Positions 1 to 47,167 of a DNA stretch of 47,167 nt are shown here, piece after piece. A program made the position numbers and the translations under genes. The DNA comes from Acidimicrobiales bacterium (lineage in GTDB: Bacteria > Actinomycetota > Acidimicrobiia > Acidimicrobiales > CADCSY01): the NCBI GenBank assembly GCA_050742255.1, contig JBOGHU010000024.1:1-47167 (forward strand). Direction: 5' to 3'. Position 1 is the stretch's first letter; each line of letters opens with the position of its first letter. The notes below the pieces were generated by a model. It was not told the origin of the DNA, made no database searches, and worked only from the letters and a program-made list of their open reading frames with translations.

Positions 1-177
1 CGCCGGCTGAGCGGGGGCCCCCAGGGGCGCCCGGGGGGCCCGGGGCACGGTCCCATCCGCGCCCGGCAGGCCCGCGTGGGGCACCCTGGTGCAGGCGTCG
101 TCCACATCTGTCCACCGGAAGTTCACAGGGTTGTTCCTCTGGCGTCCCACAGGCACGAGGGAGGAGGGTTAGGGGCC

Positions 178-1539
178 ATGGCCGTCGCCGAGATCCAGCC
201 CCGCCCGGGGCGCGACGGTCGGGTGCCCCCCCACGACCTCGAGGCCGAGGAGTCGTTGCTGGGTGCCATGCTGCTCTCGACTGACGCCATCGTGGCGGCC
301 GCCGAGGTCGGGGTGTCGGCCCAGGCGTTCTACAAGCCTGCCCACGCCCACATCTTCGACGCCGTCTCCTCCCTGTACGCGGCGGGAGAGCCGGCGGACC
401 CGGTCACGGTCGCCGACGAGCTGCGCCGCCGAGGCCTGATCGACGCGGTGGGCGGACCCGCCGTCCTGGTGACCATCCAGGCCCGCACGCCGGCGACCTC
501 CAACGCCGCCCGCTACGCCCGCATCATCTCCGAGCACGCCCTGCTGCGCCGCCTCATCTCCGTGGCCGGTGAGATCGCGGAGCTGGGCTACTCGCTGCCC
601 GACAACGTCCCCGCCGCTGCGGACCGGGCCGAGGCCATGGTCTTCAACGTGACCCAGCGGGGGGTCAGCGACACCCTCGCCCCCATCCGGGAGCTCCTCG
701 ACGCCAGCCTGACCCGCCTGGAGACCCTGTACGAGAAGGGTGACGCCATCACCGGGCTCCCGAGCGGCTACCACGACCTCGACGAGCTCCTCTCCGGCCT
801 GCAGCCCTCGAGCCTGGTCATGGTCGGGGCCCGTCCCGCCACCGGCAAGACCTCGTTCGCCCTCGGCATGGCCGCCCACGCCGCCTTGGAGGCGCACCGC
901 CCGGTGCTGGTGTTCTCGCTGGAGATGAGCCACCTGGAGATCACCCAGCGGCTGCTGTGCGCCGAGGCCCGCGTCGACAGCTCCCGGATGCGGAACGGGC
1001 GCCTGGCCGAGTCCGACTGGACCAAGATCAGCCATGCCATCGGACGGTTGGCCGAGGCGCCCCTCTACGTCGACGACAACCCCCAGGTCTCGGTCATGGA
1101 GATCCGGGCCAAGTCCCGGCGGCTCAAGTCCAAGCTCGGCGACCTGGGCCTGGTCGTCATCGACTACCTCCAGCTCATGACCGGCCGCACCAAGGCCGAG
1201 AACCGCCAGGTGGAGGTGTCGGAGATCAGCCGGGGCCTGAAGATCCTGGCCCGTGAGCTCGAGGTGCCGGTGGTGGCCCTGTCCCAGCTCTCCCGCAACC
1301 TCGAGATGCGGGCCGACAAGCGCCCCATGCTCGCCGACCTCCGGGAGAGCGGATCCCTCGAGCAGGACTCGGACGTGGTGATGTTCCTCTACCGCGACGA
1401 GCTGTACAACACCGACTCGCCCGACCGGGGCACCGCCGAGGTGCTGGTGGCCAAGCACCGGTCCGGTCCCACGGGCATGGTCCGCCTCGCCTTCCTCGAC
1501 CGCTACACCCGCTTCGCCAACATGGCCCGGGGGATCTAG
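178..1539 (+). CDS. dnaB: Replicative DNA helicase DnaB
   Basis: Lies within ORF 76..1539. N-terminal DnaB signature PPHDLEAEESLLGAML, Walker A GARPATGKTSF, Walker B LVVIDYLQLM, and AKHRSGPTG near the C-terminus. The ATG at 178 is preceded by GGAGGAGGG. At 453 aa there is no room for an intein. Confidence 0.9.
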   Translation: MAVAEIQPRPGRDGRVPPHDLEAEESLLGAMLLSTDAIVAAAEVGVSAQAFYKPAHAHIFDAVSSLYAAGEPADPVTVADELRRRGLIDAVGGPAVLVTIQARTPATSNAARYARIISEHALLRRLISVAGEIAELGYSLPDNVPAAADRAEAMVFNVTQRGVSDTLAPIRELLDASLTRLETLYEKGDAITGLPSGYHDLDELLSGLQPSSLVMVGARPATGKTSFALGMAAHAALEAHRPVLVFSLEMSHLEITQRLLCAEARVDSSRMRNGRLAESDWTKISHAIGRLAEAPLYVDDNPQVSVMEIRAKSRRLKSKLGDLGLVVIDYLQLMTGRTKAENRQVEVSEISRGLKILARELEVPVVALSQLSRNLEMRADKRPMLADLRESGSLEQDSDVVMFLYRDELYNTDSPDRGTAEVLVAKHRSGPTGMVRLAFLDRYTRFANMARGI

Positions 1540-1553
1540 ACCACCACGCGGCG

Positions 1554-3398
1554 CTAGCTCGAGGCCGTCGTGGCCTCCCCGGACCTGCGGCTCGCCGGCC
1601 GCAGCCGGACGAAGGCGACCAGGAGGAGGCCCGCACCGACCAGACCGACGGCCACCCCCAGGCCCAGCGACGTCGCCTTGACGGCCGGCTCGGTCTCCTC
1701 GCCGGGCCCGAACGCCACCGTGGCCGCGTAGGCGTCCTCCGTGGGCAGGTCCACCCGGCCGTTGCGGGAGTCGGCCCACGCCACCAAGGTGGCCCGGTCG
1801 GTCGAGGCCACGCCCATGGGGCCCCGCAGATCCTGGAGGGGGTGGAAGGCGTAGCCCTCGTACTGGTTCATGGAGCGGTCGCTCACTCGCAGGTTCGAGG
1901 CCCACGTCCGGCCTCCGTCGGTCGAGTAGGTGAAGAACACGTCCCAGCAGGTCACCTCGCTGCGGTCGGTCCTGCCCGTGCCCTCCGGGTTGTACAGGGC
2001 ATCGGTGCGGAAGTCGTGCCAGGCCAGGTCGATGCGGCCGTTGGGGGCGATGCTGATCCCCGGGAACATCTGGTCGTGGCCGCCCTCGTCGTCGTTGACC
2101 CGGAGGCGCTCGCTCCAGGTCTCACCGCCGTCGGAGGAGCGCAGGAACCAGATGTCGCGGTCGTCGCGGGCGTTGGGCGGGGGGGAGCCGCTCTGCTCGA
2201 ACACCACGTAGAGGTCGCCCGTGGTCGGGTCCACCTCGGCCTCGGGCGTCGTGAGGCAGGGGACGCAGGCCAGTCCGCTGTCGTCGACGACCGAGGCCTC
2301 CCAGGTGGCCCCGTCGTCGGTGGACCTGGCCATGAGCAGGCGGGCGCCGGCACCCGGCTGGCCCGGCCCGGGCCGCGCGGTGGTGGTGGTCTGGGGAGCG
2401 GCCTCGGTGGCCTCGGGTGCGGCCGTGGTGGTGGTGAAGGCGGCGGAGGTCTGGCAGGTGTTGGCGGGAACGGGGGGCGCCGAGGGGCGCTGCGGCTCCG
2501 GGGGGCTCGGGGCGCCGGGGGGCGGGGGCGGGGCGGACGGCGGCCGCTCCTTGGTGAAGGCGTAGATCGTGCCGTCCTCGGCCACGGCCAGGGCGGGCAC
2601 GTCGGAGCCCTGGACCTCGTCCCGGGAGAAGGTCGCGGCCATGATGTCGGCGGGCTCGGCGAAGCTCCGGCCGCGGTCGGTGGACACCGCCACCAGGCTC
2701 CGGGGCGGGGCCTCCCCCTGGGCGTCCCGGTAGCGCCACCCGACGTAGACCCGGTTCGGGTCGGAGGGGTGAACCGCCATGCGGATGTACTCGTACCGCT
2801 GCAGAGCGGTGAGGGAGGACCCGTCGCCGGCGGTGAACTCCTCCTCGCTCGAGCGGTCGATGATGGTGAAGTCCCAGCTCTCGCCCAGGTCGGTGCTGCG
2901 GGCCAGGAACGCGTCGGTGGGACCCCTGCCACCGCTGGTCTCCGAGCCGGCGCCGGCCACGTACAGGGTGCCGTCGACGCCGAAGCCGGCGGCTTCGAAG
3001 GGGCCGAAGGTGGGCCGGGAGCACGCCCGGTACTGCGGCGGGGTGGGCCGCCCGCTGGCCAGGGCCCAGGTCCGACCGCCGTCGCGGCTCACGTGCACCT
3101 GGCAGGTGGACGACACGAACTCCGCCTCCACGATCACGACGGTGCCAGGATCCTCGGGATGCACCAGGACCTGGGGCTCGGTGTGGACGCGCCCCGGTGT
3201 GACGTCGTCGGTGACCTGGACCGAAGGGGTGACCGTGGGGGCCCCGCTCTCCTGGGCGGGCCCGGGCGTGGCCGCCACCAGGGCCAGCCCGGTGGCCACG
3301 GCCACCACGAGGGGCTTCGAGCGTACCCGGGCACGCCTCGCCCTGCCTCCCCGCGCCCACCCGCCCACCCTGCCCTCCCTGGCCGGCCCGGTGCTCAT
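1554..3398 (-). CDS. Secreted BNR/Asp-box repeat (sialidase-fold beta-propeller) protein with a C-terminal transmembrane anchor
   Basis: Lies within ORF 1554..3746. Six Asp-box motifs of the form SxDxGxTW (SRDGGRTW, STDLGESW, STDRGRSF, STDDGATW, SSDGGETW, STDGGRTW). The ATG at 3398 is preceded by GAAGGAG and followed by an R-rich, hydrophobic signal-like N-terminus. There is a hydrophobic C-terminal helix, GLGVAVGLVGAGLLLVAFV. Confidence 0.75.
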   Translation of the reverse strand: MSTGPAREGRVGGWARGGRARRARVRSKPLVVAVATGLALVAATPGPAQESGAPTVTPSVQVTDDVTPGRVHTEPQVLVHPEDPGTVVIVEAEFVSSTCQVHVSRDGGRTWALASGRPTPPQYRACSRPTFGPFEAAGFGVDGTLYVAGAGSETSGGRGPTDAFLARSTDLGESWDFTIIDRSSEEEFTAGDGSSLTALQRYEYIRMAVHPSDPNRVYVGWRYRDAQGEAPPRSLVAVSTDRGRSFAEPADIMAATFSRDEVQGSDVPALAVAEDGTIYAFTKERPPSAPPPPPGAPSPPEPQRPSAPPVPANTCQTSAAFTTTTAAPEATEAAPQTTTTARPGPGQPGAGARLLMARSTDDGATWEASVVDDSGLACVPCLTTPEAEVDPTTGDLYVVFEQSGSPPPNARDDRDIWFLRSSDGGETWSERLRVNDDEGGHDQMFPGISIAPNGRIDLAWHDFRTDALYNPEGTGRTDRSEVTCWDVFFTYSTDGGRTWASNLRVSDRSMNQYEGYAFHPLQDLRGPMGVASTDRATLVAWADSRNGRVDLPTEDAYAATVAFGPGEETEPAVKATSLGLGVAVGLVGAGLLLVAFVRLRPASRRSGEATTASS

Positions 3399-3591
3399 GT
3401 CACGCTCCTTCGCTCCCTCGGGCCGGCCATCCCCGGCGGCGCCGTCCGGTCGTGCGGCACGGGATGCTGCCAACTGGACCCCGTGGCAGTCAATAGATGC
3501 CGCCCGCATCGACTGGCCCAAGGAGGGCGGCTCCGGCGGGCCAGCGAGGTTGTGGGGGCGGCCACCGTCCCCTACCGTCACCTGCGGACCT

Positions 3592-5016
3592 GTGAAGCTC
3601 ACCGAAGTCTCCCTCCAGGCGGTGCCCCTGGCGCGGTTCGAACCGCTGATCGGGGCCGAGCAGACCGAGCAGCTGCGCGCCGCGGCGGCGGCAGCCAGCC
3701 GCCTGCTCGACGGCCGCACCGTGTGGAACGTGAACTCCACGGCCACCGGCGGCGGCGTGGCCGAGATGCTCCAACCCCTCCTGGCCTACAGCCGGGGGGC
3801 CGGGGTGGACGCCCGCTGGCTGGTGATCGAGGGCGACCCCGAGCTGTTCCGCATCACCAAGCGCCTGCACAACGGGCTGCACGGGATTCCCGGAGACGGG
3901 GGACCCCTGGGCCCGACCGAGCACGCCCACTACGAGGAGGTCCTAAAGGCCAACGCCGAGGAGCTGCTGGCCATCGTCCGCCCCGGCGACATCGTGCTGC
4001 TGCACGACCCCCAGACGGCGGGGCTGGTGCCGGCCATGCTGGGCACGGGGGCGACCACCGTGTGGCGCAGCCACATCGGCATCGACGTGTCCAACCAGCT
4101 GGTCGAGCGCTCCTGGACGTTCCTGCGCCGCTACCTCGACGGGGCCCACGCCTACGTCTTCTCCCGCACCGCCTACGTCCCCAGCTGGCTGACCGAGCGG
4201 GTGCACATCATCAGCCCCTCCATCGACCCCTTCTCGGCCAAGAACTCCGAGATGCCGACCTCGACCGTCCAGGGGGTGCTGGCCCACGTGGGCCTTATCC
4301 AGGGCGACCCCGCCCGGGCCTCGGCCGCCTTCACCCGCCGGGACGGCTCACCGGGCCGGGTCGACCACCACGCCGACATCGTGCGGGCCGGTCCGGCGCC
4401 GATGCCCGACACGCCCCTCGTGGTGCAGGTCTCCCGTTGGGACCGCCTCAAGGACATGCAGGGGGTGATGGCGGGCTTCGCCGAGCACGTGGACGGGGCC
4501 AGTCCCGCCCACCTGGTGCTGGTCGGCCCCAACGTGAGCGGGGTGGCCGACGACCCCGAGGGGGCGGAGGTCTTCACCGAGTGCATCCGGGCCTGGCAGG
4601 ACCTCCCCCATGCCGTACGCACCCGGGTCCAGCTGGTGTGCCTGCCCATGGCCGACATCGAGGAGAACGCGGCCATCGTCAACGCCGTCCAGCGACACGC
4701 CACCGTGGTGGTGCAGAAGAGCCTGGCCGAGGGGTTCGGGCTCACCGTGGCCGAGGCCATGTGGAAGTCCCGCCCGATCGTGGCCAGCGCGGTGGGCGGC
4801 ATCCAGGACCAGATCGTCGACGGAGAGCACGGCCTGCTCATCGCCGACCCGACCGATCTGGCGGCATTCGGGGCGGCCGTCGAGCGGTGCCTGGACGACG
4901 TGTCCCTGGCCCGCCAGCTGGGCAAGCAGGCGCGCCAGCGAGCGGCCGAGCTGTTCCTCGGCAGTCGGCACCTCATGCGCTACGAGGCGCTCTTCGCCGA
5001 GCTTCTGGGCTCTTGA
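3592..5016 (+). CDS. GT4-family glycosyltransferase, TreT (trehalose synthase)-like
   Basis: C-terminal part of ORF 2779..5016. N-terminal NVNSTATGGGVAEML motif, RWDRLKD, and a C-terminal GT-B EGFGLTVAEAMW..P motif. The GTG at 3592 is the first plausible start after the divergent intergenic region, so the start is uncertain. Confidence 0.7.
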   Translation: MKLTEVSLQAVPLARFEPLIGAEQTEQLRAAAAAASRLLDGRTVWNVNSTATGGGVAEMLQPLLAYSRGAGVDARWLVIEGDPELFRITKRLHNGLHGIPGDGGPLGPTEHAHYEEVLKANAEELLAIVRPGDIVLLHDPQTAGLVPAMLGTGATTVWRSHIGIDVSNQLVERSWTFLRRYLDGAHAYVFSRTAYVPSWLTERVHIISPSIDPFSAKNSEMPTSTVQGVLAHVGLIQGDPARASAAFTRRDGSPGRVDHHADIVRAGPAPMPDTPLVVQVSRWDRLKDMQGVMAGFAEHVDGASPAHLVLVGPNVSGVADDPEGAEVFTECIRAWQDLPHAVRTRVQLVCLPMADIEENAAIVNAVQRHATVVVQKSLAEGFGLTVAEAMWKSRPIVASAVGGIQDQIVDGEHGLLIADPTDLAAFGAAVERCLDDVSLARQLGKQARQRAAELFLGSRHLMRYEALFAELLGS

Positions 5017-5078
5017 CCAGGGCCGGCGGGCCACGCTGGGCTCTTGACCAGGGCCGGCGGGCCAGGCTGGGCTCGACC
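5007..5078. repeat. 31-bp tandem duplication, two full copies plus a partial third
   Basis: gggctcttgaccagggccggcgggccacgct (5007-5037) is repeated at 5038-5068 with one mismatch. A degenerate partial copy follows at 5069-5078. Copy 1 contains the TGA stop of the glycosyltransferase. Confidence 0.85.
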
Positions 5079-5100
5079 GACCACCCCTCGGAGGTCGCCG

Positions 5101-5307
5101 GTGTTCCTCGGTGAGAACCTGTTGCCACTGCTCGTGCTGGCGCTGGGCGGGGCCATGGCCCTCGGCACCGGCCTGGCCCTGCTGCGCCCACCACCCGGCC
5201 AGGATGGCGGGCGGCCGGCGCGGGCCCCCCTGGCCCGCAGCCTGGTGATGATCGGCGTGGGGTCACTGGCGGCCATCTGGGCCCTCGCCACCCTGGTCAC
5301 CGGCTGA
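5101..5307 (+). CDS. Small two-helix membrane protein (hypothetical)
   Basis: Lies within ORF 5044..5307. The GTG at 5101 sits 6 nt after GGAGG (5090-5094). Two hydrophobic segments, LLPLLVLALGGAMALGTGLALL and LVMIGVGSLAAIWALATLV. Confidence 0.4.
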   Translation: MFLGENLLPLLVLALGGAMALGTGLALLRPPPGQDGGRPARAPLARSLVMIGVGSLAAIWALATLVTG

Positions 5308-5321
5308 GCGCCCGGCGCCGG

Positions 5322-5666
5322 TCAGTGCCAGGTGGCCCAGCTGGTCCCGGCGGCGATGCCGGCGGCGAAGATGAGGAACGGGGCCACCGACGCCACCACG
5401 ACCCACCGGCGCTGGGGCATCCCCAGACGGTGGAGCCCGAGGCGGAAGCCACCGGCGGCGGCGGCCACGGCCAGCCACCACAGGATGCGGAGGGGCCGGG
5501 GCCAGGCCAGGGGGACGACGATCTCGGCCCATGCCGGGGCCGGCGAGTTGGCCCCGACGCCGCCGAGCACCTCGCCCGCCACGGCCAGCAGCACGAACCC
5601 TGCGCACCCCAGGGTCAGCGCCGCCGCCGAACGGGCCTGTCCGGGGTCCCCCAGCTGGGCGGTCAC
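5322..5666 (-). CDS. Hypothetical membrane protein with about 3 TM helices
   Basis: ORF 5322..5666. The translation is hydrophobic rather than R/P-rich and lies downstream of the sigma/anti-sigma pair on the same strand. Confidence 0.45.
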   Translation of the reverse strand: MTAQLGDPGQARSAAALTLGCAGFVLLAVAGEVLGGVGANSPAPAWAEIVVPLAWPRPLRILWWLAVAAAAGGFRLGLHRLGMPQRRWVVVASVAPFLIFAAGIAAGTSWATWH

Positions 5667-5816
5667 CGGACCCTCGGTGCAGGGGGTGGGAGGGGCCCCG
5701 CCGGCACACCGGTCACCCGCCCGCGCTCACCCACGCGGCGGAGAGCAGCCTGGCCGGGAGCTGCCCGGCCGGGCCCGGCGTCGGCGCGGGAGGTGGATCT
5801 CCATGCCTCGGGTGCC

Positions 5817-6128
5817 TCAGGTCCCCGTCGAGGTGCCCGAGTCGGTGTCGCCAGCCTCGACCTCGCCCCGGGCCAGGCGTGCGGCGAAGGTGCGCAACCG
5901 CTCCACCGAGCCGTCGTCGACAAGGTCCCCCCGGCGCCGCAATGCCCGCTTGACCTCGGTGTAGGTCACCGCCTCCAGCCCACAGCGCCGGCAGTCGTCG
6001 AGGTGCTGGGCAATCCGGCGGGCAGCCAGCTCGTCGATCTCGCCGTCGAGGTAGAACTGCAGCATCCGGCCGACCTCGCGGCACCCGAGCCGCCCGGACG
6101 CCAGCTGCCACCGGTGGCGGTCGATCAT
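5817..6128 (-). CDS. Zinc-binding anti-sigma factor (ZAS family, RsrA-like, no TM segment)
   Basis: ORF 5817..6128. HLDDCRRC matches the H-x3-C-x2-C motif. An upstream Cys16 lies 26 residues before the His, the same spacing I recall for RsrA C11/H37. Its start overlaps the sigma gene stop by 4 nt. Confidence 0.8.
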   Translation of the reverse strand: MIDRHRWQLASGRLGCREVGRMLQFYLDGEIDELAARRIAQHLDDCRRCGLEAVTYTEVKRALRRRGDLVDDGSVERLRTFAARLARGEVEAGDTDSGTSTGT

Positions 6129-6769
6129 CGCTCCACCTTCCTCGGTGCGTGCTCCGTGGCGGCCAGGTGGGCCTGGATCCGGCGGCGGGCCCGGTGGAGG
6201 CGGCTCATCACCGTCCCCACGGGGATGCCCAGCGCCTCGGCTGCCTCCTTGTAGCGGAGGCCGTCCACGTCCACCAGCTCCACGACCTGGCGGTAGCGCT
6301 CGGGCAGGGACGCCAGGGCGGCGTCGACGGCGGCGTCGAAGCCTCCGGCCACCACGACGCTCTCGGCGCTCTCCTCATGCGGCCTGCCGAGCGGCGGCCG
6401 GCGGTGGATCTCCTCGGCGTCGCGGAGCAGCTCGGGCCGCCGGCGCCGGACGCGGTTGATCTGGGCGTTGCGCATTATGGTGAGCACCCACGCCCGGGGG
6501 TGGCGGCCGTCGAAGCCACCGATCCCCCGGAACGCACGGAGCAGGGTGTCCTGCACCAGGTCTTCGGCGTCGGAGGGGTTGCGGGTGAGCGACAGGGCCA
6601 CGCGCCACAGCAGGTCGAGCTCGGGGACGACGTGGTCGGCGAAGGCCTGCTCCTGTGTGGCGTCCAGTCCCTCTGCCGGCTGCTCCACCGTTGTGGCAAC
6701 CCTCGCCCAACCAGCGGCATTCCCCCGGCGCGCCAGCCCGAAGGCCCGGCGCAACCCACCCCAGCCCAC
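6125..6769 (-). CDS. ECF (group IV) sigma-70 factor, SigR-like
   Basis: ORF 6125..6769. Region 2 DAEDLVQDTLLRAFR and region 4 HTH GIPVGTVMSRLHRARRRI. It starts at a GTG directly after the crp stop. A shorter in-frame start at GTG 6688 is possible (see promoter feature). Confidence 0.85.
   Translation of the reverse strand: MGWGGLRRAFGLARRGNAAGWARVATTVEQPAEGLDATQEQAFADHVVPELDLLWRVALSLTRNPSDAEDLVQDTLLRAFRGIGGFDGRHPRAWVLTIMRNAQINRVRRRRPELLRDAEEIHRRPPLGRPHEESAESVVVAGGFDAAVDAALASLPERYRQVVELVDVDGLRYKEAAEALGIPVGTVMSRLHRARRRIQAHLAATEHAPRKVER
6698..6724 (-). promoter_or_regulatory. SigR-type ECF promoter motif GGGAAT-N18-GTT inside the 5-prime end of the sigma ORF
   Basis: The minus strand reads GGGAATgccgctggttgggcgaggGTT. 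GGGAAT is 6724-6719 and GTT is 6700-6698. The in-frame GTG at 6688 lies 9 nt downstream. Confidence 0.5.
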
Positions 6770-6771
6770 CC

Positions 6772-7488
6772 TTAGAGATTACCCAGCAGGCGGTCGAACT
6801 CGTCGCGGATCACCTGGTAGCACTCGCACGACGAGCCCTCCAGGCCCTCCCGGTCGACGAGGGCGATCTGGCCCCGCCGGTAGCGGATGAACCCGGCCCG
6901 CTGGAGGGCGCCAGCCGCCACCGTCACCGAGGCCCGCCGCACCCCCAGCATCTGGGAGAGGAACTCCTGGGTCAGGGGGAACTCGTCGGAGCCCACCCGG
7001 TCGTGGGTCAGCAGCAGCCAGCGGCTGCAGCGCTCCTCGACCGAGTGCAGGCCGTTGCAGGCCACCTGCTGGGAGACCTGGCTGAACAGGGCCTGGACGT
7101 AGCGCTGGACGATGTCGCGGAAGGGCCCCTCCCGCCCTGCCTCCTCCCCGAACGCGGACGCGTCCATCGTCAGGATGCCCCCGGGGACCTGGACCTGGGC
7201 CCACTCCCGCCTGGGCATGAAAGCCGAGCCCAGGAAGAGCGGCGACCCCACCATGCCCTCGCTGCCGATGGTGGCGATCTCCACCCCCGAGCCGTCGTCC
7301 ATGCCGGTGAGGACCGAGACCACGGCGCTGGCCGGGAAGTGGACGGTCTGGATGCGGGCCCCGGGCTCGAGCAGGACCTGCTTTATCTCCCCCCACTCCT
7401 CGGTGACGAGGGGCTTCAGCCGGTCGAAGTCCGGCTCGGGGAGGGTGTCGAGGAGGCGGTTGCCGGTGGCTCGGCTCGGCTCAGGCAT
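6772..7488 (-). CDS. Crp/Fnr family transcriptional regulator
   Basis: ORF 6772..7488. An N-terminal cNMP-binding-like beta-roll (GARIQTVHFPASAVVSVL..GSEGMVG) and a C-terminal HTH (SQEFLSQMLGVRRASVTVAAGALQRAGFIRY). Confidence 0.85.
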   Translation of the reverse strand: MPEPSRATGNRLLDTLPEPDFDRLKPLVTEEWGEIKQVLLEPGARIQTVHFPASAVVSVLTGMDDGSGVEIATIGSEGMVGSPLFLGSAFMPRREWAQVQVPGGILTMDASAFGEEAGREGPFRDIVQRYVQALFSQVSQQVACNGLHSVEERCSRWLLLTHDRVGSDEFPLTQEFLSQMLGVRRASVTVAAGALQRAGFIRYRRGQIALVDREGLEGSSCECYQVIRDEFDRLLGNL

Positions 7489-7785
7489 GGGCCCTCCGTC
7501 ACGCCGCCGGCCCGTCGCCGTCCGCTGGCTCGGCCGAGCGCCGCGCTCGTCTTCTGGGTCTCCCGTCGGCTCACGACGTGAGCACCCCGAGGGGCGATCG
7601 CTGGGCGCCCGGCGGGGGCCACGTCGCCGGGGGCGGCCCCGGGAGCGGCTGGTGGCTCAACCGCCGCCACCTTTGCAGAAGGGCCCCCTCTTGCGCAACC
7701 GTGTGTACGTTGGCGTACTATCGGAGGTGGACATCCCGGGGCCCTGCCGGTCCTCTCAGCAACAGCTCGCACAAGGAAGGGGCCC

Positions 7786-8499
7786 TTGGAACCACAACCG
7801 GACGACCTGGGGGACCTCGTGGCCGAGCTGTCCCAGCTGTTGCTGGCCGAGGAGAGCCTCGACAGCACCCTCCGTCGCACCGCCGACCTGGCGGTGAGGG
7901 TCATCCCGACCTGCGACTCCTGTGGCGTCTCGATGGCCGTGGAGGGACGGGTGGGCACCCGCGTCGCCACCAGCGACGTCGCCCGGCGGATCGACGAGCG
8001 CCAGTACGCCGCCGACGAGGGCCCCTGCCTCGCCGCCGTCCGCAGCGGCGAGGTGGTGAGGTGCGAGTCCGTCGCCACCGAGGTCCGCTGGCCCCGGTAC
8101 AGGCAGGAGGCCGCCCTCGAGGGCCTGGTCAGCTCGTACTCGATCCCGCTGCTGGTGCGGGAGAAGGTCGTCGGGGCCCTCAACCTGTACTCGCGCTCGG
8201 ACCCGTTCGGGGAGGCGGACGAGCGCGCTGCCTACGAGCTGGCCACCCACGCTGCGGTCACCCTGGCCAACGCCCAGGCCTACGCCCAGACCCAGGCGCT
8301 GGTGGGGCACCTGAACGAGGCGTTGAAGTCCCGTGACCTCATCGGTCAGGCCAAGGGCATCATCATGGAGCGGGAGCGCTGCAGCCCCGAGCGGGCGTTC
8401 GAGATCCTCCGCTCGGTGTCCCAGCGGGCGAACCTGAAGCTCAGGGACGTGGCCCAGGAGGTGGTGGACACCGGCGCCTGGCAGGTGGGCGAGCCCTGA
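7786..8499 (+). CDS. GAF-ANTAR RNA-binding antitermination-type regulator
   Basis: ORF 7786..8499, with a TTG start after AAGGAAGGGG. A GAF-like N-terminal domain and a C-terminal ANTAR signature (LKSRDLIGQAKGIIMERERCSPERAFEILRSVSQRANLKLRDVA). Confidence 0.85.
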   Translation: MEPQPDDLGDLVAELSQLLLAEESLDSTLRRTADLAVRVIPTCDSCGVSMAVEGRVGTRVATSDVARRIDERQYAADEGPCLAAVRSGEVVRCESVATEVRWPRYRQEAALEGLVSSYSIPLLVREKVVGALNLYSRSDPFGEADERAAYELATHAAVTLANAQAYAQTQALVGHLNEALKSRDLIGQAKGIIMERERCSPERAFEILRSVSQRANLKLRDVAQEVVDTGAWQVGEP

Positions 8500-8610
8500 A
8501 GGCCGGTCCTGGGGCGAAGCGCCACGTCTCTCGTCTGCTAGCCTTCCCTGATCCATAAGGGGAGCCTTCTACCGCTTAGTACGAGTGCCCTACAGGTTCG
8601 CTACGGCTAC

Positions 8611-9360
8611 GTGGTCGCCGTGCCCGAGGTGTCGCTCCAGCTGGAGCCCGGCGCGGTCACGACGCTCGTGGGCCCCAACGGCTCGGGCAAGAGCACGGTG
8701 CTCAACGCTCTGGCCCGTCTGGTCAAGCCCGACGGCGGCGCCGTCTACCTCGACGGTCGGGACATCGCCCGGCTCCCGACCAAGGAGGTGGCCAGGAGGC
8801 TGGCCCTCCTGCCTCAGGGCCTCTCCGCCCCGGGCGGCGTGAGCGTCCGCGAGCTCGTCGGCTACGGCCGTTACCCCCACCAGGGCCTTCTCGGGACGAC
8901 CACGGCAGAGGACGCTGACGCGGTGGCTTGGGCCATCTCGGCCACGGGCACCACGCCGTTGGCCGACCGAGCCGTCGACAGCCTCTCCGGCGGTGAGCGG
9001 CAGCGGGCATGGATGGCGATGGCGCTGGCCCAGCGGGCCGGTGTGCTCCTCCTCGACGAGCCGACGACCTTCCTCGACATCCGCTACCAGGTCGAGGTGC
9101 TGGGGCTGGTCCGCCGGCTGGTCGACGAGGAGGGCATCACGGTCGGGATGGTGCTGCACGACCTCAACCAGGCGGCTTCCGTCTCCGACCGCATGGCGTT
9201 CCTGTCCGCCGGCCGCATGGTCACGGTGGGACCACCAGGTGAGGTGATGACCACCGAGACCATCAGCGCCGTGTTCGAGGTCGAGGTCACCGTCCTGACC
9301 GATCCCGCCACGGGGCTCCCGACCTGTCTGCCCTACGGACGCCCCGCCCTCCTGCGGTGA
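8611..9360 (+). CDS. Iron-siderophore ABC transporter ATP-binding protein (FepC/FecE/FhuC-like)
   Basis: ORF 8611..9360. Walker A GPNGSGKST, signature LSGGERQR, Walker B LLLDEPTTFLD. The conserved N-terminal strand (LQVRYGY) is encoded upstream of the GTG at 8611, in a frame with no canonical start, so the real 5-prime end is unresolved (see findings). Confidence 0.8.
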   Translation: MVAVPEVSLQLEPGAVTTLVGPNGSGKSTVLNALARLVKPDGGAVYLDGRDIARLPTKEVARRLALLPQGLSAPGGVSVRELVGYGRYPHQGLLGTTTAEDADAVAWAISATGTTPLADRAVDSLSGGERQRAWMAMALAQRAGVLLLDEPTTFLDIRYQVEVLGLVRRLVDEEGITVGMVLHDLNQAASVSDRMAFLSAGRMVTVGPPGEVMTTETISAVFEVEVTVLTDPATGLPTCLPYGRPALLR

Positions 9361-9401
9361 CCGGCTCAAGCCCCCCAACCGAACGAAAGGACCTCACGCC
9401 C

Positions 9402-10385
9402 ATGCGCATGTCCACCGCCGCCCTGATCGCGTCGCTCGTCCTGCTAGCGTCCGGCTGCGGCAGCACCGATGATCCCACCAGCCCCACCGGAGAGGCCACC
9501 GAGGCGACCCCGGCCGGGACGATCACGGTCGACCACGCGCTCGGCACCCTCGAGCTCGACGAGGTGCCGGAGAGGGTCGTCGCGCTGGAGCTCGTCTACG
9601 CCGAGGACCTGGTCGCCCTCGGCGTCGACCCCGTCGGCGTGGCCGACGTGGAGAGCTACCGCCAGTTCGTCGGCGACCCGGAGCTGCCCCCAGGAGTGAC
9701 CGACGTCGGCACCCGCCAGGAGCCCAGCCTCGAGGCCATCGCCAGCCTCGAGCCCGATCTGATCATCGGGCCGCAGTTCCGCCACGAGCCAATCTACGAC
9801 CAGCTGTCCGCCATCGCCCCGACCCTGCTCTTCGACCCCTACCCCGAGGGCTCCGGGGCCATCGGCCAGCTGGAGGAGATGGAGCAGACCTTCCGTCAGA
9901 TCGCGACCGCCGTCGGCGCCTCGGAGAGGGCCGAGGCCGTGCTGGCGGACATGGAGGAGGCCTTCGACGAGGCGGGGTCCCGCCTCGTCGAGGCCGGGCT
10001 GGCCACCCAGGAGTTCGTGGTGGCCCAGGGCTTCACCGCCCAAGAGGTGCCGACGCTGCGGGTCTTCACCGACAACGCCATGGCGGTGGGGATCCTCGAG
10101 GAGATCGGGCTCGAGAACGCCTGGGGGGGCGAGCCCGACCGGTTCGGCTTCAACACGGTGGACCTCGAGGCGCTGACCGCCGCCGAACAGGCGAACCTCC
10201 TCTACTCGGTGCAGGCCGGCGACGACATCGTCGCCGAGAGCTTCGCCGGCAACCCCCTGTGGCAGGACCTCGCCTTCGTCCAGGAGGACCGCGCCTACCC
10301 CCTCGGCGCCGAGACGTGGCTGTTCGGCGGGCCCGTGTCCGCCGAGAAGCTGGTCGAGGTGGTCGCCGACGTGCTGACGGCGTAG
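9402..10385 (+). CDS. Siderophore-binding lipoprotein of an ABC importer (FhuD/FepB-like)
   Basis: Lies within ORF 9357..10385. The ATG at 9402 follows GAAAGGA. Lipobox LLASGC, and periplasmic-binding-protein type 2 features (VVALELVYAEDLVALGVDPVGVAD, EPDLIIG). Confidence 0.85.
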   Translation: MRMSTAALIASLVLLASGCGSTDDPTSPTGEATEATPAGTITVDHALGTLELDEVPERVVALELVYAEDLVALGVDPVGVADVESYRQFVGDPELPPGVTDVGTRQEPSLEAIASLEPDLIIGPQFRHEPIYDQLSAIAPTLLFDPYPEGSGAIGQLEEMEQTFRQIATAVGASERAEAVLADMEEAFDEAGSRLVEAGLATQEFVVAQGFTAQEVPTLRVFTDNAMAVGILEEIGLENAWGGEPDRFGFNTVDLEALTAAEQANLLYSVQAGDDIVAESFAGNPLWQDLAFVQEDRAYPLGAETWLFGGPVSAEKLVEVVADVLTA

Positions 10386-10395
10386 CCACCCTGCC

Positions 10396-12462
10396 GTGGC
10401 GTCGGAGCGGGCCGTCGCTCCGGGTGTCGGCCTGGCCCCCCCGCGGTGGACGCGAGGCGTGCTGGTGGTGGGCGTCGGGGTGGCGGCCCTGGTCACCGTG
10501 GTCGGGCTGCACGTCACCCAGGGGCGGGCCGACGTCGACCTGGTCGAGCTCTTGCGCGTGCTCGTGGGGGACGCCTCGGAGCGGGCTGAGGCGGTGGTCT
10601 ACGGGGCCCGGCTGCCCCGGGCCGCCGCCGGTGTCATCGCCGGGGCGGCGCTCGGCATCTCGGGGGCCCTGTGCCAGAGCGTCACCCGCAACCCCCTGGC
10701 GGCGCCCGAGACCCTGGGCGTGAACGCCGGTGCCTACCTGGCGGTGGTGGCGACCACGGTCGCCGGGGTGGGCCCGGGCGACACCTCCCAGCTGGGGGCG
10801 GCGTTCCTGGGGGGGCTGTCGGCGGCGGCGCTGGTGTACGCCGTCGCCGCCGGCGTCTCGCTCACACCGGTCCGGCTGGTGCTGGCAGGCATGGCGGTCA
10901 CCTTGGCCCTGTCGGCTCTCGCCGCCGTCCTCCTCCTGCTGTTCCAGCAGAAGACGGCCGGGCTGTTCTTCTGGGGCCAGGGCACGCTCGTGCAGACGGG
11001 CTCCTCGGACGTGGTTGCGGCCTGGCCCAGGCTGGTCGCGGCGGGCATGGCTGCCCTCCTCCTGGCCCGGGCCCTCGACGTGCTGTCGCTGGGCGACGAC
11101 CTGGCGCGCGCCCTCGGGTTGGCGGTAGCCCGCGTACGACTGGGCGCCCTCGCCCTGGCCGTGTTCCTCTCCGCCACCGCGGTGACGCTCACCGGGCCTA
11201 TCGCCTTCGTCGGCCTGGTGGCGCCCCATCTCGTCCGTCTGTCCGGCGTGACCCGTCACCGCCTGCTCCTGCCCGGCGCGGCGGTCTGGGGCGGGGTGCT
11301 CCTGATCGGCGCCGACGCCGTGGCGCGCGGTGTCCGGAACACCTCGCTCAGCAGCGAGCTGCCCGCCGGCGTGGTCACGGCCCTGGTGGGGGCGCCGTTC
11401 TTCGTCTGGCTGGCCCGGCGGGCCGGCGACACCCCCCCTGAGGCGCCGTCGTCTCCGGTGCGGACGGCCAGGACCGGCGGTGGGCGAGGGTACGTGACGG
11501 CGCTGGTCGGTGCCGGCGCTGCTCTGGCCGCAGCCGGGACGGCCGGCCTGGTCCTCGGGGACGTGAGGGTCCCTCTGGGCGAGCTCACCGCCGTCCTGGG
11601 CGGCCACGGCTCACCGCTCGGGACCCAGGTGCTCCTCCAGCTGCGCCTGCCCCGGGTCCTCGTCGCCGCCCTGGCCGGCGCCTCGCTGGCCGTCAGCGGG
11701 ACCCTGTTGCAGGCGGTGACCCGGAACCCACTGGTCGCCCCCTCCGTCGTCGGCATCAGCGGGGGTGCCGGCCTCGGTGCCCTCGCTGTGCTCCTCGTCC
11801 TGCCGGGTGTCCCGGTCGGCCTCCTGCCAGTGGCGGCGTTCATCGGCGGGCTGGCCGCCTTCGGCCTCGTGTACGGCGTATCGTGGCGAGGAGGGATCGC
11901 GCCCACCAGGCTGCTGCTCGTGGGCGTCGCCGTCTCCGCCTTCTGTACCTCGGCCATCAACTACCTGGTCGTGGGCGCCGACCTCCGCCTGGCCCAGGCA
12001 CTGACCTGGCTCTCGGGCAGCACTTACGCCCGCAGCTGGTCCGACCTGGCGGCGCTGCTGGCCTGGCCGGCCCTGCTCCTGCCCCTGGCCTGGCTCGGTG
12101 GCCGCCAGCTCGACGTCCTCGCCCTCGGCGAGCGCCTGCCCCGCACGCTCGGGATGCGCCTCGAGCAGGTGCGGGCCGCCCTGCTGGCCCTGGCGGTGCT
12201 GCTGGCCTCGGCTGCCGCCTCGGTCGTCGGCACCATCAGCTTCGTCGGGCTGGTCGCGCCCCACGCCACCCGCCTGCTGGTCGGCGGCCGCAACCGCAGG
12301 GTGATCCCCCTCGCCGCGCTGCTGGGTGCCACCCTCGTCGTCCTCGCCGACGTGATCGGCCGCGTCGTGCTGGCGCCCAAGGAGGTGCCCTCAGGCCAGG
12401 TCACGGCACTGATAGGGGCCCCGTACTTCGTCTGGCTGCGGAGCCGACGTCGGGCGGCGTAG
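10396..12462 (+). CDS. Fused double FecCD-domain siderophore ABC permease (FhuB-like)
   Basis: ORF 10396..12462 (688 aa, GTG start). Two tandem permease halves, each containing RNPLA/VAP..G and GxIxFVGLVAPH motifs. Confidence 0.85.
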   Translation: MASERAVAPGVGLAPPRWTRGVLVVGVGVAALVTVVGLHVTQGRADVDLVELLRVLVGDASERAEAVVYGARLPRAAAGVIAGAALGISGALCQSVTRNPLAAPETLGVNAGAYLAVVATTVAGVGPGDTSQLGAAFLGGLSAAALVYAVAAGVSLTPVRLVLAGMAVTLALSALAAVLLLLFQQKTAGLFFWGQGTLVQTGSSDVVAAWPRLVAAGMAALLLARALDVLSLGDDLARALGLAVARVRLGALALAVFLSATAVTLTGPIAFVGLVAPHLVRLSGVTRHRLLLPGAAVWGGVLLIGADAVARGVRNTSLSSELPAGVVTALVGAPFFVWLARRAGDTPPEAPSSPVRTARTGGGRGYVTALVGAGAALAAAGTAGLVLGDVRVPLGELTAVLGGHGSPLGTQVLLQLRLPRVLVAALAGASLAVSGTLLQAVTRNPLVAPSVVGISGGAGLGALAVLLVLPGVPVGLLPVAAFIGGLAAFGLVYGVSWRGGIAPTRLLLVGVAVSAFCTSAINYLVVGADLRLAQALTWLSGSTYARSWSDLAALLAWPALLLPLAWLGGRQLDVLALGERLPRTLGMRLEQVRAALLALAVLLASAAASVVGTISFVGLVAPHATRLLVGGRNRRVIPLAALLGATLVVLADVIGRVVLAPKEVPSGQVTALIGAPYFVWLRSRRRAA

Positions 12463-12468
12463 GCGCCT

Positions 12469-14318
12469 TCAGCCGAAGGCGACGAGCGGGTTGGTCACGG
12501 TGCCGTTGGGCTGCAGGGCGTGCCGCCGGGCCCGGTCGGTGTAGCGGATCACAACCAGGCGGTCCCGGTTCAGGGCGTAGCGAGGGAGCTCGGGCGCCAG
12601 CAGGTCGTACTCCCGGAACCGACGAGCCAGCCCGGGCCACCGGTCGTGGTAGGCCACCACCGTCTCCCTCACCAGGTGCCAGAACCGCCGCTCTGGCACA
12701 CCGAGCTGCTCCTCGAGCAGCGGCGCCAGGTACCGGAAGTGGCCGACGAAGACCTGGTCGACGACGTGTTGGCGGATCACCGACGGGTGCTTGCGGGGGA
12801 GCACGTGGTCGTGGGCGTCAGGCTCGGGCCCGCGCTCGGGCACGTCGCCGTGGGACACGCACACGTCGTCGATGAGGTCCTTCATGAACAGCCGACGTGG
12901 CGCCTCGTCGGCATCGAAGCCGATCAGGGTGTTCTGGCCGTGAGGGTTGAAGGTGATGCCGTAGTTGTAGAGGACGTGCATCAACGGGTCGAGAACGACC
13001 CCGAAGAGCCGGCGCAGCCACGTGTCCGGGTCGCTCCCCGACGCTCGTATGAGCTCCGCCACATAGGCCCTCCCGTCGCCGTCGACGTGCAGCAGGGAGG
13101 CGAACGTGCGGGCGCGCTCACCTCGGTCGAGGTACGAGGACACCGACTGGCGCCAGATGCAGCCCAGCGTCTCCAGGTGCTGGTAGGGGACGTCCGGAAC
13201 GCACGACAGGTGCGGGTGGCGGACCGTCACCGACGCCACCTCGCCGAGCAGCACCAGGCCACAGTCGTCGCGCAGCACCGGATCACGCCCGAGCAGGCCC
13301 TGCAGCCACTGGGTGACCATGGGCGCGCCGAGGCTGCAGTGCGGGGGTATCCCGCGCCACACCAGGGTGTTGAGGATGCGCAGCGGGAGCTTGACGTCGT
13401 GGCGCCGGCAGGTGTGACGTTGGTCAGCGTCCGGATCGACTGCTGCGGCAGGTACTCGTCGGGGCTCTCCCCCAGCGCCAGGATGCGCCGCTGCGCCACC
13501 TCTCCGGCGAACAGGATCTGGATGGCGTGGTCCCACTGCCAGGGGTGGACGGGCACCCACACGTAGGCGTCGGGGTCGAGACCGACCTCACGGTGCCGGG
13601 CGCGGAAGGCGGCGATGGTCCCCTCGTCGAGCTCGTGCTCCAGCAGCGACCGCTCGCTGCGGTCGGGAGTGGCCCGGAACTCAGCCAGTCCCCGGTGCAC
13701 GGCGATCCACCAGGGCCGCAACCGTGCGCCGGCCTCAGGGGCGTAGCGGCCGCTGTCGCTGGCGGAGAACCCCAGCCGTCCCTTGTTGGCTACCAGCCAG
13801 TTGTGCCCGGTCATGTGGCACTCCAGCTCGGCGTGTCCCCCCTGGCGCAGCTCTGCCGCGCTGGCGCCGCCGGCTTCCAGCCGTAGGGCGTCGGCGGCGA
13901 GGGTGGCCGACACCTCGTGGACGTAGGTGGCCAGCGTGGCGGGGTCGGTGCCGATGGTCGTACCGGCGTCGACGAGGAAGGCGAGGGCGTCCCACACCGG
14001 AGCCTCGACTCCGTCGCCGAGCAGCCCCGCCGCTCCCCGCGTGATCGAGCCGGGCCTGACCTGCCAGGACCCGAACGCCCCCCGCCGGGCCTCGAAGGCG
14101 TAGCTCACGCCGCTGTCCAGGTCGATCCGGTAGCGGTCGCCGCCCAGCGGCACCGGCTCCAGCATCCCCTCGAAGCTCCACTCCGACAGCGCCCTTGCCA
14201 GCAGCTGCCGGCCGGCCTCCCGCCACGCCTGCGCTCTCGAGGCGGTGACCGCAAGAGCAGCGGGGGGCGGGGCCGCGGGGCCGAGGGTCCGGACGGGCAG
14301 GGCCGAGGCAGGGCTCAT
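12469..14318 (-). pseudogene. IucA/IucC-family NIS siderophore synthetase (IucC/RhbF position), frame-disrupted
   Basis: The N-terminal 300 aa come from ORF 13227..14318 up to QQSIRTLTNVTP. The rest (HDVKLPLRILNT ... NPLVAFG) comes from ORF 12469..13560 in another frame. The junction lies between 13393 and 13418. The combined length of about 616 aa is typical of the family. AGGAAGGA precedes the ATG at 14318. Confidence 0.8.
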
Positions 14319-14359
14319 CGGGTCCTTCCTGAGGGGGGCGTGGAGGCGGTCACCGCGGC

Positions 14360-15661
14360 CTACAGGCCGCCGAAGGACTGGAACGCCGTCCGCTTGGGGA
14401 GCCGGAAGACCTCCCGACCAGCCACGGCGTTGAGGATCGTGGCGCTGCGATAGGCGCCGATGCCGAGGTCGGGAGAAGCTGCGCCGTGGGTGTGGAGCTC
14501 GGCGTTCTGGACGTACATCCCCCCGGTCACCTCCGGGGCGGTGCGAACGCGGTGGTCGACGCTGACGTCGTAGCGGCCCTTAGGGTCCCAGGCCACCAGG
14601 TGCCCGACCGGTGCCAGCAGGGATGGCGGCTCGGGCACGTACCCGGTGGCGGCCACCACCGCGTCGGCCTCGACGTTCACCTCCCGACCGGTGTCCCGGT
14701 GCCGGCCGGTGAGGCGGACCCCTCCGCCGGCGGGCTCCGCCGCAACGAGCTCGGCACCGGCCAGCAGTCGCACCGGTGGGCGGTGGCCGTCGAGCATGTG
14801 CTCGTACAGCTCGGCGTGGACCAGGTCGAGCGTCTCGGTGGAGATTCCCTTGTAGAGCTGCCACTGCGCCGACACCAGCTCGTCGCGCCTCGCCGGTTCG
14901 AGTCCGTGGAAGTAGCGCATGTACTCCGGCGTCGTCTGTTCGAGGACCAGCTTGGAGTAGTCGAGCGGGGCGAACGACGGCGTGCGGGTGAGCCAGGTGA
15001 GGCTCCAGCCGGCGGCGCGCTGGCGGCGGAGGAGGTCGACGAAGACCTCGGCGCCCGACTGCCCCGAGCCGACGACCGCCACGTGCCGGGCGCGCTGGTC
15101 GGCCAGTCGCTCGACGTTGCCCAGGTACTGGGCGGAGTGGAAGACCGGGGGGCCGGCCAACGGACGCAGCACGGTCGGCAGGTGGGGGCGGGTGCCAACG
15201 CCGAGCACGACGTTGCGGGCGGCCTGCCGGCGCCCCGTCCCGGTGGACACGTCCCGCAGCACCAGCACCCACACGTGGCGGCGGGCGTCCCAGTGCAGCT
15301 CCTCGACACAGGTCCCGAACCGGCAGGGGTCGAGTGAGGCCGCCACCCAGGCGCAGTAGCCGGCGTACTCCCGGCGGGGGATGTGGAAGCGCTCGGCGAT
15401 GTAGATGGGGTACATCCGGTCGTGGTCGACCAGGTACGACATGAACGACCAGCGGTTGGTGGGACTGACCAGGGATACCAGGTCGGCGAGGAAGCTCACC
15501 CTGGAGCGTGGCCCAGTCGAGCAGCAGGCCGGGGTGCCAGGAGAAGGCCGGCCGCCGGTCGTAGGCCTCGACCGCCAGGTCGGGCGCCTCGTCGGCCAGC
15601 GCGCACAGGCCCAGGTTGAAGGGCCCGATGCCGACCCCGGCGACGTCGAGGTCTCACTCAC
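14360..15661 (-). pseudogene. Diamine/lysine N-hydroxylating flavin monooxygenase (IucD/RhbE/DesB-like), frame-disrupted at the 5-prime end
   Basis: ORF 14360..15661 carries the family body (VSFLADLVSLVSPTNRWSFMSYL, NADPH motif VVGSGQSGAE). The FAD motif (DLDVAGVGIGPFNLGL...FSWHPGLLLDWATLQ) is encoded at 15653..15503 in a different frame, and that frame begins right after a TGA. The junction is at the CCC run 15499-15501. Confidence 0.8.
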
Positions 15662-16247
15662 CCCGAGGCCTCCACCGCGTCGGCGCGCTCCGCCACCATG
15701 AGGGCCGCGGTCTTGCCCCCGAGAGCGACGTCGCCCACTCGGGCGAAGCCGGCACGGGCAAAGGCGCGGATCGACGCCAGGTTGGCCACGTCAGGCTCGG
15801 CGACGAGCCGCGAGCAACGCCGGTCGGCGGCGAACAGGGCTCGGCGTACGGCGGAGAGCTGGGCCGTTCCCAGCCCCCGTCCCGTCCGGGCAGCGTCGCC
15901 GATCAGCAGGTGGATCCCGATGTCGTGCGGACGGGCCTCGTAGGCCCGAGCCAGCGGGTCGTGGGCGGCGCGGTACAGCTCCCAGTAGGAGATGGGTTCG
16001 CCGTCGAGCAGGCCCAGGCAGGGGCGGGAGACCCCGCCCGACAGCTGGTCACGGAGGTACCGGCCCATTCGGGGGCGCGACCACTCCTGGCGCCAGAACG
16101 CCGCCACGTGAGGCCGGTGCATCCACCGGTGCACCAGGTCGAGCTCGGCCGGGTCGTCGGCGTCGACGGCGCGCAGCCAGAACAGCCCGAACGGGGTTCG
16201 CCACGCCAGCGCCGCCGGGGGGGTCCGGGGTCGAGGTACGACGTCAC
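15658..16247 (-). pseudogene. Siderophore N-acetyltransferase (IucB/RhbD/DesC-like GNAT), frame-disrupted
   Basis: ORF 15658..16134 carries HRWMHRPHVAAFW and the GNAT core. The conserved upstream segment (FGLFWLRAVDADDPAELDLV) is in frame with it but has no start codon. The only start is GTG 16247 (MTSYLDPGPP) in another frame. The junction is at the 7-nt G run 16217-16223. Confidence 0.75.
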
Positions 16248-18011
16248 CTAGCCGTCCCCCGGAGGGGGTTGGGCACGTCGAGGTAGACCGACTGGGCGTC
16301 GACGGGGGGCGAGCACCTCGTCGATCCCAGCCATGCGGGTGAGGAAGTTGGCCTTGCAGGGAAGCGTGTCCGCCTCGAGCCAGCGGGCCACCAGGCCCGT
16401 GGGGGTATCTCCGCCTCGGGCCACCAGGGCTGCCAGCCGGTCACCCACGGCCTGCAGCAACCGGTCCTCCTCCGCCAGCCCTTCGGCACCGAGCGCGCCG
16501 ACCACCCCGAGGACGTTGTTGAACAGCAGGTAGTACGTCAGCGGGTCGTCCACCATCTCCTCGGGTGCGACGGCGAGGGATGTCTCGGCCGCTCCGCCGA
16601 GGTGGTCGAGCACCCCCGGCAGGCCCCAAGCGGCCAGGTAGAAGCCCTGGTTGTCGCGGAACCAACCCGTCGCCGGCCACCCGTCCCGGTCGAACCGAAC
16701 CAGGGTGTTCTGCTGGTGAGCCTCCAACCCGATGCCCGTGGTGGCGTAGAGGTGGACCATCGGAGCCAGCACCCCGTCGACGTGGCGCCGGGTCCACTCC
16801 ACGGCGACGTCGCGGGCGGCCACTCCCGTCCGTGCCGCCAGAGCCCGCACCTCATGGGCCAGCCGGGACGGACCGATGCCGGGCCGGGGGGCGACCAGCC
16901 CGGCCAGGCACACTGCCTCGACTAGCCCCTCGGCCACCTCGCGCACGGAGAGGTCCAGGTGGGTGGGAGCGTGGCCGTCGGCATCGTCGGGGGTGTGGAC
17001 CGCCAGCCACGCCGGGTCGCGCACGATCCGAAAGCCCGGGTAGGCCGCCATGGTGGCGTCGGCCAGCCCGGCGTCCAGCAGCCTGTGCACCTCAGTGCCC
17101 CGACGCAGCTCGGCCCGGGTGTGCTCCCGGCGCGAGTTGGTCAACCGCAGGCCGAGCGACAGCTTGAGCATCACCGCCGCGCCCGGTCGGTACACGGTGC
17201 GCAGCGAGGAGGTCGGGAACCAGCGCGGCCCCCACCGGGCCCAGGTGCTCCACCAGCCTGCGATCGAGGAGGCGACGCAGCGCCGGTCGGGCGAGCAGGT
17301 CGCGCCCCTGCCAGGGGTGGGCGGGCACGAGCACCCGACCCGGGGGGCCCTCGATCCCCGACAGCCCGCAGAGCAGCGCACGGACATCCTGGCCACCGAG
17401 CGCACGGTTGCCCTCCACGGTGTCGCTGGCCACCACCCCCGGATCGGCGGCGAACCAGTCCAGCTGGAAGGCGCCCCGCAGCTCGGGGCTCCACGCCGCC
17501 GCCTCGTTCTCGGAGATCCCGTCCCGGCTCTTCGGTGCCGGGTGGATGAGGTGGCCGAGCAACAGCGCCTGCTCTGCCTGGAGAAAGGCGTCGGCCCCGG
17601 GGGCCGGTCCCGGCTCGGCCTGCCTGGCGGCGAGGAACGTGGCCACCCGACGCATGCTCTCCGCCGCCCGCTCCACCAGGTCGGCACCGGCCCCAACCCT
17701 CCGGCGAAGCCCTCCTGCTGCCTCCCGGACCAGGAGCGCGGTCAGGGTCACCGCGTCGAGGGGCGCACCGGGCAGGCCATCGGCGCTCGACAGCTGGGGG
17801 GCCCGAAGTGGTGCACACCGGCGGCTGAGCGGTGCAGGACCTCGGTGACGACGGTCACGCCGAGGGTGCCGAGCGGGATCCGCGGCCGCTGTCCCGGCGG
17901 CGGGGGGGTCAGGCCGGTCTCCCGGGTCCAGCAGCGCAGGAGGCCGTCGGTGGCGGCGGCGTCGGCCAGGGCTTCGGCGTCGGTGGCGGCGGGGGCGGCG
18001 CCGGCCGTCAC
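16244..18011 (-). pseudogene. IucA/IucC-family NIS siderophore synthetase (IucA/RhbC position), with at least three frame disruptions
   Basis: Family-like sequence is spread over four ORFs: 17748..18011 (N-terminus), 17092..18027 (middle, HPAPKSR, PAHPWQ), 16248..17696 (SSLRTV..KLSLGLRLTNSRRE..EAHQQN) and 16244..16489 (C-terminal YLDVPNPL). Junctions are at G/C runs 17796-17801, 17229-17233 and 16304-16309. Confidence 0.8.
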
Positions 18012-19585
18012 CTGTCCTCCTCGTCACCGGCCCGGACGACCGCGTCGAGCAACGCGTCGACGTCGTGGGTCTGGGCCCTCGGGTTGAGCAGCGTGAGCTT
18101 CAGCTGAACGGTGGGCCGGCCCTGGGCGTCGTCGACCGTGGTCCGCCCTATGAGCACCGCCCCGCTGCGCATCAGCCGGCGGCGCAGCCCCGCGTTCAAG
18201 GCGTCGACCCGATCGGGGGCGAGGGCGAGGTGGCGGCGAGGCAGGTAGCGGAAGACGACCGTGGTCGGCAGCGCCCCCGAGGTCAGCTCCAGGCGGGGGT
18301 GGGCGCGGACCCGTCGCCCGGCGTAGCTGGCCAGGTCGTGGCAGGTGTCGAGCAGCGCTCCGAGGCCTCGGCGGCCGAGCACGAGGAACGTGGCGGCCAC
18401 CTTCAGCGCATCGGCGCGACGGGTCGTGGCCAGCGACCGGTTGAGCAGCCCGTCGTAGCCTTCGGCTCCGTCGTCGCACGGGTTCAGATAGGCGACCCTG
18501 CGGCCGTGCTCGTCGAGGTCGGCGGCGTGACGCACCAGCAGGGCGCTGGCGGCGGCCGGCTGCCAGGCGGTCTTGTGCAGGTCGAGCGTGATGGTGTCGG
18601 CGGCGTAGAGCCCGGCGAGCAGAGGGCGCAGGCGATCCGAGAACAGCGCCCCACCCCCGTAGGCGGCGTCGACGTGCAACCGCACCCCGTGCCGACGGGC
18701 GACCTCGGCTATCTCGGGAAGCGGGTCGACCGAGCCGAAGTCGGTCGTGCCGGCGGTCGCGACCACGGCCAGGGGCAAGGCGTCCTCCCCGAGGCCGCCG
18801 ATGGCGGCTTCCAGGGCGTCGGCTCGCATCCGCCACCGGTCGTCGACCGCAACCGGCATCACCGCGTCCTCTCCGAGCCCGAGCACGCCGCAGGCCTGGG
18901 CGACGGAGAAGTGCGCCACCCGGGAGCAGAGCACGACCGCCCTGCGGCCCAGGCCGCTCACCCCGGTGGCGGGGACGTCCCGGGCCAGGCGGGTGCGGGC
19001 GGTGACGTCGCGAGCGAGCAGGAGCCCATGGAGGTTGGACGCAGTGCCGCCGGAGGTCAGGACACCGCCGGCCTTGCCGCCGTAGCCGGCGAGGTCGGTC
19101 AGCGCGCTCACGACGTGGCGCTCCAGCTCGACGGCGTAGGGGCCGCTGTCCCAGGTGTCGACCGAGGCGTTGAAGACGTTGGCCAGCAGGTCGGCGGCGG
19201 CGGCGACCGTGAGGGCAGGCGGCTGCAGATGGGCGGCGGCGGCGGGGTGGGACAGGTCGACGGTCCCTTCGGCGTAGCGCCGAGCGAGGGAGAGCAGGGC
19301 GGCCGCACCGCCTCCGCGGTCAGGCAGGACGGCTCCCAGGTCCGTGGCCACGCGCTGGGCCAGGGCGGCGGGGCTGGCGCCCGGGAGCGGCCCTCTCCGC
19401 CGACGAAGCCCGGTGGCGGCCGCCGCCGTCACCGCACCGACCAGCCGGGCGACGCCGGCCAGGCCGGCGGGGCCACCGGCGAGCAGGCCTTCTTCGAGGA
19501 GGATGTCGTCCGTCCAGGGGGACGGTGGGCTGGCCGAGGAGTCCCTCGTGCTGGGCTCGAGCACGGCCCCGAGACGAGTCACCAA
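18008..19585 (-). CDS. PLP-dependent group II decarboxylase (diaminobutyrate/lysine/ornithine decarboxylase; RhbB/DesA-like)
   Basis: ORF 18008..19585 is intact at 525 aa. It has the PLP-lysine context TLDLHKTAWQP and GGTASNLHGLLLAR. The stop overlaps the next gene start (GTGA). Confidence 0.85.
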   Translation of the reverse strand: MVTRLGAVLEPSTRDSSASPPSPWTDDILLEEGLLAGGPAGLAGVARLVGAVTAAAATGLRRRRGPLPGASPAALAQRVATDLGAVLPDRGGGAAALLSLARRYAEGTVDLSHPAAAAHLQPPALTVAAAADLLANVFNASVDTWDSGPYAVELERHVVSALTDLAGYGGKAGGVLTSGGTASNLHGLLLARDVTARTRLARDVPATGVSGLGRRAVVLCSRVAHFSVAQACGVLGLGEDAVMPVAVDDRWRMRADALEAAIGGLGEDALPLAVVATAGTTDFGSVDPLPEIAEVARRHGVRLHVDAAYGGGALFSDRLRPLLAGLYAADTITLDLHKTAWQPAAASALLVRHAADLDEHGRRVAYLNPCDDGAEGYDGLLNRSLATTRRADALKVAATFLVLGRRGLGALLDTCHDLASYAGRRVRAHPRLELTSGALPTTVVFRYLPRRHLALAPDRVDALNAGLRRRLMRSGAVLIGRTTVDDAQGRPTVQLKLTLLNPRAQTHDVDALLDAVVRAGDEEDR

Positions 19586-19592
19586 GGCGAGG

Positions 19593-19622
19593 AGAGTAGG
19601 TAAGGTCCGCTGAATCCGTCAA
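19593..19622 (-). promoter_or_regulatory. Candidate promoter of the siderophore biosynthesis operon, probably leaderless
   Basis: The minus strand reads TTGACG (19622-19617), an 18-nt spacer, TACTCT (19598-19593), then 7 nt to the TTG start at 19585. There is no Shine-Dalgarno sequence. This is the only AT-rich stretch in the region. Confidence 0.35.
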
Positions 19623-19664
19623 GCTCGGTATACCTAATATCATCTCTGAGGAGAGGCGAATACC

Positions 19665-20960
19665 ATGCGGCGAAGGCTCGTCCGGGCCGCCTACCGTGCT
19701 CGGGAGGGAGGGGGCTTGGTGAAGGGCGTCGATGGAAGGGGCAGGCGCGCTCTCTTGACGGCCAGGCGAGCAGCTCGGTCGGCCCGCCACGTCGGGGGCC
19801 AGGTCAGGTCACGGCGCCCTCCCGCCCGGGCGCAGGGCGGCCGGTTGGTCACGCCCGGCTTCCTCCTGATCATGGCGGCCACCTTCGCCTACTTCCTCGG
19901 CATCGGCGCCCTGCTGCCCACGGTGCCCCGCTACACGGCGGGTCCTCTGGGCGGGGGGAGCCTGGCGGTCGGAGTCGTGGTCGGGTCGTTGAGCCTGACC
20001 GCCGTCGTGCTGCGCCCGTGGGCGGGATGGGTGGCCGACCGACGAGGCCGCCGGCTGCTGATGGTCGCGGGGGCGGCCCTGGTGGGCGTCTCGGTGGCGT
20101 CCTACGTCGTCGCCCGCTCCCTCGCCGTCCTGGTGCCGCTGCGCCTCGTCACCGGTGCGGGTGAGGCGCTCTTCTTCGTGGGGGCTGCCAGCGCCATCAA
20201 CGACATCGCTCCGGACGCCCGACGAGGAGAGGCGACCAGTTACTTCTCCCTCTCCCTCTACGGAGGCCTGGCGGCGGGACCGGCGATCGGCGAGCTCGTG
20301 CTCGCCGGTGGTCGCTACGGCGCCGTGTGGCTGGTGGCGGCGGGCGGCGCCTTGGTCTCAGCGTTGCTCGCGGCCGGCGTGCGAGAGCCCCGCCCCACCG
20401 AGCCGACCCCTTCGCCGTCGAGGCGGCTCGTGCACCCGGCCAGCCTCCCGGCCCGGGACCGTGCTCCTGGCCAGCGTGTGGGGCCTGGCTGCCTTCACCG
20501 CCTTCGTGCCGCTCTACGCCCTTGATCTCGGGCTCGGGGGCTCCCGCGCCATCTTCGTCGTGTTCTCCGTGACCGTCCTGGTCATCCGCAGCGTCGGTGC
20601 TCGAATCCCCGACCGGCTGGGCTTCCACCGGTCGGCTCGGACGGCGCTGGCGTGCTCGGCTGCCGGCTTGGCCACGATGGGCCTGTGGCGGGCGCCGGCG
20701 GGCCTCTTCGCCGGAGCCGGGCTGTTCGGCCTCGGCCAGTCCCTGGCCTTTCCCGCCCTCCTCTCCCTGGCGGTGAGGAGCGCACCGCCCCACGACCGCG
20801 GGTCGGTCGTGGGGACTTTCACGGCCTTCTTCGACCTGGGGTTCGCGGTCGGATCCGTGACCCTGGGAGCGGTGGCCGCTGGCTTGGGCTACGCAGGGAC
20901 GTTCGTGGTCGCGGCCGGGATCACGTTGTCCGGCCTGCTCGTGCTGTCGGGGCGCGGGAT
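19665..20960 (+). pseudogene. MFS transporter (putative siderophore exporter), frame-disrupted and with an undefined 3-prime end
   Basis: TM1-6 are in ORF 19665..20525 (FLLIMAATFAYFLGIGALLPTVPRY...). TM7-12 are in ORF 20155..21540 (GTVLLASVWGLAAFTAFVPLYALDLG...). The junction lies near 20445-20460. ATG 19665 follows GAGGAG, and alternative starts are TTG 19845 and ATG 19872. No stop codon occurs in any forward frame between the last TM helix (about 20950) and 21198. Confidence 0.65.
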
Positions 20961-21022
20961 GCCCCGGCCCGGGTTCCTGTGCGGTCCACCCCGACAGAGC
21001 CGCTCGACCGCACGGAAACCGG

Positions 21023-23797
21023 CTACGACCGCTCCGGCGCCCCGCGGCCTGGGGGGCGAACCCCCGTGGCGGAGACGCCCCCGTCCGCGAGGGCGGCGGC
21101 GATGGTCTGCCCCGCCGGTCGAGCTGCGCCGACAGCACGGGAGTGGTCGAACGTCTCTCGGGTCAGGGCGTTGCGCACCGTGGCCAGCGTCTCCTCGTAA
21201 CCGGCCGGGTGGGCGGGCGGGAGCAGCATGCCGACCTGCACCCGGACGGCCTCGCGTGCACCGTCCAGCTCGGCAGCACGCTCGTGGTGCCCGCGCCGGG
21301 CAGCCACCCCCGCCAGGCCTTCCAGGCACCAGGGCAGGTACATCAGGTTGCCGATGGCATGGAACCCCGTCGCTGCCTCGGCGAACAGCTCCCGCGCCCG
21401 CGCGACGTCGTCGTCGGCGAGCTCGACGTGGCCCAGCAAGGTCAACGACATGGCCGAGCTCCAGCGGTCGTCGTATCGCCGGGCCAGCGTCAGGCTCTCC
21501 TCCAACAGCGTGCGGGAGCGCGCCACGTCGTCAAGGTTGAGGACGGCGGACCCGAGACCGGCTAGGTCTCTGGCCAGGCGGTGCTCGTCCCCCCGGTCAC
21601 GGTCCAGCGCCAGGCACTCCTCGAAGATGCTCGACGCACGCTCGTGCTCGCCTCGGAAGAGCGCGACGTTGCCCGACAAGAAGAGCATCTCGGCGGTCTG
21701 ACCGGTGTCGCCGAGGGTTCGGGAAAGGCCCAGCGCCTCGGTCCCGAGCGCCTCGGCTCGCTCGTACGCGCTCGCGTTGAGGGCTTGCCATGCCACGAGG
21801 AAGAGCGCCCGCGCCAGGATGTCTTGGTCCCCGAGCTCCCTCGCCACGGCCAGGCCCTCCTCCGCGAGGGCACACGCGGGGGCTGCATCGCTGGTGAACA
21901 TCGCCGCGTAGGCCAAGCCGAGCAGCGCCGTGGCCTCACCGGGCCGATCTCCGGCCGACCGCGCCAGGCGGAGCGCCGCCCGGTGATCCCGTGCCGAGTC
22001 GACGTAGCGGTCCTGCTCGCGTGCGAGCAGGCCCTGCACGTTGAGGGCGGCGACGAGGTCTGACGGCCCTCCCTGGTCGCGGCCGAGGGCCACGGCGAGC
22101 TCGCAGTGCCTCGCCGCTTCGTCGTGGGCAGCCTGTTCGATCGCCAGTGTCGCCGCCCCGACGAGCGCATTGACACGTGTGGACGGGGCGATGGTGCCGG
22201 TGGCGACGGGGCGCTCCAGCGCGTCGCGCAGCCACTGACGTCCTTCGCTGAGATGACCCCGCCGATGCCAGAAGCGCCAGAGGACGCTGGCCAGGCGCAG
22301 CGCCGTCGCGCCGTCACCTTGCTCCGCCGCCCAACCCAGGCCGGCCCGCAGGTTGCCGTGCTCGCGGTCCAGTCGTGCCAGCCCGGCCGCCGCGTCCGGT
22401 CCACCGAGTGCCGGCTCTGCCTCCTCCGCGACGCTCAGATAGTACGCCACGTGCCGCTGCCGCACGGCTTCGGCCTCGGCCTGCGCCTCCAGCTGCTCGA
22501 GCCCGTACTCGCGGATGGTCTCGAGCAGGGTCAGGCGCGGCGCTCCAGGCCTGCTGCCGGGGCCTCCCCGTGCGAATGCCTCCTGTACACGGACCAGGCT
22601 GCTGTCCACCAGCGCGGTCAGCCCGTCCAGCAGGGCCGGCCCGCCCGCCTCCTCTCCACACACCATCTCCGCCCCCTCCAACGTGCAGCCGCCCACGAAC
22701 ACGCACAGCCGGCGGAAGAGCGCCTGTTCTGATCCCTCCAGCAGGTCGTAGCTCCAGGCGATCGCATCCCGCATGGTCTTCTGACGGGCCGGCAGATCAT
22801 GGGGCCCGCCGACCAGGAGCGGCAACCGCCGGTCCAGTCGATCGAGCAACGCCGGCGGCGGCAGCAGCCTCGCCCGGGCCGCAGCCAGCTCGATGGCCAA
22901 GGGCAGGCCGTCGAGCCGGCGACAGACCTCGGCCACGACAGGCATCGTCTCGGCGTCCAGCCGCAGCTCTGTCCCGGCGGCACGCGCCCGCTCCAGGAAC
23001 AGCTCCACGGCCGGCGATCGTGCCAGGGCCTCCGGCGGGTCGGCCGGGCCGGGCAGGGCAAGGGGAGCGATCGGGTACTCGCGTGCACCCCGCACGCGCA
23101 GCGCGACCCGGCTCGTCGCCAGGACGACCACACCCGGACAGGCCTCCAGCAGGGCGCGCACCGCGTCGCCTGCAGCGAGGACGTGCTCGAAGTTGTCCAG
23201 CAACAACAGCAGCCGCTTGCCTCGCAGTGACGCGGTCACGCGGTCGAGCAGCGGCGTGGCGTCCCACTCGTCCACCCCCAGCTGCTGGGCGAGGGAGCCG
23301 AACACGAGCGTCGGGTCGCGCAAGGGCGCGAGGTCGACGAAGATGACCCCGTCGGTGAAGTCGTGCGCTGAGCGCCCTGCCACCTCGATGGCGAGGCGGG
23401 TCTTGCCCACCCCGCCCGGTCCCGTCAGCGTGAGCAGCTGGGCATCGCCCCGGAGCTCGACCAGCGCGGCGGCGACGCTGGCGCGGCCTATCAGTGGCGT
23501 GAGCGGCCGCGGCATGACCGGCCTCGGTGGCGCCGTGACCGGAGCGGTGGCGCCCGCAAGGTCGCCCGGCTGCGCTGCCGCCAGGAGACCCACCCGTACG
23601 TCGGGGGCGACGCCCAGCGCGTCGGCGAGCAGCGTCACGGTCCCGAGTCGCGGGGTGCGGTGGGGATCTCGCTCCAGGTCGCTGACCGCCTTCGGGCTCA
23701 GCCCGGCGCGCTCGGCGAGGGCCTCCTGGGTCAGGCCCGCCGCCAGACGCTGGCGCTTCAGCAGCGCCCCAAACCTCATCGCCTCCGGGCTCGGCAT
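21023..23797 (-). CDS. XRE-type HTH - NB-ARC/STAND ATPase - TPR regulator
   Basis: Lies within ORF 21023..24010. HTH LKRQRLAAGLTQEALAERAGLSPKAVSDLER, P-loop GPGGVGKTRLA, Walker B LLLLDNFEH, and long TPR-like repeats to the C-terminus. The start is ATG 23797 or 23779. Confidence 0.8.
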   Translation of the reverse strand: MPSPEAMRFGALLKRQRLAAGLTQEALAERAGLSPKAVSDLERDPHRTPRLGTVTLLADALGVAPDVRVGLLAAAQPGDLAGATAPVTAPPRPVMPRPLTPLIGRASVAAALVELRGDAQLLTLTGPGGVGKTRLAIEVAGRSAHDFTDGVIFVDLAPLRDPTLVFGSLAQQLGVDEWDATPLLDRVTASLRGKRLLLLLDNFEHVLAAGDAVRALLEACPGVVVLATSRVALRVRGAREYPIAPLALPGPADPPEALARSPAVELFLERARAAGTELRLDAETMPVVAEVCRRLDGLPLAIELAAARARLLPPPALLDRLDRRLPLLVGGPHDLPARQKTMRDAIAWSYDLLEGSEQALFRRLCVFVGGCTLEGAEMVCGEEAGGPALLDGLTALVDSSLVRVQEAFARGGPGSRPGAPRLTLLETIREYGLEQLEAQAEAEAVRQRHVAYYLSVAEEAEPALGGPDAAAGLARLDREHGNLRAGLGWAAEQGDGATALRLASVLWRFWHRRGHLSEGRQWLRDALERPVATGTIAPSTRVNALVGAATLAIEQAAHDEAARHCELAVALGRDQGGPSDLVAALNVQGLLAREQDRYVDSARDHRAALRLARSAGDRPGEATALLGLAYAAMFTSDAAPACALAEEGLAVARELGDQDILARALFLVAWQALNASAYERAEALGTEALGLSRTLGDTGQTAEMLFLSGNVALFRGEHERASSIFEECLALDRDRGDEHRLARDLAGLGSAVLNLDDVARSRTLLEESLTLARRYDDRWSSAMSLTLLGHVELADDDVARARELFAEAATGFHAIGNLMYLPWCLEGLAGVAARRGHHERAAELDGAREAVRVQVGMLLPPAHPAGYEETLATVRNALTRETFDHSRAVGAARPAGQTIAAALADGGVSATGVRPPGRGAPERS

Positions 23798-23921
23798 ACG
23801 GGCGAACCGCCAAACATCCAGGAAACGGACAGGACTCGGGGAGCGCTCGACCTGGTCAGCCGACCGGGCGCCCCACACCATGAGACCAGACCGCAGGCCG
23901 AGAAGACAAGGAGACCGAGCC

Positions 23922-24386
23922 ATGTCCCCCGAAGAGCTGAAAGCTCGTGCCCGGCGACTCGCAGAGGAGGTGTTCAACCAGGGCGACCTCGCTGTCGCCG
24001 ACGAGCTCATCTCCCCCGATTACATCCACCATGTCCCCGGCGACCAACCGGCGCACGGGCTCGCAGGCATCAGGGAGTGGGTGACGCTCATGCGCCTCAC
24101 GTTCCCCGACTTCCACGTGATCGTCGAGGACGAGATCGCTGAAGGTGACCGGGTCGTGCAGCGGGTCACGGCCCGCGGCACCCACGAGGGGGAGCTCTTC
24201 GGCGTGCCGGCGACCGGCAAGGAGGTCGCCTTCGATGTGATCGAGATCAACCGTGTCGGGCCGGACGGGAAGTTCGCTGAGCACTGGTCCTCGGTCGACC
24301 TGCTCGGCCTGCTCCAGCAACTCGGCGCCCTCCCGACACCAGCGCCCGTCGAGGCCTGGCCCGCGACCCGGACAAGGAGCACCTGA
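23922..24386 (+). CDS. SnoaL-like polyketide-cyclase-fold protein (predicted ester cyclase family)
   Basis: C-terminal part of ORF 22893..24386. The ATG at 23922 follows AAGGAG. Typical sequence: EVFNQGDLAVADELISPDYIHH....FPDFHVIVEDEIAEGDRVV.R....GTH.GELFGVPATGK. Confidence 0.8.
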   Translation: MSPEELKARARRLAEEVFNQGDLAVADELISPDYIHHVPGDQPAHGLAGIREWVTLMRLTFPDFHVIVEDEIAEGDRVVQRVTARGTHEGELFGVPATGKEVAFDVIEINRVGPDGKFAEHWSSVDLLGLLQQLGALPTPAPVEAWPATRTRST

Positions 24387-24388
24387 CC

Positions 24389-25132
24389 ATGACCACCACC
24401 GACCAGCCCGGGCGCACCGCCGCCACGCCCACCGACCCGCGACGTTCCTGGATCCGTCTCCTGGTGTGGGCCGTCGCCGTCAGCGCCGGCGTCGACCTGG
24501 CTGTGATGGCGCTGCTGGGCGAGGTGATCCCGCCGGTCGCGGCCGGCGCCGTCATCTCGTTCGTCGGGATCGCCCTGCTGGGCCGCTGGCCTGGCGCCGG
24601 GATCAGACTGCTCGTCGCTGTCAGCGCCCTGCTGGTGCTGACGAGCGCCCCGTTCGCCCTGCCCCTCGTGGGCCATCCCGAGTCCGCGGTCGGCTTCGGC
24701 CAGGCCGTGATCCATCTCGGGGGCCGCCTGGTCGCGATCGCGGCGGCGGTCGGCGCGTGGCGGCACGGCTCCCCCGTCATCGCCCGCCGACTGGGGCGGC
24801 TGGCGGCTGGACTGTTGGCTGCGACGGTGATCATCGGCGTCGTCGGCACGGCGCTGACCACCAGCGACACTCCGGCCCACGGTGACGTCAGGGTCGCGGT
24901 GAGCGACTTCGAATTCCCCGCCGAGGTTCGGGTGGCCAGCGGCAGCAGCGTGTTCGTCGAGAACGGCGACGTGATCCGCCACACCTTCAGCGTGGAGGGC
25001 GCCGACCTGTCCCGCGAGCTCCCGGCGGGCACGGGCGTGCGGCTCAGGATCGCCCTCGATCCCGGGACCTACCGGCTGTTCTGCAACGTGCCGGGCCACG
25101 GGTCAATGGAGGGAGCCCTGGTCGTCTACTGA
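24389..25132 (+). CDS. Membrane-anchored cupredoxin (four predicted TM helices plus a C-terminal type-1 copper domain)
   Basis: ORF 24389..25132. The N-terminal two thirds are hydrophobic. The C-terminal domain has candidate ligands His (VIRHTF) and C-x4-H-x2-M (YRLFCNVPGHGSMEGALVV), as in blue copper proteins. Confidence 0.75.
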   Translation: MTTTDQPGRTAATPTDPRRSWIRLLVWAVAVSAGVDLAVMALLGEVIPPVAAGAVISFVGIALLGRWPGAGIRLLVAVSALLVLTSAPFALPLVGHPESAVGFGQAVIHLGGRLVAIAAAVGAWRHGSPVIARRLGRLAAGLLAATVIIGVVGTALTTSDTPAHGDVRVAVSDFEFPAEVRVASGSSVFVENGDVIRHTFSVEGADLSRELPAGTGVRLRIALDPGTYRLFCNVPGHGSMEGALVVY

Positions 25133-25195
25133 CAGCCGTCACCGTCACACGCCAGCCCCGACAGCCCGATCCGACCGAACAGGAGACGAACGAAC

Positions 25196-26197
25196 ATGGG
25201 CACGACCGATCCATCGACCTTGCGTGGCACCCACGAGGCTCCGGCCACCCGTTGGACGTCAGGCGCGCCCACCTCGTTCGTCCGGACCGCAGGCCTGTCA
25301 TGCCTGGTCGGCGCCCTCATCGGCGTGGTCAGCGCGCTCGTCACGGCCTTCATCCCACCCTCCGTCTCGTCGGAGCGGTACAGCTATCCGTACACACCGA
25401 CTGGCTTCGTCATGGCCGAGATGGTCTTCATCGTCAACCACGTGCTGCTGCTCGTGGGGATGCTCGGTCTGGCCCGTTCCGGCGCCGTCGGTACCGGCCG
25501 CCTCGGGCGCACCGGCCTGTGGATCTCGATCAGCGGGATGGCCGCGCTCACGCTGTGCGAGGTACGTGCGGCGAGGTTGGCCAATGATCCCTACCCCTCG
25601 CCGAGCACCGATGCCCTCGAAGGTCTCTTCGGTGTCGCTTCGGTCCTCATCGGCCTCGGCCTGGTGCTCGCAGGCATCGCGGTCGTGCGAGCGCGCCATT
25701 GGGCCGGCTGGCACCGGTTCGTGGCGCTGACCTGCGGCGTCGCCGTCTTCGTCATCGTGATCCCGGGCGTCTTCGGCCCCTTCCTCGCCGGCCGCCTGGT
25801 CCTCGCTGTCTGGATGCTGATGTTCGCGGCGCTCGGGGCGGCCCTGCTCCGGGCGCTCCCGTCGCGGCGGCCCTGCTCTCCGGTCACTCGACGTCGGTGG
25901 GCGACGCCGGACGACCGGAGAACAGGACGGCCTGAGCCGCAAGGCGCGCTCAGGGCCGCCATGGGTGGTCCCGTCGCGGATGCGCCGTTACAGTCTGGGC
26001 GCCACAGCCTGCTCGCCCGATCGGAGCAGGCCGGCAAGGGGGAGTCTCATGCGCGAGGAGTTGCGGGTCGAGGTCCGGCCCTTCGGCCCGAGCCCGGAGG
26101 CCCTCGGCCAGTTGGCGGCACGGCTGACCGACCATCCGCTCGTGCGCGAGACGCTCGGCCGGGCACGCCACCGGGTGCTGGGCTGGGACCTGGTTGA
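25196..26197 (+). CDS. Polytopic membrane protein of unknown function, 3-prime end doubtful
   Basis: ORF 25196..26197, with its ATG after AGGAGA. About 6 hydrophobic helices up to about 25860. The remaining 110 aa are R/P-rich and overlap the next gene by 149 nt. An alternative frame ends at 25935. Confidence 0.5.
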   Translation: MGTTDPSTLRGTHEAPATRWTSGAPTSFVRTAGLSCLVGALIGVVSALVTAFIPPSVSSERYSYPYTPTGFVMAEMVFIVNHVLLLVGMLGLARSGAVGTGRLGRTGLWISISGMAALTLCEVRAARLANDPYPSPSTDALEGLFGVASVLIGLGLVLAGIAVVRARHWAGWHRFVALTCGVAVFVIVIPGVFGPFLAGRLVLAVWMLMFAALGAALLRALPSRRPCSPVTRRRWATPDDRRTGRPEPQGALRAAMGGPVADAPLQSGRHSLLARSEQAGKGESHARGVAGRGPALRPEPGGPRPVGGTADRPSARARDARPGTPPGAGLGPG

Positions 26198-27644
26198 GCC
26201 CAGCGCCAAGACCGCTCGAGTCCGGGCGCCGACACGCTGGCGGGCCACGATCTACGACTACATCAACCATCGGACCCTGCTCACGGAGGACGCGCTGGGC
26301 GACGAGGACGCCATGACCGTGCGGGAGTCGGGACGCCAACCCCTCCCGAGCCCAGATGAGTTCAACGCCGCAGTGAAGATCCTGACTCGCCGCGACGAGA
26401 TCGGCCCCGCCCTGCGCGACGGGCGCCTGGTGCCCTACCCGCCGATGCCCCCGCTGGTCAGCTCGGACGACGTCGCCGGCGGCGGTCTCGAGCGCACCCT
26501 CGCCGTCGGCCTGCTCCCGGCCGACGGCAAGAGCCGCCACGAGATCGTCGGGGTCAACATGACCCGCCGCAGCGTCGTGCGCTTCGAGGGCGGGGCGCCG
26601 TTCCAGTCGGCGGCCCACAACCCGATCTGCGGCCTCCCCTCCGCCTCACAGCCCTCCGCCGCCAAGGGCACCCCGGGCCAGGCCTGGGTCACGGTGAGCC
26701 AGGGCGGGACGGTGCTCTGGCGCTTCCTGGTCGTGCGCCCGGCGGCTTCCTCGGGCACCAACGGCTCGGCCGTCGAGCTGCGCTACGTCGACTACAAGGG
26801 CAAGCGAGTGCTGTACCGGGCCCATGTGCCGATCCTCAACGTCCGCTACGACGGCAACGCCTGTGGGCCCTATCTCGACTGGCAGTACCAGGAGGGGATG
26901 ATCCAGGCGACGGGCGCCGACGTGGCCCCCGGCTTCCGACTGTGCCCGTCGCCGGCCACGACCATCCTCGACACCGGCAGCGACACGGGCAACTTCCTCG
27001 GCGTCGGCGTCTACGTGCAGGGCCTCGAGGTCGTGCTGGTGAGCGAGATGCAGGCCGGCTGGTACCGCTACGTCAGCGAGTGGCGCCTCCGCGCCGACGG
27101 GACGATCCGTCCCCGCTTCGGCTTCGGGGCTACCCAGAGCTCCTGCGTCTGCACGGTCCACCACCACCATGCCTACTGGCGCTTGGACTTCGACCTGCGC
27201 ACCCCCGGCAACAATCGGGTGCGGGAGTTCAACGACCCACCGCTGTCCGGGTCGGCGAAGTGGCACACCAGGCGGTTCGAGACCCAGCGGCCCCGCAACC
27301 CGGCCCGGAGCCGCAGGTGGCGAGTCGGCAACACCGCCACGGGCGAGGCCTACGACATCGTCCCCGGTCCCGACGACGGCGTGGCCACCGCCTCACCCGA
27401 CTGGCCCTTCCCCCAGGGCGACGTGTGGCTGGTGCGCTACCGGGCGTCGGAGATCGACACCGGCGTGGTCGCCACCGGACCGCCCTACGAGGCCAACATC
27501 TCGAGCTTCGTGACGGGCGAGTCGATCGAAGATGCCGACGTGGTGGTCTGGTACGGCGCCCACTCCACCCATGACCTCGCCGCAGAGCCCCCGGGCAGCT
27601 TCGGCCACATCGTCGGTCCCGAGCTCAAGGCGGTGAAGTGGTGA
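26049..27644 (+). CDS. Divergent copper amine oxidase-fold protein
   Basis: Lies within ORF 25965..27644. The ATG at 26049 follows AAGGGGGAG. Segments align by eye to CuAO catalytic-domain landmarks: AGWYRYVSEWRLRADGTI (the TPQ-motif region NY[DE]Y....W....DGTI), VHHHHAYWRLDFDL (the HxH copper ligands followed by RLD.D), DVWLVRYRASE, and ESIEDADVVVWYGAHSTHDLAAEP (the third His ligand region). Confidence 0.7.
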   Translation: MREELRVEVRPFGPSPEALGQLAARLTDHPLVRETLGRARHRVLGWDLVEPSAKTARVRAPTRWRATIYDYINHRTLLTEDALGDEDAMTVRESGRQPLPSPDEFNAAVKILTRRDEIGPALRDGRLVPYPPMPPLVSSDDVAGGGLERTLAVGLLPADGKSRHEIVGVNMTRRSVVRFEGGAPFQSAAHNPICGLPSASQPSAAKGTPGQAWVTVSQGGTVLWRFLVVRPAASSGTNGSAVELRYVDYKGKRVLYRAHVPILNVRYDGNACGPYLDWQYQEGMIQATGADVAPGFRLCPSPATTILDTGSDTGNFLGVGVYVQGLEVVLVSEMQAGWYRYVSEWRLRADGTIRPRFGFGATQSSCVCTVHHHHAYWRLDFDLRTPGNNRVREFNDPPLSGSAKWHTRRFETQRPRNPARSRRWRVGNTATGEAYDIVPGPDDGVATASPDWPFPQGDVWLVRYRASEIDTGVVATGPPYEANISSFVTGESIEDADVVVWYGAHSTHDLAAEPPGSFGHIVGPELKAVKW

Positions 27645-27649
27645 TCGAG

Positions 27650-27685
27650 GTCGCCGTGGCGGGGTGATCGCCGTCCCACGGCGAC
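27650..27685 (+). terminator. Strong hairpin immediately after the CuAO-like gene
   Basis: gtcgccgtgg (27650-27659) pairs perfectly with ccacggcgac (27676-27685) around a 16-nt loop. There is no T-tract, which is common in high-GC genomes. Confidence 0.5.
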
Positions 27686-27758
27686 GGCAGACACGACGGG
27701 GACGACCGATCAGGGTCCCCGACAGCCGACCGACCAACGAGTCACGAGGAGGAGTCCG

Positions 27759-29042
27759 ATGAGAGACCAGGGCTCGCGCCGGGGCCCCACGCTCGTCGGC
27801 CTGTCCGTGGCGGCGCTCGCCCTCGTCCTCGCCGCGTGCGGCGACGGCCAGGACGACGGCGCCACCGAGCCGACGAGCGGTGCCGGCGGTGGCGACGTCA
27901 CCATCTACTCCAGCCTCCCGCTCCAGGGCGCCTCGCGCCCGATCGGCCAGGCGCTCGTGAACGGGATGACGCTGGCCTTCGAGCAGGCCGGGAACCAGGC
28001 AGGCGGCATGGAGGTCACCTACGTCTCGCTCGACGACTCCACCGCCCAGGCCGGCGCCTGGGCCCCCGAGGCCGAGTCGGCCAACGCCCGCAGGGCGATC
28101 CAGGACGACTCGGCGGTGGCGTACCTCGGCACCTTCAACTCCGGTGCGGCGGCGATCTCGATCCCGCTGCTCAACGAGGCGGGTATGGCGATGCTGAGCC
28201 CCGGCAACACCGCCGTGGGCCTCACCTCCGACGAGCCCGGCGCCGACGAGGGCGAGCCCGAGATCTACTACCCGACCGGGGTGCGCAACTACGCGCGGAT
28301 CGTCCCCAAGGACACCGTCCAAGGGGCGGCGCTGGCCACCGTGATGGAGCAGGACGGCTGCACCAGGGTGGCCATCCTCAACGACAAGGAGGTCTACGGC
28401 ATCGGCCTGGCCGCCAACGTCGAGATCGCCTCGGAGGGCCTCGGCTACGAGGTGGTCTCCAACATGGGCATCGATCCGAGGGCCGCCAACTACCGCGCCG
28501 TCGCCGCCGGCCTGGCGGCGGACGACGTCGACTGCTTCGTGTTCAGCGGGATCACCGCCAACGGGGCCGTGCAGCTCTTCAAGGACGTCGCCGCGGCCCT
28601 GCCCGACGCCAAGCTCTACGGGCCTGACGGGGTGGCCGAGTCGACCTTCTACGACCCGGCCGACGGGGGGCTGCCTGCCGACGTCGGCTCGCGGACCAAG
28701 GTCACGGTCGCCACGCTCGACCCCGACCAGTACTCCGAGGCCGGGCGCCAGTTCTTCACCGACTACGAGGAGAAGTACGGCGAAGCCAACCCCAACCCGT
28801 ACGCGATCTACGGCTACGAGGCCGCCAGCCTGATCCTCGACGTCCTCGAGCGGGCCGAGGACCCGACCGACCGGGAATCGGTGCGCGAGGCGCTGTTCGC
28901 CACCGAGGACCGTGACTCGGTGCTCGGCACCTACAGCATCGACGAGAACGGCGACACCACGCTGACCACCTACGGCGTGTACCGGATCGAGGATGGCGAG
29001 CTCGTCTTCGACCAGTCGGTGGAGACGGACCCGGGGGAGTGA
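27759..29042 (+). CDS. HAAT-family (LivK/LivJ-like) ABC substrate-binding lipoprotein
   Basis: ORF 27759..29042, with its ATG after GGAGGAG. Lipobox LVLAAC. Typical type-I periplasmic binding protein sequence (YLGTFNSGAAAISIPLLNEAGMAMLSPGNT). Confidence 0.85.
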   Translation: MRDQGSRRGPTLVGLSVAALALVLAACGDGQDDGATEPTSGAGGGDVTIYSSLPLQGASRPIGQALVNGMTLAFEQAGNQAGGMEVTYVSLDDSTAQAGAWAPEAESANARRAIQDDSAVAYLGTFNSGAAAISIPLLNEAGMAMLSPGNTAVGLTSDEPGADEGEPEIYYPTGVRNYARIVPKDTVQGAALATVMEQDGCTRVAILNDKEVYGIGLAANVEIASEGLGYEVVSNMGIDPRAANYRAVAAGLAADDVDCFVFSGITANGAVQLFKDVAAALPDAKLYGPDGVAESTFYDPADGGLPADVGSRTKVTVATLDPDQYSEAGRQFFTDYEEKYGEANPNPYAIYGYEAASLILDVLERAEDPTDRESVREALFATEDRDSVLGTYSIDENGDTTLTTYGVYRIEDGELVFDQSVETDPGE

Positions 29043-29053
29043 CCACGAGGTAC

Positions 29054-29085
29054 CGGGGTCGGGCCGCACCGTCGGCCGGGCCCCG
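29054..29085 (+). terminator. Intercistronic stem-loop between the binding-protein and permease genes
   Basis: cggggtcgggccg (29054-29066) pairs with cggccgggccccg (29073-29085), giving 13 positions with one G-U pair and one mismatch, around a 6-nt loop. It may act as an attenuator or an mRNA-stabilising element. Confidence 0.4.
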
Positions 29086-29153
29086 CGAGGAACCGTCGTC
29101 CGGCCCGAGGCCACCCCGGCACGCAGCGATCGGCGGAACGGACGGCGCGGGGG

Positions 29154-30185
29154 GTGAGGGCGGCGCTCGCCGGGCTCCGTGAGGCCGTCTCCCGACGGGG
29201 GCTGGTCGTCGTGCTGGTGGCGACGCTGGTCGCCCTCGGGACGAGCGACCTGGCGAACGAGGGCAACCTCACCCGGCTGGGCAACAACCTCGTCGACGGC
29301 CTCTCCAACGGTTCGATCTGGGCCCTGGTCGCGATCGGTTACACCCTGGTGTACGGGATCGTCGAGCTGATCAACTTCGCCCACGGCGAGGTGTTCATGA
29401 TCGGCTCCTTCGTCGCCGTCGGGCTCTACGGGCTGCTCGGCCTCGGCCTGGCCACGGCCGTCCCGCTGCTGGTCGTCGGCCTGCTCGTCTGCCTGATCGT
29501 GGCGGCGCTGGCGAGCGGCGTCCTCAACGTGATGATCGAGCGGGTCGGCTACCGGCCGCTCCGGGAAGCGCCGCGCCTGGCGCCGCTGATCACCGCGGTG
29601 GGCTTCTCCTTCATCCTCCAGAACGTCGGCCTGCTCTGGCTCGGCGGCTCCCCCGCGAGCGTTCCCGACCTGATCCGCTCGCAGGCCGGGCTGGTCGAGG
29701 TGGCCGGGATCACCGTCAGCCGCGGCGACGCCCTGGCTGTCGTCGTCACCGCGCCGCTGGTGATCGGGCTGACCCTGTTCATCTCCCGCACCCGCCTGGG
29801 CAAGGCGATGCGGGCGACCGCCCAGGACCCCGAGGCGGCGCGCCTGATGGGGATCGACGTGGACACCACCATCTCGGTGACGTTCCTCCTGGTCGGGCTC
29901 ATGGCAGGCGCGGCGGGGCTCGTCTACGCGCTCTACCAGACCACCATCTGGTACTTCCAGGGCTTCACCGCCGGGCTGATCGCCTTCACCGCTGCGGTCA
30001 TGGGCGGGATCGGCAACGTGCGGGGCGCCCTGCTGGGCGGGCTGATCATCGGGGTCATCCAGCAGACCTCCGACAACCGGCTCGGCTCCGAGTGGACCCC
30101 GGCGGTGGTCTTCGGGTTCCTCGTCCTGATCATGGTGCTGCGCCCCGAGGGGCTGCTCGGCGAGAGGACGAGGCAGGCGGCATGA
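29154..30185 (+). CDS. livH: Branched-chain amino acid-type ABC permease (LivH-like)
   Basis: ORF 29154..30185. LVDGLSNGSIWALVAIGYTLVYGIVELINFAHGEV is the LivH N-terminal signature. The start is uncertain because an N-terminal extension is possible. Confidence 0.85.
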   Translation: MRAALAGLREAVSRRGLVVVLVATLVALGTSDLANEGNLTRLGNNLVDGLSNGSIWALVAIGYTLVYGIVELINFAHGEVFMIGSFVAVGLYGLLGLGLATAVPLLVVGLLVCLIVAALASGVLNVMIERVGYRPLREAPRLAPLITAVGFSFILQNVGLLWLGGSPASVPDLIRSQAGLVEVAGITVSRGDALAVVVTAPLVIGLTLFISRTRLGKAMRATAQDPEAARLMGIDVDTTISVTFLLVGLMAGAAGLVYALYQTTIWYFQGFTAGLIAFTAAVMGGIGNVRGALLGGLIIGVIQQTSDNRLGSEWTPAVVFGFLVLIMVLRPEGLLGERTRQAA

Positions 30186-30189
30186 AGCG

Positions 30190-31434
30190 GTGAGCGCCTC
30201 GGGCACCCTCGTGCAGGGCTTGGGGCGCCTGTCCGGCCTGCCCCACCTGCGGCGGGTGGCGGTGGTCGCGGCCGTCGCCGTGGCTGCCATCCTGCCCTTC
30301 CTCTTCGACAGCGGCAGCCCGTTCATCGACGACTGCGTGCTGGCGCTCGCCTACGTGGTGATGGCGCTCGGGCTCAACATCATCGTCGGCTATGCCGGCC
30401 TGCTCGACCTGGGCTACGTGGCCTTCTTCGCCATCGGCGCCTACACCATGGGCTGGCTGGGCTCGGCGTTCTTCTCCGGCGCCGACGGCGGCGGCGGGTT
30501 CCACCTCCTGGTGGGCTCGCCGGTCTCCGAGCTCCCCGGCATCCACCTCAACTTCCTGGTGGTCGCCCTGTTCGCCATGGCCTTCACGACGGTCGCAGGG
30601 GTGGCCATCGGCCTGCCGACGCTGCGGCTTCGGGGTGACTACATCGCCATCGTCACCCTCGCGTTCGGCGAGATCATCGGCCGGGTGGCGATCAACGGCG
30701 ACGAGGTGCGGATCGGCGGCGCCTGGGACGCCACCATCGCCAAGCTCCCGCTTGTCCCTACCATCGGCCCCGAGGCGACGCTGACCGCCGGGCGGCGGGG
30801 GATCACGCCGGTCGACCGGATCGACCTGCCCCTGGCGGAGCGGTTCGGCGCCCTCGACCTGCGCCCGTGGTACCTGGTGGCGCTGGCGCTGGTGCTGCTC
30901 GTGGTCTTCACCGACCGGCGGCTCCGCGAGTCCCGCCACGGCCGTGCCTGGGTCGCCCTGCGTGAGGACGAGGTCGCCGCCGCCACCATGGGGATCCCGC
31001 TGGTCCGCACCAAGCTCCTGGCCTACGGGATCGGCGCGGCCTTCGGCGGGCTGTCGGGTGCCTTCCTCGGCTCCTACCTGAACACGGTCAACGCCGACCA
31101 GTTCCAGTTCTCCTTCTCCATCTTCATCCTCGCCATGGTGATCCTCGGCGGCCTGGGGTCGGCCCGCGGCGTGATCGTCGGAGCCGTGGCGCTGGCGTTC
31201 GTGAACAACCGCCTGATCCCCGACGTGCTGAACCCGCTGCCTCGCCAGCTGGGGCTCGACCTCGACCTCACCCAGCTCAGCTTCGGGATCTTCGGCTTCC
31301 TGCTCGTGATCATGATGGTGCTCCGCCCCGAGGGGTTGCTCCCCGAGCGGCGTCGGCGACTCGAGATGAAGGGTGTGGGTGCGGGGCGCGGCGAGCTGGC
31401 CGGGTCGGCCGGGACCGAGGAGCAGGTGACATGA
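30190..31434 (+). CDS. livM: Branched-chain amino acid-type ABC permease (LivM-like)
   Basis: ORF 30190..31434 with a GTG start. LALGLNIIVGYAGLLDLGYVAFFAIGAY signature. Confidence 0.85.
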   Translation: MSASGTLVQGLGRLSGLPHLRRVAVVAAVAVAAILPFLFDSGSPFIDDCVLALAYVVMALGLNIIVGYAGLLDLGYVAFFAIGAYTMGWLGSAFFSGADGGGGFHLLVGSPVSELPGIHLNFLVVALFAMAFTTVAGVAIGLPTLRLRGDYIAIVTLAFGEIIGRVAINGDEVRIGGAWDATIAKLPLVPTIGPEATLTAGRRGITPVDRIDLPLAERFGALDLRPWYLVALALVLLVVFTDRRLRESRHGRAWVALREDEVAAATMGIPLVRTKLLAYGIGAAFGGLSGAFLGSYLNTVNADQFQFSFSIFILAMVILGGLGSARGVIVGAVALAFVNNRLIPDVLNPLPRQLGLDLDLTQLSFGIFGFLLVIMMVLRPEGLLPERRRRLEMKGVGAGRGELAGSAGTEEQVT

Positions 31435-32252
31435 GCACCGCCGCTCCGCTCCTGGAGGTGCAGGAGGTCGGCAAGGCGTTCGGGGGCCTCGTCGCGCTGC
31501 AGCGGGTGACCTTCTCGGTGCCGGAGCGTTCGATCGTCTCGGTCATCGGCCCCAACGGGGCAGGCAAGACCACCCTCTTCAACCTGTTGACCGGCCTCTA
31601 CCGCCCCTCGGCCGGTCGCGTGCTCCTTCGTGGCCGCGACATCACCCGGGCGCGCCCGGACCGGATCCTGGCCATGGGGATCGCGCGGACCTTCCAGAAC
31701 ATCCGCCTGTTCCCGACGATGACGGCGCTGGAGAACGTGCTGATCGGCTGCCACGCCCGGCTCCGCGCGAGCCTCTTCGGCTCGATCCTCCGTCCCCCCT
31801 GGGTCCGGCGGGAGGAAGCTGCGGCGCGCCAGCGGGCGCGCCAGGAGCTGGACTACGTCGGTATCGCCGAGCGGCTCTTCGAGCAGCCGGTCACCGGCCT
31901 GTCCTACGGCGACCAGCGGCGGGTGGAGGTCGCCCGCGCCCTCGCCTCCGGTCCGGAGGTGCTCCTGCTGGACGAGCCGACGGCCGGGATGAACCCGAAC
32001 GAGTCGGCGACCCTCACGGCCTTCATGCGCACGCTGCGAGACGAGCGGGACGTGGCGATCCTGCTCATCGAGCACGACATGAAGGTCGTGATGGGCGTCT
32101 CCGAGCACATCACCGTGCTCGACCACGGCGAGAAGATCGCCGAGGGAGCGCCTCGGGAGATCCGCGACGATCCCCGGGTGATCGAGGCCTACCTCGGCAC
32201 CGGGCAACGGAGCGAGCCGGGCCGGCGGGGGGAGGCCGGGGACGAGGGTTAG
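31431..32252 (+). CDS. livG: ABC ATP-binding protein (LivG-like)
   Basis: ORF 31431..32252. Walker A GPNGAGKTT, LSYGDQRRVEVARAL, Walker B LLLDEPTAGMN. Its start overlaps the livM stop. Confidence 0.9.
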   Translation: MSTAAPLLEVQEVGKAFGGLVALQRVTFSVPERSIVSVIGPNGAGKTTLFNLLTGLYRPSAGRVLLRGRDITRARPDRILAMGIARTFQNIRLFPTMTALENVLIGCHARLRASLFGSILRPPWVRREEAAARQRARQELDYVGIAERLFEQPVTGLSYGDQRRVEVARALASGPEVLLLDEPTAGMNPNESATLTAFMRTLRDERDVAILLIEHDMKVVMGVSEHITVLDHGEKIAEGAPREIRDDPRVIEAYLGTGQRSEPGRRGEAGDEG

Positions 32253-32253
32253 C

Positions 32254-32970
32254 TTGGTCGGCGTGGCCCTGCTCGAGGTGTGCGACATACACACCCGCTA
32301 CGGCTCGATCAAGGCCCTGCACGGGGTGTCGCTGGCGGTCGAGGAGGGCGAGGTGGTGACGATCATCGGCTCCAACGGGGCCGGCAAGTCGACCACGCTG
32401 CGCTCGATCTCGGGCTTGAACCCCCCGACCTCCGGGTCGATCCGCTTCGCCGGCCGCCGCATCGACCGGCTGGCACCGCAGGAGATCGTCGCCCTCGGGG
32501 TCTCCCACGTCCCCGAGGGCCGGCGCTGCTTCCAGCGGATGACCGTCCGCGAGAACCTCGAGGTGGGGGGTTACCTGCGGCATGGCGACGCGGTCAGGGC
32601 CGACCTCGAGCGCGTCTTCGAGCTCTTCCCGCGGCTGCGCGAGCGCGAGAGCCAGCCGGCAGGGACGATGTCGGGCGGTGAGCAGCAGATGCTGGCGATC
32701 GGCCGGGCGCTGATGGCCGACCCGAAGCTGCTGCTGCTCGACGAGCCTTCGATGGGCCTCGCCCCGATCCTCGTCGACCGCATCTACGAGACGATCGCCG
32801 AGATCAGCGAGCGGGGCACGACCATCCTCTTGGTCGAGCAGAACGCCAACTACGCGCTCGGCGCCTCGAGCCGGGGGTACGTCCTGGAGAGCGGGGCGGT
32901 CGCGCTCGCCGACGAGGCTCGAGCGCTCCGCGAGAGCCCCGAGGTGCAACGGTCCTACCTGGGCATATGA
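32254..32970 (+). CDS. livF: ABC ATP-binding protein (LivF-like)
   Basis: ORF 32254..32970 with a TTG start. Walker A GSNGAGKST, MSGGEQQMLAIGRAL, Walker B LLLDEPSMGLAP. Confidence 0.9.
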   Translation: MVGVALLEVCDIHTRYGSIKALHGVSLAVEEGEVVTIIGSNGAGKSTTLRSISGLNPPTSGSIRFAGRRIDRLAPQEIVALGVSHVPEGRRCFQRMTVRENLEVGGYLRHGDAVRADLERVFELFPRLRERESQPAGTMSGGEQQMLAIGRALMADPKLLLLDEPSMGLAPILVDRIYETIAEISERGTTILLVEQNANYALGASSRGYVLESGAVALADEARALRESPEVQRSYLGI

Positions 32971-33224
32971 GCGTCGGAACGGCGATCCTGAACCTCCTCC
33001 CGGTGGCGCTGATCGGGCCCACGGGACTGCTGCTCCTCTACCTGTGGCTCGGCTCCGCCATCGCCGCGTCGTGGATCTCCGCCCGCAAGGGCTACGGCGA
33101 GCGCCCCGGCCTGGCCGCGGGCCTGCTGCTGGCCCCGATCGGGGTCGCCCTGTGGCTCTTGTGGCCGGCGAAGCCAGGGTCGCGCTGGCGCACCGGGAGA
33201 GCAGTCGGCCGCCCTCGGCGGTGA
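32967..33224 (+). CDS. Small membrane protein (hypothetical) coupled to livF
   Basis: ORF 32967..33224. Shares an ATGA overlap with livF and has two hydrophobic helices. Confidence 0.4.
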   Translation: MSVGTAILNLLPVALIGPTGLLLLYLWLGSAIAASWISARKGYGERPGLAAGLLLAPIGVALWLLWPAKPGSRWRTGRAVGRPRR

Positions 33225-33269
33225 GCTCGGACCCGGGTCGGATGGGGACGTGGAGGTCGCGCCGGCGAG

Positions 33270-34859
33270 CTACAGGCTCGGCAGTTGCTGTTGGTGCCCG
33301 ACGAGCGGGCCCAGGGGATCGCCGACCGTCCCCATCCGCTCGAGCACCGTTCGGACCGTCCAGCGGTCGGGCCGGAGGTCGGGATCGTCGAGCTCCTCCC
33401 ACTGGATGGGGACAGACACGGGCGCGCCAGGGGCGGGCCGAGCGCTGAACGGAGCCACCAGCGTCTTGTTGATGGCGTTCTGGGTGTAGTCGAGGCGAGC
33501 CAGCCCTTCCCGACGGTCTTTCTGCCACTCCCAGCTGACCAGCTCGGGAACGGTGTGGCCGACGGCGCGGGAGACCTTCTCGACCCACGCCCTGGTGTCG
33601 TCGAACGTGTACGCCGAGGCGATGGGAACCCAGATCTGAACGCCTCGCTTGCCGGTGACCTTCGGCATGGCGACGACACCGAGGTGCTCGAGGGCCACCC
33701 GGTACAGCCGAGCCAGCACGAGGACGTCGTCGAAGGTGCTGCGGGAGCCGGGGTCGATGTCGATCAGGGCCCACGTGGGCCGGTGCACCTCGGGGAGCCG
33801 TGACGTCCAGGGGTGCAGCTCCACCGCCGCGTGGTTCGCCATCCACACCAGGGCGGGCACGCTGTCGACGACGGCGTACCACTTGGTCTCCCCCGGGTCG
33901 GCTCCCACGTTGCGCCACCGAGCCAGCCAAGCCGGCGCATAGCTGGGGACCTCCTTGTGCCAGAAGCCGGGGCCGTCGACCCCGTCGGGGTACCGGTGGA
34001 GGTTCACCGGGCGGTCGACGAGGTAGGGGAGCATGAACGGGGCGATCACCGCGTGGTAGCGGACGAGGTCGCGCTTGGTGACCGGGCTCTCGCCCTCGCG
34101 AGGGGGGAAGAGCACCTTGTCCAGGTTGGTCAGCTTCAGCTCACGGCCCTGGACGACCCACCGACCGGCTGCGCCCATCTCGTCGGCCGCGACGAGCTCG
34201 TCCTCCGTCGGCGGGTCCCATGAAGGCCCTGGTCCCCGGCCCAGCCGGATGGTGGCTTCGCCGGCCGGCACGTCACTTCGCCACAGCGCCTCGGGAGCTG
34301 TCGCCACCTCGTCGTTGGTGCGCCCGCTCTTGACCGACCGCGGATGGTCCTCGGGGTCCCACCCGGGCCGGGCGTGATCATCGTCCTTGTGGAGCAGCAG
34401 CCACTGCTCCTTCCCCGACTGCTCTCGGTCCCGACGGACGAGCACGAAGCGACCAGCCAGCTTCTCGCCCTGGAGGTCGAAGTGCAGCTCCCCGCGCTCG
34501 ATCGCCCGGGCCGGGTCGTCGGTCCCCGCCGGCTGCCACGTCCCCCGGTCCCACACGATGACGTCGCCGCCGCCGTACTCGCCCCTCGGGATGACGCCCT
34601 CGAAGTCGACGTACTCGATGGGGTGATCCTCGACGTGGACGGCCAGTTGCCTCGCCTTCGGATCGAGCGTCGGGCCCTTGGGCACGGCCCAGCTGGCCAG
34701 CACGCCCTCCACCTCGAGGCGGACGTCGTAGTGAAGACGCCGGGCTCGGTGTCGTTGCACCACGAACCGCCCGGACCCCGCCGCCATGTCCGATCCGGCC
34801 GGCTCTGCCGTCACCGAGAAGTCGCGCTTGGCCCGGTAGGCCTCGAGACGCTCCCTCAT
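33270..34859 (-). CDS. ligD: NHEJ protein LigD-type 3-prime-phosphoesterase plus primase-polymerase, with no ligase domain
   Basis: ORF 33270..34859. PE domain: FVVQRHRARRLHYDVRLE, WAVPKGPTLDP, VHVEDHPIEY. Pol domain: LKLTNLDKVLFP, PVNLHRYPDGV, GFWHKE, KVTGKRGVQIWVPI. Confidence 0.85.
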   Translation of the reverse strand: MRERLEAYRAKRDFSVTAEPAGSDMAAGSGRFVVQRHRARRLHYDVRLEVEGVLASWAVPKGPTLDPKARQLAVHVEDHPIEYVDFEGVIPRGEYGGGDVIVWDRGTWQPAGTDDPARAIERGELHFDLQGEKLAGRFVLVRRDREQSGKEQWLLLHKDDDHARPGWDPEDHPRSVKSGRTNDEVATAPEALWRSDVPAGEATIRLGRGPGPSWDPPTEDELVAADEMGAAGRWVVQGRELKLTNLDKVLFPPREGESPVTKRDLVRYHAVIAPFMLPYLVDRPVNLHRYPDGVDGPGFWHKEVPSYAPAWLARWRNVGADPGETKWYAVVDSVPALVWMANHAAVELHPWTSRLPEVHRPTWALIDIDPGSRSTFDDVLVLARLYRVALEHLGVVAMPKVTGKRGVQIWVPIASAYTFDDTRAWVEKVSRAVGHTVPELVSWEWQKDRREGLARLDYTQNAINKTLVAPFSARPAPGAPVSVPIQWEELDDPDLRPDRWTVRTVLERMGTVGDPLGPLVGHQQQLPSL

Positions 34860-35029
34860 GGCGCCCTACCGTCGGCCATGCGGCAGGTATACCTGCTCCG
34901 GTCCGGATGGCAACGTCCTCGGCCCAGCAGCCGGGGCGGGGCGTGGCGTGGGCGGCTCGTCGCCGGCGGCGGCAGCGAGGAGGACCGGCGGTCCGCGTGG
35001 ATGCGGGGCTCAGCGGCGGAAGGGCCCCG

Positions 35030-35235
35030 CTCGTGGGTTCGACGGTGTGTGGGCACCCGGCACCCGCGGCGACAAGCACGTGGCCTGGGTGAGGGATGCG
35101 TGGAAGCGGATCCGGCAGTTCTCGACTGGCGGGAGCTACGTCAACTTCCAGCTGGCTGAGGACGGCACTGCTCGAACCGCCGAGGCCCACGGAGAGAACC
35201 ACGAGCGTCTCCGACGGATCAAGATGAACGGGTAG
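35030..35235 (+). pseudogene. Remnant of the C-terminal BBE domain of an FAD-linked oxidase
   Basis: The tail of ORF 34858..35235 reads HVAWVRDAWKRIRQFSTGGSYVNFQLAEDGTARTAEAHGENHERLRRIKMNG. This resembles the BBE-domain end (W.....L.P...G.YVNF....AYG.NY.RL..IK). There is no FAD-binding domain upstream, and the final roughly 20 residues of the domain are absent. Confidence 0.5.
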
Positions 35236-35457
35236 GCGGCCACCGTAGTGGGAGGTAGCGCTACCAGCCCGTCAGGTGTCGCGCTCCGATGATGGCGGCG
35301 CCGGCGGCCAGCATCCCGACGCAGGTCGTCACTGCGGCCTACGGGAGCAACGGGACATCGTCGCTCGCGACGGGTGCCCCCCTCCGACGGCCCCGCTCGA
35401 CCACAGCTCCCCCTACCGCCGGCCAGCGCACACCACGTTGTGCCGGGTCGCGGTCGA

Positions 35458-35838
35458 TCAACCCAGGGGCAGGAGGTCAACGTCGTAGTCCGAGAACCGG
35501 CGATCGACGGTCACAAGCGTGAGACCGCCTGCTTGGGCCTGCGCGATCAGCATCCGGTCGAAGGGGTCGGCGTGGTGCGCAGGGAGGTGCGCGGCGACGA
35601 TGGCGTGGGGGACCGTGATGGCGAGCGTCTCGAAGTCGTTCGCGGCCAATGCGTCGAGGAGGTCGTGGGGCGCTGCCAGCCGCCCGGCGGCCTGCTTGAT
35701 GGCGATCTCCCACGCGGTAGCTGCGGAGACGGCGACCTCGGTGGCCGCGTCGGCGATGGCGGCCGCCGCACGCTCCGGCAGGAGCCGGTCGTCGGCGAGC
35801 CACCAGAGCAAGACATGCGTGTCGAGGAGGATCCTCAT
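35458..35838 (-). CDS. vapC: PIN-domain toxin VapC
   Basis: ORF 35458..35838. MRILLDTHVLLWW, acidic PIN residues (D6, E44 context AWEIAIK, DPFDRMLIAQA). Shares an ATGA overlap with the upstream antitoxin. Confidence 0.85.
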   Translation of the reverse strand: MRILLDTHVLLWWLADDRLLPERAAAAIADAATEVAVSAATAWEIAIKQAAGRLAAPHDLLDALAANDFETLAITVPHAIVAAHLPAHHADPFDRMLIAQAQAGGLTLVTVDRRFSDYDVDLLPLG

Positions 35839-36074
35839 TCCCGCTCGCCGCGAAAGGCGGCCGCCACATCGTCGGGTAGCTCGTCAAAGTCGGGATGCAT
35901 GCAGACACGTCCGGCCCAGTAGCCGGGGCGGCGCGCCGAACGGGCCCGAGGCGGGACAATCCTGGCAACCACGTGCCCCGAGCGGGCGATCTCGACCTCG
36001 TCCGTCTCGCCCGACTCGACAGCCGCCACCAGGCGCGACAGGTTCGTCTTGGCGTCATGCATGTTCACGCGCAC
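35835..36074 (-). CDS. Type II antitoxin (Phd/YefM-like fold)
   Basis: ORF 35835..36074. NMHDAKTNLSRLVAAVESGE..VEIARSGHVVARIVP is typical of the family. The start is GTG 36074 or ATG 36062. Confidence 0.8.
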   Translation of the reverse strand: MRVNMHDAKTNLSRLVAAVESGETDEVEIARSGHVVARIVPPRARSARRPGYWAGRVCMHPDFDELPDDVAAAFRGERE

Positions 36075-36080
36075 AGGACG

Positions 36081-36109
36081 ACTATAGCTAGGTTAGCTAA
36101 GGGACGCAA
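36081..36109 (-). promoter_or_regulatory. Sigma-70-type promoter with embedded palindromic operator for the toxin-antitoxin operon
   Basis: The minus strand reads TTGCGT (36109-36104), a 17-nt spacer, then TATAGT (36086-36081). The spacer contains the self-complementary TTAGCTAA and TAGCTA (cccTTAGCTAAccTAGCTA). Confidence 0.55.
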
Positions 36110-36278
36110 CGGTGTCCCCTAGCGCCGGGTCAGGGGCTGGCGCGGCCCGAGATCGGAGGCTCCTTGCTCCTTCGCTCGGCGAGTGGCCAGGGGCGACCAA
36201 TGCGCCGCCTCGGCCGTCCGCCTCACCGAGAGCCGCTTCGTCAGGTCACGATGGGCTCTGACCAGGACCTTTCCGAAG

Positions 36279-36349
36279 AGCGGGTGAGGGGAATCGAACC
36301 CCCGTTCTCAGCTTGGGAAGCTGATGTTCTGCCTCTGAACTACACCCGC
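36279..36349 (-). tRNA. tRNA-Gly (anticodon CCC)
   Basis: Folded by hand into a cloverleaf. Acceptor GCGGGTG/CACCCGC, D stem GTTC/GAAC, anticodon stem TCAGC/GCTGA with loop TTCCCAA, T arm GGGGG-TTCGATT-CCCCT. CCA is not encoded. Confidence 0.85.
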
Positions 36350-36396
36350 GGCGGCGCTCACTCTAACGCGTGGGGCCTGCCGGTAGCCTCCCGGCG

Positions 36397-36963
36397 GTGA
36401 TCCTCTCCGACCGCACCATCCGCAAGGAGCTGGAGGCCGGGCGAATCGTGATCGACCCTCTCGGGGAGGGGTGCATCCAGCCCTCGTCGGTCGACCTGCA
36501 CGTCGACCGCCTCTTCCGCCTCTTCCGGAACCACACCATGGGCCTGATCGACGTCAAGGAGGAGCTGGAGGAGCTAACCGAGCTGGTCGAGATCGGCACC
36601 CACGACGTGCTCATCCTCCACCCCGGCGAGTTCGTGCTGGGCTCCACCGCCGAGCGGGTGGCCCTCCCCGACGACCTGGTGGCCCGCCTCGAGGGGAAGT
36701 CGAGCCTGGGCCGGCTGGGCCTGCTCATCCACTCCACCGCCGGCTTCGTGGACGCCGGGTGGGACGGCCACCTGACCCTGGAGCTCTCCAACGTGGCCAA
36801 CCTGCCCATCACCCTGTACCCGGGCATGAAGATCGGCCAGATCAGCTTCCTGCAGATGACCACCCCCGCCGACCAGCCCTACGGGTCGGGGCGCCTGGGC
36901 TCGAAGTACCGGGGACAGCGCGGCCCCACGCCGAGCCGGTACTTCGAGAACTTCCGGCGCTGA
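36397..36963 (+). CDS. dcd: dCTP deaminase
   Basis: Lies within ORF 36370..36963 with the GTG at 36397. [60 protein letters not shown]. Confidence 0.9.
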
Positions 36964-36965
36964 CC

Positions 36966-36990
36966 CGTCGGGCGGGACGGCGCCCCGACG
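36966..36990 (+). terminator. Hairpin after dcd
   Basis: cgtcggg (36966-36972) pairs with cccgacg (36984-36990) around an 11-nt loop, followed by TT. Confidence 0.4.
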
Positions 36991-37041
36991 TTCACGGAGC
37001 GGAAACAGAGCGGCAACACAGCCCTCCTACCGTCCCTGAGG

Positions 37042-37557
37042 ATGGAGGTCGCGGTCCTGCGCTGGCCGTCCCAGCGTCACCGCCGGGGACGCCTGCGCCG
37101 CCAGCGGCACCCCCGCCTCCTCCTGGTCGAGGGGGGATCGCCGCCACCGGAGCCGTCCGACTGCCTGGAGGACTGGATCCGGGTCCCAGCCGACGAGGCC
37201 GACGTGCGGGCCCGGGTGGAGGCCCTGGAGGTCCGGGCCCGCCACCACCGGCCCCCGGCGCCGGTGCTCGACAACGACGGGGTGCTCCGGGTCGGCGAGG
37301 CCTGGGTGGCCCTCCCCCCCGTCGAGGCCAGGCTGGCGGCGGCGCTGGTCGCCCGGATGGGCACGGTCGCTCCCCGGGAGACCCTCGGCCGGGTGGGCTG
37401 GCCCGAGGGGCTGCCGGACCGCAACGCCCTGGACGTGCACGTCATGAGATTGCGCCGGCGGTTGGGCCCCCTCGGGCTGGCGATCCGGACCGTCCGCTCC
37501 CGGGGGTACCTGCTGGAGCGGTCAGATACGTGTCAGCAAGGCGTGCAGCAAGCGTAA
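37042..37557 (+). CDS. OmpR/PhoB-type winged-helix regulator with a truncated, degenerate receiver domain
   Basis: ORF 37042..37557. The C-terminal trans_reg_C-like domain reads LPPVEARLAAALVARMGTVAPRETL....ALDVHVMRLRRRLGPLGLAIRTVRSRGYLLE. The N-terminus retains only the LLLVE...EDWIRVPADEADVRARVEAL part of a receiver. The start is uncertain. Confidence 0.6.
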   Translation: MEVAVLRWPSQRHRRGRLRRQRHPRLLLVEGGSPPPEPSDCLEDWIRVPADEADVRARVEALEVRARHHRPPAPVLDNDGVLRVGEAWVALPPVEARLAAALVARMGTVAPRETLGRVGWPEGLPDRNALDVHVMRLRRRLGPLGLAIRTVRSRGYLLERSDTCQQGVQQA

Positions 37558-37580
37558 CACGGCGACAACGGACCGGAAAC
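37554..37580 (+). promoter_or_regulatory. GlnR-box-like direct repeats upstream of amt
   Basis: GTAAC-acggcg-ACAAC-ggaccg-GAAAC has xxAAC pentamers at 11-nt spacing. This resembles the actinobacterial GlnR pattern gTnAc-n6-GaAAc. It overlaps the stop of the regulator gene and lies 57 nt before the amt start. Confidence 0.4.
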
Positions 37581-37636
37581 CCGCTCCTGCCAAGGTCGGT
37601 CAGGTCCCGTTCACAATCCCCCCCAAAGGAGGGCAC

Positions 37637-39389
<1,753 letters not shown>

Positions 39390-39430
39390 GGGACGGCTGG
39401 GACCGGAGCGGCGGGCCCCCAACTACGCTC

Positions 39431-39455
39431 GGTCAGAAAACGTAGCCTTCTGACC
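39431..39455 (+). terminator. Hairpin after glnK
   Basis: ggtcagaa (39431-39438) pairs with ttctgacc (39448-39455) around a 9-nt loop, in a locally AT-richer stretch. Confidence 0.4.
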
Positions 39456-39520
39456 GCCGCCGGGGCCGGGTGCTCGACCACCCCGGCCGGCCGCCGTGAT
39501 CCTCAGCAAGGAGCGCCTGC

Positions 39521-42010
<2,490 letters not shown>

Positions 42011-42014
42011 CCAG

Positions 42015-43382
42015 ATGAGCCGGGAGGTTCCCGTGTCGACCAGGTCCTCGGCGCCCCTCCCCGGCCGTCGCCTGCCCCGTCCGGTCCGCGAGTTCCTCGA
42101 CACCGAGGCGTCGGGGGGGATCGTCCTCCTGGCGGGCGCGGTGGTGGCCCTGCTGTGGGCCAACTCACCCTGGGACAGCTCCTACGACCAGCTCTGGCGC
42201 ACCGAGCTGCTGGTCGAGGTGGGGCGGTTCACCCTGGCCGAGGACCTCCGCAGCTGGGTGAACGACGCCCTGATGGCGGTCTTCTTCTTCACCGTGGGCC
42301 TGGAGATCAAACAGGAGCTGGTCCACGGGGAGCTGCGCCAGTGGCGGACGGCGGCGCTGCCCGCCCTGGCCGCCATGGGCGGCATGGTGGTGCCCGCCCT
42401 GCTCTACGCCGCCCTCAACACCGGAGGGCCGGGCCAGAGGGGGTGGGGCATCCCCATGGTGACCGACATCGCCTTCGCCGTGGGGGTGGTGGCCCTGCTG
42501 GGGAACCGGGTCCCGTCGTCCCTGAAGCTCTTCCTCCTCACCCTGGCCATCGTCGACGACATCGGGGCCATCGCCGTGATCGCCGTCTTCTACTCCGAGG
42601 GCATCGACGTGGCCGCGCTGGGGGCGGCCGTGGCCCTGCTCGTGACCATGGTCGTCCTGCGGCGGAGCGAGATCACCTGGGCCCCCCTCTACGGGATGCT
42701 CGGCATCGCCGTCTGGCTGGCCGCGTTCGTCTCGGGCGTGCACGCCACCATCGCCGGGGTGGCGCTGGCCCTCATCACCCCGGCCCGCTCCATGGGGGCG
42801 GCCACGGTGGCCCGGGAGTGGGCGTCCGACCTCACCCACGACCTCAACCCGGCCGACCTGCGCACCATGACCAGGCTGGCCAGGGCCAGCGTCTCCCCCG
42901 CGGCGAGGCTCCAGCACCGCCTGCACCCGGTGACCAGCTTCGTCATCGTGCCCCTGTTCGCCCTGGCCAACGCCGGGGTGGCCCTCGAGGCCGATGCGCT
43001 GGACGCCCCCGGCGCAGGGGCGGTGGCCGCCGGCGTGGCCCTGGGCCTGGTGGCGGGCAAGGCCATCGGCATCACCGGGTTCTCGTGGGCGGCGGTGCGC
43101 CTGGGCCTCGGGAGCCTTCCCGCCGAGTCCCGGTGGGTCCAGGTGGCGGGGGTCGCCACGGTGGCGGGCATCGGCTTCACCGTGTCGCTGTTCATCGCCG
43201 GCCTGGCCTTCGCCGACGCCGACCTCCAGGAGGCGGCCAAGATCGGCATCCTCGGCGCGTCGATCCTCGCCGCCGGGTTGGGGACGGTGCTGGTGCGAGC
43301 GACGAGCCGGCACGGGACGGGGTTGGCGTCCGAAGGTGCCCCGGCGGGCGCCGCCCGGTCGAGCGAGGTCGGGAGCGGCTAG
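42015..43382 (+). CDS. nhaA: Na+/H+ antiporter NhaA
   Basis: ORF 42015..43382. FFFTVGLEIKQELVHGEL, LAIVDDIGAIAVIAVFY, and PLFALANAGV. The start lies 4 nt after the hppA stop. Confidence 0.85.
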   Translation: MSREVPVSTRSSAPLPGRRLPRPVREFLDTEASGGIVLLAGAVVALLWANSPWDSSYDQLWRTELLVEVGRFTLAEDLRSWVNDALMAVFFFTVGLEIKQELVHGELRQWRTAALPALAAMGGMVVPALLYAALNTGGPGQRGWGIPMVTDIAFAVGVVALLGNRVPSSLKLFLLTLAIVDDIGAIAVIAVFYSEGIDVAALGAAVALLVTMVVLRRSEITWAPLYGMLGIAVWLAAFVSGVHATIAGVALALITPARSMGAATVAREWASDLTHDLNPADLRTMTRLARASVSPAARLQHRLHPVTSFVIVPLFALANAGVALEADALDAPGAGAVAAGVALGLVAGKAIGITGFSWAAVRLGLGSLPAESRWVQVAGVATVAGIGFTVSLFIAGLAFADADLQEAAKIGILGASILAAGLGTVLVRATSRHGTGLASEGAPAGAARSSEVGSG

Positions 43383-43440
43383 GGGCCCAGGCGGCGGCTC
43401 TCTGGTCATGGGGCGGCGGTGGGCGACGTCTGGCGACCGG

Positions 43441-43526
43441 AGAAGGGGGGCCCGGGGCAGGCTCGGGGGCCCCGGGGCAGCCCGAGGGGGCGGGCCGGGG
43501 GCCAGCGGCGAAAGGGGGGACCGGGG
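43441..43526 (+). repeat. Dense G-tract array abutting the IS21 left end
   Basis: Nine runs of 3-6 G within 86 nt (43445-50, 43454-57, 43465-69, 43474-77, 43486-90, 43492-94, 43497-501, 43514-19, 43523-26). It includes a 20-nt-period repeat of cccggggcag (43451-60 and 43471-80). Confidence 0.7.
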
Positions 43527-43575
43527 TGTTAAGGGCGCAACGATTCTCGCGATCTGCGATCAACGAAATTCGCGG
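43527..43575. repeat. IS21 left terminal repeat region (multiple transposase-binding-type repeats)
   Basis: tgttaagggcgcAACGATTCTCGCGATCtGCGATCAACGAAATTCGCGG. The motif is the reverse complement of the right-end repeats. Confidence 0.75.
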
Positions 43576-43683
43576 TTGAGGGGGCTCTGCCGCTCCTCCT
43601 GAAAGACCATCCACCGGCCGGTGACACGGTCCCTCCAGCCTCTCGGGCGACCAAGCAGCAAGAGCACTGGAGGAGCCGTCGGC

Positions 43684-45021
43684 ATGATGACCCAGGAGGA
43701 GTACGTGAACGGAGTGCTGGCGTTGAAGCGCCAAGGCAAGACCATCGCCGAGATCGCCACTGAGCTCGGCTATCACCCAGCGACCATCTCGAGTTGGCTC
43801 AAGAACGGCGGGCCTCCACCGGCGCGCACCATCGAGGCTTCCGTGGCGGTCATTGATGAGCGTTGGGCCGCCCGCGTCCGCGAGCTCATTCAGCCCCCCG
43901 CCGAGAAGCTGCTGGCCACCAGCGTGTTCCACATCATCGCGGCGGAGGGCTTCGAGGGCAGCTATGCCACCGTGGTCCGCCACCTGCGCGAGTTGCGTGG
44001 TCCCCGGTTCCGAGGGGGCCCGGCGGTGAGCATGCCCATCGAGACGGCGCCGGGCGAGGAGTGTCAGTTCGACTGGTCGGACTGCTCGGACTGGACCGAG
44101 CGCTGGGGGCTGGGCGAGGTGTGGTGTCTGGGTTGCATCCTGTGCTGGAGCCGCTGGCGACGGTGGTGGTTCAGCGCCTCGATCGACCGCGAGCACACCT
44201 TCGAGGGCCTCGTCGCGTTCTTCGAGGCCGCCGGCGGTGTGCCCCGAGTCGCTCGCACCGACCGCATGGGCGCCCTCGGTCAATCACAGGGCCGCCGCTT
44301 CCGCCTCCATCCCCCTGCCATCGACTTCGCCCGCCACCACAGCGTCGAGTTCGCCATGTGCCAGAGCGGCGATGCCGCTCGCAAGGGGAAGGTCGAGCGT
44401 CCGTTTCGGGACCTCAAGGAGACCTACCTCACCGAGTGCGACGCCCTGGGAGCACCTCGCAGCATCGCTGAGCTCAACGCCCGGGCCGAGGTCTTCCTCG
44501 CCGAGCGCGTCCATGCCCGCCCGCACACCAGCACCGGGGTGCCGCCGGCTGAGCGCCTCCAGATCGAGCGGCGCCTTCTCGGCGCTCTGCCCCGGCGTCG
44601 CTTCGACACCGCCTATGTCGAGACCCGTCGCGTCCATCCCCGCTTCGCCTTGGTGGAGTGGGGCGGCGTTCCCTACTCGGTGCCCCCCGAGGTGGTGGGC
44701 TCGGTGGTGACCTGTCGGGTCGAAGTCGACTCCGACGAGTTGCAGATCTGCTGGGGGGCCCGCCTCGTCGCCCGCCATCGCCTCTCCCCGGACGCAACCG
44801 AGCCGGTGTGGGATCCCGTCCATCGCGGCGCGGCGGAGGCCATCGCCATGGGGCGGTCCCGACCCCAGCTGGTGGTCGTCCCGCCGTGCGCCGACGATGT
44901 GGACGACGACGACCACGAGGGATCGGGACGCCTCGATCTGGGCGAGGGTGACTACGACGTCGACGAGCCCAACCTCGAGGCCCGCTACGGCGGCTGTGGC
45001 TGCACGGGGGCGGGGGCATGA
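43684..45021 (+). CDS. istA: IS21-family transposase IstA
   Basis: Lies within ORF 43621..45021. The ATG at 43684 follows GGAGGAG. N-terminal HTH (GKTIAEIATELGYHPATISSWLK), followed by the DDE region (ECQFDWSD ... ARTDRMGAL ... KGKVERPFRDLKE). Confidence 0.9.
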   Translation: MMTQEEYVNGVLALKRQGKTIAEIATELGYHPATISSWLKNGGPPPARTIEASVAVIDERWAARVRELIQPPAEKLLATSVFHIIAAEGFEGSYATVVRHLRELRGPRFRGGPAVSMPIETAPGEECQFDWSDCSDWTERWGLGEVWCLGCILCWSRWRRWWFSASIDREHTFEGLVAFFEAAGGVPRVARTDRMGALGQSQGRRFRLHPPAIDFARHHSVEFAMCQSGDAARKGKVERPFRDLKETYLTECDALGAPRSIAELNARAEVFLAERVHARPHTSTGVPPAERLQIERRLLGALPRRRFDTAYVETRRVHPRFALVEWGGVPYSVPPEVVGSVVTCRVEVDSDELQICWGARLVARHRLSPDATEPVWDPVHRGAAEAIAMGRSRPQLVVVPPCADDVDDDDHEGSGRLDLGEGDYDVDEPNLEARYGGCGCTGAGA

Positions 45022-45824
45022 GCGGGCCCCCGCCCTACGAGTCGCTCAAGGACGACCTGGGTTATCTCCAGCTCGGCCGGGCGGCGGAGATCTTCGCCTC
45101 CCTGGCCGATCAGGCCAAGGCCGAGGGCTGGAGCCATGTCGAGTACCTGGCCCGGGTCATGGCCGAGCAGGCCGCGGCCACCACCAACCGGCGCCTGGCC
45201 GCCCGCATGCGCTATGCCCGCTTTCCCTACCGGCGCACCGTGGAGGACTTCGACTTCGAGTTCCAGCCCTCCATCGACGCCAAGCTCGTCGAGGACTTGT
45301 CCAGCCTGCGCTTCATCGCCGAGGGCCGGTCCATCTTGTTCTTGGGCCAACCCGGCTGTGGCAAGACGCATCTGGCGGTGGCGCTAGCCATCCGAGCAGT
45401 GGAGGCCGGCTACCGGGGCTACTTCACCACCGCCGATGACCTGGTGGTCACCCTGGGCCGGGCCCGGGTGGAGGGCACCTGGGCCGCCAAGCTGCGCACC
45501 TACACCGCCCCCACCATCTTGGTCATCGACGACGTGGGGCTCCTGCCCATGGCACGCGACGGCGCCAGCGCCCTGTTCCACGTCATCAGCCACCGCTACG
45601 AGAAGCACGCCCCCACGCTTGTCACGACCAACAGGGGCCTGCCCGGCTGGGGTTCGGTCTTCGGGGACGATGTCGTGGCCTCGGCCGTCTTGGACCGTTT
45701 GTTGCACCGGGCCGTGGTGTTCAACATCCGCGGCCCGTCCTGGCGCACGCGGGAGCACCCGCTGCTCAGCGACGGCCCTGACGACGACGGGAGCGGCGTC
45801 AACGGCAAGCGACGGGGACGGTGA
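45018..45824 (+). CDS. istB: IS21-family helper ATPase IstB
   Basis: ORF 45018..45824. Shares an ATGA overlap with istA. FDFEFQPSID, Walker A GQPGCGKTHLA, Walker B LVIDDVGLLP. Confidence 0.9.
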   Translation: MSGPPPYESLKDDLGYLQLGRAAEIFASLADQAKAEGWSHVEYLARVMAEQAAATTNRRLAARMRYARFPYRRTVEDFDFEFQPSIDAKLVEDLSSLRFIAEGRSILFLGQPGCGKTHLAVALAIRAVEAGYRGYFTTADDLVVTLGRARVEGTWAAKLRTYTAPTILVIDDVGLLPMARDGASALFHVISHRYEKHAPTLVTTNRGLPGWGSVFGDDVVASAVLDRLLHRAVVFNIRGPSWRTREHPLLSDGPDDDGSGVNGKRRGR

Positions 45825-46147
45825 GGGCGATGGGCGACCACGACGCCACCTCCCCCGAAGAACCCCAGGCTGCCGCCGGGGCCCCCTACGACGGCGATGA
45901 GTGGGCCGAACCCGACGATCGCTGCTCCTGCGGCCGGCCCGCCCTGATCGTCTACCTCACCGAGCAGTGGGGCCGGGTCGGGTTCTGCGGCATCCCGAAC
46001 GCCCAGCCCCCCTCAGGCGACTGGGGCGACGCATTGATCGAGACAGGAGACGACGTGCGAAGGCAGGCGCGACGAGGCGGTGGTCGACGACGAGGCGGTG
46101 GTGGTCGACGACGTGGCGGTGGTCGACGACGTGGCGGTGGCCGGTGA
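45821..46147 (+). CDS. IS-borne passenger ORF with a Cys-rich core and an Arg/Gly-repeat tail (hypothetical)
   Basis: ORF 45821..46147. Shares a GTGA overlap with the istB stop (an alternative ATG is at 45830). CSCGRPALIVYLTEQWGRVGFCGIP, then RRGGGRRRGGGGRRRGGGRRRGGGR encoded by the tandem repeat. Confidence 0.45.
   Translation: MRAMGDHDATSPEEPQAAAGAPYDGDEWAEPDDRCSCGRPALIVYLTEQWGRVGFCGIPNAQPPSGDWGDALIETGDDVRRQARRGGGRRRGGGGRRRGGGRRRGGGR
46071..46142. repeat. In-frame 15-21 bp tandem repeat (four copies) encoding an RGG tail
   Basis: gacgaggcggtggtc / gacgacgaggcggtggtggtc / gacgacgtggcggtggtc / gacgacgtggcggtggcc. All unit lengths are multiples of three. Confidence 0.8.
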
Positions 46148-46632
46148 TGGCCGACGCCAACGATGGCGGCGAGTCGGGGAGCCCGGCGCTGAACGCGCCG
46201 CTCTCGGCGCGTCAACAGATGTTGGCAACCACGGTGCGCTGCCACGCGGAGGGCACCACCAACGTCAAGCGTCCTCATTGCCAGGCAGTGGCCGTGGTCG
46301 CCTACGGCCCCATTGCCCTGTGTGGCATCTGCGACAAGATGCGCTCCGCAGTGGGCCGCACCCATGGTCCCCGCCGCCTACCCGGAGCCGAGCTCACCAC
46401 GCTCATCGACGCTGCCCGAGCACTGGCTCAAGCCGAGGCCGAAGTGGCCATCGCTGTTGGCCTCGCTCGGGCGGCCGGGGCTTCATGGAGCCAGATCGGC
46501 GACGCCGTCGGCGTCAGTCGCCAAGGGGCGCAGCAGCGGTGGGGCGATGTCGTTGATCGCGCCAGCGGGCTGCCAACTCGCGTTGACGCCGTCACCGACC
46601 CGGTCGGTGAGGAGGTGAGCGCTACGAGCTGA
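46147..46632 (+). CDS. IS-borne passenger ORF with a Cys/His cluster and a C-terminal HTH (hypothetical DNA-binding protein)
   Basis: The ATG at 46147 overlaps the TGA of the previous ORF and lies within ORF 45901..46632. RCHAEG..HCQAVAVVAYGPIALCGICD, then GASWSQIGDAVGVSRQGAQQRWG (HTH-like). Confidence 0.5.
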   Translation: MADANDGGESGSPALNAPLSARQQMLATTVRCHAEGTTNVKRPHCQAVAVVAYGPIALCGICDKMRSAVGRTHGPRRLPGAELTTLIDAARALAQAEAEVAIAVGLARAAGASWSQIGDAVGVSRQGAQQRWGDVVDRASGLPTRVDAVTDPVGEEVSATS

Positions 46633-46693
46633 CTACCATTGCGACATCCCATCCGACGAGGAGTGGCAGGAACCTCCGACCGCGAACCTCTGT

Positions 46694-46773
46694 GATCCTG
46701 GATCGCGAATTTCGTTGATCCTGGAACGCGAGATTCGTTGATCCTGGAACGCGAATTTCGGTGATCGCCAACA
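46694..46773. repeat. IS21 right terminal repeat region
   Basis: Three contiguous 23-bp units: gatcctggatcgcgaatttcgtt, gatcctggaacgcgagattcgtt and gatcctggaacgcgaatttcggt, at 46694-46762. These are followed by gatcgccaaca, which ends the element. Confidence 0.8.
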
Positions 46774-46901
46774 GGCCGCTTGGTGGCCTTGGGGGGACGA
46801 ACCGCCACCACGACGCACTCGTCGTCCTCGTCGAACTCGACGCCTTCGACGACTGCCTTCACCAGCCCCAGGAGGCGAGCCCATAGCCTTGTCGATCGCA
46901 C
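46774..46901 (-). pseudogene. 5-prime fragment (42 codons) of an ISL3-type transposase gene, cut by the IS21 element
   Basis: GTG 46901 follows GGGAGGAG. MRSTRLWARLLGLVKAVVEGVEFDEDDECVVVAVRPPKATKRP resembles ISL3-family N-termini as I recall them. The reading frame runs straight into the IS21 terminal AACA at 46773. Confidence 0.55.
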
Positions 46902-47167
46902 GCCGTGTCTCCTCCCTGCGAATCCAGCCCTCGAACAGCCGGAAACGTAGGCAGGAGGCGGCGTGCGGCCGCGGATGGGCTACTCAGGCGCCCACGGATA
47001 CGGATCGGGCACAAGAGCCGAAAATGTTGAGCACCACGAGCCTGACTTCCGCAGATGATGGGCACACGAGATGGGCAGAAGTAGGCCCTGACCAGGGAGT
47101 TTGGGCGCGCGGCAACGTAGGGGTCGTGTTACTACAGCCGGGAGGTCGGCCTACTCTTCAGCAGGGG

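Follow-up and report, generated by a model that had tools for sequence, protein, structure and literature searches.

Clustered frame breaks in a hydroxamate siderophore locus of an uncultured actinobacterium suggest recent decay of the whole locus

Results and discussion

Gene content of the siderophore locus

The window analysed here is a complete metagenome contig of 47,167 nt from an uncultured, high-G+C actinobacterial population. Its siderophore genes are laid out as decarboxylase, IucA-like synthetase, acetyltransferase, N-hydroxylase and IucC-like synthetase, accompanied by a divergently oriented MFS exporter gene and an ABC importer of the Fhu type (corrected lengths are those obtained after repair of the frame breaks):

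8542-9360, plus strand: FecE/FhuC-like ABC ATPase (Pfam ABC_tran), without canonical start
9357-10385, plus strand: FhuD-like siderophore-binding protein (Peripla_BP_2 positions 1-233 of 235), intact in the window
10396-12462, plus strand: fused FhuB-like permease, 688 aa, with two FecCD domains, intact in the window
12469-14318, minus strand: IucC-like NIS synthetase, one break, corrected length 616 aa
14360-15661, minus strand: lysine/ornithine-type N-hydroxylase (Lys_Orn_oxgnase), two breaks, corrected length 433 aa
15658-16247, minus strand: IucB-like N-acetyltransferase (Pfam Acetyltransf_8), one break, corrected length 196 aa
16244-18011, minus strand: IucA-like NIS synthetase, three breaks, corrected length 588 aa
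18008-19585, minus strand: PLP-dependent decarboxylase (Pyridoxal_deC 39-374 of 375), intact
19842-20979, plus strand: MFS transporter, putative exporter, two MFS_1 halves in different frames

By its sequence, the locus belongs to the NRPS-independent (NIS) hydroxamate siderophore loci of rhizobactin/aerobactin type. It displayed the two synthetase genes of an NIS cluster, each with PF04183 and PF06276 and each split across frames, together with the hydroxamate-forming enzymes, namely a hydroxylase (PF13434, 276 bits) and an acyltransferase (PF13523, 158 bits). The importer displayed all three domain types of the Fhu system, all NCBIfam scores being under the equivalog cut-offs. The cluster presumably once made a citrate-dihydroxamate siderophore. 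Its NIS genes are not uninterrupted and translatable, as seven ±1 breaks were distributed over four of the five biosynthetic genes.

In the rhb operon, rhbB to rhbF encode a decarboxylase, an IucA-type enzyme, an acetyltransferase, a hydroxylase and an IucC-type enzyme. The window locus displays the same order of enzyme types as this rhizobactin 1021 operon, rhbABCDEF of Sinorhizobium meliloti (citrate dihydroxamates of the schizokinen/arthrobactin type; rhb genes named in PMC2848241). Unlike in rhizobactin 1021, no rhbA-type diaminobutyrate aminotransferase was found in the window locus by the ORF and Pfam survey, the transporters are an actinobacterial MFS protein and a Fhu-type ABC importer instead of RhtA/RhtX, and four of the five biosynthetic genes are frameshifted. 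RhbB was the NCBIfam model closest to the decarboxylase, with 307 bits where the cut-off is 900; without RhbA and with the RhbB model under its cut-off, a rhizobactin 1021 cluster sensu stricto was ruled out. The desferrioxamine genes desABCD of Streptomyces share a DesA-like decarboxylase, a DesB-like hydroxylase, a DesC-like acyltransferase and a DesD-like IucC synthetase with the window, and the nearest Streptomyces homologs of hydroxylase and decarboxylase were encountered in des-like arrangements (loci L003 and L012). However, des clusters have one synthetase, whereas the window has two (IucA-type and IucC-type) in an rhb-like order, as in loci L001, L014, L017 and L035.

Frame breaks in biosynthesis and export genes

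Frame breaks were assessed by splits of Pfam profiles, tblastn with syntenic intact orthologs, a codon-usage Viterbi frame caller and reading of the junctions. The window was compared with a sister contig of 99.9 % identity, CDHSUX010000098.1 (GCA_975255135.1), and with Logan k-mer contigs (including L043 and L045) built from SRA run SRR27067772, of which no mention was found in the literature searched.

An initial annotation had listed eight firm breaks, and all were found where it had placed them, give or take a few bases, each as a change of ±1 nt and with the same distribution over genes: three in the IucA-like gene, two in the N-hydroxylase and one each in the acetyltransferase, IucC-like and MFS genes. 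The comparison with orthologous loci that it had proposed agreed, as orthologs at syntenic loci were intact and tblastn frame switches coincided with the breaks (13404-13416, ~15500, 16305, 17215-17231 and 17763-17796). The Viterbi caller switched frame mid-gene at 13415/16, 15499/500, 17220/21, 17802/03 and 20459/60. A single base edit per site restored stop-free ORFs of 588, 196, 433 and 616 aa, which aligned end to end with intact orthologs. Neither larger deletions nor nonsense mutations were found in the locus, and gene calls in both the window and the sister sources were of shortened biosynthetic products.

Compared with its L001 ortholog, the IucA-like gene consisted of four frame segments. 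Read on the coding strand, its breaks were C7 to C6 at 17796-17801 (-1, common to the sister and Logan contig L043), G4 to G5 at 17229-17233 (+1, window only) and C5 to C6 at 16304-16309 (+1, common to the sister). The corrected protein displayed 99 % coverage of full-length homologs at 65-66 % identity. The IucA_IucC Pfam profile was split across frames in both synthetases (2-131/126-238, and 3-143/145-239 in the IucC-like one). The IucC-like break was GGG to GG on the coding strand at 13404-13406 (-1, common to the sister); its correction gave a protein that was gapless against orthologs at 67-72 % identity and regained a conserved R.

The GTG start of the acetyltransferase, which GTGA couples to the IucA stop codon, is cut off from the conserved domain by the -1 break at 16217-16223 (C8 to C7 on the coding strand, common to the sister, whose gene call was 136 aa); once corrected, the N-terminus aligned to orthologs over G.F.LR.VDP..D..L.H.WM. 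In the hydroxylase, GG became GGG on the coding strand at 15499-15501 (+1, common to the sister) and one base was lost at 15652/3 (-1, window only), where the sister has an extra base at 15652 and reads MSEILDVAGVGIGPF. Together, these two breaks leave the FAD-binding motif GVGIGPFN in the wrong frame: the long ORF was devoid of profile positions 1-52, Pfam Lys_Orn_oxgnase beginning at 53, and 15501-15650 was matched by tblastn in a different frame. The hydroxylase gene call was 379 aa in both sources. The decarboxylase was intact as annotated, with a one-frame Pfam match and a single tblastn HSP (18026-19531, 66 %), an outcome expected by chance with p ~0.3.

The MFS break was a +1 change within a CCC/GGG stretch at ~20445-20460 (20452), in the central loop, and the same truncated product of 286 aa was found in the sister contig and L045. 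Past the last TM helix, no stop occurred in any frame before 21200 or 21540.

Remainder of the contig and clustering

No ±1 frameshift was found in the ~30 kb of other coding sequence, so that the breaks were, as first proposed, confined to the locus as far as ±1 changes are concerned. All other ORFs covered their own Pfam profile in one frame, except a membrane-protein gene that carries a probable lesion of another kind, contrary to strict confinement:

25838-25895, plus strand: a probable direct duplication of 29 nt, located outside the locus where a conserved gene for a membrane protein (25196-) has its 3' end

The membrane-protein ORF was 333 aa long in the window versus ~219 aa in homologs, and deletion of one repeat unit gave a 236-aa protein ending at TGA 25933-25935. 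This natural stop, which sits at a terminator-like hairpin, is passed apparently because the duplication shifts the frame. The G7 run reported in the BNR gene was present and unbroken, at 2179-2185 instead of 2174-2180.

According to coding length, the probability of finding eight of eight breaks in the locus was P = 4.5e-5; it was P = 3e-4 with the duplication counted as a ninth lesion, outside, and P = 5e-4 for the six breaks shared with the sister alone. This clustering is far beyond chance; the initial annotation had argued that random homopolymer errors should not group in this way. A count of homopolymers pointed the same way: the locus holds 32 % of the G/C/A/T runs of at least five bases and 37 % of those of at least six, while none of the runs outside it (63-68 %, for either threshold) was broken, and 42 of 46 coding runs of at least six bases were unaffected. 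Four of the eight breaks were located in runs of one to three bases and one more in a run of four, a pattern unlike that left by homopolymer errors in sequencing.

Comparison of assemblies

The sister contig is not a copy of the window, as the two were distinguished by ~30 substitutions, two small duplications and several indels. Six of the eight breaks recurred identically there (13405, 15500, 16220, 16306, 17799 and 20452), two of them in the IucA-like gene and one each in the IucC-like, hydroxylase, acetyltransferase and MFS genes. The break at 15652 and the extra C at 17229-17233 were missing from the sister, the latter also from the Logan contig; these two reflect either polymorphism between strains or errors in the consensus of the window contig. 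Logan contigs cover two of the six shared sites, 17799 and 20452, and reproduced both breaks, third-assembly confirmation being absent for 13405, 15500, 16220 and 16306. The perfect match of L045 to the window (100.000 % identity across 7,028 nt) speaks for accurate reads, and 17234-25834 was identical in window, sister and Logan assemblies, this stretch thus being unambiguous in the data.

The sister displayed coding frameshifts of its own, two in the siderophore permease and also one in a LivG-like ATPase, and duplications of 31 nt and 131 nt. Four of the five coding frameshifts private to either contig were inside the siderophore locus (p = 0.026), where the two differed by four private indels versus nine substitutions. 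The N:S ratio of the differences, 8:1 in the locus versus 9:5 outside, was not significantly different (p = 0.21). At residues that 14 orthologs share without exception, both lineages displayed derived substitutions, F to I in the window hydroxylase, and R to S and R to H in the sister. Differences between both contigs looked like noise (transitions:transversions 12:18; codon positions 8:9:7), many were paired less than 31 nt apart, and small tandem duplications occurred as well, so that at least one of the two assemblies contains errors of consensus or very recent variants that are not yet filtered. Contig starts were no more than ~8 nt apart; the same reads were possibly used, and the shared breaks would then be less than fully independent as evidence.

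The near-random substitution spectrum and codon-position distribution, the almost coinciding contig starts and the sister's own frameshifts and duplications are all compatible with a locus-restricted consensus or assembly error, the alternative that the initial annotation had offered. The siderophore genes would then be intact in the organism, the indels resulting from poor read support over ~13.4-20.5 kb (for example shallow coverage or one noisy long read), and sister and Logan contigs would derive from the same reads. Lesions restricted to ±1 nt without stops or larger deletions, perfect corrected ORFs and the demonstrably assembly-specific breaks at 15652 and 17229-17233 also fit such an error, although at the locus's own substitution-to-indel ratio zero in-frame stops is expected with P(0) ~0.5-0.65. 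We nevertheless considered it rather unlikely. The flanking 30 kb of coding sequence contained no ±1 frameshift despite its share of homopolymer runs, error density did not track homopolymer content, and the k-mer-based Logan contigs carried the 17799 and 20452 breaks while matching the window perfectly over 7 kb; all three assemblies, moreover, agreed throughout 17234-25834. The Logan method is understood to retain only k-mers seen at least twice.

State of the importer

A ninth break had been tentatively placed in the ATPase, at the CCC run 8588-8590. No slip of this run was found; instead, the canonical start is missing where homologs begin. Orthologs (N-termini: MSIEISASDLTLGHG) and the FecE profile, position 3 of which (NCBIfam) aligns to the second residue translated from 8572, indicate an ancestral start at codon 8569-8571, now CTA. 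No ATG, GTG or TTG occurs in any frame at 8560-8584, and the first in-frame start, GTG 8611, would drop strand beta-1 and the A-loop Tyr. The sister ATPase was in the same start-less state, with a gene call of 249 aa from GTG 8611.

The binding-protein and permease genes were intact in the window, as annotated, according to Pfam and NCBIfam. The former displayed an NCBIfam FhuD-like match under the equivalog cut-off, and the latter matched NCBIfam FhuB over residues 21-684 and gave one tblastn HSP (10510-12435). In the sister, the permease was broken by a +1 change at window position 10769 and a -1 change at 11426, resulting in gene calls of 242 and 322 aa.

The initial annotation had proposed siderophore piracy, with biosynthesis and export decayed and uptake retained; under this reading, selection would keep the importer for taking up hydroxamates of neighbours. 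Inactivated biosynthesis, as in a cheater genotype, was indeed found, and binding protein and 688-aa permease were intact in the window; if lesions were uniform over the locus, they would miss both of these and the decarboxylase with p ~0.01-0.02. A shared FhuC can sometimes stand in for a missing cognate ATPase, as described in Staphylococcus aureus. Loss of synthesis with a receptor kept is documented for the aerobactin cluster of Aliivibrio salmonicida (PMC5812596). However, the ATPase had no canonical start in either assembly, the permease was frameshifted twice in the sister lineage, and sparing of binding protein and permease by chance had p ~0.07-0.10. Binding protein and ATPase N-terminus moreover displayed nonsynonymous differences between lineages, and no recognisable IdeR/DmdR box was found at the locus. 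Retention of uptake was thus not upheld, and piracy seemed doubtful.

Decay of the whole locus

The siderophore locus as a whole, importer included, is probably undergoing genuine, recent and still-polymorphic decay. That genuine decay is the better reading, as first suggested, was supported for most breaks, six recurring in the sister and two in Logan contigs, but not for the two private to the window. In the simplest mechanism, purifying selection would have lapsed over all of these genes, those of the importer among them, and lesions from slippage during the replication of short G/C runs would then build up. The remaining lesions are lineage-specific, two in biosynthesis genes in the window and two in the importer permease in the sister. 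The breaks, their clustering and their recurrence between assemblies were observed; accurate reads and relaxed selection are inferred. GC3 of broken genes (0.90-0.935) was the same as that of intact genes, which suggests that the decay is recent.

The locus could also be a local indel hot-spot and not merely unselected, owing for example to transcription-associated slippage in an iron-starvation operon whose host may be devoid of MutS/MutL. A hot-spot would explain why frameshifts outpaced substitutions (four private indels versus nine) without nonsense mutations and with unchanged GC3, as well as why two near-identical, co-existing lineages carry extra frameshifts that differ from one lineage to the other within the same 12 kb. 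We regarded it as quite improbable; if true, it would be a natural case of locus-targeted, indel-biased mutagenesis driving the loss of a public good.

Extremely improbable appeared phase-variable (contingency) control, in which G/C homopolymers act as reversible on/off switches of siderophore production. Iron-uptake genes of Neisseria and Haemophilus are known to switch through poly-G tracts, five of the eight breaks were in G/C runs of four to eight, and run length at 17229-17233 varied between assemblies. Yet eight OFF lesions in five genes would require eight coordinated reversions, three lesions were in runs of two or three bases and one outside any run, and the tracts lie within conserved coding sequence, at positions occupied by ordinary codons in the orthologs. 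Instead of a single long tract per gene without other lesions, several lesions per gene were found.

Should the breaks under the decay reading be real, a wild, uncultured actinobacterial population was caught midway in shedding a secreted iron-scavenging pathway, with lesions partly shared and partly differing between assemblies, which fits Black-Queen and public-good theory. They would also be a warning to genome miners that the biosynthetic cluster is dead. Since two of the eight breaks differed between near-identical assemblies, pseudogene calls in metagenome contigs need read-level confirmation.

Natural siderophore non-producers ('cheaters') have likewise lost a costly secreted public good (concept: PMC5812596, PMC6906993), but classical cheaters retain a working uptake route, whereas for the uncultured population of the window such a route is at most putative. 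Frameshift-killed siderophore clusters are on record, that for aerobactin in A. salmonicida being one of them, and no long-standing question is opened here. In that species, iucABCD was inactivated by frameshifts and the IutA receptor was kept (PMC5812596), so that kind of lesion and enzyme family match the window locus. A. salmonicida is, however, a fish pathogen that is Gram-negative, available in culture and equipped with a TonB-dependent receptor, while the window belongs to an uncultured actinobacterium with an ABC importer, of which the ATPase is damaged and, in one lineage, the permease too. The window lesions outnumber those of A. salmonicida and are partly polymorphic between near-identical contigs.

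Organization of the siderophore locus

The window is a complete contig of 47,167 nt and ~72 % G+C. Its nearest homologs came from MAGs of Micromonosporaceae and Actinocatenispora and from Streptomyces and displayed only 61-75 % amino-acid identity; we infer that the host is an uncultured actinobacterium without a sequenced close relative. A genome contig search for close relatives found none (top decarboxylase match 67 % identical), and the top homologs of the IucA-like synthetase (among 5.8 billion proteins) and of the hydroxylase were 66 % and 72 % identical. As the best homologs were only 66-72 % identical, comparison with the orthologous locus of a close relative was impossible, except for a near-identical second assembly (sister contig CDHSUX010000098.1, GCA_975255135.1). 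Exact-protein look-ups with our own start choices (decarboxylase, PPase, binding protein and N-terminal IucC fragment) gave no match, because start calls differ or single residues differ from the sister contig.

Features of the siderophore locus
~8569-9360, plus strand: ATPase of a Fhu-type importer
9357-10385, plus strand: FhuD-like binding protein of the Fhu-type importer
10396-12462, plus strand: fused FhuB-like permease of the Fhu-type importer
12469-14318, minus strand: IucC-like synthetase
14360-15661, minus strand: Lys/Orn-type N-hydroxylase
15658-16247, minus strand: IucB-like acetyltransferase
16244-18011, minus strand: IucA-like synthetase
18008-19585, minus strand: PLP decarboxylase
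~19842-20979, divergent from the biosynthesis genes: MFS transporter

Of the junctions between the minus-strand genes, three are stop/start overlaps of 4 nt (GTGA) and the remaining one is a gap of 41 nt. The enzymes follow the order of rhbB-F in the rhizobactin 1021 operon. The locus differs from that system in lacking rhbA, and its decarboxylase scored far under the cut-off of the RhbB model. The ancestral product would have been a citrate-dihydroxamate of the arthrobactin/schizokinen type. The rhb genes of rhizobactin 1021 are named in PMC2848241.

Reading-frame disruptions

The frame breaks that the initial annotation placed in the siderophore genes were recovered by three independent methods. 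In each synthetase, the Pfam match to the IucA_IucC profile was split over different frames; the hydroxylase profile was matched only from position 53, and the MFS gene was found as two halves. In tblastn searches with intact orthologs from Streptomyces and other syntenic loci (L001, L014, L017 and L035), the frame changed at each claimed site. A Viterbi frame caller based on codon usage and trained on the contig itself switched frame within genes at 13415/16, 15499/500, 17220/21, 17802/03 and 20459/60. On reading the junctions, all lesions were +/-1 nt in mononucleotide runs of 1-8 bases. A single edit per site restored ORFs of 588, 196, 433 and 616 aa without internal stop, which aligned across 97-100 % of their length with full-length homologs. 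Runs of only 1-3 bases held four of the eight breaks, and 42 of 46 long coding runs were intact.

Absent stop codons proved uninformative as an argument against real decay, the probability of finding none being ~0.5-0.65 at the locus's own substitution-to-indel ratio. GC3 of the locus genes was unchanged at 0.90-0.935. Neither the missing nonsense mutations nor the constant GC3 says more than that any decay is recent.

For the importer ATPase, the proposed frameshift in the CCC run at 8588-8590 gave way to loss of the start codon as the favoured explanation. Orthologs and the FecE profile placed the start at codon 8569-8571, now CTA, downstream of a good RBS (AAGGGGAG, 8556-8563); across 8560-8584, none of the three frames offers an ATG, GTG or TTG. 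GTG-8585 was rejected as a start: translation from it would cost most of strand beta-1, and its distance from the RBS is 21 nt. We take the defect to be a lost start codon instead of slippage in the CCC run.

At the 3' end of the MFS gene (20950-21540), all three plus-strand frames stay open until 21200 or 21540. Without a stop after the last TM helix, the ORF continues into a convergent gene for a 924-aa HTH/NB-ARC/TPR regulator, antisense to its 3' end (stop at 21023). This open end, identical in the sister contig and in Logan contigs (k-mer assemblies from SRA run SRR27067772), stems from loss of the stop or from one more lesion.

Clustering and the remainder of the contig

Confinement of the breaks to the locus held statistically: all eight lay within it (P = 4.5e-5 by coding length), while the locus holds only 32 % of the contig's runs of at least 5 bases and 37 % of those of at least 6. 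The statement that the remainder reads cleanly was borne out for all other ORFs, which were single-frame over Pfam profiles, except a conserved membrane-protein gene beginning at 25196. Its coding signal fades near 25860 and the frame stays open to 26197, overrunning a terminator-like hairpin (25930-25958) and the RBS and ATG of the next gene, whereas its homologs are ~219 aa long. If one unit of a 29-nt direct repeat (25838 / 25867) is removed, the gene encodes 236 aa and ends at a TGA by the hairpin. This repeat is probably a lesion outside the siderophore locus and of a kind other than homopolymer slippage; counted as a ninth lesion, it brought the clustering to P = 3e-4. In the same region (25829-25960), the sister contig carried a further ~131-nt tandem duplication and a 1-nt insertion (10752-10766 of its piece L039), which suggests a local hot-spot of duplication next to the hairpin.

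Other apparent junctions were ordinary gene boundaries: SnoaL/cupredoxin at 24333, an RBS plus ATG (26048) at 26046, and small sigma/anti-sigma genes at 5100-6130.

Comparison with other assemblies

The sister contig (49,755 nt), found through a 100 %-identical membrane-protein homolog, spans window positions 2438-47003 at ~99.9 % identity and is a distinct sequence, with ~30 substitutions, six 1-nt indels, a 12-nt in-frame indel and duplications of ~31 and ~131 nt. Six of the eight breaks were identical in it (13405, 15500, 16220, 16306, 17799 and 20452). The break at 15652 was absent, an extra base giving MSEILDVAGVGIGPF, and the C5 at 17229-33 was C4. The sister displayed private frameshifts in the siderophore permease (window 10769, +1; 11426, -1) and one outside the locus at 31667 (+1; extra C, CC to CCC; L039 16590 / L040 2616), in a LivG-like branched-chain amino-acid ABC ATPase called at 192 aa there and intact at 273 aa in the window. 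The 12-nt indel, of an ATCGCC-type short tandem repeat, lies at 40774-40785 in the H+-pyrophosphatase gene.

Among the Logan contigs, L043 (window 16320-18132) carried the 17799 break and C4 at 17229-33, and L045 (18556-25583) matched the window at 100.000 % identity across 7,028 nt, including the 20452 break. Look-ups of the 136-aa acetyltransferase and 269-aa IucC fragment for further Logan contigs returned only the sister contig, and 13405, 15500, 16220 and 16306 had no third-assembly witness.

Taken over the locus, the breaks are probably genuine decay. They recur in assemblies that differ elsewhere and persist in k-mer contigs perfectly matching the window over 7 kb. The short runs at four breaks and the intact long runs, noted above, also favour decay. 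Of five coding frameshifts private to one or the other assembly, four fell in the locus (p = 0.026), and in each lineage the hydroxylase had derived changes at positions that 14 orthologs keep invariant. The window-private breaks at 15652 and 17229-33 are individually uncertain. An artefact shared through common reads is rather unlikely. In its favour, both contigs begin within ~8 nt of one another and so may share reads; a literature search on the sequencing platform of SRR27067772 gave no paper. Differences between the assemblies were also noise-like, with transitions to transversions at 12:18, codon positions at 8:9:7 and many tightly paired; N:S was 8:1 inside the locus and 9:5 outside, not significant (p = 0.21). 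Tight pairs or triplets occurred at 2550-2557, 3899-3916, 8599-8608, 14276-14292, 14985-15013, 15391-15406 and 46906-46937. With their transversion-rich spectrum, spacing of less than 31 nt and lack of third-codon-position bias, they resemble consensus noise from low depth, or multi-nucleotide events, more than ordinary SNPs between strains.

Fate of the importer

Decay with uptake retained, i.e. siderophore piracy, had been proposed for this locus; protection of the importer was not demonstrable. Piracy, for instance with a shared FhuC-type ATPase encoded elsewhere, is possible but unsupported: the importer ATPase is without a start codon in the window and the sister contig alike, the sister lineage carries two breaks in the permease, and an intact binding protein and permease in the window could arise by chance (p ~0.07-0.10), as could an intact decarboxylase (p ~0.3). 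Neither promoter region displayed a recognisable IdeR/DmdR box, the best match having 7/19 mismatches, no better than shuffled sequence. The simpler reading is relaxed selection over the whole locus, importer included.

Two motifs resembling half-sites of the IdeR/DmdR box, GTAGGTAAGG and GTATACCTAA, were seen between decarboxylase and MFS gene (19597-19637), ~22 nt apart and not abutting, with no full box above chance; they could be a disrupted operator or a coincidence.

IucA/IucC clusters inactivated by frameshifts, with uptake parts kept, are known, one being the aerobactin cluster of Aliivibrio salmonicida (PMC5812596), and loss of a public good by siderophore non-producers is a textbook example (PMC6906993). 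The kind of decay is already documented; what the present locus modestly adds is that some of its lesions still differ between lineages that are nearly identical.

Mobile and accessory elements

The window and the sister contig part completely at 47003, beyond which the latter encodes small ORFs followed by an integrase of phage type; the contig end is thus a strain-variable mobile region where assemblies break. An IS21-family element lies near this end (IstA 43621-45021, IstB 45018-45824); no rve core domain was detected in IstA at E < 0.01. Within 35458-36349, a PIN-domain gene and a small upstream partner (126 and 75 aa as called in the sister contig) are likely a toxin-antitoxin pair, adjoined by a tRNA-Gly(CCC) at 36278-36349.
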